Positions 1 through 50,948 of a stretch of 50,948 nt of DNA are shown in pieces. A program made the position numbers and the translations under genes. The notes under the pieces are model-generated. The model saw nothing but the letters and a program-made list of their open reading frames with translations. It did no database searches and was not told where the DNA came from. How positions within the stretch are numbered: the first letter of the stretch is position 1; the number at the start of each line of letters is the position of its first letter. The stretch is from an uncultured Gammaproteobacteria bacterium (lineage in GTDB: Bacteria; Patescibacteriota; Microgenomatia; Levybacterales; UBA12049), in the NCBI GenBank assembly GCA_964491185.1, contig CAZBFH010000003.1:1-50948 (forward strand), given 5' to 3'.

Positions 1-243
1 ATTGTCTCCTAGAGATCCAAAATGAAACCCTATGTCTGAAACGATTTCTTTTTTCGCGATCATTTCTTTTTCAATTAGTAATTGGTAACTGGTAATTGGT
101 ATTTTGTTGTTTGGCATATCTATAACAGCTGTAAATCCACCAGAAATTGCTGCTCTAGTACCAGTTAAAAAATCTTCTTTATGGGTTTGCCCAGGGGTAC
201 GGAAGTGGACATGCGGATCAATGAGGCCTGGAATTTTTATCAT
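1..243 (-). CDS. pyrC: dihydroorotase, N-terminal fragment (gene runs off the left window edge)
   Basis: It is absent from the ORF track because no stop falls inside the window. Reverse-complement translation from the ATG at 243-241 gives [52 protein letters not shown]... This contains the GLIDxHVHxR metal-binding motif and the DMPN motif of amidohydrolase-type dihydroorotases. The start forms an ATGA overlap with the stop of the LOG gene. Confidence 0.7.
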
Positions 244-779
244 TTATCAAGTTCTTCGTTAATAAAATCTATCGCTTCTTGAGGAGTATTTCTAAACATT
301 ATGTATTCCCGCATATCAAAAGCGTTAAATTTATCATCTTCCATTTTCTTAAATTGAACTCTTAAACCTTCATAAAAATTATCTGTGTCCAAAACTACAA
401 TTGGCTTTTCATGATGTTTTTGTCTTTTAAGTTCTGCTATGTGAAGAAGTTCATCTAAAGTTCCAAGTCCTCCAACCAACGCTACGATTGCCACAGCCTT
501 ATCTAACATTATGGCTTTTCTTTGTCCTAAATCATTTGCAAGAATCATTTCACTTACATCTTTTCTAGCAACATTGTGAAAAACCTGCATGGAAACACCA
601 ATTACTTCTCCACCATTTTTTCTTACCTCATCTGCTACCACTTTCATAAGCCCCGTATCAGATCCTCCGAAAACCAAATTATATCCATTTTCTACAAGGA
701 GTCTAGAAAACTCTTTAGCAGGCTCTATGTATTTAGGATCTAAATCTCTTGAAGAACAAAAAACAGCAATATATTTCAT
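240..779 (-). CDS. LOG family protein (TIGR00730-type lysine decarboxylase-like / cytokinin riboside 5'-monophosphate phosphoribohydrolase family)
   Basis: 179 aa. It has GGSDTGLM near the N-terminus and the GGLGTLDEL motif characteristic of the LOG family. Confidence 0.85.
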
Positions 780-1093
780 ATAATCTCAACAGGCCAAATC
801 GTAATTAATGGCTCTTCATATGGATGAGCAGATTTTATTGCTTCTGTCACTTTATCCAAATCTTCTTCTTTACAAAATGTTAATATTCTTTCTTCTTCGA
901 TTAACTCAATTTTTCCAATTTCACCTATCGCTGGATTTGCTCCATCATTTGGTAAACTATAACCTGTGCCTTTTGTAGAAAAAGAGCAATTTGAATAATT
1001 ACCAATTTTACCAGCCCCCGCTTCGCTCATCGCATCACGAACCTTATCTGAAAAATCAATTGGTGTATTTACGGTGATTTGCAAGTACTTCAT
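776..1093 (-). CDS. small stand-alone protein resembling the PII-like cap/insert domain of NIF3/YqfO proteins
   Basis: 105 aa. Pattern AGAGKIGNYSNCSF...GTG.F/Y.P...ANPAIGE.G....IEE.RI...HPYEEP is the pattern I associate with the NIF3 (YqfO) insert domain. It overlaps the downstream LOG gene by 4 nt. Confidence 0.5.
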   Translation of the reverse strand: MKYLQITVNTPIDFSDKVRDAMSEAGAGKIGNYSNCSFSTKGTGYSLPNDGANPAIGEIGKIELIEEERILTFCKEEDLDKVTEAIKSAHPYEEPLITIWPVEII

Positions 1094-1116
1094 GAGGAAA
1101 TTATAACAGAATTAAA

Positions 1117-2418
1117 TTAAGCCTCAAATGGAATAAACACAGGAGTACCTTCAACTCGATCACTAAGTGACAAATCCTCTAATGCAGATTGTATAATTTC
1201 TTGTCTTGCTGATTCGAAAACAACAATGTCCGGTATATGTGGTTCACCATTGACCGCTGTCTTAAACTGCCTTTCCTGCTGAATATCGGTAATATTTAAT
1301 CCACTTTCACCCATAATCATATATGCTTCTCCAGCGCTCATTGGCTTGTGAGAAAGAAGCATTCTTATGTAGCCTGCTCTTTGAACATTTTCCGGTTCTT
1401 CTAATTCAGCATGTCCATCTAAGGTTGGTAAATCATCTGGTCCTTTTTCCAAATTTATTGCAGCAGTTCTGATATCTTCTAGAACTGCGCTAGTAGTAGC
1501 ATCTCTTCCTGCACCACGACCTGTATACATCTGTGTATCAGCTAGCTCCCAATCTACTTTTACTCCGTTAAATACTCCATCAACTGAAGCAAGCGGATTA
1601 TCTTGTCTAATAATTGCCGGGGTTACTCTTGCTTCATAGAGACCATCCTCTCTTCTTTTTGCAATTGCCAGAAGTTTTATATCATGCGTGACATCTCCGT
1701 CCCCTACATAATTATTTGCAAAATGCAAATCAGCAGCTGTTATGTCTGAAATTCCTCTCCTGTCTATTGTCAGCGGATTCACCATTGAGTTAAAACCTAA
1801 CATAAAAAGAATCGCGAGCTTAAAAGCAGCGTCTTGTCCTTCAACATCTGAAGTAGGATCTGCCTCAGCATAACCTGCAGTTTGTGCTTCAGAAAGAGCA
1901 TCTTCAAAACTCATTCCTCTATCTCTCATTTGGGTAAGGATATGATTAGTAGTACCATTAACAATTCCCGTTATTCCCATTACCCGATCTACTTTTGTTC
2001 TTCTCTTAAGAGTATTTACTACTGAAATTCCTCCTCCGACTGTTCCCTCAAACTGAAAATCAACTCCATTTTCTCTCGCAGCTTCAAATAGCTGATCCGG
2101 ATATAAAGCAACAGGAGCTTTTGCAGGGGTAACTACGCTTTTACCTACACTCATAGCATCTGTCATAAAAGCAGCAGAAATAACCGGATTAACTCCGCCT
2201 GGAGCTTCAACAATAATTTTAATATTTGGATCTTCCAGGAGTTGACTTGAAGTTGTATAGTGTGGACCTACAAATTCTCTATTAGGATTTGAGGGGTTAT
2301 TTACTGCTACACCTCGAAGCTCTAGTCCCCACTCTGGGCCATGCTTCATAAGCTCTCGGATTACTCCTCCCCCTACAGTCCCCGCTCCTCTAACTCCTAC
2401 GCCAATTTTTTCAGCCAT
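1117..2418 (-). CDS. hom: homoserine dehydrogenase with C-terminal regulatory (ACT-like) region
   Basis: 433 aa. It has an N-terminal GxGxVG Rossmann motif (VRGAGTVGGGV). The AGYAEADPTSDVEGQDAAFKLAIL block is typical of the homoserine dehydrogenase catalytic domain. Confidence 0.85.
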   Translation of the reverse strand: MAEKIGVGVRGAGTVGGGVIRELMKHGPEWGLELRGVAVNNPSNPNREFVGPHYTTSSQLLEDPNIKIIVEAPGGVNPVISAAFMTDAMSVGKSVVTPAKAPVALYPDQLFEAARENGVDFQFEGTVGGGISVVNTLKRRTKVDRVMGITGIVNGTTNHILTQMRDRGMSFEDALSEAQTAGYAEADPTSDVEGQDAAFKLAILFMLGFNSMVNPLTIDRRGISDITAADLHFANNYVGDGDVTHDIKLLAIAKRREDGLYEARVTPAIIRQDNPLASVDGVFNGVKVDWELADTQMYTGRGAGRDATTSAVLEDIRTAAINLEKGPDDLPTLDGHAELEEPENVQRAGYIRMLLSHKPMSAGEAYMIMGESGLNITDIQQERQFKTAVNGEPHIPDIVVFESARQEIIQSALEDLSLSDRVEGTPVFIPFEA

Positions 2419-2508
2419 ATGGTTGAGCAGGTGCTGATTATATATCTAGATAAATAAAAATTGCAATATGTGTTAGCTTATTTGCATTTTGTGAAGATTT
2501 GATGTTTA

Positions 2509-3087
2509 ATGCCAGATACAAAAATGAATACAGCGCTTATTAACTATTTTGGATACGGGGCCAATGCTGATCCAGCTATGATGGAGGCAATCACTGGCAG
2601 AAGTGATCTAGTGGGCAAACCTGCAGTCCTAACTGATCATCGTCTTGTAATACAAAGATTAGATCAGGTTCCAACTAAGCCTAGGGAAATTTTAGAAGAA
2701 GCATGGGGGCCTGATTTTAGAACTTATGTAGCTGTTCCCGAAAGAGGATCTAGAATTAATGGTGTAGTTTGGAAAATTGATGAAAAATCAAGAAAACTTA
2801 TTAGAAATTGGGAATTAGTAGAAGAAGAGGTAGGCCAAGATCTAGCATGGCGAAAAGAAGCACATCTCACTTCAGTCGCTCTTCCACTCGGTGTATCAGT
2901 TTACGGAATTGTAACAGAGGTACTTGGCGAGGAACAAGCATTCGATGAATCTGCTGCCATAGATGGAACTAATTACCCGCTATTCTTAATGCCTAGAGAA
3001 GACGTTTTGAGGGCTGCGACACTAGAACGAGAAGCATATCTTGCAAGAATAGGAATCGAGGGAAAACCTCCTACCAAAGAGCGTTAA
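2509..3087 (+). CDS. gamma-glutamylcyclotransferase / AIG2-like family protein with C-terminal extension
   Basis: 192 aa. The N-terminal [13 protein letters not shown] resembles the YGSN motif, and GVVWKIDE....NWE resembles the catalytic Glu region of GGCT-like proteins. A hand count over 2509-2640 gives about 45% GC. Confidence 0.45.
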
Positions 3088-3974
3088 AACCAACTAGATT
3101 TTTTCTTAGTACCTTCAAATTCTTTTAGCAATTCTTTCTGGCGAGCTGACAAACTTTTTGGAACTACTACCTTTACCTGCACATAATGATCTCCTTTTCC
3201 TCTTCCGTTAACACTTGTAATGCCTCTTTGCGCAAGCCTAATTACAGTATTTGGTTGAGTTCCTGAAGGAATTCTTAACTTGACATTGCCATCCACTGTC
3301 TCTACGTCTATTTCAACTCCAAGTGCTGCTTGTGGAAATGAAATCTCCTCCTCAGTTACCACATTTTGCCCTTCTCTTTTAAATCTTTTATCTGGTCTAA
3401 CCTCAATCAAAACATCATAAGTTCCAAACCTAACTCGCTGACCATTATCTATTCCTGCAGGAATTTTTACAGTCTCAGTTTTTCCCTCAACTGTTATTCT
3501 TTTTGTAACTCCTTTAACTGCGTCCATGAAATCTATCTGAAGAGAGTAAACGGGTCTTCTTTGTTGCCTTCCAAATGGATTTCCTCCTCCGAAAAATTGT
3601 TCAAAAATTTCAAAAGGATCCGCTCCTCCTCCAAAATCAAATCCGCCAGCGTTACCCCCCGTAGAATACGTATATGTAAAAGGTCCACCCGCTCCGCCAA
3701 ACCCACCAGAAAAAGGATTCCCTCCTCCTGGCGCACCCTGTCCTGCGCCTTGCTCAAAAGCTGCATGACCGAATTGATCGTATGATTGTCTTTTCGCTGG
3801 ATCTGATAAAACTTCATATGCCTTAGTTACTTCTTTAAATTTTTCTTCTGATGTTTTATCCCCTTTATTTCTGTCCGGATGATGCTCAAGTGCAAGCTTT
3901 CTGTATGCCTTTTTTATATCTGTCTCACTTGCACCTTTTGTTACTCCTAAAATTTGATAATAATCTTTTGCCAT
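3084..3974 (-). CDS. dnaJ: J-domain co-chaperone, class B (DnaJ/CbpA-like, no zinc-finger domain)
   Basis: 296 aa. The J domain reads DYYQILGV...HPDRN, followed by a long G/F-rich linker and then the C-terminal substrate-binding beta domains. No CxxCxGxG repeats are present. Confidence 0.85.
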
Positions 3975-3980
3975 AAATTT

Positions 3981-5747
3981 TTATTTCACTGTTACGCTCT
4001 TAGCGAGATTTCGAGGCTTATCAGGGTCGTAATTCTTAAATAGAGCTAGAAAATAAGAAATAAGCTGAGCGGGTAAAATCTGAGAAATATAACTGCCCTC
4101 TTGGGAGTCTTTAACTTCTATAAAATAATCAAAAACTTCATTATTCTTGTGACTTATTCCAATCATTACTCCTCCTCTAGCCTTGATTTCCATAGCGTTA
4201 GAAATAATTGCTCCGTATGTTTCGTCATTTGGAGCAAACACAACCACAGGTGTTCCTTTAGAGATTAAAGCAATTGCACCATGCTTAAGCTCACCTCCCG
4301 GAAGTCCTTCGGCGTGTATATAGCTTACTTCTCTTATTTTTAGAGCCATTTCTAAAGCTGATGGATATGAAGTGCCTCTGCCAATTATAAAAATATGCTC
4401 TTTAGTGTTTAAAAACGAAGCTATTTTTTTAATATTCTCTAAACTTTCCTCACTGAGTATTCTTCTAGTCTCCTTCGCTGCTTTTTCTACCAATTCTTTT
4501 CCTTTTTCAACTTCCCCTTTCATGGCATACGCGAGCATAAGAAGAATTGAAAGCTTGGCGAGGTAAACCTTAGTCGAAGCTACGGCTTTTTCTGGCCCTG
4601 CACCCAAAAGCATCTGCTCATCACTCATTCGGTAAATAGTTGAACCTTTTACATTCGTAACAGCAATAATCTTACTTCCTTTTTTCTTAGCTCTTTGAAG
4701 CGGCTCCACCACGTCAATTGTTTCTCCTGACTGAGATAACGCGATTATCAAACTCCTATCGGTCAAAAAATCTTCAAGATAATTAAACTCTGAAGCTGGT
4801 GCGGTATTAACGTGTACTTTTGCAATTTTTGAAAATAAATAAGTTCCTCCAAGGCAAGCAAAAAAAGCAGTTCCAGCTCCTATAAAATAGGTTCCATATG
4901 CGTTCTTTATGTTTTTACCTAATTTTTCAATCTGTCCTGAATAGTTTTTCGCAATATTCTCCAGCACCTCTGGCTGTTCATTTATTTCCTTAATCATATA
5001 ATGCGCATATTTACCCATCCCCTCTTCCTTTAAAGCTTTTTCCAATGTCTCTAATTCAGGTGTCACACTTAAACCGTCAGGAAGTGAAAACAATTGAAGA
5101 CTTTTCCCAATAATAACCATCTCGTGATCTTTAATGAATAATGCTTTTTCTGTATGCACAGCAACTCCATTTGGATCAGAAGAAATATAAAAAGCATCTT
5201 CACCAACTCCCACCACAAGCGGCGAACCCGTTTTCGCAGCTGCAATCTCATTTGTTTTGGTATTAATTGCGACGATCGCATTTAATCCTCTTATAGAATT
5301 AAAGGCTATCCTAAATGCGTCAGTAAAATTTAAATCTTCAGATTTTATAAAGTCTTCTATAAGGTGAGGAAAAATTTCGGTATCTGTTTCTGAATGGAAT
5401 TCGTGACCTTTTTTTAACAAATCGTCTTTTATTTCTTTATAGTTTTCAATTATTCCGTTATGAACTACTGCAATGTTTTCTGTACAGTCTAAATGAGGAT
5501 GTGAATTTTCCTGCGTTACTCCTCCGTGAGTAGCCCAGCGAGTATGTCCTATTCCAATCTCACTCTCTGGTAAATTAACCTTAGCGTCTCCTATTTTCCC
5601 AACATGCTTTTCTACCTGGATTTTGTCTCCAGATTTTACAGCAATTCCCCATGAATCATAACCCCTATACTCGAGGAGCTTAAGTCCATCAAGAATCATA
5701 TTTGGGGTATCTGTTTTTTTACCAACGTATCCAAAAATTCCACACAT
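3981..5747 (-). CDS. glmS: glutamine--fructose-6-phosphate aminotransferase (isomerizing)
   Basis: 588 aa. It starts MCGIFGY (the N-terminal nucleophile Cys of class II amidotransferases). Two SIS domains follow, and it ends with the typical LAKSVTV+acidic/basic C-terminus. Confidence 0.95.
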   Translation of the reverse strand: MCGIFGYVGKKTDTPNMILDGLKLLEYRGYDSWGIAVKSGDKIQVEKHVGKIGDAKVNLPESEIGIGHTRWATHGGVTQENSHPHLDCTENIAVVHNGIIENYKEIKDDLLKKGHEFHSETDTEIFPHLIEDFIKSEDLNFTDAFRIAFNSIRGLNAIVAINTKTNEIAAAKTGSPLVVGVGEDAFYISSDPNGVAVHTEKALFIKDHEMVIIGKSLQLFSLPDGLSVTPELETLEKALKEEGMGKYAHYMIKEINEQPEVLENIAKNYSGQIEKLGKNIKNAYGTYFIGAGTAFFACLGGTYLFSKIAKVHVNTAPASEFNYLEDFLTDRSLIIALSQSGETIDVVEPLQRAKKKGSKIIAVTNVKGSTIYRMSDEQMLLGAGPEKAVASTKVYLAKLSILLMLAYAMKGEVEKGKELVEKAAKETRRILSEESLENIKKIASFLNTKEHIFIIGRGTSYPSALEMALKIREVSYIHAEGLPGGELKHGAIALISKGTPVVVFAPNDETYGAIISNAMEIKARGGVMIGISHKNNEVFDYFIEVKDSQEGSYISQILPAQLISYFLALFKNYDPDKPRNLAKSVTVK

Positions 5748-5805
5748 AAGTTAGCTATTAAAAACTAGATATTAGTTACTAGTTTGATCTTGGTATTATA
5801 CAATA

Positions 5806-5827
5806 AAAACCGCTCACACGGTCTTTT
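5806..5827 (-). terminator. weak hairpin plus T-run downstream of dnaK
   Basis: The minus strand reads AAAAGACCG-TGTGAG-CGGTTTTTATTG, starting about 30 nt after the dnaK stop. The stem is short and includes a G-U pair, so the call is tentative. Confidence 0.3.
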
Positions 5828-5855
5828 CTATTATCTATTTACTAGTATCTATTTA

Positions 5856-7784
5856 CTAATTTACAACTTCACCTTCGACAGGTTCGTCTGGGTTTGCTTT
5901 CTTCTCTTCTTCTTTTGGAGCTTCTCCATCATTATCTGGATTCGGAACATCTTCCGCTGCTTGAGCCTCAGGATTCTGATCCGGATTCTGCCCTGCAGAA
6001 TTCATTTGCTGTCCAATCTTCTGTAGACTTTCTGATAACTCATTTGTCTTTGTTTCAATTTCTTCTTTAGATTCAGAACTCAAAACGTCCTTTAGGGCTT
6101 TTACTTTTTCTTCAACCTCAGTCCTGAGCTCTGCTGGAACTTTATCCCCGGCGTCTTTTAGACTTTTTTCTGCTGTAAAGATAAGTGAATCAGCTTGGTT
6201 TTTAGCTTCAACCATAGCCTTTTTTTCTTCGTCTTCTTTCGCATGAGCCTCAGCATCTTTTGTCATCTTGTCAATTTCTTCATCAGTAAGTCCTGTTGAG
6301 CCAGTAATCTTAATGCTTTGCTCTTTTCCTGAAGCTTTATCCTGAGCTTTTACGTTTAAAATTCCTGATGCATCAATGTCAAAAGTAACTTCTACCTGTG
6401 GTACCCCACGTGGAGCTGGTGGAATTCCGTCTAGGATAAATCGACCCAATGATTTATTGTCAGCTGCCATTGCGCGCTCTCCCTGCAACACATTAATTTC
6501 TACTTGAGTCTGGTTATCTGCAGCAGTTGAAAATACCTGAGATTTTGAAGTAGGAATAGTCGTATTTTTTGAAATTAATGGAGTTGAAACAGAACCCAAA
6601 GTTTCAATTCCGAGAGTTAAAGGTGTAACGTCTAAAAGAAGCACATCTTTAACCTCTCCTCCAAGTACGCCAGCTTGAACTGCAGCTCCAACCGCTACAA
6701 CTTCATCTGGATTTACTGATTTATTTGGTTCTTTTCCAAAGAATTTAGTAACTGTTTCAACAATCTTTGGCATTCTGGTCATTCCTCCGACCAAAACTAT
6801 TTCGTCGATTTCGTTAACCTTTACCTTTGCGTCTTTTAAAGCTTGCTCTACTGGCTTTAGAGTTTTTTGAACTAAAGGATCCACGATTTGCTCGAGTTTT
6901 GCACGAGTAAGAGTAGTTGTTAGATGGAGTGGGCCATTTTCTCCCTGAGTAATAAATGGCTGATTAATTTGAGCTTCCTGTGAAGTTGATAATTCGATCT
7001 TTGCTTTTTCTGCAGACTCCCTAAGTCTTTGAAGCGCTTGAGGATCTTTCTTAAGATCTACATTATTTTCTTTCTTAAATTCTTCTGCGAGGTAATCAAT
7101 TATTGCTTGATCAAAATCGTCTCCTCCAAGATGAGTATCTCCATTTGTGGATTTAACTTCATAAACTCCTTCTCCTAATTCAAGAATTGAAATATCAAAA
7201 GTTCCTCCTCCAAGATCATAAACAGCAATTGTATGTGCATTCTTTTTATCGAGTCCGTATGCCAATGCTGCTGCGGTAGGTTCGTTTATAATTCTTAACA
7301 CTTCAAGGCCTGCGATTTCTCCAGCTTGTTTTGTTGCTTGGCGCTGAGAATCATCGAAATATGCAGGAACTGTAATAACGGCCTGGGTAACTTTATCTCC
7401 CAAATATGCTTCTGCATCAGCCTTTATTTTTTGAAGACTCATAGCAGAGACCTCCTGTGGAGTTAAGGTCTTCCCATCAACTTCTACGGTTGCCATTCCT
7501 TCTCTTCCCTCTTTAATTGTGTAAGGAAGCCATTTAGAGTCGAACTGAACACTCTCGTCCTTAAACTTCTTACCCATGAGTCTTTTAATAGAAAAAATTG
7601 TGTTCTTTGGTTTTAGAACGAGTTGACGCTTTGCAACATCTCCCACAACGTGGCTAACTGGGTCAACCACTGAAGGGATAGTGTTGCGGCCCTCTCTGGA
7701 GTGAATCACTTTTGGTGCTCCACCTTCCATCACGGCTACACATGAGTTTGTTGTACCTAAATCAATTCCAATTATTTTTGCCAT
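5856..7784 (-). CDS. dnaK: molecular chaperone DnaK (Hsp70)
   Basis: 642 aa. It contains [18 protein letters not shown] and the other canonical Hsp70 signatures. Confidence 0.97.
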
Positions 7785-7785
7785 A

Positions 7786-8256
7786 TTAGTTTTTTTGTCC
7801 TCCTACTATTACTTGGGCTGGTCTAAGAACTGTATCGTTTATTTTAAATCCAGCTCTCACTTCTTCAAGCACTTTATTTTCTGTTCCTTCTTGCACCGAA
7901 ACACATTCCATCAAGTGTGGATCGAAATCTCTGCCTTTAGTTTCGATCCGCTCCATCCCTTCATTATAAAGGGCGTCTAAAAATTTCTGAATAGAAAGAT
8001 CTAGACCGGCATCAGTAATATGTTTCTGTGCAAGAAATAGATTATCTAAAACTGGTAAAAGTTTCAAGATCAAATCTTTATTTGCTGCCATTATCCATGC
8101 GCTTTTTTCCTCTGTTATCCTTCTTTCGAGATTTTGATAATCAGCAAGTGCTCTTTTTAATTGATTTTCAAGGTTCTTTAATTGTTCGTTTTCTATTTCC
8201 TCAACGCTTTCTTCCAAATTTTCTTCTGTATCATTTTTCTTTGTCATCATTACCAT
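7786..8256 (-). CDS. grpE: nucleotide exchange factor GrpE
   Basis: 156 aa. An acidic N-terminus and coiled coil ([14 protein letters not shown]) are followed by the C-terminal beta domain ending RPAxVxV. The start is ambiguous among three ATGs at 8256, 8250 and 8247. The stop lies 1 nt from the dnaK start. Confidence 0.9.
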
Positions 8257-8981
8257 CCCTTTGCAACTTCTTCAATTAAATTTCCAAAATATCTAACAGT
8301 TGGCACAACTTGAGTATAATTTAATCTTGTTGGACCAATTACTCCAATCTCTCCTCCACCGTGCTCTAGCGTTGTATACTTTTTAAATACAAATCCGTAT
8401 GGACCTGCAAGAGTCGGACCAAGATCTTCTCCCATTAAAACCTGTATCTCGCTGTCCTCTCCAGCTGCCGCGAAGAGAACTCTAAAGCATTCAAATTCAT
8501 CAATTGCAGATAGCAAAGTTTTCGTTATATCTATATCGAAAAACTCTGGCATCTCTAACAAATTTGCATATCCTGAAATAAAATATTCGCCATTATCTGT
8601 TGCTGCAATTGCGATTGCCCCTGTTTTATTCGCTAGCGCTCTTGTCACTTCTTTAAGAAACTCTGCCTCTTTGTTTCTTATATCCCAAACTTTTTCTTTC
8701 ATCGAAACTTCTTCCGCAACCGAAAGATCTTTTTCCTTCATCAACTGCTTTACGTAAAATTTCATTGCAGCTGGTGTAGGAACTCTGCCTGAGGAAATGT
8801 GAGTCTTTTTTAGATAACCGTAATCGGTTAATCTCACCATTTCATTTCGGATAGTTGCAGGCGAAGCTGAGAGAGAGTGTTTTTTCTCAAGTGTCTCAGA
8901 GCCTACTGGTTCTGCTGTTTCAATGTACTCTTCAATTAGAGACTTTAAAATCTCTATTTGACGTTGTGTCAAATCATGCAT
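8250..8981 (-). CDS. hrcA: heat-inducible transcription repressor HrcA, unusually short form
   Basis: 243 aa. The N-terminal winged helix reads PVGSETL....ATIRNEM..L...GYL.KTH.SSGRVPT, and the C-terminal block reads GVIGPTRLNY. A CIRCE-like operator lies immediately upstream. Confidence 0.85.
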   Translation of the reverse strand: MHDLTQRQIEILKSLIEEYIETAEPVGSETLEKKHSLSASPATIRNEMVRLTDYGYLKKTHISSGRVPTPAAMKFYVKQLMKEKDLSVAEEVSMKEKVWDIRNKEAEFLKEVTRALANKTGAIAIAATDNGEYFISGYANLLEMPEFFDIDITKTLLSAIDEFECFRVLFAAAGEDSEIQVLMGEDLGPTLAGPYGFVFKKYTTLEHGGGEIGVIGPTRLNYTQVVPTVRYFGNLIEEVAKGW

Positions 8982-8999
8982 AACTTGTTAAAATCTAGA

Positions 9000-9026
9000 T
9001 TAGCAGTAATATAGCATGTCTGCTAA
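9000..9026 (-). promoter_or_regulatory. CIRCE-like inverted repeat (HrcA operator) upstream of hrcA
   Basis: The + strand reads TTAGCAGTA-ATATAGCAT-GTCTGCTAA. This is a 9-N9-9 architecture with 7 of 9 positions complementary between the arms. The canonical CIRCE for comparison is TTAGCACTC-N9-GAGTGCTAA. Confidence 0.8.
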
Positions 9027-9036
9027 TTCCTGTCAA
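9008..9036 (-). promoter_or_regulatory. sigma70-like promoter of the hrcA operon
   Basis: The minus strand reads TTGACA (9036-9031), a 17-nt spacer, then TATATT (9013-9008). The -10 element sits inside the CIRCE spacer. The -35 lies in the 8-nt gap between the CIRCE element and the stop codon (9045-9047) of the upstream HAD gene. Confidence 0.6.
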
Positions 9037-9044
9037 GAGGGTTG

Positions 9045-9995
9045 TTAAATTGGCCTTGATTGAAGATATTCTAGTAGTCCATTATGAAGATGATGAATCC
9101 CACTCCAGACAACTATATTAAACCCTTCTGGAAACTCACTAGGATCTTCTTCTCTAAAATCAATAGACCTAACTTGGGGTGAAACCGCTTCACTCATATG
9201 CCTATCTGTTCCACCTCTAACCGAAAATTTATCTCCCCAAATTTCAAGATTATCTGGATTCTGAATCTCTATTCTTGTTAGTCCTAAACTTTGAAGAACT
9301 GAATCATCACTCAACGCTCTCTTAACAGCAGTTGTCTTAGATACATCCTTAACTGCAAAATCTAGCGCAAATACTCCTCCTAGTCTTGGCGATATTGGAA
9401 TGTTAGATTCTTGAAATAATTTTTCTGCTCGCTCTAAAATTGGGATTCTTAAATCATTATTTTCTACACCCAATTCCTTCATTTGCTCAGATGTTAAATC
9501 ATAACCATTTACAACTTCTAATGTAATCTGCGGACCACGATCTTCGAACATTACTGATCTAGGATTTTTTCCAATTTCATCTAAAAACTTTTTTACCGGC
9601 ATTGGGTCATGAATATCTAATTTAAATTCAAGTATAATTTGCTTAGCTAAATCTCGCCATTTTTTTCTTTTTGATTCTGAAAGATCATAAACACTATAAA
9701 AAGGTTTTTCGCGAAGCACACCATCCGAAGTATATCCCCATACCTCTGCACCACTACAATGACCAACTAAAATCTTAGATCTTAATTTCTGTGGAATCTG
9801 GTCAATAATTCTCCATTGAACGCTTTTTAAACCCTGGCCGGTTACAAAAAATATTGATTTTCCGTCTTTAAGCAAACCCACTAGCTCTTCAATCATTTCT
9901 AGCTCTGCGGGCTTATACAAATCTGCAATTGTTTCGTCAACGTCTGAAATTATTAATTTCACCTTTTCATTCCATGTAATCTTATCTTCACTCAC
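9045..9995 (-). CDS. HAD-superfamily hydrolase (phosphatase-like)
   Basis: 316 aa with a GTG start. It has the DxDxT motif I (ISDVDETI), an FFVTGQG motif II region and a C-terminal GD....GG.D motif. The substrate is unknown. Confidence 0.5.
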   Translation of the reverse strand: MSEDKITWNEKVKLIISDVDETIADLYKPAELEMIEELVGLLKDGKSIFFVTGQGLKSVQWRIIDQIPQKLRSKILVGHCSGAEVWGYTSDGVLREKPFYSVYDLSESKRKKWRDLAKQIILEFKLDIHDPMPVKKFLDEIGKNPRSVMFEDRGPQITLEVVNGYDLTSEQMKELGVENNDLRIPILERAEKLFQESNIPISPRLGGVFALDFAVKDVSKTTAVKRALSDDSVLQSLGLTRIEIQNPDNLEIWGDKFSVRGGTDRHMSEAVSPQVRSIDFREEDPSEFPEGFNIVVWSGIHHLHNGLLEYLQSRPI

Positions 9996-10032
9996 AACGC
10001 GATTATATCAAAACTGATGCTATACTTAATTT

Positions 10033-10407
10033 GTGGAGAATTTAGGAAAAACTAGAAAAAAACTTAAACCCATTGCCAGAAAAAGACATAATTACATTTA
10101 TTTATTAATTGCAATCTTACTGGCAATTATTACCTCTTATTTATTTGTAAACTTTTCTCCATTTCATAAATTTCTAATTTCAGGGATTACAATCCCAGTG
10201 CTCCCAATCTTCTTTGCAACTCTTGGACTTTTAATTTTTTCCTTATCTACTTTTATATTTATAGGAAAGCAGCATGGAGTCGTAATCACGCTAACTATAT
10301 TAGGATACTTATTAATGCGCTTAATTGGACTTACTCACTGGATTTTTTTAATTCTAGTTCTTGGATTATTAATTACAGTCGAACTTTTTATTACTAAAAA
10401 GAAATAA
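10033..10407 (+). CDS. small polytopic membrane protein, unknown function
   Basis: 124 aa with a GTG start. A basic N-terminus is followed by 3-4 hydrophobic helices. It fills the gap between flanking genes exactly. Confidence 0.45.
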   Translation: MENLGKTRKKLKPIARKRHNYIYLLIAILLAIITSYLFVNFSPFHKFLISGITIPVLPIFFATLGLLIFSLSTFIFIGKQHGVVITLTILGYLLMRLIGLTHWIFLILVLGLLITVELFITKKK

Positions 10408-11313
10408 TTAATCAGAAGTCCTTAAGCCAAATTGAATAGTCAGATTTCCGCTATCTATTTCAGCATTTGTGAAATCTAAAGTAAAAGACTTCGGATCTTC
10501 AGATCCTTCAAATTGAAACTCAAAAATATTACGTGAAGGTTCAACTAAAAACAGCTCTCTGACTGTAGTTTTAGCTCCTCTCTCCCCATTCGGAATTAAG
10601 CCCCCAATAGAATCTACGTAAGTTTCTCCATTTTTAATTTTAAAAAAGTCATCCCCATACAGAAATTCATCAACCTCCTCTGTGTTTTCAACCCTATATT
10701 CTAGGACTAAATTATTTTTACCGCGCACAGCATTTGGATCGTCTATTTTAGATGATAAATACGCATGTGTAATAAAAACCGTTGAATTATATCTGGAAAT
10801 AAATTGCTTATTAGGTCTCAGATGTATTATGTTTTCTTGAACATCAAGCTTTATAGTATTTTCATCATCCAGTTCTCCATTTATCTTCTTTTTGTATTCT
10901 TCAACAATATAATCAATTACCTTTTGGTCGGTGCATGAATATCCTTTTTTAAATGTTTCTCCGCCTTCTGGAGGGCCGCCGTTAGTTTTTTCCCAAAACT
11001 CACCTGAATCTGTATTAAAGGTTGTGCAGAGTTGATAGGTTGTATCAGTCAGCTTCTTATATTCATAAGGTTTTTTAGTTTCTTGATCTATTAAGCTACC
11101 CGAACTTTCTATTTCATTTAAGCTTTGGGGGATTTTACCGTTTTTCTTATAATAAAAATTAACAGAAACCCTAATTCCTCCAAAATCGTCTAATCTTTTT
11201 CGATCAATTGCATATCCCTTTTTTACAAGAGGATTTCCTGAATCAAATATTGCAACTGTTATCAATGCTGCAATCAGCAAACCTAGGCTAGCTATAAATA
11301 TATAAGACTTCAT
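10408..11313 (-). CDS. membrane-anchored secreted protein: pilin-fold-like N-domain plus beta-sandwich (DUF4352-like) C-domain, paralog 1
   Basis: I prefer the ATG at 11313 (MKSYIFIASLGLL...), which aligns with the paralog start MNKSYIFTGLLGIL; the track's TTG at 11337 would overlap the upstream gene. Blocks shared with the neighbour are: a single N-terminal TM helix, A.D.KR, IPQSL/LPDKL, ETxKPY.YKK, Y.LCT.F.TDS, KKGY.C and .NAYLS. Confidence 0.6.
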   Translation of the reverse strand: MKSYIFIASLGLLIAALITVAIFDSGNPLVKKGYAIDRKRLDDFGGIRVSVNFYYKKNGKIPQSLNEIESSGSLIDQETKKPYEYKKLTDTTYQLCTTFNTDSGEFWEKTNGGPPEGGETFKKGYSCTDQKVIDYIVEEYKKKINGELDDENTIKLDVQENIIHLRPNKQFISRYNSTVFITHAYLSSKIDDPNAVRGKNNLVLEYRVENTEEVDEFLYGDDFFKIKNGETYVDSIGGLIPNGERGAKTTVRELFLVEPSRNIFEFQFEGSEDPKSFTLDFTNAEIDSGNLTIQFGLRTSD

Positions 11314-11320
11314 CGAGGAA

Positions 11321-12256
11321 TTATTTCCCTTGCTCAAAACCTTTGTCTAGATCCAGATAACCACTTACAGTAGAAGACTTAGAAAAATCCAGGGCTACGG
11401 TTGTATAATTCTCAAAATCCCCTACAAGAACATTCAGATTATTTACTGATTTATCTATCAAAAATAGTGCATGTACTTTTCCATTTTTATTCATAGAAAT
11501 ATACGCACTACTTTCTGAACTTACACTATTACTTACGCCATTTAGGCTAACCTCGCCGAAATCTCCTCCGTAAAAAGTTGTTGCTTTAGATTTATTTAAA
11601 ACTGTGTATTCGAGCAGAAGCGAATTCTTGTTTGCCAAATAATCACCACCGACAACTTTTGTCTCAGATAAATATGCATTCGTAAGCGTAATGTCTGCAC
11701 CATAATCCTGAGATGTCCATTTACTGTTCGGGCTCAGCTTTTTAATACTAGTTGCGCTTGGTGATGTAATAGGATCGGGTTCATCGTAGGAGTATTCCGG
11801 GTAATCATCATTAAAAAGATTTTCATCAATCTTATATTCTATGCAGTCATATCCTTTTTTGTGATCTTTTTTTACACCATAATCATAGTCATAATCGTCA
11901 TAGTAAGTACTTTTTTTCTTTTTTGCATTTACCTCCTTGCTGTCTGTAGAAAATGCTGTGCAGAGCTCATATGAAGCTTCAGAAACCTTTTTGTAATCAT
12001 AGGGCTTATTTGTTTCTGGGTCTAAGATAAATTCGGCCCCTTCTCTTTTTAAATCTGATAATTTATCAGGAAGTTTATTGTTATCTTCATAATAATATTC
12101 GATTTCATATGAAGCGGTTGAGAAATTAGACATCCTTTTCTGATCCAAAGCCAAAGCTCTCTTAGACATTGGGGTTCCAATTTCTATAAAACCTGCAACA
12201 ACAAATAGGCAAACCAATATCCCTAATAAGCCAGTGAAGATGTAGCTTTTATTCAT
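11321..12256 (-). CDS. membrane-anchored secreted protein: pilin-fold-like N-domain plus beta-sandwich C-domain, paralog 2
   Basis: 311 aa. It has the same block structure as 10408-11313, plus a Y/D-rich insert (YYDDYDYDYG). Confidence 0.6.
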   Translation of the reverse strand: MNKSYIFTGLLGILVCLFVVAGFIEIGTPMSKRALALDQKRMSNFSTASYEIEYYYEDNNKLPDKLSDLKREGAEFILDPETNKPYDYKKVSEASYELCTAFSTDSKEVNAKKKKSTYYDDYDYDYGVKKDHKKGYDCIEYKIDENLFNDDYPEYSYDEPDPITSPSATSIKKLSPNSKWTSQDYGADITLTNAYLSETKVVGGDYLANKNSLLLEYTVLNKSKATTFYGGDFGEVSLNGVSNSVSSESSAYISMNKNGKVHALFLIDKSVNNLNVLVGDFENYTTVALDFSKSSTVSGYLDLDKGFEQGK

Positions 12257-12872
12257 GCTTCTCAGTTCTTACACCGTAGAAAAAATAGATAAATATTAGC
12301 GCATTAATTCCGACCGTCACTAGAAAATGAAGAATAAAATTTATACTGAAATTTCCAGTTAACGACCCATAAACCAAGGAAATTAATTTATAAAGCATGA
12401 ACAAAAATGTAATTACTAAAGTGTTGTAGATTAAACCTCTTCTTAATTTGAGATGGTGAAGATCAGGATTTTCTTTTGCTCTTCTTTTTGTATGAAGAAA
12501 AAAGAAGGCAAAAAGAGGATAAGTAACTATCATCGCAGATGCCAAAGCTGGAAGAAGTCCTCCGTTGCCACCATCCCCTGATGAAAGTAAAAATATCCAG
12601 CTAAAAATTGACCCCCCATCATAATCTGAATTTAATGGAGGAAAAAACTTATCAACATAATAATGAATAAAAAGCCCCACACTTGTTGCTAGTACGTACA
12701 TACTTATAAACATAAGAGCATATTCTAGGTTGTCCCACATTGTTATCGAAGGATTAATATTCGCTGGTTTCTGAGGAGGAATAGCTTGCTCTGCAACTTG
12801 CTGCGCGATTACGCGTTGAGAGGGTGGCGGAGCCTGAACGCCTTCATTTACTTGATTATTATTCTGGTCCAC
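12249..12872 (-). CDS. polytopic membrane protein (DUF5671-like), Q/P-rich N-terminal tail
   Basis: 207 aa from a GTG start; the alternative ATG start is at residue 45 (MWDNLEY). It has four to five TM helices. The first helix followed by DKFFPP resembles the DUF5671 pattern as I remember it. It overlaps the downstream paralog gene by 8 nt. Confidence 0.45.
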   Translation of the reverse strand: MDQNNNQVNEGVQAPPPSQRVIAQQVAEQAIPPQKPANINPSITMWDNLEYALMFISMYVLATSVGLFIHYYVDKFFPPLNSDYDGGSIFSWIFLLSSGDGGNGGLLPALASAMIVTYPLFAFFFLHTKRRAKENPDLHHLKLRRGLIYNTLVITFLFMLYKLISLVYGSLTGNFSINFILHFLVTVGINALIFIYFFYGVRTEKHE

Positions 12873-12946
12873 AATTTTAGCTTATGGCTTAAATATCTCA
12901 ATGTCAAGTTGTTTAAGGCTAGCTTCTCTGTTAAAATTAGCCTGCC

Positions 12947-14362
12947 ATGAATAAATTTTATATTACAACAGCAATTCCATATGTAAACGGTAGGCCCCAC
13001 ATAGGTCATGCTTTGGAATATTTTCAAGCAGATACTATAAGGAACTATCATAAAATTTTAGGAGAGGAAACTCTACTTCTCTCAGGCGCTGATGAAAACG
13101 CACTAAAAAATGTTCAAACAGCGGAAGCAGAAGGAATTCCTACGCAAGAACTTCTTGATAGAAACTCAAAAATATTTGAAGATTCTTATGCAAAACTTGG
13201 AGTAAAATTAGATGTTTTCGAAAGAGGAAGTGACACGATTCATCACTTTCCTGGTGTTCAAAAACTTTGGGAGCTATGCGAAAAAAATGGAGATATTTAT
13301 AAAAAGTCTTACACTGGTTTTTACTGCGTAGGATGTGAGAGTTTTAAAACTGAAAAAGAATTAGTTGACGGAAAATGTCCAGATCACCAAAAAGCTCCTG
13401 AGAAAGTTACAGAGGAAAATTATTTCTTTAAATTATCAAATTATCAAGAAAAACTATTAAAACTAATTGAATCAAATGAACTTCAAATTGCGCCAATTAG
13501 TAAAAAAAATGAAATTGTTTCCTTTATAAAACAGGGGCTAGAAGATTTTAGTATTTCAAGAAATAAAGATAGAGCAAAAGGAGTTGGAGTTCCAGTGCCC
13601 GGCGACGAAACTCAAGTAATGTATGTTTGGTTTGATGCACTGGCCATTTATATTACGGGAATCGGATATGGCGTCGATCAAACAATATTTGAAAAATGGT
13701 GGCCAGCTAATGTTCATGTTATTGGAAAAGACATAAATAGATTTCACACTGTCTACTGGCCTACAATGCTTTTATCAGCAGGACTCCCCACACCAAAAGC
13801 AGTTCTTGTTCACGGATTTGTACAAAGCGGCGGACAAAAGATGTCAAAATCTTTAGGAAACGTTATTGATCCTTTTGAAATTTCTGAAAAATATGGACTT
13901 GAAGCATTCAGATATTACATGCTCTCTCAAATCCCAACAACTGATGATGGAGATTTTACACTGGAAAGATTTATCGAAGTTTATAATTCGGATTTAGCAA
14001 ACGGCCTAGGAAACTTAGTCGCCCGCGTTGCAAGACTTTGCGAAAAAGTGGAACTCTCTGAACTTCCTGAAATAATTTTAAACGAAACCTATAAATCAAA
14101 TTTTGAAACATACAAATTTCATGAATTTCTAGCAAGCGTTTGGGGAAGGATTTCCGAAATTGATCAAGAAATAGAAAAAGAACAACCCTGGAAAATTGAA
14201 GATCTAGAAAAACTTAAAGAACTATTACAAGATTGGGTGGAAAAAATTAATCAAATTGCATTTGAACTAAAACCATTCATGCCAGATACTTCAGAAAAAA
14301 TTCAGAATATTTTTAAAGAAGGCAAAGTTAAATCCACCGCTCCACTTTTTCCAAGAATTTAA
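12947..14362 (+). CDS. metG: methionine--tRNA ligase (short form without C-terminal tRNA-binding domain)
   Basis: 471 aa. It has the HIGH-type motif (PYVNGRPHIGHALE), the zinc knuckle CVGCE...CPDH, and KMSKS. Confidence 0.95.
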   Translation: MNKFYITTAIPYVNGRPHIGHALEYFQADTIRNYHKILGEETLLLSGADENALKNVQTAEAEGIPTQELLDRNSKIFEDSYAKLGVKLDVFERGSDTIHHFPGVQKLWELCEKNGDIYKKSYTGFYCVGCESFKTEKELVDGKCPDHQKAPEKVTEENYFFKLSNYQEKLLKLIESNELQIAPISKKNEIVSFIKQGLEDFSISRNKDRAKGVGVPVPGDETQVMYVWFDALAIYITGIGYGVDQTIFEKWWPANVHVIGKDINRFHTVYWPTMLLSAGLPTPKAVLVHGFVQSGGQKMSKSLGNVIDPFEISEKYGLEAFRYYMLSQIPTTDDGDFTLERFIEVYNSDLANGLGNLVARVARLCEKVELSELPEIILNETYKSNFETYKFHEFLASVWGRISEIDQEIEKEQPWKIEDLEKLKELLQDWVEKINQIAFELKPFMPDTSEKIQNIFKEGKVKSTAPLFPRI

Positions 14363-15837
14363 TTAGGACGTTTTTCAACTGTATAAATTTTTGCTGAACC
14401 AAATTCTTTATATTTTTTTATAGTTCCGTCTTTTTCCATATATTCTAACCCTTCGATAAAATCTTCACGATTTGCTAAAAGATTAATAATATTCCATTCA
14501 GGTGATGTATCGACAATCATGTACTTTGGATCTCCCGCCCACTTAAACCATTTGCAAGTGGGCAACCCGCATGGAGAATTTTTACTAAAATCTTTTCCAT
14601 CTCCCCACATTGTTACGATTAATTTTCGATTAGAAATATGCGGAGAAATATTTACCTGGGTTACAACATATGCATCTTTCGGCAATGCTTCAATCGCTTG
14701 ATTAATATTTGCGACACCTGATGGCTCTGTCCAAAACCACTGCTTAGACAAATAAGTTAATGGCGCATGGAGCATATATGTCGCAATTGCTGTAAAGAAA
14801 AAAATATAAATCGCTAAATATTTAGTATTTAACTTTTTATATTTTCCAATGATTAAAATAGTAGGCCATACTAATAAAATAGAGGACGTAATTCTATAAT
14901 GACCAAACAAACCTTGTGCTGATGTAACTCTCTCATTCCCCAAAACAAAATAATGACCCAGATCTGCCAAAAAAGGAATTAAATAAAATGGATTCAAGAA
15001 ACTTATAAATCCGTTTGAAATAAAAGAATAGAAAAAAACATCTCTTTTCTCAGGTGTGTTAAAAAATTCACGTAAATCTATTCCAGTTAGTAATCCACTT
15101 TCTCCGACATATGTATAACCCCATGTGAAATTTGGATAGTAAATAAAAAATAGTACAAAAACATAAATAGCGGAAATCGACATGATTAGTAAATTAATTT
15201 TTTTCTTAGTTAAGATTAGATAAACAAATGATATAAAAAACACTATAAATCCCATATCTTCCTTACTTGTTAACGCCAATAAGAAAAATAAAAATGCAAG
15301 CTTAATTCTTCCTACGTCAAGAAAATAAACAAAAATTGGAAGAAAACTTACTCCAAATACCAGACTATGTACATCTGACCAAAGCGCAAACTGAACTCCA
15401 TAAAAAGTAAAGTATGAAAAAAGAAGAGAAAAGGAAATAAAAATATTTAACTTGTGTTTTTTTGCTAAAAGAAAAACAAAAAAACCTGAAACAGAAAAAG
15501 CCAAGGATTGCAAAATTATTAGAGTCCTCGCATCAGGTAATATCCAATAAAAGGGCGCAATAATTAGGTAGATGAATTCTATGTGATCATAAAAAGCTGG
15601 CATAAAAGGATAAGCATGCCCTGTCATTACAGGCGGAATAAACCTGCTATATTCCCAAGCAACTTGATTCACAAGAGAAAGATCGTAACCAGTCCAAAAA
15701 TGTGCGTGCTTAACTATACCAAGAGTAAGATATGCGAAAAAGAATGCAATGCAAATAGCTAAAGCCAAAAAATTTTCCCTTTTATTGAAAAATTCTATAT
15801 ACTTTTCCACAAAAATATTATATCTCAATAATTGCAT
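14359..15837 (-). CDS. large polytopic membrane protein, DUF2079-like (putative GT-C-type glycosyltransferase)
   Basis: 492 aa. About 10 or more TM helices are followed by a soluble C-terminal domain. The YDLSLVNQ and HIEFIYLIIAPFY segments resemble the DUF2079 family as I remember it. Confidence 0.55.
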   Translation of the reverse strand: MQLLRYNIFVEKYIEFFNKRENFLALAICIAFFFAYLTLGIVKHAHFWTGYDLSLVNQVAWEYSRFIPPVMTGHAYPFMPAFYDHIEFIYLIIAPFYWILPDARTLIILQSLAFSVSGFFVFLLAKKHKLNIFISFSLLFSYFTFYGVQFALWSDVHSLVFGVSFLPIFVYFLDVGRIKLAFLFFLLALTSKEDMGFIVFFISFVYLILTKKKINLLIMSISAIYVFVLFFIYYPNFTWGYTYVGESGLLTGIDLREFFNTPEKRDVFFYSFISNGFISFLNPFYLIPFLADLGHYFVLGNERVTSAQGLFGHYRITSSILLVWPTILIIGKYKKLNTKYLAIYIFFFTAIATYMLHAPLTYLSKQWFWTEPSGVANINQAIEALPKDAYVVTQVNISPHISNRKLIVTMWGDGKDFSKNSPCGLPTCKWFKWAGDPKYMIVDTSPEWNIINLLANREDFIEGLEYMEKDGTIKKYKEFGSAKIYTVEKRPN

Positions 15838-15866
15838 TTTAGTTTAAAAAATACTACTGTTAGCTT

Positions 15867-16382
15867 ATGGAGTCCATACCTTTCATAATCCTTAGCTCTT
15901 TAGTCGTTTATCTATTTATTATTACAGCGATCAGAGTTTTCGGAAAACGTGAAATCTCCCAGCTCTCAGTAATTGATCTTGTCTTCATACTATTAATAAG
16001 CAATTCCGTTCAAGATGCCATGATTGGCGGAAATATTAACTTTCTCGTTGGTGGTCTAGTTGCAGCTGTTACACTCTTTATAGCAAATTACTTTCTTGGA
16101 GAAATATTCTTTAGATCTAAGAGAATTAGTGATTTTATTCAAGGAGAACCTCTTATGTTAATTTATGAGGGGAAACCTATTGCTGAACATCTCAAGAAAG
16201 CAAAAATTTCCTCAGATGAGTTAGAAGCTTCTATTAGAGAGCATGGTGTTGCAAAAATGTCAGAAGTTGATTTGGCAGTACTTGAGCGAGATGGAAACAT
16301 AAGCGTACTTTCAAACAATTATAAAAACAGAACAAGAAAAAAGAGAAAAGGTAATAGAATTTTTTCCAGAGAGATTATGTAA
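15867..16382 (+). CDS. DUF421 / YetF-family membrane protein
   Basis: 171 aa. GKREISQLSVIDLVFILLISN and the C-terminal soluble domain are typical of the YetF family. Confidence 0.7.
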   Translation: MESIPFIILSSLVVYLFIITAIRVFGKREISQLSVIDLVFILLISNSVQDAMIGGNINFLVGGLVAAVTLFIANYFLGEIFFRSKRISDFIQGEPLMLIYEGKPIAEHLKKAKISSDELEASIREHGVAKMSEVDLAVLERDGNISVLSNNYKNRTRKKRKGNRIFSREIM

Positions 16383-16383
16383 C

Positions 16384-16548
16384 TTAAGGAGTTGAAACGC
16401 CAAGAACTGCTTGACCCACTGAAGAATAAAGTAAAAATGCTCCGATCAATACACCAACCATCCCTGCGAGCATAGTAAACATAACTACACCCATTATATT
16501 CTGGTCTGTGTAAAGCTTAAAGTGTTTGTATTGTTTTCTTTTTGCCAT
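16384..16548 (-). CDS. possible 54-aa single-pass membrane peptide
   Basis: It falls below the ORF-track length cutoff. Reverse-strand translation gives MAKRKQYKHFKLYTDQNIMGVVMFTMLAGMVGVLIGAFLLYSSVGQAVLGVSTP, a basic N-terminus followed by one TM helix. It occupies an otherwise empty 225-nt gap. Confidence 0.3.
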   Translation of the reverse strand: MAKRKQYKHFKLYTDQNIMGVVMFTMLAGMVGVLIGAFLLYSSVGQAVLGVSTP

Positions 16549-16607
16549 TAATTATATTAACTAACTTTCTAATAACTTTGTCAAGCGGAAATTATATAAT
16601 AGGTCTT

Positions 16608-17414
16608 ATGGTAGATGTACATTGCCATCTTAACTTCAAATCTTTCGCGAAAGATTTCGATACTGTAATAAAACAGGCACAAAAAGATAGCGTAGAAATT
16701 ATAATTAACACAGGCACTAGCCTAGAATCAAGCCAAAGAGCCGTAGAATTAGCCGAACAATACGAAAATTTATATGCTATTGTCGGAATTCATCCCCACC
16801 ACGCAGACAAGATTCAGCCTGGCTGGGACAAAAAACTTGAAAAAATAGCTAAATCATCAAAAAAAGTTTTAGCAATTGGTGAAATAGGATTAGACTATTA
16901 TTCATATGCTTCAAACGGAATCGTTGAGCCAGCTCTTCAAAAAGAAGTTTTCATAAAACAGTTAGAGATTGCTCACAAACTAGGGCTCCCTCTTCAAATT
17001 CACAACAGACAAGCTGGAAATGATATTTTACAAATATTAAATACACATTCTGCATTAATAAAAAAGGACAAGCCAGGCATGTTTCACTGCATGTCAGGAA
17101 ATATTGAATTCTTGAAGAAGGTTCTAGAACTTGGCTTCCTTGTAGGCTTTGATGGGAATATAACCTATGAGGGAATTGCTAAGGGTGAAGACACAAAGCT
17201 TTCTGATCTAATTAAGAATACTCCGATTGATAGAATAGTTACTGAAACAGACTCTCCATATCTGACTCCTGAACCTCATAGACATAGCCGTAATATTCCT
17301 TCCTATGTTATAATTGTCGCAGCTCAAATAGGTAAAATTAAAGATATCGATTCCAAGGAAGTTGAGGCTAAAACTTCAGAAAACGCAAAAAAATTATTCA
17401 ATTTAGCATCCTAG
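16608..17414 (+). CDS. tatD: TatD-family metal-dependent hydrolase / DNase
   Basis: I prefer the ATG at 16608 (MVDVHCHLNF), which matches the usual N-terminal HxH motif. The track's longer ORF from 16542 adds a hydrophobic non-homologous leader. Further TatD motifs are GEIGLDY, LQIHNR and ETDSPYL. Confidence 0.9.
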   Translation: MVDVHCHLNFKSFAKDFDTVIKQAQKDSVEIIINTGTSLESSQRAVELAEQYENLYAIVGIHPHHADKIQPGWDKKLEKIAKSSKKVLAIGEIGLDYYSYASNGIVEPALQKEVFIKQLEIAHKLGLPLQIHNRQAGNDILQILNTHSALIKKDKPGMFHCMSGNIEFLKKVLELGFLVGFDGNITYEGIAKGEDTKLSDLIKNTPIDRIVTETDSPYLTPEPHRHSRNIPSYVIIVAAQIGKIKDIDSKEVEAKTSENAKKLFNLAS

Positions 17415-17426
17415 CCCAAACCGTTT

Positions 17427-18920
17427 ATGACAGAATTTTTTAACAGAATTTTTACACGCTATCCTATTAAGACTCACCGATCACTGCTGGCTCTTCCTGG
17501 AATTACGTCCTGGACATTAATCCTCTTTCCTGTCTGGGGATCGATCTTTGTCCCTTATCTTGTTGCGTACTTTATTCTCTTTTTTGACGTTTATTGGTTT
17601 TACAGATCTTTCTCTTTAATGTTCACAGCTTATCTCGGGTCAAAAAAAATCAAAGAAGCAGAATCACAAAACTGGCTTGAAAAAGGTGAAAAACTTGCGG
17701 ATTTTGAAAAATTAAACCATGTAATAATTATTCCAAACTATAAAGAGACTGAGGAAAAACTACGAAGAATTGTTGGAACAATTGCAGCTCAAACTTTTCC
17801 ATCAAAAAGAATTTATGTCGTATTAGCAATGGAAAAAAGAGAAGATACGGCTCACAAAAAAGCTTCTAAAATTATAAAAGATTTTGAAAATGTATTCGGC
17901 GGAATTTATGCTACATACCATCCTGATATATTAGGGGAAGTTAAGGGAAAATCTTCCAATGAATCATTTGCCGGAAAAGAAATTAATAAAATCCTAATCG
18001 ACACAAATATTATTGACGTAAACTACACAACTGTAACGACAGCTGACGCGGATTCAATGTTTGATAGGCAATATTTCGCCTACCTGGCTTTTGACTTCTT
18101 AAAAGAAGAAAAAAGATATAACAGATTCTGGCAGTCAGCAAATGTAGACCATAATAATTTCTGGAGTGTTCCAGCAGCTAGCCGTGTTTTTTCATTTTTC
18201 TCAAGTCTTCACAGAACTGGCCTTTTAGTTCAGGGTGATAGATTAATTGCAACTTCTACATATTCACTCTCTTTCCTTCTTTTAAAGAGAATTGGATACT
18301 GGGACACTGATGTCATACCTGAGGATTATAGAGTTTTCTTCAAAGCATTCTTCATGATGAAAGGAGATATTTCCGCAAATCCGATTTTCCTAAAAACATC
18401 TATGGACTCCCCCCTTTCTCCAACTTACATTGGAAGTCTTCAGAATAAATATTCTCAAATTAGAAGATGGAGCTACGGTGCATCAGACGATCCTCTTTTC
18501 ATAAAATGGTGGCTCACAGTCCCGGGAGTTCCTTTTTTTAGAAAAACAAAAATCCTTTTCCATGTTCTTTTAGATCATTTTCTTTGGCCAGCAAATTGGT
18601 TTATCCTAACAATCGCTACAAGTGTTATTACATTAGTTAATCCAGAATTCTCAAGAACTTCACTTGGCTATAGTCTTCCTATAATGGCAAGAATTATTCT
18701 TACAACATCTCTAATTGCATTGGTTATTATGGTAGTAATAGATTACAGAAGCAGACCAAAACATCTAAGTAAATCCAGAACTCGCGAACTTCTGTTTCCT
18801 CTGGAATTTATCTTGATGCCGATTGCAGGATTTTTCTTAAATTCTCTTCCGGCAATTATCTCCCATACACAACTTATGCTTGGACGAAAAATGGAATATA
18901 AGGTTACTGAAAAATTATGA
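17427..18920 (+). CDS. membrane-embedded family-2 glycosyltransferase with processive-synthase motifs
   Basis: 497 aa. N-terminal TM helices precede a GT-A domain carrying the ordered motifs IIIPNYKE, TTADADS (DxD), PEDY (ED) and QIRRW (QxxRW). Four or more C-terminal TM helices follow. Confidence 0.75.
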   Translation: MTEFFNRIFTRYPIKTHRSLLALPGITSWTLILFPVWGSIFVPYLVAYFILFFDVYWFYRSFSLMFTAYLGSKKIKEAESQNWLEKGEKLADFEKLNHVIIIPNYKETEEKLRRIVGTIAAQTFPSKRIYVVLAMEKREDTAHKKASKIIKDFENVFGGIYATYHPDILGEVKGKSSNESFAGKEINKILIDTNIIDVNYTTVTTADADSMFDRQYFAYLAFDFLKEEKRYNRFWQSANVDHNNFWSVPAASRVFSFFSSLHRTGLLVQGDRLIATSTYSLSFLLLKRIGYWDTDVIPEDYRVFFKAFFMMKGDISANPIFLKTSMDSPLSPTYIGSLQNKYSQIRRWSYGASDDPLFIKWWLTVPGVPFFRKTKILFHVLLDHFLWPANWFILTIATSVITLVNPEFSRTSLGYSLPIMARIILTTSLIALVIMVVIDYRSRPKHLSKSRTRELLFPLEFILMPIAGFFLNSLPAIISHTQLMLGRKMEYKVTEKL

Positions 18921-20374
18921 AACTTTTCTCGCGTCTTGAAAAAAACGCATCCTTCTGGTTTCTTCTTATTATTTCTGTAGTTTTCTTTTTCCTAAGATGG
19001 CCCAGTCTTTTTGAACCATATTGGTACGGAGATGAAGGAATCTACCAAGCAGTCGGAATGCTTTTAAACAACGATCAGTCACTTTACTCTGGCGCTTGGG
19101 ACAATAAACCACCGCTTCTTTATGTCTTATATGCCGTATTTAATTCTGATCAATTTGCGTTAAGAATTTTATCGCTATTTTTTGGACTTTTTTCAGTATG
19201 GGCTTTCTATTTTATTGTAAAAAAACTACTACCTAAATCTAAATACGCTGCAATCACATCGACATCACTGTATGCTTTTGCATTTGGAACAAGACTAATA
19301 GAGGGAAATATTGCTAATGCAGAAAACTTTATGCTTTTTCCAATATTAGCCTCTGCTTATTTAATTGTATCCGCAGACAATATTAAAAAAGCTTGGCATT
19401 TCAAATCACATTTATTAGCAGGGTTATTGATGAGCCTTGCCTTCTTAACAAAAATTGTTGCAGTCTTTGATTTTACGGCCTTACTATTCTTCATTTTAAT
19501 TGATCATGAAAAGGACCTAAAAGATAAACTTAGAAACAGAGCCCTGCCTTTCATAATTGGACTCGGTCTTCCAGTAACTTCCGTATTGGGCTATTTTTTC
19601 CTTACAAATAATTTTAAAGACGCAATAAACGGATTTCTCTTTAGTAATGTGGGTTACGTCGGATATGGCAATGAATTCATAATTCCTCAGGGACTTTTGT
19701 ATATTAAAGCTGGACTACTTGCAACATTTTTAGGATTTGTTTTTTGGAAAAGAAAAAGAATTCCAAGAAATGTTTTATTCGCTTCTACTTGGTTCGCGTT
19801 TTCTCTTTTCAGTGCCTTTTTTGCACAACGTCCATATACTCACTATCTTATAATGCTCCTCCCGAGTTTTTGCTTAATGATGGGAACAATTATTGAAGAA
19901 AAGAGAGCGAGAATAGCATTAGCAATATTTTTAATCGCAGGGTATCTAGCGATAATTAATACATTTAATTTAAAAGGTAAAATTATTCAGCATTATACAA
20001 ATCTGATTGCTTTTTGTAGCGATAAAAAAGATGTCTCCTCTTATCAATCTTTTTTTGATGGAAATACGCCGAGAGATTATGACCTTGCAAGATATATTAA
20101 AGCAAATACTACAAAACACGAAGAAATTTTTCTCTGGGGCAATAATGCGCAGGTATATAAGCTTGCAGAAAAAACTCCAATCATGCGCTATACTGTCGCA
20201 TATCATATCACCAATTATCCAACGGGATTATCCGAAATGGAAAATGCTTTAAGAACTAAACAACCAAAACTTATTATTATTATGCCAAATGTCCCAGAGT
20301 TCCCAATGAAGCTTATTAACTATGAAGAAAAAATTGATATTAGAGGAGTAAAAATTTATGAAAAAGTATTTTAA
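18917..20374 (+). CDS. GT-C fold glycosyltransferase, family 39/83-like (PMT_2 / ArnT-like)
   Basis: 485 aa. The first extracytoplasmic loop carries YWYGDEGIY (the DE motif). About 10-11 TM helices are followed by a C-terminal soluble domain. It overlaps the upstream GT2 gene by 4 nt. Confidence 0.7.
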   Translation: MKLFSRLEKNASFWFLLIISVVFFFLRWPSLFEPYWYGDEGIYQAVGMLLNNDQSLYSGAWDNKPPLLYVLYAVFNSDQFALRILSLFFGLFSVWAFYFIVKKLLPKSKYAAITSTSLYAFAFGTRLIEGNIANAENFMLFPILASAYLIVSADNIKKAWHFKSHLLAGLLMSLAFLTKIVAVFDFTALLFFILIDHEKDLKDKLRNRALPFIIGLGLPVTSVLGYFFLTNNFKDAINGFLFSNVGYVGYGNEFIIPQGLLYIKAGLLATFLGFVFWKRKRIPRNVLFASTWFAFSLFSAFFAQRPYTHYLIMLLPSFCLMMGTIIEEKRARIALAIFLIAGYLAIINTFNLKGKIIQHYTNLIAFCSDKKDVSSYQSFFDGNTPRDYDLARYIKANTTKHEEIFLWGNNAQVYKLAEKTPIMRYTVAYHITNYPTGLSEMENALRTKQPKLIIIMPNVPEFPMKLINYEEKIDIRGVKIYEKVF

Positions 20375-20711
20375 TTCTTTAAAAAAAGATCGTTTAATTT
20401 TTAGACTTTATATTGCAACATTTATTTTAATTTCTATTACTGTAGTTTATATTTTCCTAAGCTTAAGCAAACTCCCTCCATTAATTCCTATTTTTAATCA
20501 AATGCCTTGGGGAGAAGAAAGATTAAGCTCTACATTAGGAATTTTTATTCCGTCTATTATCACCTCTGCCATATTTTTCGTAAACATAATTTTATCAGCA
20601 GCTAGCTATTCTGCATCTCCTCTAATTTCTAGGCTTATCGCAATTACAAGTTTCCTGACTTCTCTTTTAACTTTTCTTTTTGTCGTTCGCACAATTCAAT
20701 TAATAATATAA
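20358..20711 (+). CDS. small 3-4 TM membrane protein, unknown function
   Basis: 117 aa and hydrophobic throughout. It overlaps the upstream gene by 17 nt and abuts the downstream gene. Confidence 0.45.
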   Translation: MKKYFNSLKKDRLIFRLYIATFILISITVVYIFLSLSKLPPLIPIFNQMPWGEERLSSTLGIFIPSIITSAIFFVNIILSAASYSASPLISRLIAITSFLTSLLTFLFVVRTIQLII

Positions 20712-21799
20712 TGGAGAATGTTTTAAATAATTTAATTTTCTTGCCTTTCTTAGTCGCATTTCTTTCAACTGCCGCTATCACTCCAGTTTCAATAATAATT
20801 TTAAAAAAATTAAAAATAGTTGATGATCCAAAAGTCAGAAAACACCCGGCAGTAATTCATACAAAGCCAATTCCGAGAGGTGGTGGAATTCCGCTTTTTC
20901 TAGGAGCTCTCGTTGCAGGATTTATCTTTTTACCAATTAATCAAATTACTATCGCAATTTATCTTGCGGCATCTATCTCTCTTCTAGTAGGAGCACTCGA
21001 TGACAAATTTGATATTTCACCATATGTAAGATTTATTGTTAACATACTCTGCGCTGTAATCGTAGTCGCCTCAGGAGTTAGCGTAAATTTTATAACTAAT
21101 CCATTGGGTGGAATCCTTTATCTTAATGAGCTTCGTCTACCAATTGAATTATTGGGATTTGGAATGGTTATTACACTGTCTCATGTAGTTGCGGTTTTAT
21201 GGATTGTTTGGGTCATGAACATGCTTAATTGGAGCAAGGGAGTGGATGGACAAATGCCAGGAATTGTTGCAATATCAGCAATATTTATCGGAATTCTTAG
21301 CCTAAGATTTGGCACTGGAGATAACCTAACACAAACCACCACTTCACTTTCATTCATAATTTCAGGAACAGCAATCGGATTTTTAATTTACAACTTTCAT
21401 CCCGCAAGAATATTTCCCGGATACGGAGCAACAGCAATCTATCTTCTCCTGGCTGTTGTTTCAATTCTTTCAAGCGCGAAACTCGCAACGGCAATTCTAG
21501 TAATGGGTGTTCCCTTGGCTGACGGCGCATTCACAATCGGTAGAAGAATTTTAACTGGACATTCTCCCTTCTGGCATGACAAGAAACATCTCCACCATCT
21601 TCTTCTCTCATCAGGACTAGGTCAGCGTCGTATCGCGTTGTTTTACTGGACAATTTCTGCTATATTTGGTTCACTTTCCCTAGTTCTTTCAAGTCGAGGT
21701 AAAATTTTTGCCATCATAATGCTTGTTATTATCGTAGGAGGAACGCTGCTATTTTTAAATTATTTAATTAGAAAAAAAAATGGGACGCAAAGCATATAA
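20711..21799 (+). CDS. polyprenyl-phosphate HexNAc-1-phosphate transferase (glycosyltransferase family 4, WecA/TagO/MraY superfamily)
   Basis: 362 aa. Motifs are KPIPRGGGI, DDKFDISPY, NMLNWSKGVDGQ (the N..N..DG.DG motif) and HDKKHLHHLLL. The KPIPRGGG form points to the WecA type rather than MraY. Confidence 0.8.
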   Translation: MENVLNNLIFLPFLVAFLSTAAITPVSIIILKKLKIVDDPKVRKHPAVIHTKPIPRGGGIPLFLGALVAGFIFLPINQITIAIYLAASISLLVGALDDKFDISPYVRFIVNILCAVIVVASGVSVNFITNPLGGILYLNELRLPIELLGFGMVITLSHVVAVLWIVWVMNMLNWSKGVDGQMPGIVAISAIFIGILSLRFGTGDNLTQTTTSLSFIISGTAIGFLIYNFHPARIFPGYGATAIYLLLAVVSILSSAKLATAILVMGVPLADGAFTIGRRILTGHSPFWHDKKHLHHLLLSSGLGQRRIALFYWTISAIFGSLSLVLSSRGKIFAIIMLVIIVGGTLLFLNYLIRKKNGTQSI

Positions 21800-22727
21800 T
21801 ATTTTAAGATTACTCAGGCCTCGTCAGTGGGTTAAAAATTTTGCTATTTTTGCCGCTGTAACTTTTACAGGAGAACTATTTAATTTAAATGCAGTATTTC
21901 CAGTAATAGTCGGATTCTTTATTTTCTGCGCAGTTTCTTCAGCAACCTATATCATAAATGATATTTTTGATATTAAAAATGACAAAATGCATCCCTTCAA
22001 AAGATTTAGGCCACTTGCACATGGAGATGTGGATGTAAAATTTGCCGGTGTCCTGGCGGCATTATTAATCGTCTCCTCCCTAACACTTTCAATAATGGTA
22101 AATCCAACATTCTTCCTATTTATAATAGTATATCTACTCCTCCAGGTTCTTTACTCTAGCGTTCTAAAAACAATTACAGTGATCGATATTTTGGCAATTG
22201 CTGCAGGATATATCCTTAGAGTTTTAGGAGGAGAATTTGCAAGCGGATTTCACATTTCAGTTTGGCTTCTCCTTACGACAATTTCAATCTCACTCTTCTT
22301 AGCTATTGGAAAAAGAAGATCGGAGCTTACTCTATTAGCATCAAGTAAGATTGATAATTTATCAGCAACTAGAAAAACTTTATCGCATTATTCAGAGAGA
22401 CTGCTTGACGTTTATGCATCTATTTTTGCGACCAGTACTTTTATCGCATATTCTTTATTTACATTTTTAGAAAATCCTGAAGGAATTCATCTTCCATTAG
22501 GAGGGATTTTTCTTGAAGATATTTTGCCAAGTTTTTTTCAGAGAAAATGGTTAATGCTTACAATTATTCCTGTTGTTTATGGATTGATGCGCTATCTTCA
22601 AGATATTTATGAAAAACATGAAGGAGAAAGTCCTGAAAAAGTTTTATTCTCTGATAAGCCACTTCTTATAACTGTTACCATATGGGTTCTAATGGTGGTA
22701 TTTATTATCTACTTCATTGGTCCTTAA
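21780..22727 (+). CDS. UbiA-family prenyltransferase resembling decaprenyl-phosphate phosphoribosyltransferase
   Basis: 315 aa. Motifs are LRPRQWVKNF, YIINDIFDIKNDKMHP (the first Asp-rich motif) and a second motif region around GKRRSE. It has about 8-9 TM helices. Confidence 0.7.
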   Translation: MGRKAYNILRLLRPRQWVKNFAIFAAVTFTGELFNLNAVFPVIVGFFIFCAVSSATYIINDIFDIKNDKMHPFKRFRPLAHGDVDVKFAGVLAALLIVSSLTLSIMVNPTFFLFIIVYLLLQVLYSSVLKTITVIDILAIAAGYILRVLGGEFASGFHISVWLLLTTISISLFLAIGKRRSELTLLASSKIDNLSATRKTLSHYSERLLDVYASIFATSTFIAYSLFTFLENPEGIHLPLGGIFLEDILPSFFQRKWLMLTIIPVVYGLMRYLQDIYEKHEGESPEKVLFSDKPLLITVTIWVLMVVFIIYFIGP

Positions 22728-23548
22728 TCTTTTGAAGCGTAAGTTGCACTAACCCATCCAGTTTTCCCATCCTTAAGTCTCACCTGATACCATCCCGCTT
22801 CTTCGCTCATCAGATCTACTTTATCTCCAGGTGAAAGTGTACCAATCAGGCTTGATCCAATAGAATTTTCAGATCTAACATTTAATTCTCCAGTCGGAGT
22901 TTCTAAAATTGTAACCTGTGGAGCTGTAACTGCGGATGCGCTTGCCCTCTCCTGAACCTCTTTTGCATCCAGTTTTATCCCAAGACTCATAGTCACTTCA
23001 AGTCTTTTTCCTAAGACACCTTTTACCTTTATGACTTTCTCTTTATACCCATCTTTGAGAAGTTTTATCTCATGATCTGATGCCGTTAGATTAATCAAAT
23101 ATGGAGTTTCCCCAACTGGATTACTGTCCAAAACCACTCGAGCTTTACTGGGAAATGAAACTACCATAAGTTCTGCAATATTTTCATCGTCGATTGGTGA
23201 AAGAGTAATCATACTTCCAGTAGATACAGATACATCTTTATCATATGTTCTATCAACCACGGTTAAAACTCCCTTATAAAGAATGATTTTTTGTTCAAAA
23301 TTTTTATAACCTGATTCAACTGGAACCAACTTAATAGTATACTCTCCAACCTTTAAAAGATCTTTTAACTCACAAAGACAAAGCGGAGTTTTACCAACAT
23401 AAGCGCCATCTAAAAACACCTGACTTTCAGGAACTGAAGTAACCTGGAGCGCTCCTTTCCCACCATCTCTATTTATCACTAAAACTATTAAGAGGAAGAG
23501 GATTGTAAGGATTAAAAGAGGAGTAGTAAAGAGAATTAACTTTCGCAT
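22724..23548 (-). CDS. membrane-anchored protein with two PEGA-like domains and a C-terminal bacterial SH3 domain
   Basis: 274 aa with an N-terminal TM helix. The two PEGA-like repeats are VTSVPESQVFLDGAYVGKTP and VVSFPSKARVVLDSNPVGETP. The C-terminus GWYQVRLKDGKTGWVSATY is SH3b-like. Confidence 0.65.
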   Translation of the reverse strand: MRKLILFTTPLLILTILFLLIVLVINRDGGKGALQVTSVPESQVFLDGAYVGKTPLCLCELKDLLKVGEYTIKLVPVESGYKNFEQKIILYKGVLTVVDRTYDKDVSVSTGSMITLSPIDDENIAELMVVSFPSKARVVLDSNPVGETPYLINLTASDHEIKLLKDGYKEKVIKVKGVLGKRLEVTMSLGIKLDAKEVQERASASAVTAPQVTILETPTGELNVRSENSIGSSLIGTLSPGDKVDLMSEEAGWYQVRLKDGKTGWVSATYASKD

Positions 23549-23600
23549 ATAGAAATTAAATATAACACAGCACAGGTTGATAGAAAAGTAAAATTGATTA

Positions 23601-23628
23601 TTGACTTATACTTTTTGCAAACTATAAT
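23601..23628 (+). promoter_or_regulatory. sigma70-like promoter upstream of pyrF
   Basis: TTGACT (23601-23606), a 16-nt spacer, then TATAAT (23623-23628). The element ends 18 nt before the pyrF ATG. Confidence 0.55.
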
Positions 23629-23646
23629 GTTTTTATTAAACACTAT

Positions 23647-24498
23647 ATGGCGAAAAAACTATCCACTTCTAAATTCGTCAAAAAACTAGAAAATAAATGG
23701 AATGAAAATAAGTTTGTCTGCGTTGGACTCGACCCCGTAAAAGAAAAACTTCCTACCAGTATTACCAAAAAATATAAAGCAATCGATGAACAATATTTTC
23801 AGTTTAATAAAGCATTAATTGACTCAACTCATGACTTGGTAGCAGCATACAAACCTCAAATTGCACATTACGAAGAACAAGGACTTGAAGGTTGGATTGC
23901 ACTAGAAAAAACTATTAATTATCTTCATAAAAAATATCCAGATATTCCTACAATTATTGATGCGAAAAGAGCCGATATTGGTAGCACAAATGATTCATAT
24001 GCAAAGGCATTTTTTGATAAATTAGGTTTTGATGCCATAACAGTTAATCCATATTTTGGAAAAGAAGCCTTAAAAAGTTTCTTAGATTATAAAGACCATG
24101 GAATAATAATTCTGGTAAGAACTTCAAATCCAGGGGCATGGGAATTTCAAGATATTAAAAATCAAAAAGGTGTACCTCTATATATGATAATTGCAAAAAA
24201 CGTTTCTAAAAATTGGAACACTAATGGAAACTGCGCAATTGTGGTAGGCGCGACATATCCAAAAGAATTAGCAAGTATTAGAAAAGCAGTTGGCGATATA
24301 CCAATACTAATTCCAGGAATTGGAGCGCAAGGTGGAGATATAGAAAAAACGGTAAAAGCTGGAAAAAATTCTAAAAACCAAGGGATGATAATTCATTCTT
24401 CCCGTGCTATTATATTTGCGAGCAGTGAGACAGATTTTGCTCAGGTAGCAAGACAAAAAACAATTGAATTAAACGAGGAAATTATTAAATATTTATGA
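23647..24498 (+). CDS. pyrF: orotidine 5'-phosphate decarboxylase (type 2, long form)
   Basis: 283 aa. It has VGLDP near the N-terminus, DAKRADIGST, and the C-terminal PGIGAQGG. Confidence 0.9.
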   Translation: MAKKLSTSKFVKKLENKWNENKFVCVGLDPVKEKLPTSITKKYKAIDEQYFQFNKALIDSTHDLVAAYKPQIAHYEEQGLEGWIALEKTINYLHKKYPDIPTIIDAKRADIGSTNDSYAKAFFDKLGFDAITVNPYFGKEALKSFLDYKDHGIIILVRTSNPGAWEFQDIKNQKGVPLYMIIAKNVSKNWNTNGNCAIVVGATYPKELASIRKAVGDIPILIPGIGAQGGDIEKTVKAGKNSKNQGMIIHSSRAIIFASSETDFAQVARQKTIELNEEIIKYL

Positions 24499-25130
24499 AA
24501 AGAGAAGAAAAAGTTAAAAAGATTCTAGCTAAAGTAAATGCAGTCTTAACAGATGGACATTTCGTTTATGTTTCTGCAAAACACGGAGATAAATATATTA
24601 ATAAAGATGCCATATATCCTCACACCAAATTAGTTAGAGAGCTCGCAAAAATGTGGGCAGAGGACTTTAAGAAATCAGGAGTAGAAGTAGTAGTAGGACC
24701 TGCAATGGGAGGAGTAATTCTCTCACATGACGCTGCGGATGAACTTTCAAAACTTCTTAAAAAAGATATTCCTGGAGTTTATGCAGAAAAAGATGGAGAA
24801 GGTGGATTCACCTTCACAAGAGGATATGATGCATTTGTAAAAGGAAAAAAAGTTTTAGTTGTTGAAGATATTTTAACAACAGGCGGAAGTGTAAAAAAAG
24901 TAATTCAAATGACAAAAAAAGCTGGCGGAAAAGTTATAGGACTAGGAGTAATAGCAAACAGAGGAAATGTAAAAGCTAGAGATGTGGGAGTAAAGAAAAT
25001 AAATGCGTTAATTAATTTAGAATTTAATGCAATGGAACCAAAAGATTGTACTCTTTGTAAAAATAAAATCCCCGTAAACACAAATGTTGGTAAAGGCAAA
25101 CTTTTCCTCGCAGGTAAAAAAATCCAATAA
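24495..25130 (+). CDS. pyrE: orotate phosphoribosyltransferase
   Basis: 211 aa. It carries the PRPP-binding motif VLVVEDILTTGGS and overlaps pyrF by 4 nt. Confidence 0.85.
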   Translation: MKREEKVKKILAKVNAVLTDGHFVYVSAKHGDKYINKDAIYPHTKLVRELAKMWAEDFKKSGVEVVVGPAMGGVILSHDAADELSKLLKKDIPGVYAEKDGEGGFTFTRGYDAFVKGKKVLVVEDILTTGGSVKKVIQMTKKAGGKVIGLGVIANRGNVKARDVGVKKINALINLEFNAMEPKDCTLCKNKIPVNTNVGKGKLFLAGKKIQ

Positions 25131-25189
25131 AACCTCATTTGATATAATCAAATTATGAAACCACTCAAATAGCAAATATTTTAGGTTTT

Positions 25190-25417
25190 GTGGCAGCGGG
25201 AATTGGAGTCGTGATGTTCGTTCCCCAAGCATATAGAGTTTATAAAACAAAAAACACTAAAAGCATTTCACTTCTCACTTTTATTTTATCAATTGGAACT
25301 TCAGTATGTTGGATAGTTTATGCACTTCTTTTGTCAGCTGCACCAATCTTATTTGTAAATTCTGTAGTAACAGCATTAAGTCTTTATATCGTAGCGATGA
25401 AATTAAAATATAAATAA
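25190..25417 (+). CDS. SemiSWEET / PQ-loop family sugar transporter (3-TM)
   Basis: 75 aa from a GTG start. It has a VPQ motif in TM1 followed by a basic loop (FVPQAYRVYKTKNTKSIS) and two more TM helices. The 5' end is uncertain; see the finding for 25148-25417. Confidence 0.65.
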   Translation: MAAGIGVVMFVPQAYRVYKTKNTKSISLLTFILSIGTSVCWIVYALLLSAAPILFVNSVVTALSLYIVAMKLKYK

Positions 25418-25422
25418 TCTAC

Positions 25423-27361
<1,939 letters not shown>

Positions 27362-27374
27362 AAATAAAAATAAA

Positions 27375-27401
27375 ATATCAGTCAGATATTTTGTCTGCTA
27401 A
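27375..27401 (-). promoter_or_regulatory. degenerate CIRCE-like operator upstream of groES
   Basis: The + strand reads ATATCAGTC-AGATATTTT-GTCTGCTAA. The GTCTGCTAA half-site is identical to the one upstream of hrcA. The other half matches 6 of 9 positions of the expected complement. Confidence 0.6.
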
Positions 27402-27430
27402 TTTATACAATAAAATTTTTGGTCTGTCAA
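27402..27430 (-). promoter_or_regulatory. sigma70-like promoter of groES-groEL
   Basis: The minus strand reads TTGACA (27430-27425), a 17-nt spacer, then TATAAA (27407-27402). The CIRCE-like element follows directly. Confidence 0.7.
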
Positions 27431-27511
27431 TACCCTCATGGTACTAAAAATCTTATTTTAGCCTCCTCAGGGTTGACACATAATTCATTATTGATATACG
27501 ATTAAACTACC

Positions 27512-28690
27512 TTGCCAAGTATAGGTCTAAGTAAACCAACATTCTCAAAAAAGAAACTCCTTTTACTAGGATTTTTACTAGTGGTACTTCTTGTAATTCC
27601 AGTTACAGTATTTTTAGTCCAGCAACAGCAAAACCTCCAGAGTAATGCAAATCCTAATACCACTCTTTCTTTTGTACCTCCAGACAAAACAGCATCAGTG
27701 GGAGAAAAGGTAGATTTTGATGTTTGGATTTCTCCCGGAAATAACCAGGTTAATTTCGTAAAGCTTGTTATAAAATTTGATGCGTTAAAACTCTCCACTC
27801 AGAAAGATTATTTCGTATTAAATCCAGCTTCAAATTTATCAATCATTGAAGGACCGATAGTTGGTGCTGACGGAGATACGATTTCAGTAATTCTTTCGGT
27901 AGAAAACGATCCAACTAAAGTAATTAGGGCAGATACTAAAATTGGAACAATTAGTTTTGATACCTTAGATGTTTCTGATGTTCCAACACAGATTTCGTTC
28001 GATAATCAGCAGGTTCAAATTCGCTCAATTAATGGAGCCAATCAAGATGCATTTAACGAAAATGTGTTCCTAAATGGAACTCCTGCTAATCTTACAATTC
28101 AAGAAGGCGCAGACGTAACACCCGATCCAAGTGTCACTCTCACTCCTACAGTAACTGGTGCATTAACTCCAACCATTACTGCAGCAGCAACATTCACCCC
28201 AAATCCAACTTCTACCAATTCAGGCGAAGGCGCTGCGCCTTCCACTAACCAAGCTCCAGTTTGCGAAAGTCTTATAACTGATAGAAGCACTGATGGAACA
28301 GCACCTTTGTCTATAACTTTCACAGCTACAGGAAATGACACTGATGGAACAATAAGCAAAGTTTCGTTTAGCTTTGGAGACGGAACAGTTGAGGATGTAA
28401 CTACAGGCGGAGGAATTGGAACAGATACAGTAAATGTTCAGAAATCCTTTACATACAATAATGCGAATAGCTTTACTGCCTCAGCTCTTATGACAGATGA
28501 TAATGGGGGCGTAAGTAGCGACAGTACCTCTTGCGCAGTGACAGTTACCGTATCAGATGGAGACGGATCAACAGTTGACAGTGGCGGAGCTACAGTAGCA
28601 CCAACTGGACCTACGGAAACGATCTTTGGAATCGGTGCAATTGGTGGAATATTATTCTTAGTTGGAGCTCTCTTCTTCTTCGCTCTATAA
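27512..28690 (+). CDS. secreted/anchored surface protein: cohesin-like N-domain, T/P/S-rich linker, PKD-like domain, C-terminal hydrophobic anchor
   Basis: 392 aa with a TTG start and a signal/TM helix. VGEKVDFDVWIS...VNFVKLVIKFD resembles cohesin-type beta-sandwiches. ITFTATGNDTDGTISKVSFSFGDGT is a PKD-domain signature. The C-terminus is VAPTGPTE followed by a 20-aa hydrophobic helix. Confidence 0.6.
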   Translation: MPSIGLSKPTFSKKKLLLLGFLLVVLLVIPVTVFLVQQQQNLQSNANPNTTLSFVPPDKTASVGEKVDFDVWISPGNNQVNFVKLVIKFDALKLSTQKDYFVLNPASNLSIIEGPIVGADGDTISVILSVENDPTKVIRADTKIGTISFDTLDVSDVPTQISFDNQQVQIRSINGANQDAFNENVFLNGTPANLTIQEGADVTPDPSVTLTPTVTGALTPTITAAATFTPNPTSTNSGEGAAPSTNQAPVCESLITDRSTDGTAPLSITFTATGNDTDGTISKVSFSFGDGTVEDVTTGGGIGTDTVNVQKSFTYNNANSFTASALMTDDNGGVSSDSTSCAVTVTVSDGDGSTVDSGGATVAPTGPTETIFGIGAIGGILFLVGALFFFAL

Positions 28691-28699
28691 TTCTAGCCT

Positions 28700-28718
28700 C
28701 GCAAGGCCAGGCCTTGCG
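28700..28718 (+). terminator. GC-rich perfect hairpin downstream of the surface-protein gene
   Basis: The sequence is CGCAAGGCC-A-GGCCTTGCG, 9-bp perfect arms starting 10 nt after the stop. No T-run follows, so function as an intrinsic terminator is uncertain. Confidence 0.4.
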
Positions 28719-28810
28719 TGGGTAAAGTAATATAGGATTGCTTACAAAAAATTATTTTAAACAGGGAAAAAGACTTTTCTCTTGAAGCAAATAATTAAAT
28801 TTAACCTAAT

Positions 28811-29080
28811 TTAAATCACTAGGGATAAGACAAATGCGAATAATAAAATCATCGCTAAAAATATAATTAGTACACCTGTGAGGACAGTGCCGTAATACTG
28901 GGTTTTATAAAAAAAGGAAAATTTATATAGTCGCATTCCATAGAAGGGCTTATTAAGATTAACTATTCTATGGCTGAATTTAGAAATCTCCTTACGCTTA
29001 TATAGAGTTATTATCCCTGTGACTAACAAAACCATACCAGGTATTAAAAGTCGGATACTTATCAAGTAATAATCATTCAT
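28811..29080 (-). CDS. small membrane protein, unknown function
   Basis: 89 aa with two to three hydrophobic helices. It is the only ORF occupying this gap. Confidence 0.35.
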   Translation of the reverse strand: MNDYYLISIRLLIPGMVLLVTGIITLYKRKEISKFSHRIVNLNKPFYGMRLYKFSFFYKTQYYGTVLTGVLIIFLAMILLFAFVLSLVI

Positions 29081-29153
29081 TAAACTTTACCTATATTTAA
29101 TTTGTCCCTAATTTTATTAAGACGCAATATCTTCTGTAGCTATAACGAGATGA

Positions 29154-30899
29154 TTATTTTTCAATTAGGGAAAATAGGACTTCTTGGGGAATATAAACTT
29201 TTCCGGTTTCGGTCATTCTTTCTTTTCCTTTTTTCTGTTTTTCCAAAAGCATTTTCTTTCGAGTAACATCTCCTCCACCAACTACCTTACTACCATGCAT
29301 CAAAACATCTTTTTTGTAAGCAGAAATTTCTTCGCGGGCAATTATATTTCCACCGATTATAGCTTGGATGACTTGCCTAAATTGCTGACGTGGTAGCTTC
29401 TCCTTTAACTTCTCTGCTTTTTCTCGCGCTATATAAGGAGCTTCATCTCGATAAGCATATTCACTTAATACATCTACCGGAACATCATTAATTCTAATTT
29501 CTATATTTACAAGATCTGCTGGTCTATAGTCTGAAATTTCATAATCTATACTGGCATATCCAGAAGTGGCAGATTTTAAATCTGATGACAAACCGCGAAC
29601 AAGCATAGAGTACGGCATATCATATTTTAAAATCGCGCTATTTTGAAAATACGTAACATCAAGCATATTTCCTTTTCTTTGTTGGCAAATTGAAATCACA
29701 CTTCCCACGAAACTAGATGGCACAAAAATAGTTAAATTCATATAAGGCTCAAGCATTTGGTCATTTTCTTTTTTCTCATAAAGAACTTGAGGAGAAGTCA
29801 AAAATAAGTCCACATTTTCTTCTTCTTTTAATCTTTGCCTAACGATGTCTGCATGCAAAAGTCCCAAAAATCCAACACGAAATCCATTTCCTAAAAATGA
29901 GGAATATTCAGTAGCGATAGTAATAGAAGTATCATTAAGTGCGTATTTATTTAAACCTTCTTTTAAGTTTACTAATTCATCAGTTGTTTTCGGATAAACC
30001 CCAAAGAAAACCATTGGCTGTGGTTTTTTATATCCTGGAAGAGGATTCACCCCTGCTGAAACTAAGCAAACAGTGTCTCCCACTTGCGTTTCATGAATAT
30101 CTTTAATCCCAGTTACTATGTAACCAATCTCTCCAGCGATTAGCTCATTTCGAGGGGTCATTAACGGCGTAAAACATCCGATTTCTCCGGCATTTGTAGT
30201 TTTTTCACTTTGGAAAAAAGTAATTTTCCCATTTTTAGGAAGCGTTCCATCTACTACTCGAACATAGACGATTACTCCCCTATGCTCATCATATAAAGCA
30301 TCAAATATTAAAGCTCTAAGCGGAGAATCAGTCAATCCTTTGGGTGGTGGAATCTTTTCAACAACTGCTTTTAAAAGCTCTTGAACATTCTGTCCTGTTT
30401 TCGCTGAAATATAAATTACTTCTTCTTTGTTTATGTCAAAGATTTCTTCAAGCTCTTTTACAACTTCTTCAGTTTTTGAACTTTGAAGATCAATTTTATT
30501 TATTACAGGAATGATAGTTAAGCCTTCTTTTTTTGCTGCAAAAAAATGCGCTACGGTTTGGGCCTGAACTCCTTGAGTAGCGTCCACTAGTAGGATCGCT
30601 CCTTCACAAGCAGCTAAAGTGCGACTTACTTCATAAGAAAAATCAACGTGACCTGGAGTATCTATTAAATTTAATACGTAATCTTTATCATTCAAATGAT
30701 AATTCATCCTAACTGGCGCTAGTTTTATAGTTATCCCTCTAGCTTTTTCAATTGGATTTGTATCAAGGTATTGCTCGCCAATTTTACTTAGAGTCATGGT
30801 TTTCGTTAATTCTAAAAATCTATCAGCGAGTGTTGATTTCCCATGATCCACGTGAGCGATGATTGCGAAATTTCTAATATTTGAATTCATAAGCTGCAA
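29154..30899 (-). CDS. lepA: translation elongation factor 4 (LepA)
   Basis: 581 aa. It has the G1 motif AHVDHGKST, DTPGHVDF and NKID, plus the LepA-specific C-terminal domain. The start could instead be the ATG at 30890. Confidence 0.95.
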   Translation of the reverse strand: MQLMNSNIRNFAIIAHVDHGKSTLADRFLELTKTMTLSKIGEQYLDTNPIEKARGITIKLAPVRMNYHLNDKDYVLNLIDTPGHVDFSYEVSRTLAACEGAILLVDATQGVQAQTVAHFFAAKKEGLTIIPVINKIDLQSSKTEEVVKELEEIFDINKEEVIYISAKTGQNVQELLKAVVEKIPPPKGLTDSPLRALIFDALYDEHRGVIVYVRVVDGTLPKNGKITFFQSEKTTNAGEIGCFTPLMTPRNELIAGEIGYIVTGIKDIHETQVGDTVCLVSAGVNPLPGYKKPQPMVFFGVYPKTTDELVNLKEGLNKYALNDTSITIATEYSSFLGNGFRVGFLGLLHADIVRQRLKEEENVDLFLTSPQVLYEKKENDQMLEPYMNLTIFVPSSFVGSVISICQQRKGNMLDVTYFQNSAILKYDMPYSMLVRGLSSDLKSATSGYASIDYEISDYRPADLVNIEIRINDVPVDVLSEYAYRDEAPYIAREKAEKLKEKLPRQQFRQVIQAIIGGNIIAREEISAYKKDVLMHGSKVVGGGDVTRKKMLLEKQKKGKERMTETGKVYIPQEVLFSLIEK

Positions 30900-30927
30900 G
30901 TATAATTTGCCCGAAGATTAAAAGCAA

Positions 30928-32640
30928 TTATTGACTAGCCTTCACGTCAATAATTTTTTCACTTTTATCTACTATTTCTTTATAGCCACTTATCCTTCTA
31001 AACATATATAAGAATGTTTCCGCTTCTTTTACATTTAGAAGCCATGTTAAAAATAGATAAATTGAAAGCCCTGCAATACTTGAAATTCCCGTGAGAGCAA
31101 TTAGGTTAATTGTCTTGGTGGTATCAAAAACTAATTGATCTAAAAGTTTTATGGGAATATATAACGCAAAACCCATAAATATTACAGACAAAAATATTTT
31201 TAACTGAGGTAACCAAAAAGTTTTTAAATTAAAAATCTTAATTCTTCTGTTTAAGATATAAAGAAGAATTGAAAGATTTATTAATCCTCCAATTGAAGTT
31301 GCAAATGCAATTCCCTCAACCCCAGACGGAATTATTTTAAATCTTTCATATGTCTCTAGGGAGTTTGCAAAATTCGTATTCCAATACGTAACAAAAAAGA
31401 AACTTAAAGCGAGCATTACCACCGTAGAAAAAGCTCCAACAATTAAAGGACTTTTTGTATCGTGTAATGCATAAAAGGCACGGGAAACTAAATAAATTAA
31501 AGCCTGCGCGAAAATTGCGAACGCAAAAAACGCTAATGTTCTTCCAGTTAAAACGGTTGCTTCCCAATCAAATCTTGCAGCTCCAAAAATAAGTCTGACA
31601 ATTGGAATACGAAGTACTATAAATAGTACAGATACCGGGAGAACTAAATAAAGCATTTGATTAAAACTTGTTAGAAAAGTTGTTCTAAAAATATCTAGCC
31701 TATCTTTCTCTCGAGATAAAACAGGAAATGCGGCCTGCGCAATTGATTGTCCAAACAAAACGATGGGTGCAAATGCTAATGTTTGAGCAAAATCTAAAAT
31801 AACATAATTTCTTCCAGCAGAAGGAAGAAATGAAATCAAGGAAACAGTAATAATAGTCCCTATTTGAAAAATAAACAGAGATAAGGTTCTTGGCCAGATA
31901 AGCTTTATTACTTCTTTTACTCCAGCTGTTTCTAGGGAAAGCGTCGGATGAAACGAAAAATGCACTTTTCTAATTAAAGGAATTTGAAAAAGTGCATATG
32001 CTAGTGCTCCAAAAATAACTCCAATTGCAGGTGCATAAATTCCAATCTTATCCGAGAATAATAGAATTCCTATAATTATTCCTAAATTATAAAGTGCAGC
32101 AGCAATTCCAGGAATAAAAAAATGATTATGCGATTGAAGAATTGCAGAAAAAAATGTAGCTACTAAAAAAATTATTTGTCCAAAAATAATTATCCTCATG
32201 AGGTTTGTCATTAGTGTCATCTGATGCGGTGGATATCCTGAACCTAAATTAAAAAGCTGGAGAAAAACTGGCGCAAAAATAAATAGAATTACTGAAACTA
32301 CACCAAAGAACGCAAATCCTAACAGCATTAGCGTAGACGCCATCTTATTCGCTTCTTCTTCTCGTCCTTTATGCAAGAGATTGGCGAATACTGGAATAAA
32401 TGCTGAAGACAAAGCGCCGGCAATAATTAATTGAAACAGAAAATCAGGAAGCTTTGAAGAGACCAAATAAACTCCTAATGTATCCGACGCTCCAAAAATT
32501 CCCGCCAATAAACGCTGCCTAAAAAGGCCTAACACTTGAGAAAAAATAACAGTTGCCATTAAAACCAAAGCAGCTGAAAGGATGTTTGTTTGTTTTTTTA
32601 AAAGAAGAGAAAGACCTTTTTGGAAAAAATGTAAAGGCAT
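30928..32640 (-). CDS. murJ: lipid II flippase MurJ (MviN family)
   Basis: 570 aa with about 14 TM helices. The N-terminal segment ...SQVLGLFRQRLLAGIFGAS...LPDFLFQL...GALSSAFIPVF is typical of MurJ. Confidence 0.85.
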   Translation of the reverse strand: MPLHFFQKGLSLLLKKQTNILSAALVLMATVIFSQVLGLFRQRLLAGIFGASDTLGVYLVSSKLPDFLFQLIIAGALSSAFIPVFANLLHKGREEEANKMASTLMLLGFAFFGVVSVILFIFAPVFLQLFNLGSGYPPHQMTLMTNLMRIIIFGQIIFLVATFFSAILQSHNHFFIPGIAAALYNLGIIIGILLFSDKIGIYAPAIGVIFGALAYALFQIPLIRKVHFSFHPTLSLETAGVKEVIKLIWPRTLSLFIFQIGTIITVSLISFLPSAGRNYVILDFAQTLAFAPIVLFGQSIAQAAFPVLSREKDRLDIFRTTFLTSFNQMLYLVLPVSVLFIVLRIPIVRLIFGAARFDWEATVLTGRTLAFFAFAIFAQALIYLVSRAFYALHDTKSPLIVGAFSTVVMLALSFFFVTYWNTNFANSLETYERFKIIPSGVEGIAFATSIGGLINLSILLYILNRRIKIFNLKTFWLPQLKIFLSVIFMGFALYIPIKLLDQLVFDTTKTINLIALTGISSIAGLSIYLFLTWLLNVKEAETFLYMFRRISGYKEIVDKSEKIIDVKASQ

Positions 32641-32657
32641 AAAAAGAGCAAATTAGC

Positions 32658-32686
32658 TTGCGAATATCAGTATATCATGCTAAAAT
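32658..32686 (+). promoter_or_regulatory. sigma70-like promoter of rpsT, positioned for a leaderless or near-leaderless mRNA
   Basis: TTGCGA (32658-32663), a 17-nt spacer, then TAAAAT (32681-32686). Only 6 nt (GCGTGC) separate the -10 element from the ATG at 32693. Confidence 0.55.
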
Positions 32687-32692
32687 GCGTGC

Positions 32693-32968
32693 ATGCCAGT
32701 AACAAAACAGGCCAGAAAAAAACTTAGACAGGACATAAAAAGAGAAAAAAAGAACAGAGATTTAAAATCAAAATTCAAAAAAACTCTTAAAGATACTAGA
32801 ACTAGTCCTACAGCAAAAAAACTTTCAGAAGCCGCAAAGGTGATTGATAAGGCTGCAAAGAAAAATGTAATACATAAAAATAAAGCTGCTAGACTTAAGT
32901 CTAGACTTGCTAAATTATCAGGCTCAAAAGCCACCAACAAGCCAACCCCAGAAAAAAAGAAAAAATAG
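32693..32968 (+). CDS. rpsT: 30S ribosomal protein bS20
   Basis: 91 aa and highly basic. The N-terminal K.ARK...Q..KR...N pattern and overall composition are typical of S20. Confidence 0.9.
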   Translation: MPVTKQARKKLRQDIKREKKNRDLKSKFKKTLKDTRTSPTAKKLSEAAKVIDKAAKKNVIHKNKAARLKSRLAKLSGSKATNKPTPEKKKK

Positions 32969-33027
32969 TCTCAGTTAACCTCATTTTACTTTACAAAATA
33001 TTAAAAAACCCATAGACTTAAAATGGC

Positions 33028-33567
33028 ATGCAATCTTCTGCCTCTATCAATCTAATCAAGAGTAAATCTAACGTTATCGATGATATCCTGAGATGGGCTT
33101 TGAGCGTTGGCAGACTTCTCATAATCCTAACTGAAATAGTGGCTTTCTCCACTTTTATATATAGATTCACTCTCGACAGAACCTTAATTGATTTACACGA
33201 CAACATAAGAGATAAGCAAGCAATCGTTGCAAGCCTTAAAGACAGAGAATTAACTTATCGAAATCTCCAGGGTAGATTAAATGATGCTGCTCAGATCACA
33301 ACCAGTGGAAATAAAAATGTAAAGATTTTAAACGACTTGATAGAAGCGACTCCACCTGACATTACCTATAATTCATTTGAAATTGGTGAAAATATAGTAT
33401 CGATTGATTCAAATATTCAATCTATCTCTTCGCTAACAAATTTCCTTGCAATCATAAGAGACTATCCAGAAACTAGCTCTGTAACAATTGACAGAATCGA
33501 TAATCAATCACTTACAAATTCCGTAAATGTCTTGATAACAATCAAACTAAAGGAGGCGAACCCATGA
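33028..33567 (+). CDS. PilN-like type IV pilus assembly (alignment complex) protein
   Basis: 179 aa. It has a short N-terminal INL motif (SINLIKSK), one TM helix, a coiled-coil segment and a C-terminal ferredoxin-like region, which is the PilN architecture. Confidence 0.5.
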   Translation: MQSSASINLIKSKSNVIDDILRWALSVGRLLIILTEIVAFSTFIYRFTLDRTLIDLHDNIRDKQAIVASLKDRELTYRNLQGRLNDAAQITTSGNKNVKILNDLIEATPPDITYNSFEIGENIVSIDSNIQSISSLTNFLAIIRDYPETSSVTIDRIDNQSLTNSVNVLITIKLKEANP

Positions 33568-34163
33568 AGAAAGTATTTAAAGGGATAAAATACGAAAAAT
33601 ATTATAAAGATATTCTTCCTTATCTAAAGAAACAAAAAAATCAGGAATATTTCATGGCTATCCTAACGCTAGGAGCAATCATATTTTTTGCTCTTTTTGC
33701 AATTAATCCTACAATTTCAACAATTGCAAAACTAAGAAAAGAAGTTCAAGATAGCAAGTTTGTAGATAAAGCACTTGACGAAAAAATTAATAACCTATCA
33801 TCCCTTATCACTGAGTATTCCGTAATCCAAAAAGATTTGCCTTTTGTTCTAGATGCAATTCCTAAGAATCCTCAAGCACCAACTCTTGTTGGACAAATTC
33901 AAACTATCGCTCAAAACTCAAATGTCGTTATTGAAGACCTTGATATCTCAGAAGTAGGGCTTACCAATAAAGACGCATCAACAAGTGCTAAATTTAGCTT
34001 TAGCTTAACTGGAACCTCAACCTATGAGAATATTAAAGTGTTCGTAGATGATTTAATCACCATGCAAAGAATAGTTTCACTGGAATCAGTTACATTGACC
34101 AAGAATTCTGATTCAGAGAGTATTCAGCTTGATTTAAAGGGATCAGCCTATTACAAAGATTAA
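33564..34163 (+). CDS. PilO-like type IV pilus assembly protein
   Basis: 199 aa. It has one TM helix, a coiled coil (KLRKEVQDSKFVDKALDEKINNL) and then an alpha/beta domain. It overlaps the PilN-like gene by 4 nt. Confidence 0.45.
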   Translation: MKKVFKGIKYEKYYKDILPYLKKQKNQEYFMAILTLGAIIFFALFAINPTISTIAKLRKEVQDSKFVDKALDEKINNLSSLITEYSVIQKDLPFVLDAIPKNPQAPTLVGQIQTIAQNSNVVIEDLDISEVGLTNKDASTSAKFSFSLTGTSTYENIKVFVDDLITMQRIVSLESVTLTKNSDSESIQLDLKGSAYYKD

Positions 34164-34481
34164 ATGAAACAAAAAGATTTATTAATATTGCTAGTACCCA
34201 TGTTTTTAGTTACGATCCTTTGGGTAATATTTAACATTTACCACAACTATGTGACCTCTACTATCGTTGACCCATTAACCGTGCAAATAGTCCCAATCGA
34301 TGGAAAATTTAACAAGACTTCACTTGAGAGCATAAAAGACAGAAAGAGATTGGAGCCCCTATTTACAGCTCCTTTAATCGATGAGGAAGTCTCCCCAGCT
34401 CTTTCCCCATCTCCTACCCCTACGATTCAAATAACACAAAGCGCAAGTCCTTCCGCTTCGGAAGTTATAAACAATCCGTAA
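34164..34481 (+). CDS. small single-pass membrane protein with S/P/T-rich tail
   Basis: 105 aa. An N-terminal TM helix is followed by a C-terminal SPALSPSPTPT...SASPSAS tail. It abuts the upstream gene with no gap. Confidence 0.45.
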   Translation: MKQKDLLILLVPMFLVTILWVIFNIYHNYVTSTIVDPLTVQIVPIDGKFNKTSLESIKDRKRLEPLFTAPLIDEEVSPALSPSPTPTIQITQSASPSASEVINNP

Positions 34482-34483
34482 CT

Positions 34484-35809
34484 ATGAACAACCTATGGAG
34501 CAAGAAAATCCCAACCCTAATAGGACTAATATTAATTACAATCGGAACTGTTATAACCACTTTTTTGGTCAGAGGAGATACAATTTTTCAAATTAGAGCA
34601 AATCCCAGCGAAGATCCAAAAAATATAAAAATTACCAATGTATCCGAAGAAGCATTTACCATCACCTACATAACAGACGATAAAGTAGTAGGATCTGTTA
34701 ATTACGGCGTTGATCCAAAAAATCTAGACGGGATTTCTCTAGATGACAGAGACCAGTTGTCGCAAAAAATTAATAAATACAACTCCCACTCCATTACAGT
34801 AAGAAATTTAGATCCAAACACTAAATATTATTTTAGTATTACATCTGGATCTAAAAAATATTTAGATACAGATGTTGAATTTGAAGCTACCACAAAAGGA
34901 GAAGTCTCAAGCAGTCCATCCACACAAATTCCAATCAGTGGAAAAGTTATTTTACCTGATGGAACATCACCAAATGATGGACTTGTGTATTTAAAAATTA
35001 ATGATGCGCAACTAACCTCAACACTTTTAAAAGAAGGTGGCACATACACAATTCCTCTCAATACGCTTAGAAAGGCGGATGAGGATGAATATCTTGAAAT
35101 TAATGACAATACTATTATTAATATAGATATTTTCTCTAGCGGATTATTCTCTTCTGTAAGTGTAACTCCAAATGAGATTAGCCCTGTTCCTTTAGTGACT
35201 ATTTCTGGAAGCTATAATTTTTCGGATTCAGTCGATAAGAGAAATGAAGCAGTAGCTCAATCCGAAGGCTTCCCTTCTTTTGGAAATATTTCCAAAATTA
35301 AAGACGATCCAAAAATTCTTACTCCATCATCCAATGAAACACTCAATGAATCTCAACCGACATTTGAAGGAACTGCGGAACCAAATGAAACGGTTGAAAT
35401 TGAAATTCACTCTAATGAAAATATAAAAACTCAAGTAGTGGCTGATGAAAATGGCAGCTGGGAATATACTCCTTCAGAAAATCTCTCTCCCGGAAATCAT
35501 ACAATTACAATCATCACAAAAAATAAAGATGGGATCTTAAAAACAATTACTAGAAATTTTATAGTTTATGCAGATGGCGGAATTTCCCCAACCATTACTC
35601 AACAACCCTCAGCAACCAGCCCTACATCTACACCAACTCAAACTCCAACTCATACTCCAACGCCATCAATTATTACAGCTATTAGCCCTGCTCCAACTCT
35701 TCCTCCAACAGGAAATTCTTCTGTTATAATTGCTAGTATTATTGGTTTCACTGCCGCAATCTCTGGAATAATAATATTTTTTCTATCTCGAGGAAAAAGT
35801 TATATATGA
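34484..35809 (+). CDS. LPXTG-type (LPPTG) sortase-anchored surface protein with FN3-like and Ig-like domains
   Basis: 441 aa with an N-terminal signal/TM helix. The FN3-like block runs ITNVSEEAFTITYIT...HSITVRNLDPNTKYYFSITS, and the Ig-like block runs ILTPSSNETL..PTFEGTAEPNETVEIEI...NGSWEYTP..LSPGNHTITI. A T/P/S-rich linker precedes LPPTG (nt 35699-35713), a 24-residue hydrophobic segment and an SRGK tail. Confidence 0.75.
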   Translation: MNNLWSKKIPTLIGLILITIGTVITTFLVRGDTIFQIRANPSEDPKNIKITNVSEEAFTITYITDDKVVGSVNYGVDPKNLDGISLDDRDQLSQKINKYNSHSITVRNLDPNTKYYFSITSGSKKYLDTDVEFEATTKGEVSSSPSTQIPISGKVILPDGTSPNDGLVYLKINDAQLTSTLLKEGGTYTIPLNTLRKADEDEYLEINDNTIINIDIFSSGLFSSVSVTPNEISPVPLVTISGSYNFSDSVDKRNEAVAQSEGFPSFGNISKIKDDPKILTPSSNETLNESQPTFEGTAEPNETVEIEIHSNENIKTQVVADENGSWEYTPSENLSPGNHTITIITKNKDGILKTITRNFIVYADGGISPTITQQPSATSPTSTPTQTPTHTPTPSIITAISPAPTLPPTGNSSVIIASIIGFTAAISGIIIFFLSRGKSYI

Positions 35810-37074
35810 AAATTGGAATTATTGGCGCTGGATTCACGGGACTCTCAGCAGCATACTATTTATTAAAAGAGGGACACGACGTTACAGTTTTTGAAAAAGA
35901 TGAAGTTCCTGGTGGTCTCGCTCTTGGATTTAAAGAAAAAGTCTGGAACTGGACACTTGAAAAGCACTATCACCACTGGTTTACAAACGATAAAAGTGTT
36001 CTGGATTTGGCGAAAGAAATAAATCACGATGTCCTCATAAAAAGACCTATAACTTCTGTATTCTTAGATGATGGGAAAATTTACCAGCTCGATTCGCCAA
36101 TTGCGGTATTAAAATTTGCAAAACTATCAATCATTGAAAGAATCAGAATGGCTGCAGTTCTTGGACTGTTTTTCAAATATAATCCCCTTTGGAAACCTCT
36201 TGAAAGAATAAACGCTGAACCATTTCTTAAATCTTCCATGGGAAAGAAAACATATGAACTTATTTGGGAACCTCAGCTATTCAGTAAGTTTGGAAAATAC
36301 AAAAATGACGTATCTTTAGCATGGTTTTGGGCGAGAGTTCACAAAAGAACTACAAAACTCGCCTATCCTAAAGGTGGATTTTTGGATTTCGCTAACCATC
36401 TAGTAGATGAGATTGAGAAAAAAGGAGGAAAAGTACTACTTAAATCAGGAGTCGAGAAAATTGAAAGCAACGAAAAGGTAATTATAAAATCTGATGGTAA
36501 AAAGTATGAATTCGATAAAGTGATAGTTACTCTTCCGTCTTTCTATTTCTCAAAAATTGCAGATCTTCCAGAAAGCTATTTAAATAAAATGGCAAATTTA
36601 AAAGGGCTTGGCGCAATCAATCTAGTTTTAAGACTCAAAGAACCTTTCTTTAAAGATTCAACCTATTGGCTTAGTGTTTGCGATAAACAAGCTCCAATCC
36701 TAGCAGTTGTTGAACATACAAATTTCATGGATAAGAAAAATTATAACAATGAGAGCCTTGTTTATTTAGGAAACTATTTGCCCTCAGATCATCCTTATTT
36801 TTCTGCAAATAAAGAGGATATATTAAAAAAGTATGATCCATTTCTAAAAAAATTAAACCCTAACTACAAGAAGAGCTTAATTGACTTTGAGGCATTTAAA
36901 GCTCCTTTCGCTCAACCAATAATTCCAGTCAATTATTCAAAAATGATTCCACCAATTGAAACCCCATTGGAAAATGTGTACTTAGCAAATATTCAACAGG
37001 TATACCCTTGGGATAGAGGAACAAACTACGCTGTTGAACTCGGAAAAAAAGTAGCAGATCTAATAAGCAAATAA
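35806..37074 (+). CDS. FAD/NAD(P)-binding oxidoreductase (amine oxidase / protoporphyrinogen oxidase-like superfamily)
   Basis: 422 aa. It starts with the N-terminal dinucleotide-binding motif MKIGIIGAGFTGLSAAYYL...V.VFEK....GGLA. It overlaps the LPPTG-protein gene by 4 nt. Confidence 0.7.
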   Translation: MKIGIIGAGFTGLSAAYYLLKEGHDVTVFEKDEVPGGLALGFKEKVWNWTLEKHYHHWFTNDKSVLDLAKEINHDVLIKRPITSVFLDDGKIYQLDSPIAVLKFAKLSIIERIRMAAVLGLFFKYNPLWKPLERINAEPFLKSSMGKKTYELIWEPQLFSKFGKYKNDVSLAWFWARVHKRTTKLAYPKGGFLDFANHLVDEIEKKGGKVLLKSGVEKIESNEKVIIKSDGKKYEFDKVIVTLPSFYFSKIADLPESYLNKMANLKGLGAINLVLRLKEPFFKDSTYWLSVCDKQAPILAVVEHTNFMDKKNYNNESLVYLGNYLPSDHPYFSANKEDILKKYDPFLKKLNPNYKKSLIDFEAFKAPFAQPIIPVNYSKMIPPIETPLENVYLANIQQVYPWDRGTNYAVELGKKVADLISK

Positions 37075-38711
37075 TGAGATTAAAAAATCTTATTAATAAT
37101 TACACTCCTGAAATCATAGCACTCGTAATTGGATCTGCTTTCGGGTTTTTATTATTTTTTTCGACCTTCTATGAAAAAAATGACAAAATTTTTATTGCCT
37201 CTAAAGCTTGGAGCGACTTTGCGAGCCATATCCCATTAATAAGATCTTTTTCTTTAGGCTCCAACTTTCCTCCGCAGTTTCCTTTATTTCCTGGAGAACC
37301 AATAAAATATCATTTTATTTTCTACTACCTTGTTGGACTTTTTGAAAAAGCTGGTCTTAATATCGGATTGGCATTAAACATTTTCTCATTTTTAGGCTTT
37401 GTTTTGTTAATATTCATGATCTATTTCTTTGCGAAAGAAATTTTTAAATCAAAATCGGTAGGAATTTTAAGTATTATTTTTTTTCTTTTTAACTCTTCAC
37501 TTTCATATGTATATTTTTTCAAAAAATATCCACTCTCAATTAATTCATTTAATCAAATAATAAAAAATACAGATTTTCTTTCTTTCGCCCCATATGGTGA
37601 CGGAATTATTTCAGCTTTTTGGAATCTAAACATCTACACAAATCAAAGACACTTAGCTCTATCGCTTGGATTATCAATTCTTATTATTTATTTTGCGATA
37701 AAACCACTTATTAAAAAAGGGGCCCAAAAAATATGGATACACCCATTACTGGGAATTATCTTAGGCCTCAGTTTTTATCTTCATACAGCAGTATTCTTAA
37801 TGACATTAATAATTTTTGTAGCATTCTTAGTTCAATTAAAAGGGCTTAGAAAAAATATTTTTATTTTACTTGTATTTGCAGCTTTATTCTCTTTGCCTCA
37901 ATATCTTTACCTAAGTTCGTCAACAGGCTTCTCGCCACATATTCAATTTGGATATTTAATTTCGGGAGATTTAAATTTAATAAATATTTTTGAGTTTTGG
38001 ATTTACAATTTAGGAATAAGTATAATTCTAATTCCTCTTGGTTTCTTTTTTGCAAACAAACTTCAAAAGAAAATATTCTTAGCATTTTTTATGCTTTTTA
38101 TTGTAGGGAATACGATTCAATTTTCTCCTGAAATCGCAGCAAATCATAAATTCTTTAATTTATTTGTTATTTGTGGAAATATGTTTTCTGCCCTAGCAAT
38201 AATTAGTATTTTTAAAAAAAGATCCATTTCGTTAATTGTACCCGTATTAATTTTATTTATGATACTTGGAGGAATAATAGATTTATTTCCAATCATTAAC
38301 GATAGAAAATACGAATTAGATGATTATAAAATCAACAATGATGCAAATTGGATTTTAGAAAATACGGCAAATGATTCAGTCTTCTTAAACACTATATTTC
38401 TTTATAATCCAGCTTCCCTTGCTGGTAGGAAAATATTTCTTGGATGGCCATATTTTGCATGGTCGCAAGGATATGACACTTATAAAAGAGGGGATCTTGT
38501 AAGGAAAATGCTTGGCTCCACAAATAAATCGGAGGCGTGTAGTCTATTCTTGGAAAATAAAATTGACTGGGTAGAAATAAAAATACAAGATCCACCCGAT
38601 CCCAACATTCCACCGATATCAAGTCTTTACGAAGAAGAATTTACCAAAGCATATGAGAATATAAACAACAATTATTCTATCTATAGTGTACATAAGAACT
38701 GCGGATTATAA
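37074..38711 (+). CDS. large polytopic membrane protein, GT-C-like (family unassigned)
   Basis: 545 aa with about 12 TM helices and a C-terminal soluble domain. The early loop reads WSDFASHIPLIRSF..G.NFPPQFPLFPGEPIKYHF. It shares 1 nt with the upstream stop (TAATG). Confidence 0.5.
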   Translation: MRLKNLINNYTPEIIALVIGSAFGFLLFFSTFYEKNDKIFIASKAWSDFASHIPLIRSFSLGSNFPPQFPLFPGEPIKYHFIFYYLVGLFEKAGLNIGLALNIFSFLGFVLLIFMIYFFAKEIFKSKSVGILSIIFFLFNSSLSYVYFFKKYPLSINSFNQIIKNTDFLSFAPYGDGIISAFWNLNIYTNQRHLALSLGLSILIIYFAIKPLIKKGAQKIWIHPLLGIILGLSFYLHTAVFLMTLIIFVAFLVQLKGLRKNIFILLVFAALFSLPQYLYLSSSTGFSPHIQFGYLISGDLNLINIFEFWIYNLGISIILIPLGFFFANKLQKKIFLAFFMLFIVGNTIQFSPEIAANHKFFNLFVICGNMFSALAIISIFKKRSISLIVPVLILFMILGGIIDLFPIINDRKYELDDYKINNDANWILENTANDSVFLNTIFLYNPASLAGRKIFLGWPYFAWSQGYDTYKRGDLVRKMLGSTNKSEACSLFLENKIDWVEIKIQDPPDPNIPPISSLYEEEFTKAYENINNNYSIYSVHKNCGL

Positions 38712-39971
38712 ATGAAAGAAGTAAAAAATTTCTTGATAAATATTTTAGGAAGTAAATTATTAATAACAGGATTTTTAATATATTTTCTTTTCAATCTTTC
38801 AGCTCTAAAAACAAATTGGTTAGATTTTTTCTTCTTCGGAAGTTCAATTCACTACTGCTGTCAGGGAATTGACTTCTATGGAATACCAAATGGCGTATAT
38901 TCGTTTATAAATGGCGGCAGTTTAAGCGGAGCAAATTTGCCCCATGCTTTAAAACCTTACTCAGTAAATACCCTAAGTAACCCGAACGACTATCATCCGA
39001 TAACTGCATTAATTCTTGGGAGCTTAATAATCATCTTTGATTCAAACAAGTCGTTTTACTACTGGATGATTGCAAAAATATTAATCACCATCCCGATTAT
39101 TTATTATTTTTATAAAAACTTTTCCGATAATAAATTAATAAATCTCGCAATATTTATTTTCCTAGCAAATTTTTCTCAATACAATGAAATTCGAATTTCT
39201 CAATATCAATTTATCTTCAACACTTCTCTTCTCCTGCTTCTTATCTCTTTGGTAAAGAAAAAGGATAATTTAGAAAGAGGCATTTTATTTTTCTTAACAT
39301 TAATTGCCAAACCAATTAGCCTTTTATTTCTACCTGTTTTAGTGATCAAGAAGTATTATTTCCCAGCTGTAATAGGAATTAGTATTTTTTTGATTTCAAC
39401 AATAACATTCAACATCTTAAATATAGGAAATTATTTTACAGATAATCTTATTTATCATTTACTAAATCCTAAGGAAGGAAAATCGATCGACTACATGTCT
39501 CTAGATGCTTTTTTAAGATACACATTTAACATTTCTCCGGATTTCATAAAGTATTTTAAATATATTGTGTTAATTTCAATCTATCTACTGGCATTCAATA
39601 AGAAAACCCACATCTTAACCTTAATTTTTCTGTTAACTTCATATTTCTTATTTTTTTATGACCATCTTTTTCAATATCATTTTAGTGTCTTAGGCGCTAT
39701 CTTACCAATTTGTCTTTTAATACTCCCAAATTTCCAAACAAGATTTGCAAAAATTCTTATCCTAATAACTTGCCTTCCAACAACTTTCTTTATTCTAAGA
39801 ATCATAAATCTTGAATTCGTAATGGATCCTATATATGGACCAAACCCTACCATGAAAGGCTGGCAAATCGTATCCTTCTTTCAATTATTGCCACTCACAA
39901 TTCTTTCAGTAATAATATTTATTAAAGAGATTCCGGTTATAAATTTAAAAAAACTAACGAAGATTAAATAA
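38712..39971 (+). CDS. polytopic membrane protein, GT-C-like (family unassigned)
   Basis: 419 aa with about 10-12 TM helices. It abuts the upstream gene with no gap. Confidence 0.45.
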   Translation: MKEVKNFLINILGSKLLITGFLIYFLFNLSALKTNWLDFFFFGSSIHYCCQGIDFYGIPNGVYSFINGGSLSGANLPHALKPYSVNTLSNPNDYHPITALILGSLIIIFDSNKSFYYWMIAKILITIPIIYYFYKNFSDNKLINLAIFIFLANFSQYNEIRISQYQFIFNTSLLLLLISLVKKKDNLERGILFFLTLIAKPISLLFLPVLVIKKYYFPAVIGISIFLISTITFNILNIGNYFTDNLIYHLLNPKEGKSIDYMSLDAFLRYTFNISPDFIKYFKYIVLISIYLLAFNKKTHILTLIFLLTSYFLFFYDHLFQYHFSVLGAILPICLLILPNFQTRFAKILILITCLPTTFFILRIINLEFVMDPIYGPNPTMKGWQIVSFFQLLPLTILSVIIFIKEIPVINLKKLTKIK

Positions 39972-41347
39972 TGAAAATAATAAAAAAAGATACATTCCTA
40001 ATAATATCGATAATTCTGTTTTTATCCTTAACTCTTAAATTTATAACTACACTCCCCTATATGGATGGAAACATAGATTTCATACAAACTCTTGATTTCT
40101 ATAAAGGAGGATTAAGTCAGTATTTCTCAAACTGGAATACGGTTCATCCACCATTAAAACTTATACTAACCATGCCCCTATACCTATTCTTCGGCATATC
40201 ACCAATAAGCTACTCTGCATTAGGAATTATTTTTGGAATCATTGGAATAGTCTCTATTTATTTTTTAACGAAAGACTTGTTTGGGAAACTTTCAGGAAAT
40301 TTAGCCGCCATTTTTTTTTCAATCTATCCTCTTTTTATTTCGAACTCGATATTTTCGATGAGAGATGCAATCCTAACATCTCTAATTCTCGCTTCTCTTC
40401 TTTTCTACAGAAGAAAACAATTTTTGTTTTATGCGCTAGCGTCTTCAGTTGCAGTTATTACCAAAGAAACCGCTCTTCTATTACCATTAATCATCATATT
40501 TATTGAATTTATATATTTTATTAAATTAAGAAAAATTAATATTATGCATATACTAAACTATGCTGCACTATTAATTCCCTTAGGGGTTTACTACATTTGG
40601 AAACTTGTATTAAGCTCTTATGGAAAAAGCTCATGGGGAGAATGGATATTTACTGAAACAGAAAATAAAGGTGCAATTTTTACAATCATAAATAATCTCG
40701 TTACTTTTCAATTTATGAATCCATATTCCGAGTGGCATTGGAAACAGGCAATTTTTCTTAATTTTAACTGGCTATATATTTTAATTATTTCTTCAGCAAT
40801 TGTTCTTTATATATTTAATTTTAAAAAAATAAAATTTCATAAAAATTCAGATAACGTAAAAGTTTTATTAGCAATAATTTTATTTGTTTTAGCATACTTC
40901 TTAACGGTTCTTTCACTCCAAACCTATACTATCCCTAGATATGCACTCCCGCTAATTCCGTTTCTATTAATAGGATTATCAAAAAGCATCACTGCGCTAA
41001 AAAACGACTATGCCATAAAGACTACTATCGTATTTGTATTTGCGATCATGATGATTTCTCTTTTTTATTCTGTAGACCCGGTTGCAAAAAGAATATGGGG
41101 GAATATTAATATTTTTAACAATAATATTTATGCCTTAAACGATCATATGGCAGGAAACGATGGTATAACATATAATATACAATATCTTTTGATCGCAAAT
41201 GAAAGATCAAAAATGATAAAAGACGCAAAGGAAGATGCAATTGTCAGTGGATATTGCAGATGGATTTTTCCAGATCCAAATAATGAAGTAAAAATGTTAA
41301 AAGAACTTAAAAATAACCCAGCTATATATTGCATTCAAATTAGGTAA
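39971..41347 (+). CDS. GT-C fold glycosyltransferase, family 39/83-like (PMT_2 / ArnT-like)
   Basis: 458 aa. The first loop has YMDGNIDF, followed by a HPPL motif. About 11 TM helices precede a C-terminal soluble domain. It shares 1 nt with the upstream stop. Confidence 0.55.
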   Translation: MKIIKKDTFLIISIILFLSLTLKFITTLPYMDGNIDFIQTLDFYKGGLSQYFSNWNTVHPPLKLILTMPLYLFFGISPISYSALGIIFGIIGIVSIYFLTKDLFGKLSGNLAAIFFSIYPLFISNSIFSMRDAILTSLILASLLFYRRKQFLFYALASSVAVITKETALLLPLIIIFIEFIYFIKLRKINIMHILNYAALLIPLGVYYIWKLVLSSYGKSSWGEWIFTETENKGAIFTIINNLVTFQFMNPYSEWHWKQAIFLNFNWLYILIISSAIVLYIFNFKKIKFHKNSDNVKVLLAIILFVLAYFLTVLSLQTYTIPRYALPLIPFLLIGLSKSITALKNDYAIKTTIVFVFAIMMISLFYSVDPVAKRIWGNINIFNNNIYALNDHMAGNDGITYNIQYLLIANERSKMIKDAKEDAIVSGYCRWIFPDPNNEVKMLKELKNNPAIYCIQIR

Positions 41348-41349
41348 AG

Positions 41350-43479
41350 ATGCCATTACTCGATCTTTTATATATTTCTAAATGGTGGATAGTTTTCTTC
41401 TTTTTAGGAATTTCGTTCCTACCATTAACCTCAAGAATATTTAATTCTTTTATTGATAGGGGATATATTTTTTCAAAAGTTCTAGGAATCGTATTTGTTT
41501 CTTATTCAATTTATGTACTTGGCACATTTCATTTACTAAAATTTACAACTTTAAACATTTTTATCGTTTGGTTTCTATGTGTCTCTATTTCCTTATTTTT
41601 TGTTAGAAAAGAAAGTTTTAATTTTAAAAAAAACCTAAAGGTATTTTTATTTGAAGAAATAATTTTTCTAATTGCTCTAGTCATCTGGTCCTATGTAAGA
41701 GCTCATCAACCAGACATTCATGATCTTGAGAAATTCATGGACTATGGATTTATTAATTCTATTTTAAGATCTGAATATTTTCCACCTCGCGACATGTGGC
41801 TCACGCCATTATCAATAAATTATTATTATTTTGGTCATCTTTTTACAGCAGTTGTCACAAAAATATCCCACATTCCAGCATTTATTACCTTCAATTTAAT
41901 GATTGCCACGATTTTTGCATTCACCTTTAGTATTTCCTTTTCAATTGGAATTAATCTAATTCAACAAATAAAAAAATTTTCCCTTAAAAAAACATTTGTC
42001 TTAGGTTTTATTTTTGCGTATATTGTTTCCCTTTCTGGAAATCTACAAACAATTTATTCACTTTTTAAAAACTATAATGGTGAATCCCCTGTTCCATTCT
42101 GGAACCTAGCTCTTTCAATTTTTACATTTCCAAATGCATACTGGTATCCAAATGCTACAAGATTTATTTATCATACAATTCATGAATTCCCGTCCTACTC
42201 ATTCGTAGTTGCAGACTTACATGGACATGTTCTAGACATTCCAATCGTAATGACTCTAATCGCTTTTGCGTTAATTATGTTCTTAGAAAACAAAATAAAA
42301 ATTCCTTTAGTAATCTTAGTATCTTTCTTTATCTCAATTGCATATATGACAAATGCATGGGATGGGCTTATCTATATTGGTCTATTTATTAATATTCTTT
42401 TTATCCTAGAATTTATAAACACGAAAAATAAAAACTTTATAAAAAGATTTGCTAGTTCATTATTAAAATCTATTAAATGGATTCCGATAATTGGTGCCTT
42501 ATTTTTCATTTTTACTTTTGTTTTTAGCCGAAATTTTGCTCCTTTTGCTTCTGAAATTGGCTTAAACTGCGCGCCAAAACTCTTACTCAACATGAAAAGC
42601 TTTGGACCCTTCGTTTTTGAAACTGGTCAGTGTCAACATTCCCCATTCTGGCAATTAGGAATACTCTATGGATTCTTCGTTTTTATGATATTAGGTTTTT
42701 TTGTTTTTATACGAAATAAAAAAATATCCAGAGCGGATATTTTCGTTGGGGTTATTTCTATTTTTTCGATCCTTTTATTAATCGCTCCTGAGATAATCTA
42801 TCTAAAAGATATTTACACTGGGCATTTTAGAGCAAACACCATGTTTAAGCTCGCCTATCAGGCATTTATAATGCTTTCTTTTTCGAGTTTATATACTTTT
42901 TTTAGAGTTATTTTTTCTTTAAAATCTGATTTTAAATCTCGTTTATCAAAAATTTCAGCCGTAGTATTTCTAGTCATTGGATTAATATTAATCTTTATCA
43001 TCTCGATTTACCCTTACTTTGCTGTGCCCTCAGGATATGGAGATTTAAAAATATATAAAGGTCTTAATGGCATAAATTATCTCAAAACCATTAAACCATC
43101 CGATCATGATGCAATAATTTGGATCAACCAGAATATAAAGGGACAACCCGTAGTTCTTGAGGCACAAGGCGATTCATATACCGATTTTGCGAGAATTTCA
43201 GCAAACACAGGTTTACCTACAGTTCTTGGCTGGACTGTCCACGAATGGCTATGGAGAGGATCGTACGATGTTCCATCAGCAAGATTTTCCGATATTCAAA
43301 ATCTCTATGAATCACCTGATAAAAATTTAACAAAACAAATAATTAATAAATATAATATTTCCTATGTTTATATTGGGGAAATGGAAAAAGAAAAATATAA
43401 AATATCTGAGGAAAAATTTTCCTACTTAGGATTCATAATTTACGCCAGGGGAACAACAAGAATTTATAAAATTCGTTAG
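41350..43479 (+). CDS. DUF2298 / YYY-motif polytopic membrane protein (GT-C-like)
   Basis: 709 aa. It carries the INYYYFGHLF motif characteristic of the Chlor_Arch_YYY / DUF2298 family. Many TM helices precede a C-terminal soluble domain. Confidence 0.65.
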   Translation: MPLLDLLYISKWWIVFFFLGISFLPLTSRIFNSFIDRGYIFSKVLGIVFVSYSIYVLGTFHLLKFTTLNIFIVWFLCVSISLFFVRKESFNFKKNLKVFLFEEIIFLIALVIWSYVRAHQPDIHDLEKFMDYGFINSILRSEYFPPRDMWLTPLSINYYYFGHLFTAVVTKISHIPAFITFNLMIATIFAFTFSISFSIGINLIQQIKKFSLKKTFVLGFIFAYIVSLSGNLQTIYSLFKNYNGESPVPFWNLALSIFTFPNAYWYPNATRFIYHTIHEFPSYSFVVADLHGHVLDIPIVMTLIAFALIMFLENKIKIPLVILVSFFISIAYMTNAWDGLIYIGLFINILFILEFINTKNKNFIKRFASSLLKSIKWIPIIGALFFIFTFVFSRNFAPFASEIGLNCAPKLLLNMKSFGPFVFETGQCQHSPFWQLGILYGFFVFMILGFFVFIRNKKISRADIFVGVISIFSILLLIAPEIIYLKDIYTGHFRANTMFKLAYQAFIMLSFSSLYTFFRVIFSLKSDFKSRLSKISAVVFLVIGLILIFIISIYPYFAVPSGYGDLKIYKGLNGINYLKTIKPSDHDAIIWINQNIKGQPVVLEAQGDSYTDFARISANTGLPTVLGWTVHEWLWRGSYDVPSARFSDIQNLYESPDKNLTKQIINKYNISYVYIGEMEKEKYKISEEKFSYLGFIIYARGTTRIYKIR

Positions 43480-44564
43480 GGAATTTGAGAAACAATACAT
43501 TCTTCCTGAGTTAATCGACATCTTATAAATTCATGTATCTCTGAATAATCTCTTTCTCCAATTCTTGGAACCAAAGTCCATTCAAAATTGTATTTTTCAC
43601 TTATTGGTGGATGGGTTAAGAGACCACCCCTATCATTCTCCTGATCACCATAATCTATAACAACACTTTGTAGTTTTGCTTTCTGGAATTTCTGTGCAAG
43701 TTTTATAAAGTCATCTAATTCATTGTCTTTAATATCTGTATCAACACTTTGCCCAACTGCATTATATAAACCAACAATTTTCGTAGGATTAAAAATTATT
43801 TGAAGAGAAAATATTTTATCCATAAATGCTTTTATTACTTTTTCTTGCCTTTGTGATCTTGCAAAGTCAGTCCCCTCTGAGCCTTTTGCGTGGCGAGATC
43901 TAACAAATTTTAAAGCAGTTTCTCCATCCATGTGATTCATACCTTTATCGAAATGCAAATGCTCATATCTACATGGAAAAGCTTCGAGCTGAGAAGAAAC
44001 TGTTGCTAATTTATCCAAATCTTCTTCTTTGTTGTCACACGGATCATCCTCACGCCCTGTAATTGGGTACTCATAATCATCAAAAGTCTTATCAACATTA
44101 ATATCTAACCCTCCTACTAAATCCACTGCTTTTACAAATCCTGAGAAATCTATTACAACTCCATAATCTATATTTTGTCCAGTTATTTTACTTGCAACAG
44201 TTTTTGCTAAGACTAATCCTCCACCTTCTTTTTTTAATTCTCCTTTTGCATATGCGGTATTAATTTTTCCATCAACATCAAATGACCAAACGTCTCGCGG
44301 AAGAGAAACCAAAGTTACTTTTGATTCTTTAATATTTAAACTTGCAAAAATTAAAGTATCCGATAAATTAGGTCCTTCGTGTTTTCCTCCACCAATTCCA
44401 AGAAGTAAAATGTTAATTGTGTGCTGATCAGTTTTTTTAAGATCTATATTTTTATTAAAAATTACCTGGAAAAGAAGTGGAGATAAATTACCACCTTTAA
44501 TAATGACTTCAATACCAAGTACCACTATAAAGAAAAGAGAAATTAAGAGTTTTTTATACAGCAT
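43476..44564 (-). CDS. LytR-CpsA-Psr (LCP) family glycopolymer-to-peptidoglycan transferase
   Basis: 362 aa with an N-terminal TM helix. The block INILLLGIGGG....LSDTLIFASLN.....VTLVSLPRD is the LCP signature. Confidence 0.8.
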   Translation of the reverse strand: MLYKKLLISLFFIVVLGIEVIIKGGNLSPLLFQVIFNKNIDLKKTDQHTINILLLGIGGGKHEGPNLSDTLIFASLNIKESKVTLVSLPRDVWSFDVDGKINTAYAKGELKKEGGGLVLAKTVASKITGQNIDYGVVIDFSGFVKAVDLVGGLDINVDKTFDDYEYPITGREDDPCDNKEEDLDKLATVSSQLEAFPCRYEHLHFDKGMNHMDGETALKFVRSRHAKGSEGTDFARSQRQEKVIKAFMDKIFSLQIIFNPTKIVGLYNAVGQSVDTDIKDNELDDFIKLAQKFQKAKLQSVVIDYGDQENDRGGLLTHPPISEKYNFEWTLVPRIGERDYSEIHEFIRCRLTQEECIVSQIP

Positions 44565-45216
44565 TTTCTACAAGACTCATAAAAGATTTTGAGTCAAGAC
44601 TTTCTCCTCCAATTAGGGATCCGCTGATTGAAGGTAGAGCTAAGAAAGATTTAACATTTTCAAAATCTACACTTCCCCCATAAATAACATCCTCAAATCC
44701 TTTGTCTTTAATTTTTCTCCCCATTTCCTCAACTGATTCGGGGCTTGAAGCATTACCTGTACCAATTGCTTCTATTGGCTCGTAAGCAATAATTATATTT
44801 TTTGTTTTTAATTTAGAAAGATCATCAAGACTCGAAATACAAACAATGGGAATCAGACCCTCCGCTAAAGCCATTTCAGTTTTCTTTACAATCATTTCAG
44901 CATCCTCATGAAGCGCTTTTCTTCTTTCAGAATGCCCTATTAAAACATAGTCTGCAAATTCCTTAATTTGGGATGCAGAAATTTCTCCAGTATAAGCCCC
45001 AACGTCAAATGGTGATATATCTTGTGCTCCAATCTTAAAGGGCAAACTATTTACTCTCGCGTAACCCATCATGACGTCAAGAAGAGTAAACGGAGGAAGA
45101 ATCACAACCTCAATTCCTTTTGGAACTTCAACACTCGAAAAATCAACTAGCCAGTCTTTAGCTTCAATTTTAGTCTTATTTGACTTCCAGTTGGCAACAA
45201 GGAGTTTATTTTTCAT
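44554..45216 (-). CDS. tpiA: triosephosphate isomerase
   Basis: It has ANWKSN, IGHSERR and EPIEAIGTG motifs. I prefer the ATG at 45216 (MKNKLLVANWK), which gives the usual N-terminal spacing. The track start at 45240 would leave only 8 nt to the divergent helicase gene. Confidence 0.85.
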   Translation of the reverse strand: MKNKLLVANWKSNKTKIEAKDWLVDFSSVEVPKGIEVVILPPFTLLDVMMGYARVNSLPFKIGAQDISPFDVGAYTGEISASQIKEFADYVLIGHSERRKALHEDAEMIVKKTEMALAEGLIPIVCISSLDDLSKLKTKNIIIAYEPIEAIGTGNASSPESVEEMGRKIKDKGFEDVIYGGSVDFENVKSFLALPSISGSLIGGESLDSKSFMSLVENAV

Positions 45217-45248
45217 GTGATACAATGGGTTAGTTTTCATTATAAAGT

Positions 45249-47063
45249 ATGGACAATCTTATTCTCAAGGATCTAAATGAAGAGCAAAAAAAAGCTGTCT
45301 TAAATAGTGACGGGCCCATGATAATTCTTGCCGGAGCTGGAAGCGGAAAAACTAGAGTTTTGACCTACAAAGTAATTTATCTAATGAAAGAAAAGAGAAT
45401 TAGTCCTCAAAATATTCTCATGGTAACATTCACAAATAAAGCTGCTGCTGAAATGAAAGAAAGAATTCAAAAACTTTCCGATGATCCTGACAAGCCCCTA
45501 ATCGGGACATTCCACTCTCTTTGCGCAAGAATCTTAAGAGTTGAAGGTAAATATATCGGTTTTTCTGAAAAATTTACAATTTATGATTCTTCTGACAGTG
45601 TTGACGCCATCAAGGAAGCGATGAAGCGCGCAAATATTTCAACAAAAGACTTCAAACCATACTCGGTTCAATCAACTATTTCTCAGGCAAAAAATCAATT
45701 AATAAATCAGCTCGAATATTTAAATTTAGCTAGGGGATATTTTCAAGAAAATGTCGCAAAGATTTATCCTTTCTATCAAGTAATCCTTAAAGAGAATAAT
45801 GCTCTGGATTTTGATGATTTAATTTTAAAAACTATTGAACTCTTTGATAAAAATCCTGATGTTTTGAAAAAATATCAAGATAAATTCCAATATATTTTAG
45901 TCGATGAATACCAAGACACAAATCAGGCGCAGTACATGCTAACTAAAATGCTTTCTAAAAAATGGAAAAATATTTGCGTGGTTGGTGATTTCTCCCAAAG
46001 TATTTATAGTTTCAGAGGTGCAAATTTCCAAAACCTAATTACATTTAATAAAGATTTTAATAATGTAAAAACTTTTCATTTATCACAAAACTATAGATCT
46101 ACTCAAACAATTTTAGACAGTGCATATGCAGTTATTTCTAAAAACACATCTCACCCTGTTTTGAAACTTTGGACAGAAAACGACACTGGAGAAAAAATAA
46201 TTTTATATGAAGCATCTAATGAACATAATGAAGCAGAATATATTATTTCTCAAATTATAAATTTAGGAATTAATCCATCAGAGGTAGCAGTTCTATATAG
46301 GACTAATGCTCAGTCTCGCGTAGTTGAGGAAGTATTCTTACATCATGGTGTCCCATATTCATTAGTCGGAGGAACAAGATTCTATGAAAGAAAAGAAATA
46401 AAAGATATTTTGGCATATCTCCGAGTAATCGATAATGAAAAAGATAATGTATCTTTTAGGAGAATTGAAAAGCTTGGAAAAACCAGACTTAAAAAATTTA
46501 TGGAATTTACAGAAAATCTAGATAAAGAAAATATGCAAACGATTGAAATCATGGATAAAGTGCTTGAGGCAGTCGACTATCTTTCTCTTTATGATCCAAA
46601 AGACGAACAAGACATGGGTAGACTTGAAAACGTAAAAGAACTTCGCTCTGTTGCAATTGAATTTAAAGACCTCTCAACTTTTCTTGAAAATGTTTCACTT
46701 GTAGAACAAGAGCAGCTTGCGGAACTTGCTAAAAAAGATAAAAAAAGTGCTGTCACCCTTATGACCCTTCACTCAGCAAAAGGGCTAGAATTTCCACATG
46801 TTTTTATGATCGGAATGGAAGAAGGAATTTTTCCACACTCTCGCTCTCTTATGGAAAAAGATGAGCTCGAAGAAGAGAGGAGACTTTGTTATGTAGGAAT
46901 AACGCGCGCTAAGGAAAGACTTTTTATGACTTATTCCAAAAATCGCCTTATCTATGGGCAAAGGTCATCAAACACTTTATCACGCTTTATTTTAGACATT
47001 CCAAAAGATACAATTATCATGAACGCTTCTTTTTCCGAAGATGAAGTTCCAGATTACCTATGA
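45249..47063 (+). CDS. UvrD/PcrA/Rep-family superfamily 1 DNA helicase (short form)
   Basis: 604 aa. Motifs are Walker A AGAGSGKT, motif II DEYQDT, QNYRST and TLHSAKGLEF. Confidence 0.85.
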   Translation: MDNLILKDLNEEQKKAVLNSDGPMIILAGAGSGKTRVLTYKVIYLMKEKRISPQNILMVTFTNKAAAEMKERIQKLSDDPDKPLIGTFHSLCARILRVEGKYIGFSEKFTIYDSSDSVDAIKEAMKRANISTKDFKPYSVQSTISQAKNQLINQLEYLNLARGYFQENVAKIYPFYQVILKENNALDFDDLILKTIELFDKNPDVLKKYQDKFQYILVDEYQDTNQAQYMLTKMLSKKWKNICVVGDFSQSIYSFRGANFQNLITFNKDFNNVKTFHLSQNYRSTQTILDSAYAVISKNTSHPVLKLWTENDTGEKIILYEASNEHNEAEYIISQIINLGINPSEVAVLYRTNAQSRVVEEVFLHHGVPYSLVGGTRFYERKEIKDILAYLRVIDNEKDNVSFRRIEKLGKTRLKKFMEFTENLDKENMQTIEIMDKVLEAVDYLSLYDPKDEQDMGRLENVKELRSVAIEFKDLSTFLENVSLVEQEQLAELAKKDKKSAVTLMTLHSAKGLEFPHVFMIGMEEGIFPHSRSLMEKDELEEERRLCYVGITRAKERLFMTYSKNRLIYGQRSSNTLSRFILDIPKDTIIMNASFSEDEVPDYL

Positions 47064-48088
47064 CCTTCTCAAACATCGAGGAAAATTTATCTGAATCCTT
47101 TAACAATGACGCGCATCATCCGCTTCAATCTTTTGAGTGGGGTGAATTTAGAAAAAAAACTGGAGTAGGAATTATAAGACGCGGTGTAATTAGCGGAAAT
47201 AAAGTAACAAACCCATATCAAGTTTCTGTTCATAAAACCCCAAACTTTCCATATCTTATTGGTTATCTTCCAAAAGGAAAACTTCCATCTGAAGAAGAAA
47301 TACAAGAACTCCAAAAAACAGGAAACGAAAATAATTTAAGCTTTATTCAGCTAGAACCAAATATTTTAGCTGACCAAAAATCTGGAGTCAGTGAAAATCT
47401 CAAACTTTCTTTTCATCCACTTTTTACAAAATATTCTTTTATCTTAGATCTTACTCTCTCAGAAGAAGAACTTCTTAAGAACATGCATCAAAAAACTAGA
47501 TACAACATTAGACTTTCACAAAGACATGGAGTGAATGTAAAAATAGATAACAGTGAGAAAAGTTTCAAAGAATATTTAAGATTAACAAATGAAACCACAA
47601 AAAGACAAAGATTTTATGCACATGATGAAAAATATCATAAGTTAATGTGGGAAACTTTAGGGAATAAAGAAAATGCTTCATTTAACCCTAATAAACTACA
47701 AGCACATTTACTTCGCGCAGAATATAAAAATAAAACTTTAGTGACGTTTGTTTTATTTACTTTTAAAGATACACTTTACTATCCATATGGTGCATCGAGT
47801 GACGAGAATCGTGAAGTTATGGCATCTCCCCTAACTATGTGGGAAGCAGTTCGATTCGGCAAAAACTTAGGGCTTTCTAAATTTGACATGTGGGGAGCTG
47901 CAAATGTCCCAGATCCAGCGCCTACTAATCCGTATTATGGGTTTCACAGATTTAAAGAAGGATTCGGTGCAAAACTCACAGAATTTGTGGGAAGTTATGA
48001 CTTAGTAATTAATCCATTAAACTACAGACTTTTAACTGTAGCGGATAAAGTTCGATGGGCTTATCTAAAAACTAAAAAGCTTAGATAA
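47060..48088 (+). CDS. FemAB-family peptidyltransferase (peptidoglycan interpeptide bridge formation)
   Basis: 342 aa. The N-terminal PLQSFEWGEFRKKTG and the C-terminal FDMWGA......GFHRFKEGFG blocks are typical of FemX/FemAB-type transferases. It forms an ATGA overlap with the helicase stop. Confidence 0.75.
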   Translation: MTFSNIEENLSESFNNDAHHPLQSFEWGEFRKKTGVGIIRRGVISGNKVTNPYQVSVHKTPNFPYLIGYLPKGKLPSEEEIQELQKTGNENNLSFIQLEPNILADQKSGVSENLKLSFHPLFTKYSFILDLTLSEEELLKNMHQKTRYNIRLSQRHGVNVKIDNSEKSFKEYLRLTNETTKRQRFYAHDEKYHKLMWETLGNKENASFNPNKLQAHLLRAEYKNKTLVTFVLFTFKDTLYYPYGASSDENREVMASPLTMWEAVRFGKNLGLSKFDMWGAANVPDPAPTNPYYGFHRFKEGFGAKLTEFVGSYDLVINPLNYRLLTVADKVRWAYLKTKKLR

Positions 48089-48596
48089 TATAAAGCCTTA
48101 GCTCATTTTCTTTATCAACTTTTTTAATTGGTAGTTTCATTTCATATTTATAAGATACTATTCTCGTACCCTTTTTTAGTTCTTTTTTAAATTTTGGAAT
48201 AAGCCTATTTAATGTTTGCGGAACTAAATAAACATATAAAACAGTTGCGCTACTTAAATCCTCTTTGTAAAAATTTCCTCTAATAAGTTTTATTTTATTA
48301 GTTAAACCCAATCTAAGAATTGTAAATTTAGAAAGTGTAAATCTAAAAGGTTCTATCTCTATTCCCACTCCTTTTGCTCCAAACTCTTCTGCAGCTACAA
48401 TTAGAGCAGTCGCACCACCACTTCCTAATTCAAAAACAGTATCTTTTTTAGACACTTTAGATAATTTAAATGCGGCTCTTGCAGTTTTTTTGTGAGTCCT
48501 CCATCTTGGTGACCAGGGTGAATCTGGCGGCCAAATCCAAGAGAGAAGAATTAAAGAAAATATTATAACTAAAAGAAAAATTAAATTTATAATCAC
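48081..48596 (-). CDS. membrane-anchored class I SAM-dependent methyltransferase (seven-beta-strand, FAM173-like architecture)
   Basis: 171 aa. An N-terminal TM helix is followed by a SPWSP segment and the motif I region VFELGSGGATALIVAA..FGAKGVGIEIEP. Confidence 0.65.
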   Translation of the reverse strand: MIINLIFLLVIIFSLILLSWIWPPDSPWSPRWRTHKKTARAAFKLSKVSKKDTVFELGSGGATALIVAAEEFGAKGVGIEIEPFRFTLSKFTILRLGLTNKIKLIRGNFYKEDLSSATVLYVYLVPQTLNRLIPKFKKELKKGTRIVSYKYEMKLPIKKVDKENELRLYII

Positions 48597-48884
48597 TTAA
48601 ATTTTGAGGATTACTTTGGCTTTTATTTGCTCTATCTTAACGGATCCAAAACGACGACTGTCAAAACTGTCCGATTTATTATCTCCTACCAAAAAGTATT
48701 TTCCTTTTTCCATCTTATCAATTCTCTTTATATAAAATCTGTTGAATTTTTCAAAGACTACCACATCTCCTTTTTTGGGTTTTGCAAACACCAGGGGAAT
48801 TGAACTAACTAAAACACTATCTCCTTCTTTGTATGTGGGAGTCATGGAGTGTCCTGAGATTTTAAAACGAGAAAGGAGAAGCAT
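48597..48884 (-). CDS. sodX: minimal S26-family signal peptidase, likely nickel superoxide dismutase maturation protease
   Basis: 95 aa. It has the catalytic Ser motif SGHSM, the Lys motif YIKRI and the GDN...S.DSR box. It lies immediately downstream of sodN, sharing 1 nt with it. Confidence 0.7.
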   Translation of the reverse strand: MLLLSRFKISGHSMTPTYKEGDSVLVSSIPLVFAKPKKGDVVVFEKFNRFYIKRIDKMEKGKYFLVGDNKSDSFDSRRFGSVKIEQIKAKVILKI

Positions 48885-49360
48885 TAACCTTGTACCACTA
48901 TTCCGAGTCCTGTAGGATATGGAGCATTTACCCTGTGAGATTCTAGTTCCTTTGATTTATAAAATATTTCTGCAATCTGCATTATTTTTTCTAAAAGTTC
49001 TTTTGCCGAATCCATGTCAATTCCAGTTCGCACTTTTCCTCCTAGAGATTTAGAATCACTAAAAAGTTTTTCAAGCTCTGGATACTTAGAATAATCATTC
49101 TTGAAATAATCGTCAGCAAGAGTCGATAACTCATGCTCGAGTATGTTCGCGTGCTCTTCTTTAACATGAGTAACCCTGGCAATATCATGCTCAGCTTTTG
49201 TTTCATTGTCTCTTTTAATCTCTGTTAAAAATTGAGTCATTCTTATAATAGTATGCGCTGCAACTTGAGCTTGGTGAGGGTCATAAATTCCGCAAGGAAT
49301 ATCACAATGCGCAAATGCAGTTTTCTCAGGAAGTAAATTTAAGACTAAAGTAAGTTTCAT
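48884..49360 (-). CDS. sodN: nickel-containing superoxide dismutase precursor
   Basis: 158 aa. A leader ending in FA is followed by HCDIPCGIYDP, the Ni-hook motif (HCDLPCGVYDP in Streptomyces). Confidence 0.85.
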   Translation of the reverse strand: MKLTLVLNLLPEKTAFAHCDIPCGIYDPHQAQVAAHTIIRMTQFLTEIKRDNETKAEHDIARVTHVKEEHANILEHELSTLADDYFKNDYSKYPELEKLFSDSKSLGGKVRTGIDMDSAKELLEKIMQIAEIFYKSKELESHRVNAPYPTGLGIVVQG

Positions 49361-49369
49361 CGTGAGGTA

Positions 49370-49398
49370 ATGATAAGAAAAAGCGTTCTAAAAGTCAA
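49370..49398 (-). promoter_or_regulatory. sigma70-like promoter of the sodN operon (very short leader)
   Basis: The minus strand reads TTGACT (49398-49393), a 17-nt spacer, then TATCAT (49375-49370). Only 9 nt separate the -10 element from the ATG at 49360. Confidence 0.5.
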
Positions 49399-49425
49399 TC
49401 AAACGCCGATATGGCTTTCGTGAGA

Positions 49426-50166
49426 TTAATGAACCGGTAAAGGGGGTATTATAGATCCCGTTGGCCTAGGCTGTCCTACGGGACTTCTCTGCAAGCTAAA
49501 TCTTGCTGCATCTTCAACCCTTTCCCTATGAATAACGAGCCAATCTCGCATAGGTACAGGCAATTTATCAATACCTCCTCCTAAGCGTACTGCGCTTTCA
49601 AGTCCTTCAGCAATTCTTTTATCAACCTGTCTTTCGATAACGACTTCCCGAATTACTTCATACGCAGCAACTCTTCCTAGACTGTATGTCCCTACTCTTC
49701 TGTCTGTCATTAGACCTTCACCCTCCCTCTTTCTCCTCTCAGATTCTTCTGTCAACCCCAACAGGGCATCTTCAACGGACACCCCATGAAATGACATGGC
49801 TGCAGCAAGTGCTTCAAGGCTCCGATCATCTACTGCACCATTATTCACTATCGCTTCTGACATCGCAGGTAATACATGTAACTCTATCAGGCTGAAAGAA
49901 TATTGAAGCTCTGCCTCTGGAAAAAGCACCCTTGCTTGCTCAACGCTCGCGGGATCAAAATCTCTTTGCATTAGAGATTTAAATGCTTCTCTCTGTGATT
50001 GAAAACCGGGAAGCTCTGTTCTTAAAGAATCGGGAGTCAATGTCATAAAATCTACCTGAGGCGCAACTATGGTTAATCCTACCTTTTCAAGAGTGGGCTT
50101 CGGAACTGTAAAATCTTGACCATCGGAAGAAGGCCCTTCGTGATTTGCTGCTAATCCCATAGACAA
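49426..50166 (-). CDS. hypothetical protein, predicted mostly alpha-helical, no recognised family
   Basis: The 246-aa ORF is clearly GC-richer than its surroundings (hand count about 49% over 49441-49560). I recognise no motif in it. The C-terminus is proline-rich. Confidence 0.5.
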   Translation of the reverse strand: MSMGLAANHEGPSSDGQDFTVPKPTLEKVGLTIVAPQVDFMTLTPDSLRTELPGFQSQREAFKSLMQRDFDPASVEQARVLFPEAELQYSFSLIELHVLPAMSEAIVNNGAVDDRSLEALAAAMSFHGVSVEDALLGLTEESERRKREGEGLMTDRRVGTYSLGRVAAYEVIREVVIERQVDKRIAEGLESAVRLGGGIDKLPVPMRDWLVIHRERVEDAARFSLQRSPVGQPRPTGSIIPPLPVH

Positions 50167-50212
50167 GTATTCACTCGTTTAGCCCGAATTGTCAATACCT
50201 TTTTTAGATAGA

Positions 50213-50830
50213 TCAGATATCAAAAGCTATGATCCCTTCTACTTCGCGCATGAATTTACTCAATATATAATCATCGGTTACTGGCCCACTTTTTCTTATT
50301 CCACCATTAATAACAATTAATCTATTTGCTCTCATCCACATTCTTCTTCTTTCATACTCTGTATCTCCATTACTCTTATCTCTTTCTGGGAAATCCATAT
50401 CAAGCTTTCTTCCTACCCTATTAAAGAAATGGTATACACCCCCAATGCCTGACTTAACTTGGACAAAAACTTCAGGTATTGGATATCCATCCACCATTGA
50501 CACCACTAAATCAACCATCTCCCTGTCTTGATCATCTCCTGGCTCCACTTGTCTTACTTCTTTAACAAAGTCTACAGTAGAAAGTAGTCTTCCTACTTTA
50601 AGCTCGTTACTATACCCGACTGCATTCCCTTCATCTAAAAGACTATGGTGATTCACTGCTTCATGAAATACTCCAGTAGGTTTAACTGGAACTGGGTGAA
50701 GAGGTGGCGGAGGCATTACATCCACAGAAAAACTTAAAATTCCAGGCGGCCTACCAATTTCCAAAGTCACTATAGACAGTATAGGAAATAAAAAACTAAA
50801 ATCAAGACTTTCTTTAAGTTCTTGAATCAC
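50213..50830 (-). CDS. hypothetical protein with candidate PD-(D/E)xK nuclease core
   Basis: 205 aa from a GTG start; the true start is uncertain, and an internal ATG gives MPPPPL at residue 39. The ordered elements are a helix with Glu (YSNELKVGRLL), a strand with Asp (EMVDLVVSMVDG) and a strand VFVQVKSG. Together they match the E...D...(E/Q)xK restriction-endonuclease-like pattern seen in Mrr-, Hjc- and DUF4365-type proteins. Confidence 0.4.
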   Translation of the reverse strand: MIQELKESLDFSFLFPILSIVTLEIGRPPGILSFSVDVMPPPPLHPVPVKPTGVFHEAVNHHSLLDEGNAVGYSNELKVGRLLSTVDFVKEVRQVEPGDDQDREMVDLVVSMVDGYPIPEVFVQVKSGIGGVYHFFNRVGRKLDMDFPERDKSNGDTEYERRRMWMRANRLIVINGGIRKSGPVTDDYILSKFMREVEGIIAFDI

Positions 50831-50873
50831 AGCCTCGTGGATGGTAAAATGTTTGAACTCATATAGAGTTCAT

Positions 50874-50945
50874 TCCGTGATAGCTCAATGGTAGAGCAAT
50901 TCGCTGTTAACGAAAAGGTTCTAGGTTCGAGTCCTAGTCACGGAG
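50874..50945 (+). tRNA. tRNA-Asn (anticodon GTT)
   Basis: The 72-nt cloverleaf was folded by hand. The acceptor stem TCCGTGA/TCACGGA, the D stem GCTC/GAGC and the T stem CTAGG/CCTAG are all perfect, and the T loop is TTCGAGT. The anticodon loop is CTGTTAA with GTT at positions 34-36. CCA is not encoded. Confidence 0.9.
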
Positions 50946-50948
50946 CAA

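Follow-up and report, generated by a model that had tools for sequence, protein, structure and literature searches.

Two separately conserved cell-envelope modules, one with PilN/PilO-family proteins and one with an array of GT-C enzymes, are probably juxtaposed in a Levybacteria nine-gene unit

Does a run of nine tightly packed genes in an uncultured member of the Levybacteria (Microgenomates, candidate phyla radiation), an organism with a small genome, encode one machine or more than one? The run (g1-g9; Table 1) comprises nine forward-strand ORFs at positions 33028-43479 of the window, by which we mean the whole 50,948-nt stretch of DNA analyzed here. The original prediction saw in it a dedicated module for making a surface appendage or adhesin and decorating it with sugars. 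The coordinates on which it rested were all reproduced, including the ORF lengths (179, 199, 105, 441, 422, 545, 419, 458 and 709 aa) and the successive junctions (-4, 0, +2, -4, -1, 0, -1 and +2 nt). With moderate confidence, we favor a different account, namely that the unit is a lineage-restricted juxtaposition of two separately conserved cell-envelope modules that are probably co-transcribed.

Table 1. Positions of the nine genes and their flanking features in the window, with the basis of each assignment
Feature	Position (nt)	Strand	Basis and remarks
murJ, lipid II flippase	30928..32640	-	Pfam MurJ, E 4e-71; divergent from the unit in the window
rpsT, ribosomal protein S20	32693..32968	+	Pfam Ribosomal_S20p; 59 nt upstream of g1, an adjacency kept in Levy- and Blackburnbacteria
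Promoter-like TTTACA-17-TAGACT	32990..33018	+	Consensus match only; ends 9 nt before the g1 ATG
g1, PilN-family bitopic protein, N-terminal SINL motif, one TM helix	33028..33567	+	Pfam, orthologue score, motif, family profile
g2, PilO-family bitopic protein	33564..34163	+	Pfam PilO, solved PilO structures, NCBI names
g3, small bitopic protein with S/P/T-rich tail	34164..34481	+	No Pfam/NCBIfam match; cassette member by conservation
g4, FN3/Ig surface protein with LPPTG signal	34484..35809	+	Pfam Pur_ac_phosph_N/fn3 and Big_13; TIGR01167; motifs
g5, FAD-dependent oxidoreductase, amine-oxidase/phytoene-desaturase superfamily (PRK07233 family)	35806..37074	+	Pfam Amino_oxidase, E 1e-26; NCBIfam PRK07233, E 7e-122
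g6, predicted GT-C glycosyltransferase, distant DUF2298 paralogue	37074..38711	+	hhalign to g9, AF2 model, Foldseek
g7, predicted GT-C glycosyltransferase, GT87/DUF2029 type (PimE-like)	38712..39971	+	Pfam GT87, E 2e-4; AF2 model, Foldseek
g8, predicted PMT_2-like GT-C glycosyltransferase, divergent member	39971..41347	+	Pfam PMT_2, NCBIfam, HMM family
g9, DUF2298/chlor_Arch_YYY membrane protein, predicted GT-C via homology to g6	41350..43479	+	Pfam DUF2298, E 1e-90; TIGR03662
LCP (LytR-CpsA-Psr) glycopolymer-to-wall ligase	43476..44564	-	Pfam LytR_cpsA_psr, E 7e-32

The spacing of the genes bears directly on the first part of the question. Promoter-like and terminator-like motifs within the unit are in no excess over shuffled sequence, and all eight junctions are tight. 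The nine genes are probably co-transcribed. However, such spacing is not peculiar to the unit: the coding fraction of the window is ~97%, and 14 of the 27 same-strand junctions in the rest of it are likewise ≤2 nt, with tight junctions also joining neighbors of unrelated function, for example LCP-TIM (-11) and UvrD-FemAB (-4). An uninterrupted run of eight remains unusual (chance ~0.52^8 = 0.005). Nevertheless, close coupling in this window is weak evidence for common function, and since tight junctions are the norm in this genome, those of g1-g9 say little about a shared role.

The first two genes encode a PilN/PilO pair. The PilO-like character proposed for g2 is confirmed by a Pfam match (PF04350; E 2.6e-14, 54 bits) that passes the curated cut-off of 22, by matches of its profile to solved PilO structures (3jc8_Oa, E 5e-14; 2rjz, E 6.5e-6) and by the NCBI label of its relatives, 'type 4a pilus biogenesis protein PilO'. 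For g1, the PilN-like designation holds for the family, whereas the protein of the window itself stays below the Pfam cut-off (PF05137; E 0.055, 14 bits against 22.8). Its orthologue in the Woesebacteria locus L132 exceeds that cut-off with 48 bits, and the best solved-structure match of the family profile is the PilN of 3jc8 (3jc8_Na, E 4.6e-4). Further, g1 has the PilN layout of a cytoplasmic N-terminal INL motif followed by a single TM helix (at ~20-38), the motif being located, as noted before, at residues 7-9 (SINL, 6-9). The INL/INLLP motif is kept in the g1 family and takes the canonical form INLLPKDPF in Woese- and Pace-type orthologues. In PilN, the N-terminal cytoplasmic INLLP motif binds PilM.

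The likeness to the PilM-PilN-PilO(-PilP-PilQ) systems extends to organization: g1 and g2 are bitopic, adjacent and arranged in N-then-O order, the INL(LP) motif of PilN is present in g1, and two more envelope proteins, g3 and g4, stand at the positions of PilP and PilQ in pilMNOPQ. It is possible, if doubtful, that g1 and g2 are simply the type IV pilus alignment proteins of the organism, with pilM, pilB, pilC, pilT and the pilin genes located elsewhere in the genome, g3 and g4 at the PilP and PilQ positions of a diderm pilMNOPQ operon, and g5-g9 building a wall glycopolymer for the LCP enzyme, unrelated to pili. The retention of a PilM-binding motif, the best matches of both profiles to the PilN and PilO of a solved T4aP machine and the NCBI naming all favor this, as do the adjacency of g9 to the LCP gene (convergent, overlapping the g9 end by 4 nt), which is kept across Levybacteria, and the g2 search, which within its limited sensitivity returned orthologues only, without any further PilO family. 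Genes for type IV pili are also common throughout the candidate phyla radiation (PMC6744442). However, the published pilus loci of that radiation keep pilM, pilN and pilO with pilB and pilC (PMC6744442, PMC12206443), whereas here no pilM lies ahead of g1, neither g3 nor g4 is related to PilP or PilQ, and the cassette is linked to murJ, a constant linkage that a pilus role leaves unexplained. Pfam scans of all window ORFs of at least 120 aa recovered no PilM, PilB, PilC or PilT, which upholds the earlier remark that PilM and the pilus ATPases are missing from the window. Likewise, neither a PilB/PilT (T2SSE-type) Walker A motif nor a prepilin/class III signal peptide was found in 2162 ORFs of 160 related loci, and a local search found pilB, pilC, pilT, another pilus ATPase or a prepilin gene within 10 kb at none of the ~90 cassette loci. 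Thus, in the window and the related loci, g1-g4 lack the layout of a type IV pilus locus, with pilM, pilB/pilC/pilT and prepilins alongside.

The two genes that follow the PilN/PilO pair encode candidate surface partners. The g3 family is undescribed: the protein has no match in Pfam or NCBIfam, and its conservation extends over 48 genome loci and further loci from metagenomes. In g4, an N-terminal TM helix with a KKIPTLIGL motif is followed by an FN3-like domain, a Big_13 Ig domain, a T/P/S-rich stalk, the LPPTG, a C-terminal TM helix and a basic tail; these domains, and the LPPTG at 35699-35713 (residues 406-410), are as originally described. The C-terminus, with its helix at residues 411-429 and its tail SRGKSYI, fits the layout of an LPXTG motif, hydrophobic segment and basic tail, and scores 15.8 bits against TIGR01167 (cut-off 15.9). 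In its Ig-like domains, Pro/Thr-rich wall-spanning stalk and C-terminal signal, g4 thus resembles the sortase-anchored LPXTG proteins of monoderms. Unlike them, it adds a conserved N-terminal TM anchor, and the Pfam scan of the 50.9 kb window, which covered ORFs of 120 aa or more, found no sortase; sortases are reported to be near ubiquitous across Microgenomates (PMC6744442). Moreover, the motif drifts in its orthologues (P-x-[TASP]-G, LPxSGS), such that the C-terminal signal departs from LPXTG in all but close relatives, whereas the C-terminal TM helix is sequence-conserved in Woese- and Pacebacteria, which is unusual for a cleaved sorting signal.

The remaining genes specify a flavoprotein and an array of polytopic proteins. 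The proposed Rossmann-type FAD oxidoreductase, g5, is an amine-oxidase-family flavoprotein by both Pfam and NCBIfam, has a GIIGAGFTG motif near its N-terminus and is adjoined by a GT-C-like gene in 59 of 71 loci. The four proteins that follow are GT-C glycosyltransferases, as had been suggested: g6 and g7 by predicted fold, g9 by homology to g6 and g8 by family-level PMT_2 matches. The model of g6 (pLDDT 88.5), a protein with ~10 TM helices, a C-terminal extracytoplasmic domain and no Pfam match, retrieved only GT-C enzymes among its top 15 Foldseek hits, the best being DPY19, AglB, STT3, AftA and PglB (E 7e-8 to 7e-4). That of g7 (pLDDT 91), whose relatives carry PF09594, matched PimE (9dm5, TM 0.61/0.66) and also PIG-M, ALG6 and ALG9; neither model had significant matches other than to GT-C enzymes. 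Profile comparison relates g6 to g9 (hhalign probability 99.3%) and to g8 as well. The expected DUF2298 protein with the YYY motif is g9, which scores 496 bits against TIGR03662, above the cut-off of 300, and has YYY at residues 158-160 (nt 41821-41829) within NYYYFGH (157-163). Conserved acidic residues lie in the first extracytoplasmic loop of g6 (D48), g7 (D38, D54) and g9 (E127, D131, D148), all of them invariant, and g8 has D32, D36 and D42 in an alignment too divergent to place them in that loop. The PMT_2/ArnT-like label suits the g8 family, in which 61 of 72 members match PMT_2 and 26 match PMT, whereas the g8 of the window is under the Pfam cut-off for PMT_2 (E 1.7e-4), has no match to PMT (PF02366, GT39) and matches AZOBR_p60025 in NCBIfam (E 1.7e-9). 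Taken over the whole unit, the profile searches show the earlier family assignments to be largely right.

In their models (g6, g7) or in sequence family and profile only (g8, g9), these proteins are like the GT-C enzymes that use polyprenyl-phosphate sugars, viz., PimE/GT87, PMT/GT39, ArnT-like PMT_2, AftA/AftB, the OST enzymes STT3/AglB/PglB and DPY19. They differ from characterized members in that no solved structure is detectable by sequence, g6 falls in no Pfam family and DUF2298 is uncharacterized. In the NCBIfam/TIGRFAM description, TIGR03662 (chlor_Arch_YYY) is paired, in Chloroflexi and Archaea, with genes for PMT-like partners. Similarly, g9 stands beside PMT-like GT-C genes; however, the constant partner here is the flavoprotein, and the TIGR03663-type partner model was unmatched by g6, g7 and g8 in the NCBIfam scan.

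Whether these parts form one system is best judged from the 160 related loci, across which the unit divides into two modules, A (g1-g4) and B (g5-g9). Module A recurs in Levy-, Blackburn-, Woese- and Pacebacteria beside murJ, which lies directly upstream on the same strand in 39 related loci; this gene, and not the glycosyltransferases, is the constant neighbor of the PilN/PilO cassette. Module B recurs across Microgenomates and is found without g1-g4 in Woese- and Amesbacteria, where its neighbors are GT2, GT1, EamA and DUF2304 genes, which would fit a polyprenyl-phosphate-sugar pathway. Woesebacteria hold both modules, at separate loci. The A-B fusion is therefore confined to a few lineages. 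Across Levybacteria the gene order is conserved, so that it cannot be put down to chance in a single genome. Among 71 loci, 47 have g1-g4 followed by g5 in the order of the window, and the 4-nt g4-g5 overlap is retained in about half of the Levybacteria loci.

This conserved order, the often retained overlap and the run of eight tight junctions are what a single machine of nine genes, with PilN/PilO scaffolding the GT-C enzymes round the LPPTG protein, would lead one to expect. It would likewise account for the T/P/S-rich stretches of g3 and g4, of the kind modified by PMT-type enzymes, and for the placement of other glycan enzymes after g4 in other lineages. We nonetheless consider it unlikely. 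The modules lie apart in Woesebacteria; insertions part them in Blackburnbacteria and in some Levybacteria, with a reverse-strand gene between g4 and g5 in locus L040, one inserted gene each in L027, L035 and L043, and 4-6 genes, including subtilase and cohesin/dockerin proteins, in Blackburnbacteria; the housekeeping flanks are just as syntenic as the unit; and the constant partner of the cassette is murJ. The protein families of the supposed dedicated module and their conserved order in Levybacteria stand, but its unity is supported only in part.

At the other extreme, the modules may be functionally unlinked, their adjacency reflecting inherited synteny in a compact genome and their co-transcription being incidental. 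The coding density and the tight junctions of unrelated pairs point this way, as do the separation of the modules in Woesebacteria and the synteny of the whole block from lepA to FemAB across Levybacteria, housekeeping flanks included. We regard this as rather unlikely, since the adjacency survives at only 30-45% protein identity of g1-g4, module A independently adjoins other types of glycan-assembly genes in other lineages, and the flanking murJ, LCP and FemAB are all envelope genes. In 35 loci, the genes after g4 include Bac_transf/Wzy_C (~13), GT-C (6) and GH18 with a class A PBP (9). These last nine loci have GH18 and the PBP where glycan enzymes stand elsewhere, an observation that counts against the account that we favor.

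If the unit is, as we favor, a juxtaposition of two envelope modules, PilN and PilO would form their usual heterodimeric membrane scaffold, with the INL(LP) peptide of PilN serving as the docking site for PilM or a related actin-like ATPase whose gene lies elsewhere, and g3 and g4 would be outward-facing, wall-proximal partners of this pair. In module B, the flavoprotein is combined with two DUF2298-type, one PimE/GT87-like and one PMT_2-like GT-C protein. Because of the known activity of GT-C enzymes, g6-g9 are predicted to take sugars from polyprenyl-phosphate donors and attach them to acceptors at the outer surface of the membrane, and g5 might modify the isoprenoid carrier or a lipid-linked sugar, because its superfamily includes phytoene desaturase and HpnE. 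The sugars would most likely be received by g4 and g3, in their T/P/S-rich stalks, and/or by a wall glycopolymer, which would then be joined to peptidoglycan by the neighboring LCP enzyme. Ser/Thr/Pro-rich linkers are O-glycosylated by actinobacterial PMT, and archaeal S-layer glycoproteins have a Thr-rich stalk ahead of their C-terminal anchor. Similarly, the stalk of g4 directly precedes the C-terminal anchor, with PMT-type enzymes encoded alongside; g3 and g4 provide two of the four T/P/S-richest stretches of the window (the other two belong to a PKD protein and to a short ORF without annotation, 27051-27401), and the g4 stalk is T/P-richer where GT-C genes adjoin, a trend confounded by phylogeny. 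Glycosylation of this stalk by the module B enzymes is plausible. Alternatively, g6-g9 could build a lipoglycan or wall polymer.

Of the two modules, A is the more unusual, since in related lineages it adjoins murJ and lies apart from the genes of the pilus motor. More speculatively, and at a probability that we put low, the murJ-linked cassette would be a previously undescribed, non-pilus, envelope-spanning scaffold of Microgenomates, without an adjacent PilM, that couples the export of lipid-linked precursors (by MurJ, GT-C or Wzy_C enzymes and PBPs) to the building or glycosylation of a surface protein anchored in the wall. If true, organisms with minimal genomes would have put the PilN/PilO fold to a second use, one outside the pilus.

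The unit under study consists of nine plus-strand ORFs (g1–g9). Its first four genes, module A or cassette A, encode a PilN-family protein (g1), PilO (g2), a small transmembrane (TM) protein (g3) and a surface protein (g4); module B comprises a flavoprotein (g5) and four GT-C glycosyltransferases (g6–g9). The layout is as originally predicted, with junctions of -4, 0, +2, -4, -1, 0, -1 and +2 nt, and with LPPTG, YYY and INL motifs in the positions proposed. The window, a complete metagenome contig of 50,948 bp, has a low GC content and is ~97% coding; 14 of its 27 other same-strand junctions are also at 2 nt or less, and unrelated gene pairs such as LCP-TIM and UvrD-FemAB are tightly joined too. 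Tight coupling by itself says little about shared function; eight tight junctions in succession are still unusual (chance ~0.005). Scans for promoter and terminator motifs gave counts no higher than those of shuffled sequence and carry no weight here; g2 alone within the unit has a clear Shine-Dalgarno sequence (AAGGAGG). Before both S20 and g1, a -10-like hexamer, matched by consensus only, ends 6-9 nt before the ATG, which, with no Shine-Dalgarno sequence at either, suggests leaderless or near-leaderless mRNAs.

Among the products of module A, g2 is PilO, as had been proposed: its Pfam score is 54 bits, solved PilO structures are among the matches of its profile, and NCBI already names its relatives PilO. 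The PilN-like nature of g1 stands at the level of the family. The window copy by itself falls below the Pfam cut-off (E 0.055), but a Woesebacteria orthologue reaches 48 bits, the family profile has as its best solved match the PilN protein from the pilus machine of Myxococcus, and the N-terminal INL motif is present in every orthologue, taking the canonical PilM-binding form INLLPKDPF in the Woese- and Pace-type proteins. These profile and motif matches identify the g1 family, taken together, as PilN. The g3 protein is a conserved small bitopic protein matching no Pfam or NCBIfam family. The g4 protein shows a succession of FN3-like domain, Big_13 domain, T/P/S-rich stalk, LPPTG, TM helix and basic tail, with a conserved N-terminal TM anchor and a K(K/R)IPTLxGLG motif at the N-terminus that is kept in all lineages; a sequence search of solved structures with g4 returned nothing useful. 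Outside close relatives, its C-terminal signal is not LPXTG and the C-terminal helix is conserved in sequence, so that sortase cleavage is likely only for the Levybacteria form. The Woese- and Pace-type C-terminus (L094-L159) reads (L/I)P.SGS, then a conserved helix GG.FF...G.WS.W.A and an acidic tail, unlike a typical cleaved LPXTG signal.

A homologue search with g2 retrieved only close Levybacteria orthologues and therefore did not reveal other gene contexts; a metagenome scan with a Blackburnbacteria-only g2 alignment yielded 80 further loci, some of which exact look-ups placed in Woesebacteria and Pacebacteria. The order in these g2-anchored loci is lepA and S20 on the minus strand, followed by murJ, g1, g2, g3 and g4 on the plus strand; 39 loci have murJ immediately upstream of the cassette and in its orientation. 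In Levy-, Blackburn-, Pace- and Woesebacteria alike, cassette A always has murJ as a neighbour. The genes after g4 differ among loci: Bac_transf and/or a large Wzy_C protein, in some cases accompanied by GT1 genes (~13/35 loci); GH18 with a class A PBP (9/35); further secreted proteins (7/35); or g5 with GT-C genes (6/35). The reported absence of PilM and the pilus ATPases from the window was borne out by a Pfam scan of all its ORFs of at least 120 aa, which found no PilM, PilB, PilC or PilT and no sortase. Likewise, no pilus motor genes lie within 10 kb of cassette A, and neither a pilus-ATPase Walker A motif nor a prepilin signal occurs among the 2162 ORFs of all 160 loci. In the published pilus loci of the CPR (candidate phyla radiation), by contrast, pilM, pilN and pilO are grouped with pilB and pilC (PMC6744442; PMC12206443). 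Module A is thus best described, from gene content and order, as a murJ-linked PilN-PilO-g3-g4 cassette conserved across Microgenomates, whose PilM-type partner, if any, would be encoded elsewhere. Of all copies of the cassette, just one lineage shows any sign of a pilin nearby, a weak pseudopilin match between S20 and murJ (L123).

In module B, g5 proved to be an FAD oxidoreductase as proposed, a flavoprotein of the amine-oxidase superfamily that falls in PRK07233, an uncharacterised family, with an uncharacterised Pyrococcus flavoprotein as its best solved-structure match. Pfam has no family for g6, and the search found 1589 relatives, every one of them named 'hypothetical'; by hhalign g6 is homologous to g9, a DUF2298/TIGR03662 protein (99.3% probability, E 2e-20), and, over the N-terminal catalytic region, to g8 (92.7%). 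Its AlphaFold model (pLDDT 88.5) has GT-C proteins as all of its top 15 PDB matches, with DPY19, AglB, STT3, AftA, PglB, AftB and Pmt4 among the proteins matched. Querying the solved structures by sequence, with either the g6 or the g9 profile, gave nothing useful. The g7 model (pLDDT 91) best matches the GT87 mannosyltransferase PimE (TM 0.61/0.66), followed by PIG-M, PIG-U, ALG6, ALG9 and ALG12, and many g7 relatives carry PF09594. The g8 protein is a divergent family member, 61 of 72 sampled members matching PMT_2 and 26 of 72 PMT. In g6, g7 and g9 the first extracytoplasmic loop carries invariant aspartates; the 72-sequence g8 alignment is too divergent for the catalytic acid to be placed. 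The GT-C assignment of the polytopic proteins stands, by predicted fold for g6 and g7, by homology to g6 for g9 and by family matches for g8, and so do the other annotations. Module B is inferred to be a polyprenyl-phosphate-sugar-dependent glycosylation module.

Candidatus Levybacteria genomes are closest to the window; in L001, g5 shares 92% identity. We compared 80 species-representative loci anchored on g5, with genes labelled by iterated local HMMs. About 50 Levybacteria loci share the order lepA and murJ (minus strand), S20, g1-g5, variable GT-C paralogues and g9 (plus), LCP and TIM (minus), and UvrD and FemAB (plus). Protein identity of g1-g4 across these is only 30-45%, so the arrangement is old. 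Gene order is conserved across Levybacteria, but the housekeeping flanks are conserved equally well and the two modules stand apart elsewhere. The exact g6-g7-g8-g9 set is confined to closest relatives; other loci variously have PMT_2-like genes (two to four), an SDR epimerase, a 184-aa protein or a methyltransferase. In most Levybacteria an epimerase/dehydratase and a conserved gene for a ~185-aa protein precede g9; both are missing from the window, where g6-g8 take their place. That g5 might partner the SDR epimerase of other Levybacteria in the manner of DprE1 is left as speculation, since its flavoprotein family is a different one and the window lacks the SDR gene. The 4-nt g4-g5 overlap is retained in about half of the loci; three loci carry an additional polytopic gene between these two, L040 carries one on the other strand, and Blackburnbacteria have four to six genes there, including a subtilase and cohesin/dockerin proteins, a hint that one CPR lineage has a surface assembly of the cohesin-dockerin type. 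In Woese- and Amesbacteria, g5 follows three to six PMT_2 genes, with g1-g4 not nearby. Of 71 loci overall, 59 have a GT-C-like gene directly beside g5 and 66 have one no more than three genes away; module B is deeply conserved together with its flavoprotein.

Coordinates of features in the window and in related loci (labels L001-L160)
Feature	Location	Description
Second envelope-glycan locus	window 14359-22727	DUF2079 (GT-C), TatD, weak GT2-like 497-aa protein, PMT_2 protein (E 5e-10), 117-aa ORF, Glycos_transf_4 (WecA/MraY-like), UbiA prenyltransferase, then PEGA+SH3 protein
392-aa protein	window 27512-28690	weak PKD-domain matches, T/P-rich linker
murJ with cassette A	window 30928-35809; L094-L160, e.g. 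L132:7629-13120 and L109:7700-12665	
Upstream of S20 and g1	window 32658-32692; 32990-33027	no Shine-Dalgarno
g1-g9	window 33028-43479	plus strand
Nickel superoxide dismutase gene	window 48884-49360	
tRNA-Asn (GTT)	window 50874-50946	only RNA gene found in window
Genes preceding g9	L009:14644-16232	NAD-dependent epimerase/dehydratase (345 aa), ~185-aa protein of no known family
g4-g5 insert	L040:8114-9853; L035:7292-9043	polytopic protein of some Levybacteria, ~580 aa, 9-11 TM helices, no Pfam match; opposite strand in L040
Blackburnbacteria insert	L073:3645-9687; L058:2248-9975	dockerin-bearing subtilase, cohesin-domain proteins, extra g4-like proteins
Woesebacteria run	L062:90-17218	five PMT_2 paralogues, EamA transporter, g5, four GT2, GT1, ALG10-like GT-C, DUF2304; for so small a genome, an unusually large GT-C array
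T2SSG-like protein	L123:6988-7446	152 aa, 21.6 bits

Judged by these comparisons, the nine-gene unit combines two modules, and only Levybacteria and a few further lineages have them fused into what is probably a single transcript. Of the original proposal of one dedicated module that builds and glycosylates a surface appendage or adhesin, the single transcript stands as probable and a functional link as plausible, whereas the unity of the module is not established, the two halves being separate in other lineages. The link is plausible because cassette A repeatedly adjoins glycan enzymes of differing kinds, two of the four stretches in the window that are richest in T/P/S belong to g3 and g4, and the flanking genes are all envelope genes. 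It might consist in glycosylation of the g4 and g3 stalks or, alternatively, in a shared part in a wall-linked surface assembly with LCP, MurJ and FemAB. The g4 stalks do have a higher T/P content where GT-C genes adjoin, but the groups compared are clades, so that this correlation is confounded by phylogeny and discounted; on this account, and because the g4 signal departs from LPXTG beyond close relatives, we put the link no higher than plausible.

Elsewhere in the window, the second envelope-glycan locus could supply lipid-linked donors for g6-g9, and the 392-aa PKD-like protein could be a further O-glycosylation substrate. A similar-sized gene with ~2 TM helices, matched to the latter by size rather than orthology, lies beside GroES/GroEL-sized genes in most Levybacteria loci.

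Every component is a member of, or resembles, a known family; our literature searches found no description of a murJ-linked cassette without adjacent pilM, of the flavoprotein-GT-C association, or of the g6 family as GT-C proteins. CPR bacteria live attached to other cells and devote much of a ~1 Mb genome to their surface, and to our knowledge almost nothing has been described of how they build their envelope. If the murJ-linked cassette is a pilus alignment complex, it would show how a pilus is organised at the wall in monoderm-like cells and nominate g3 and g4 as the missing wall-proximal parts; if it is not such a complex, a familiar scaffold would here serve a new purpose. Module B, for its part, provides a fold, and hence a probable enzyme class, for the uncharacterised DUF2298 and the unnamed g6 family, and its flavoprotein, a near-constant companion of GT-C arrays, is a candidate for a new step in lipid-linked sugar metabolism.
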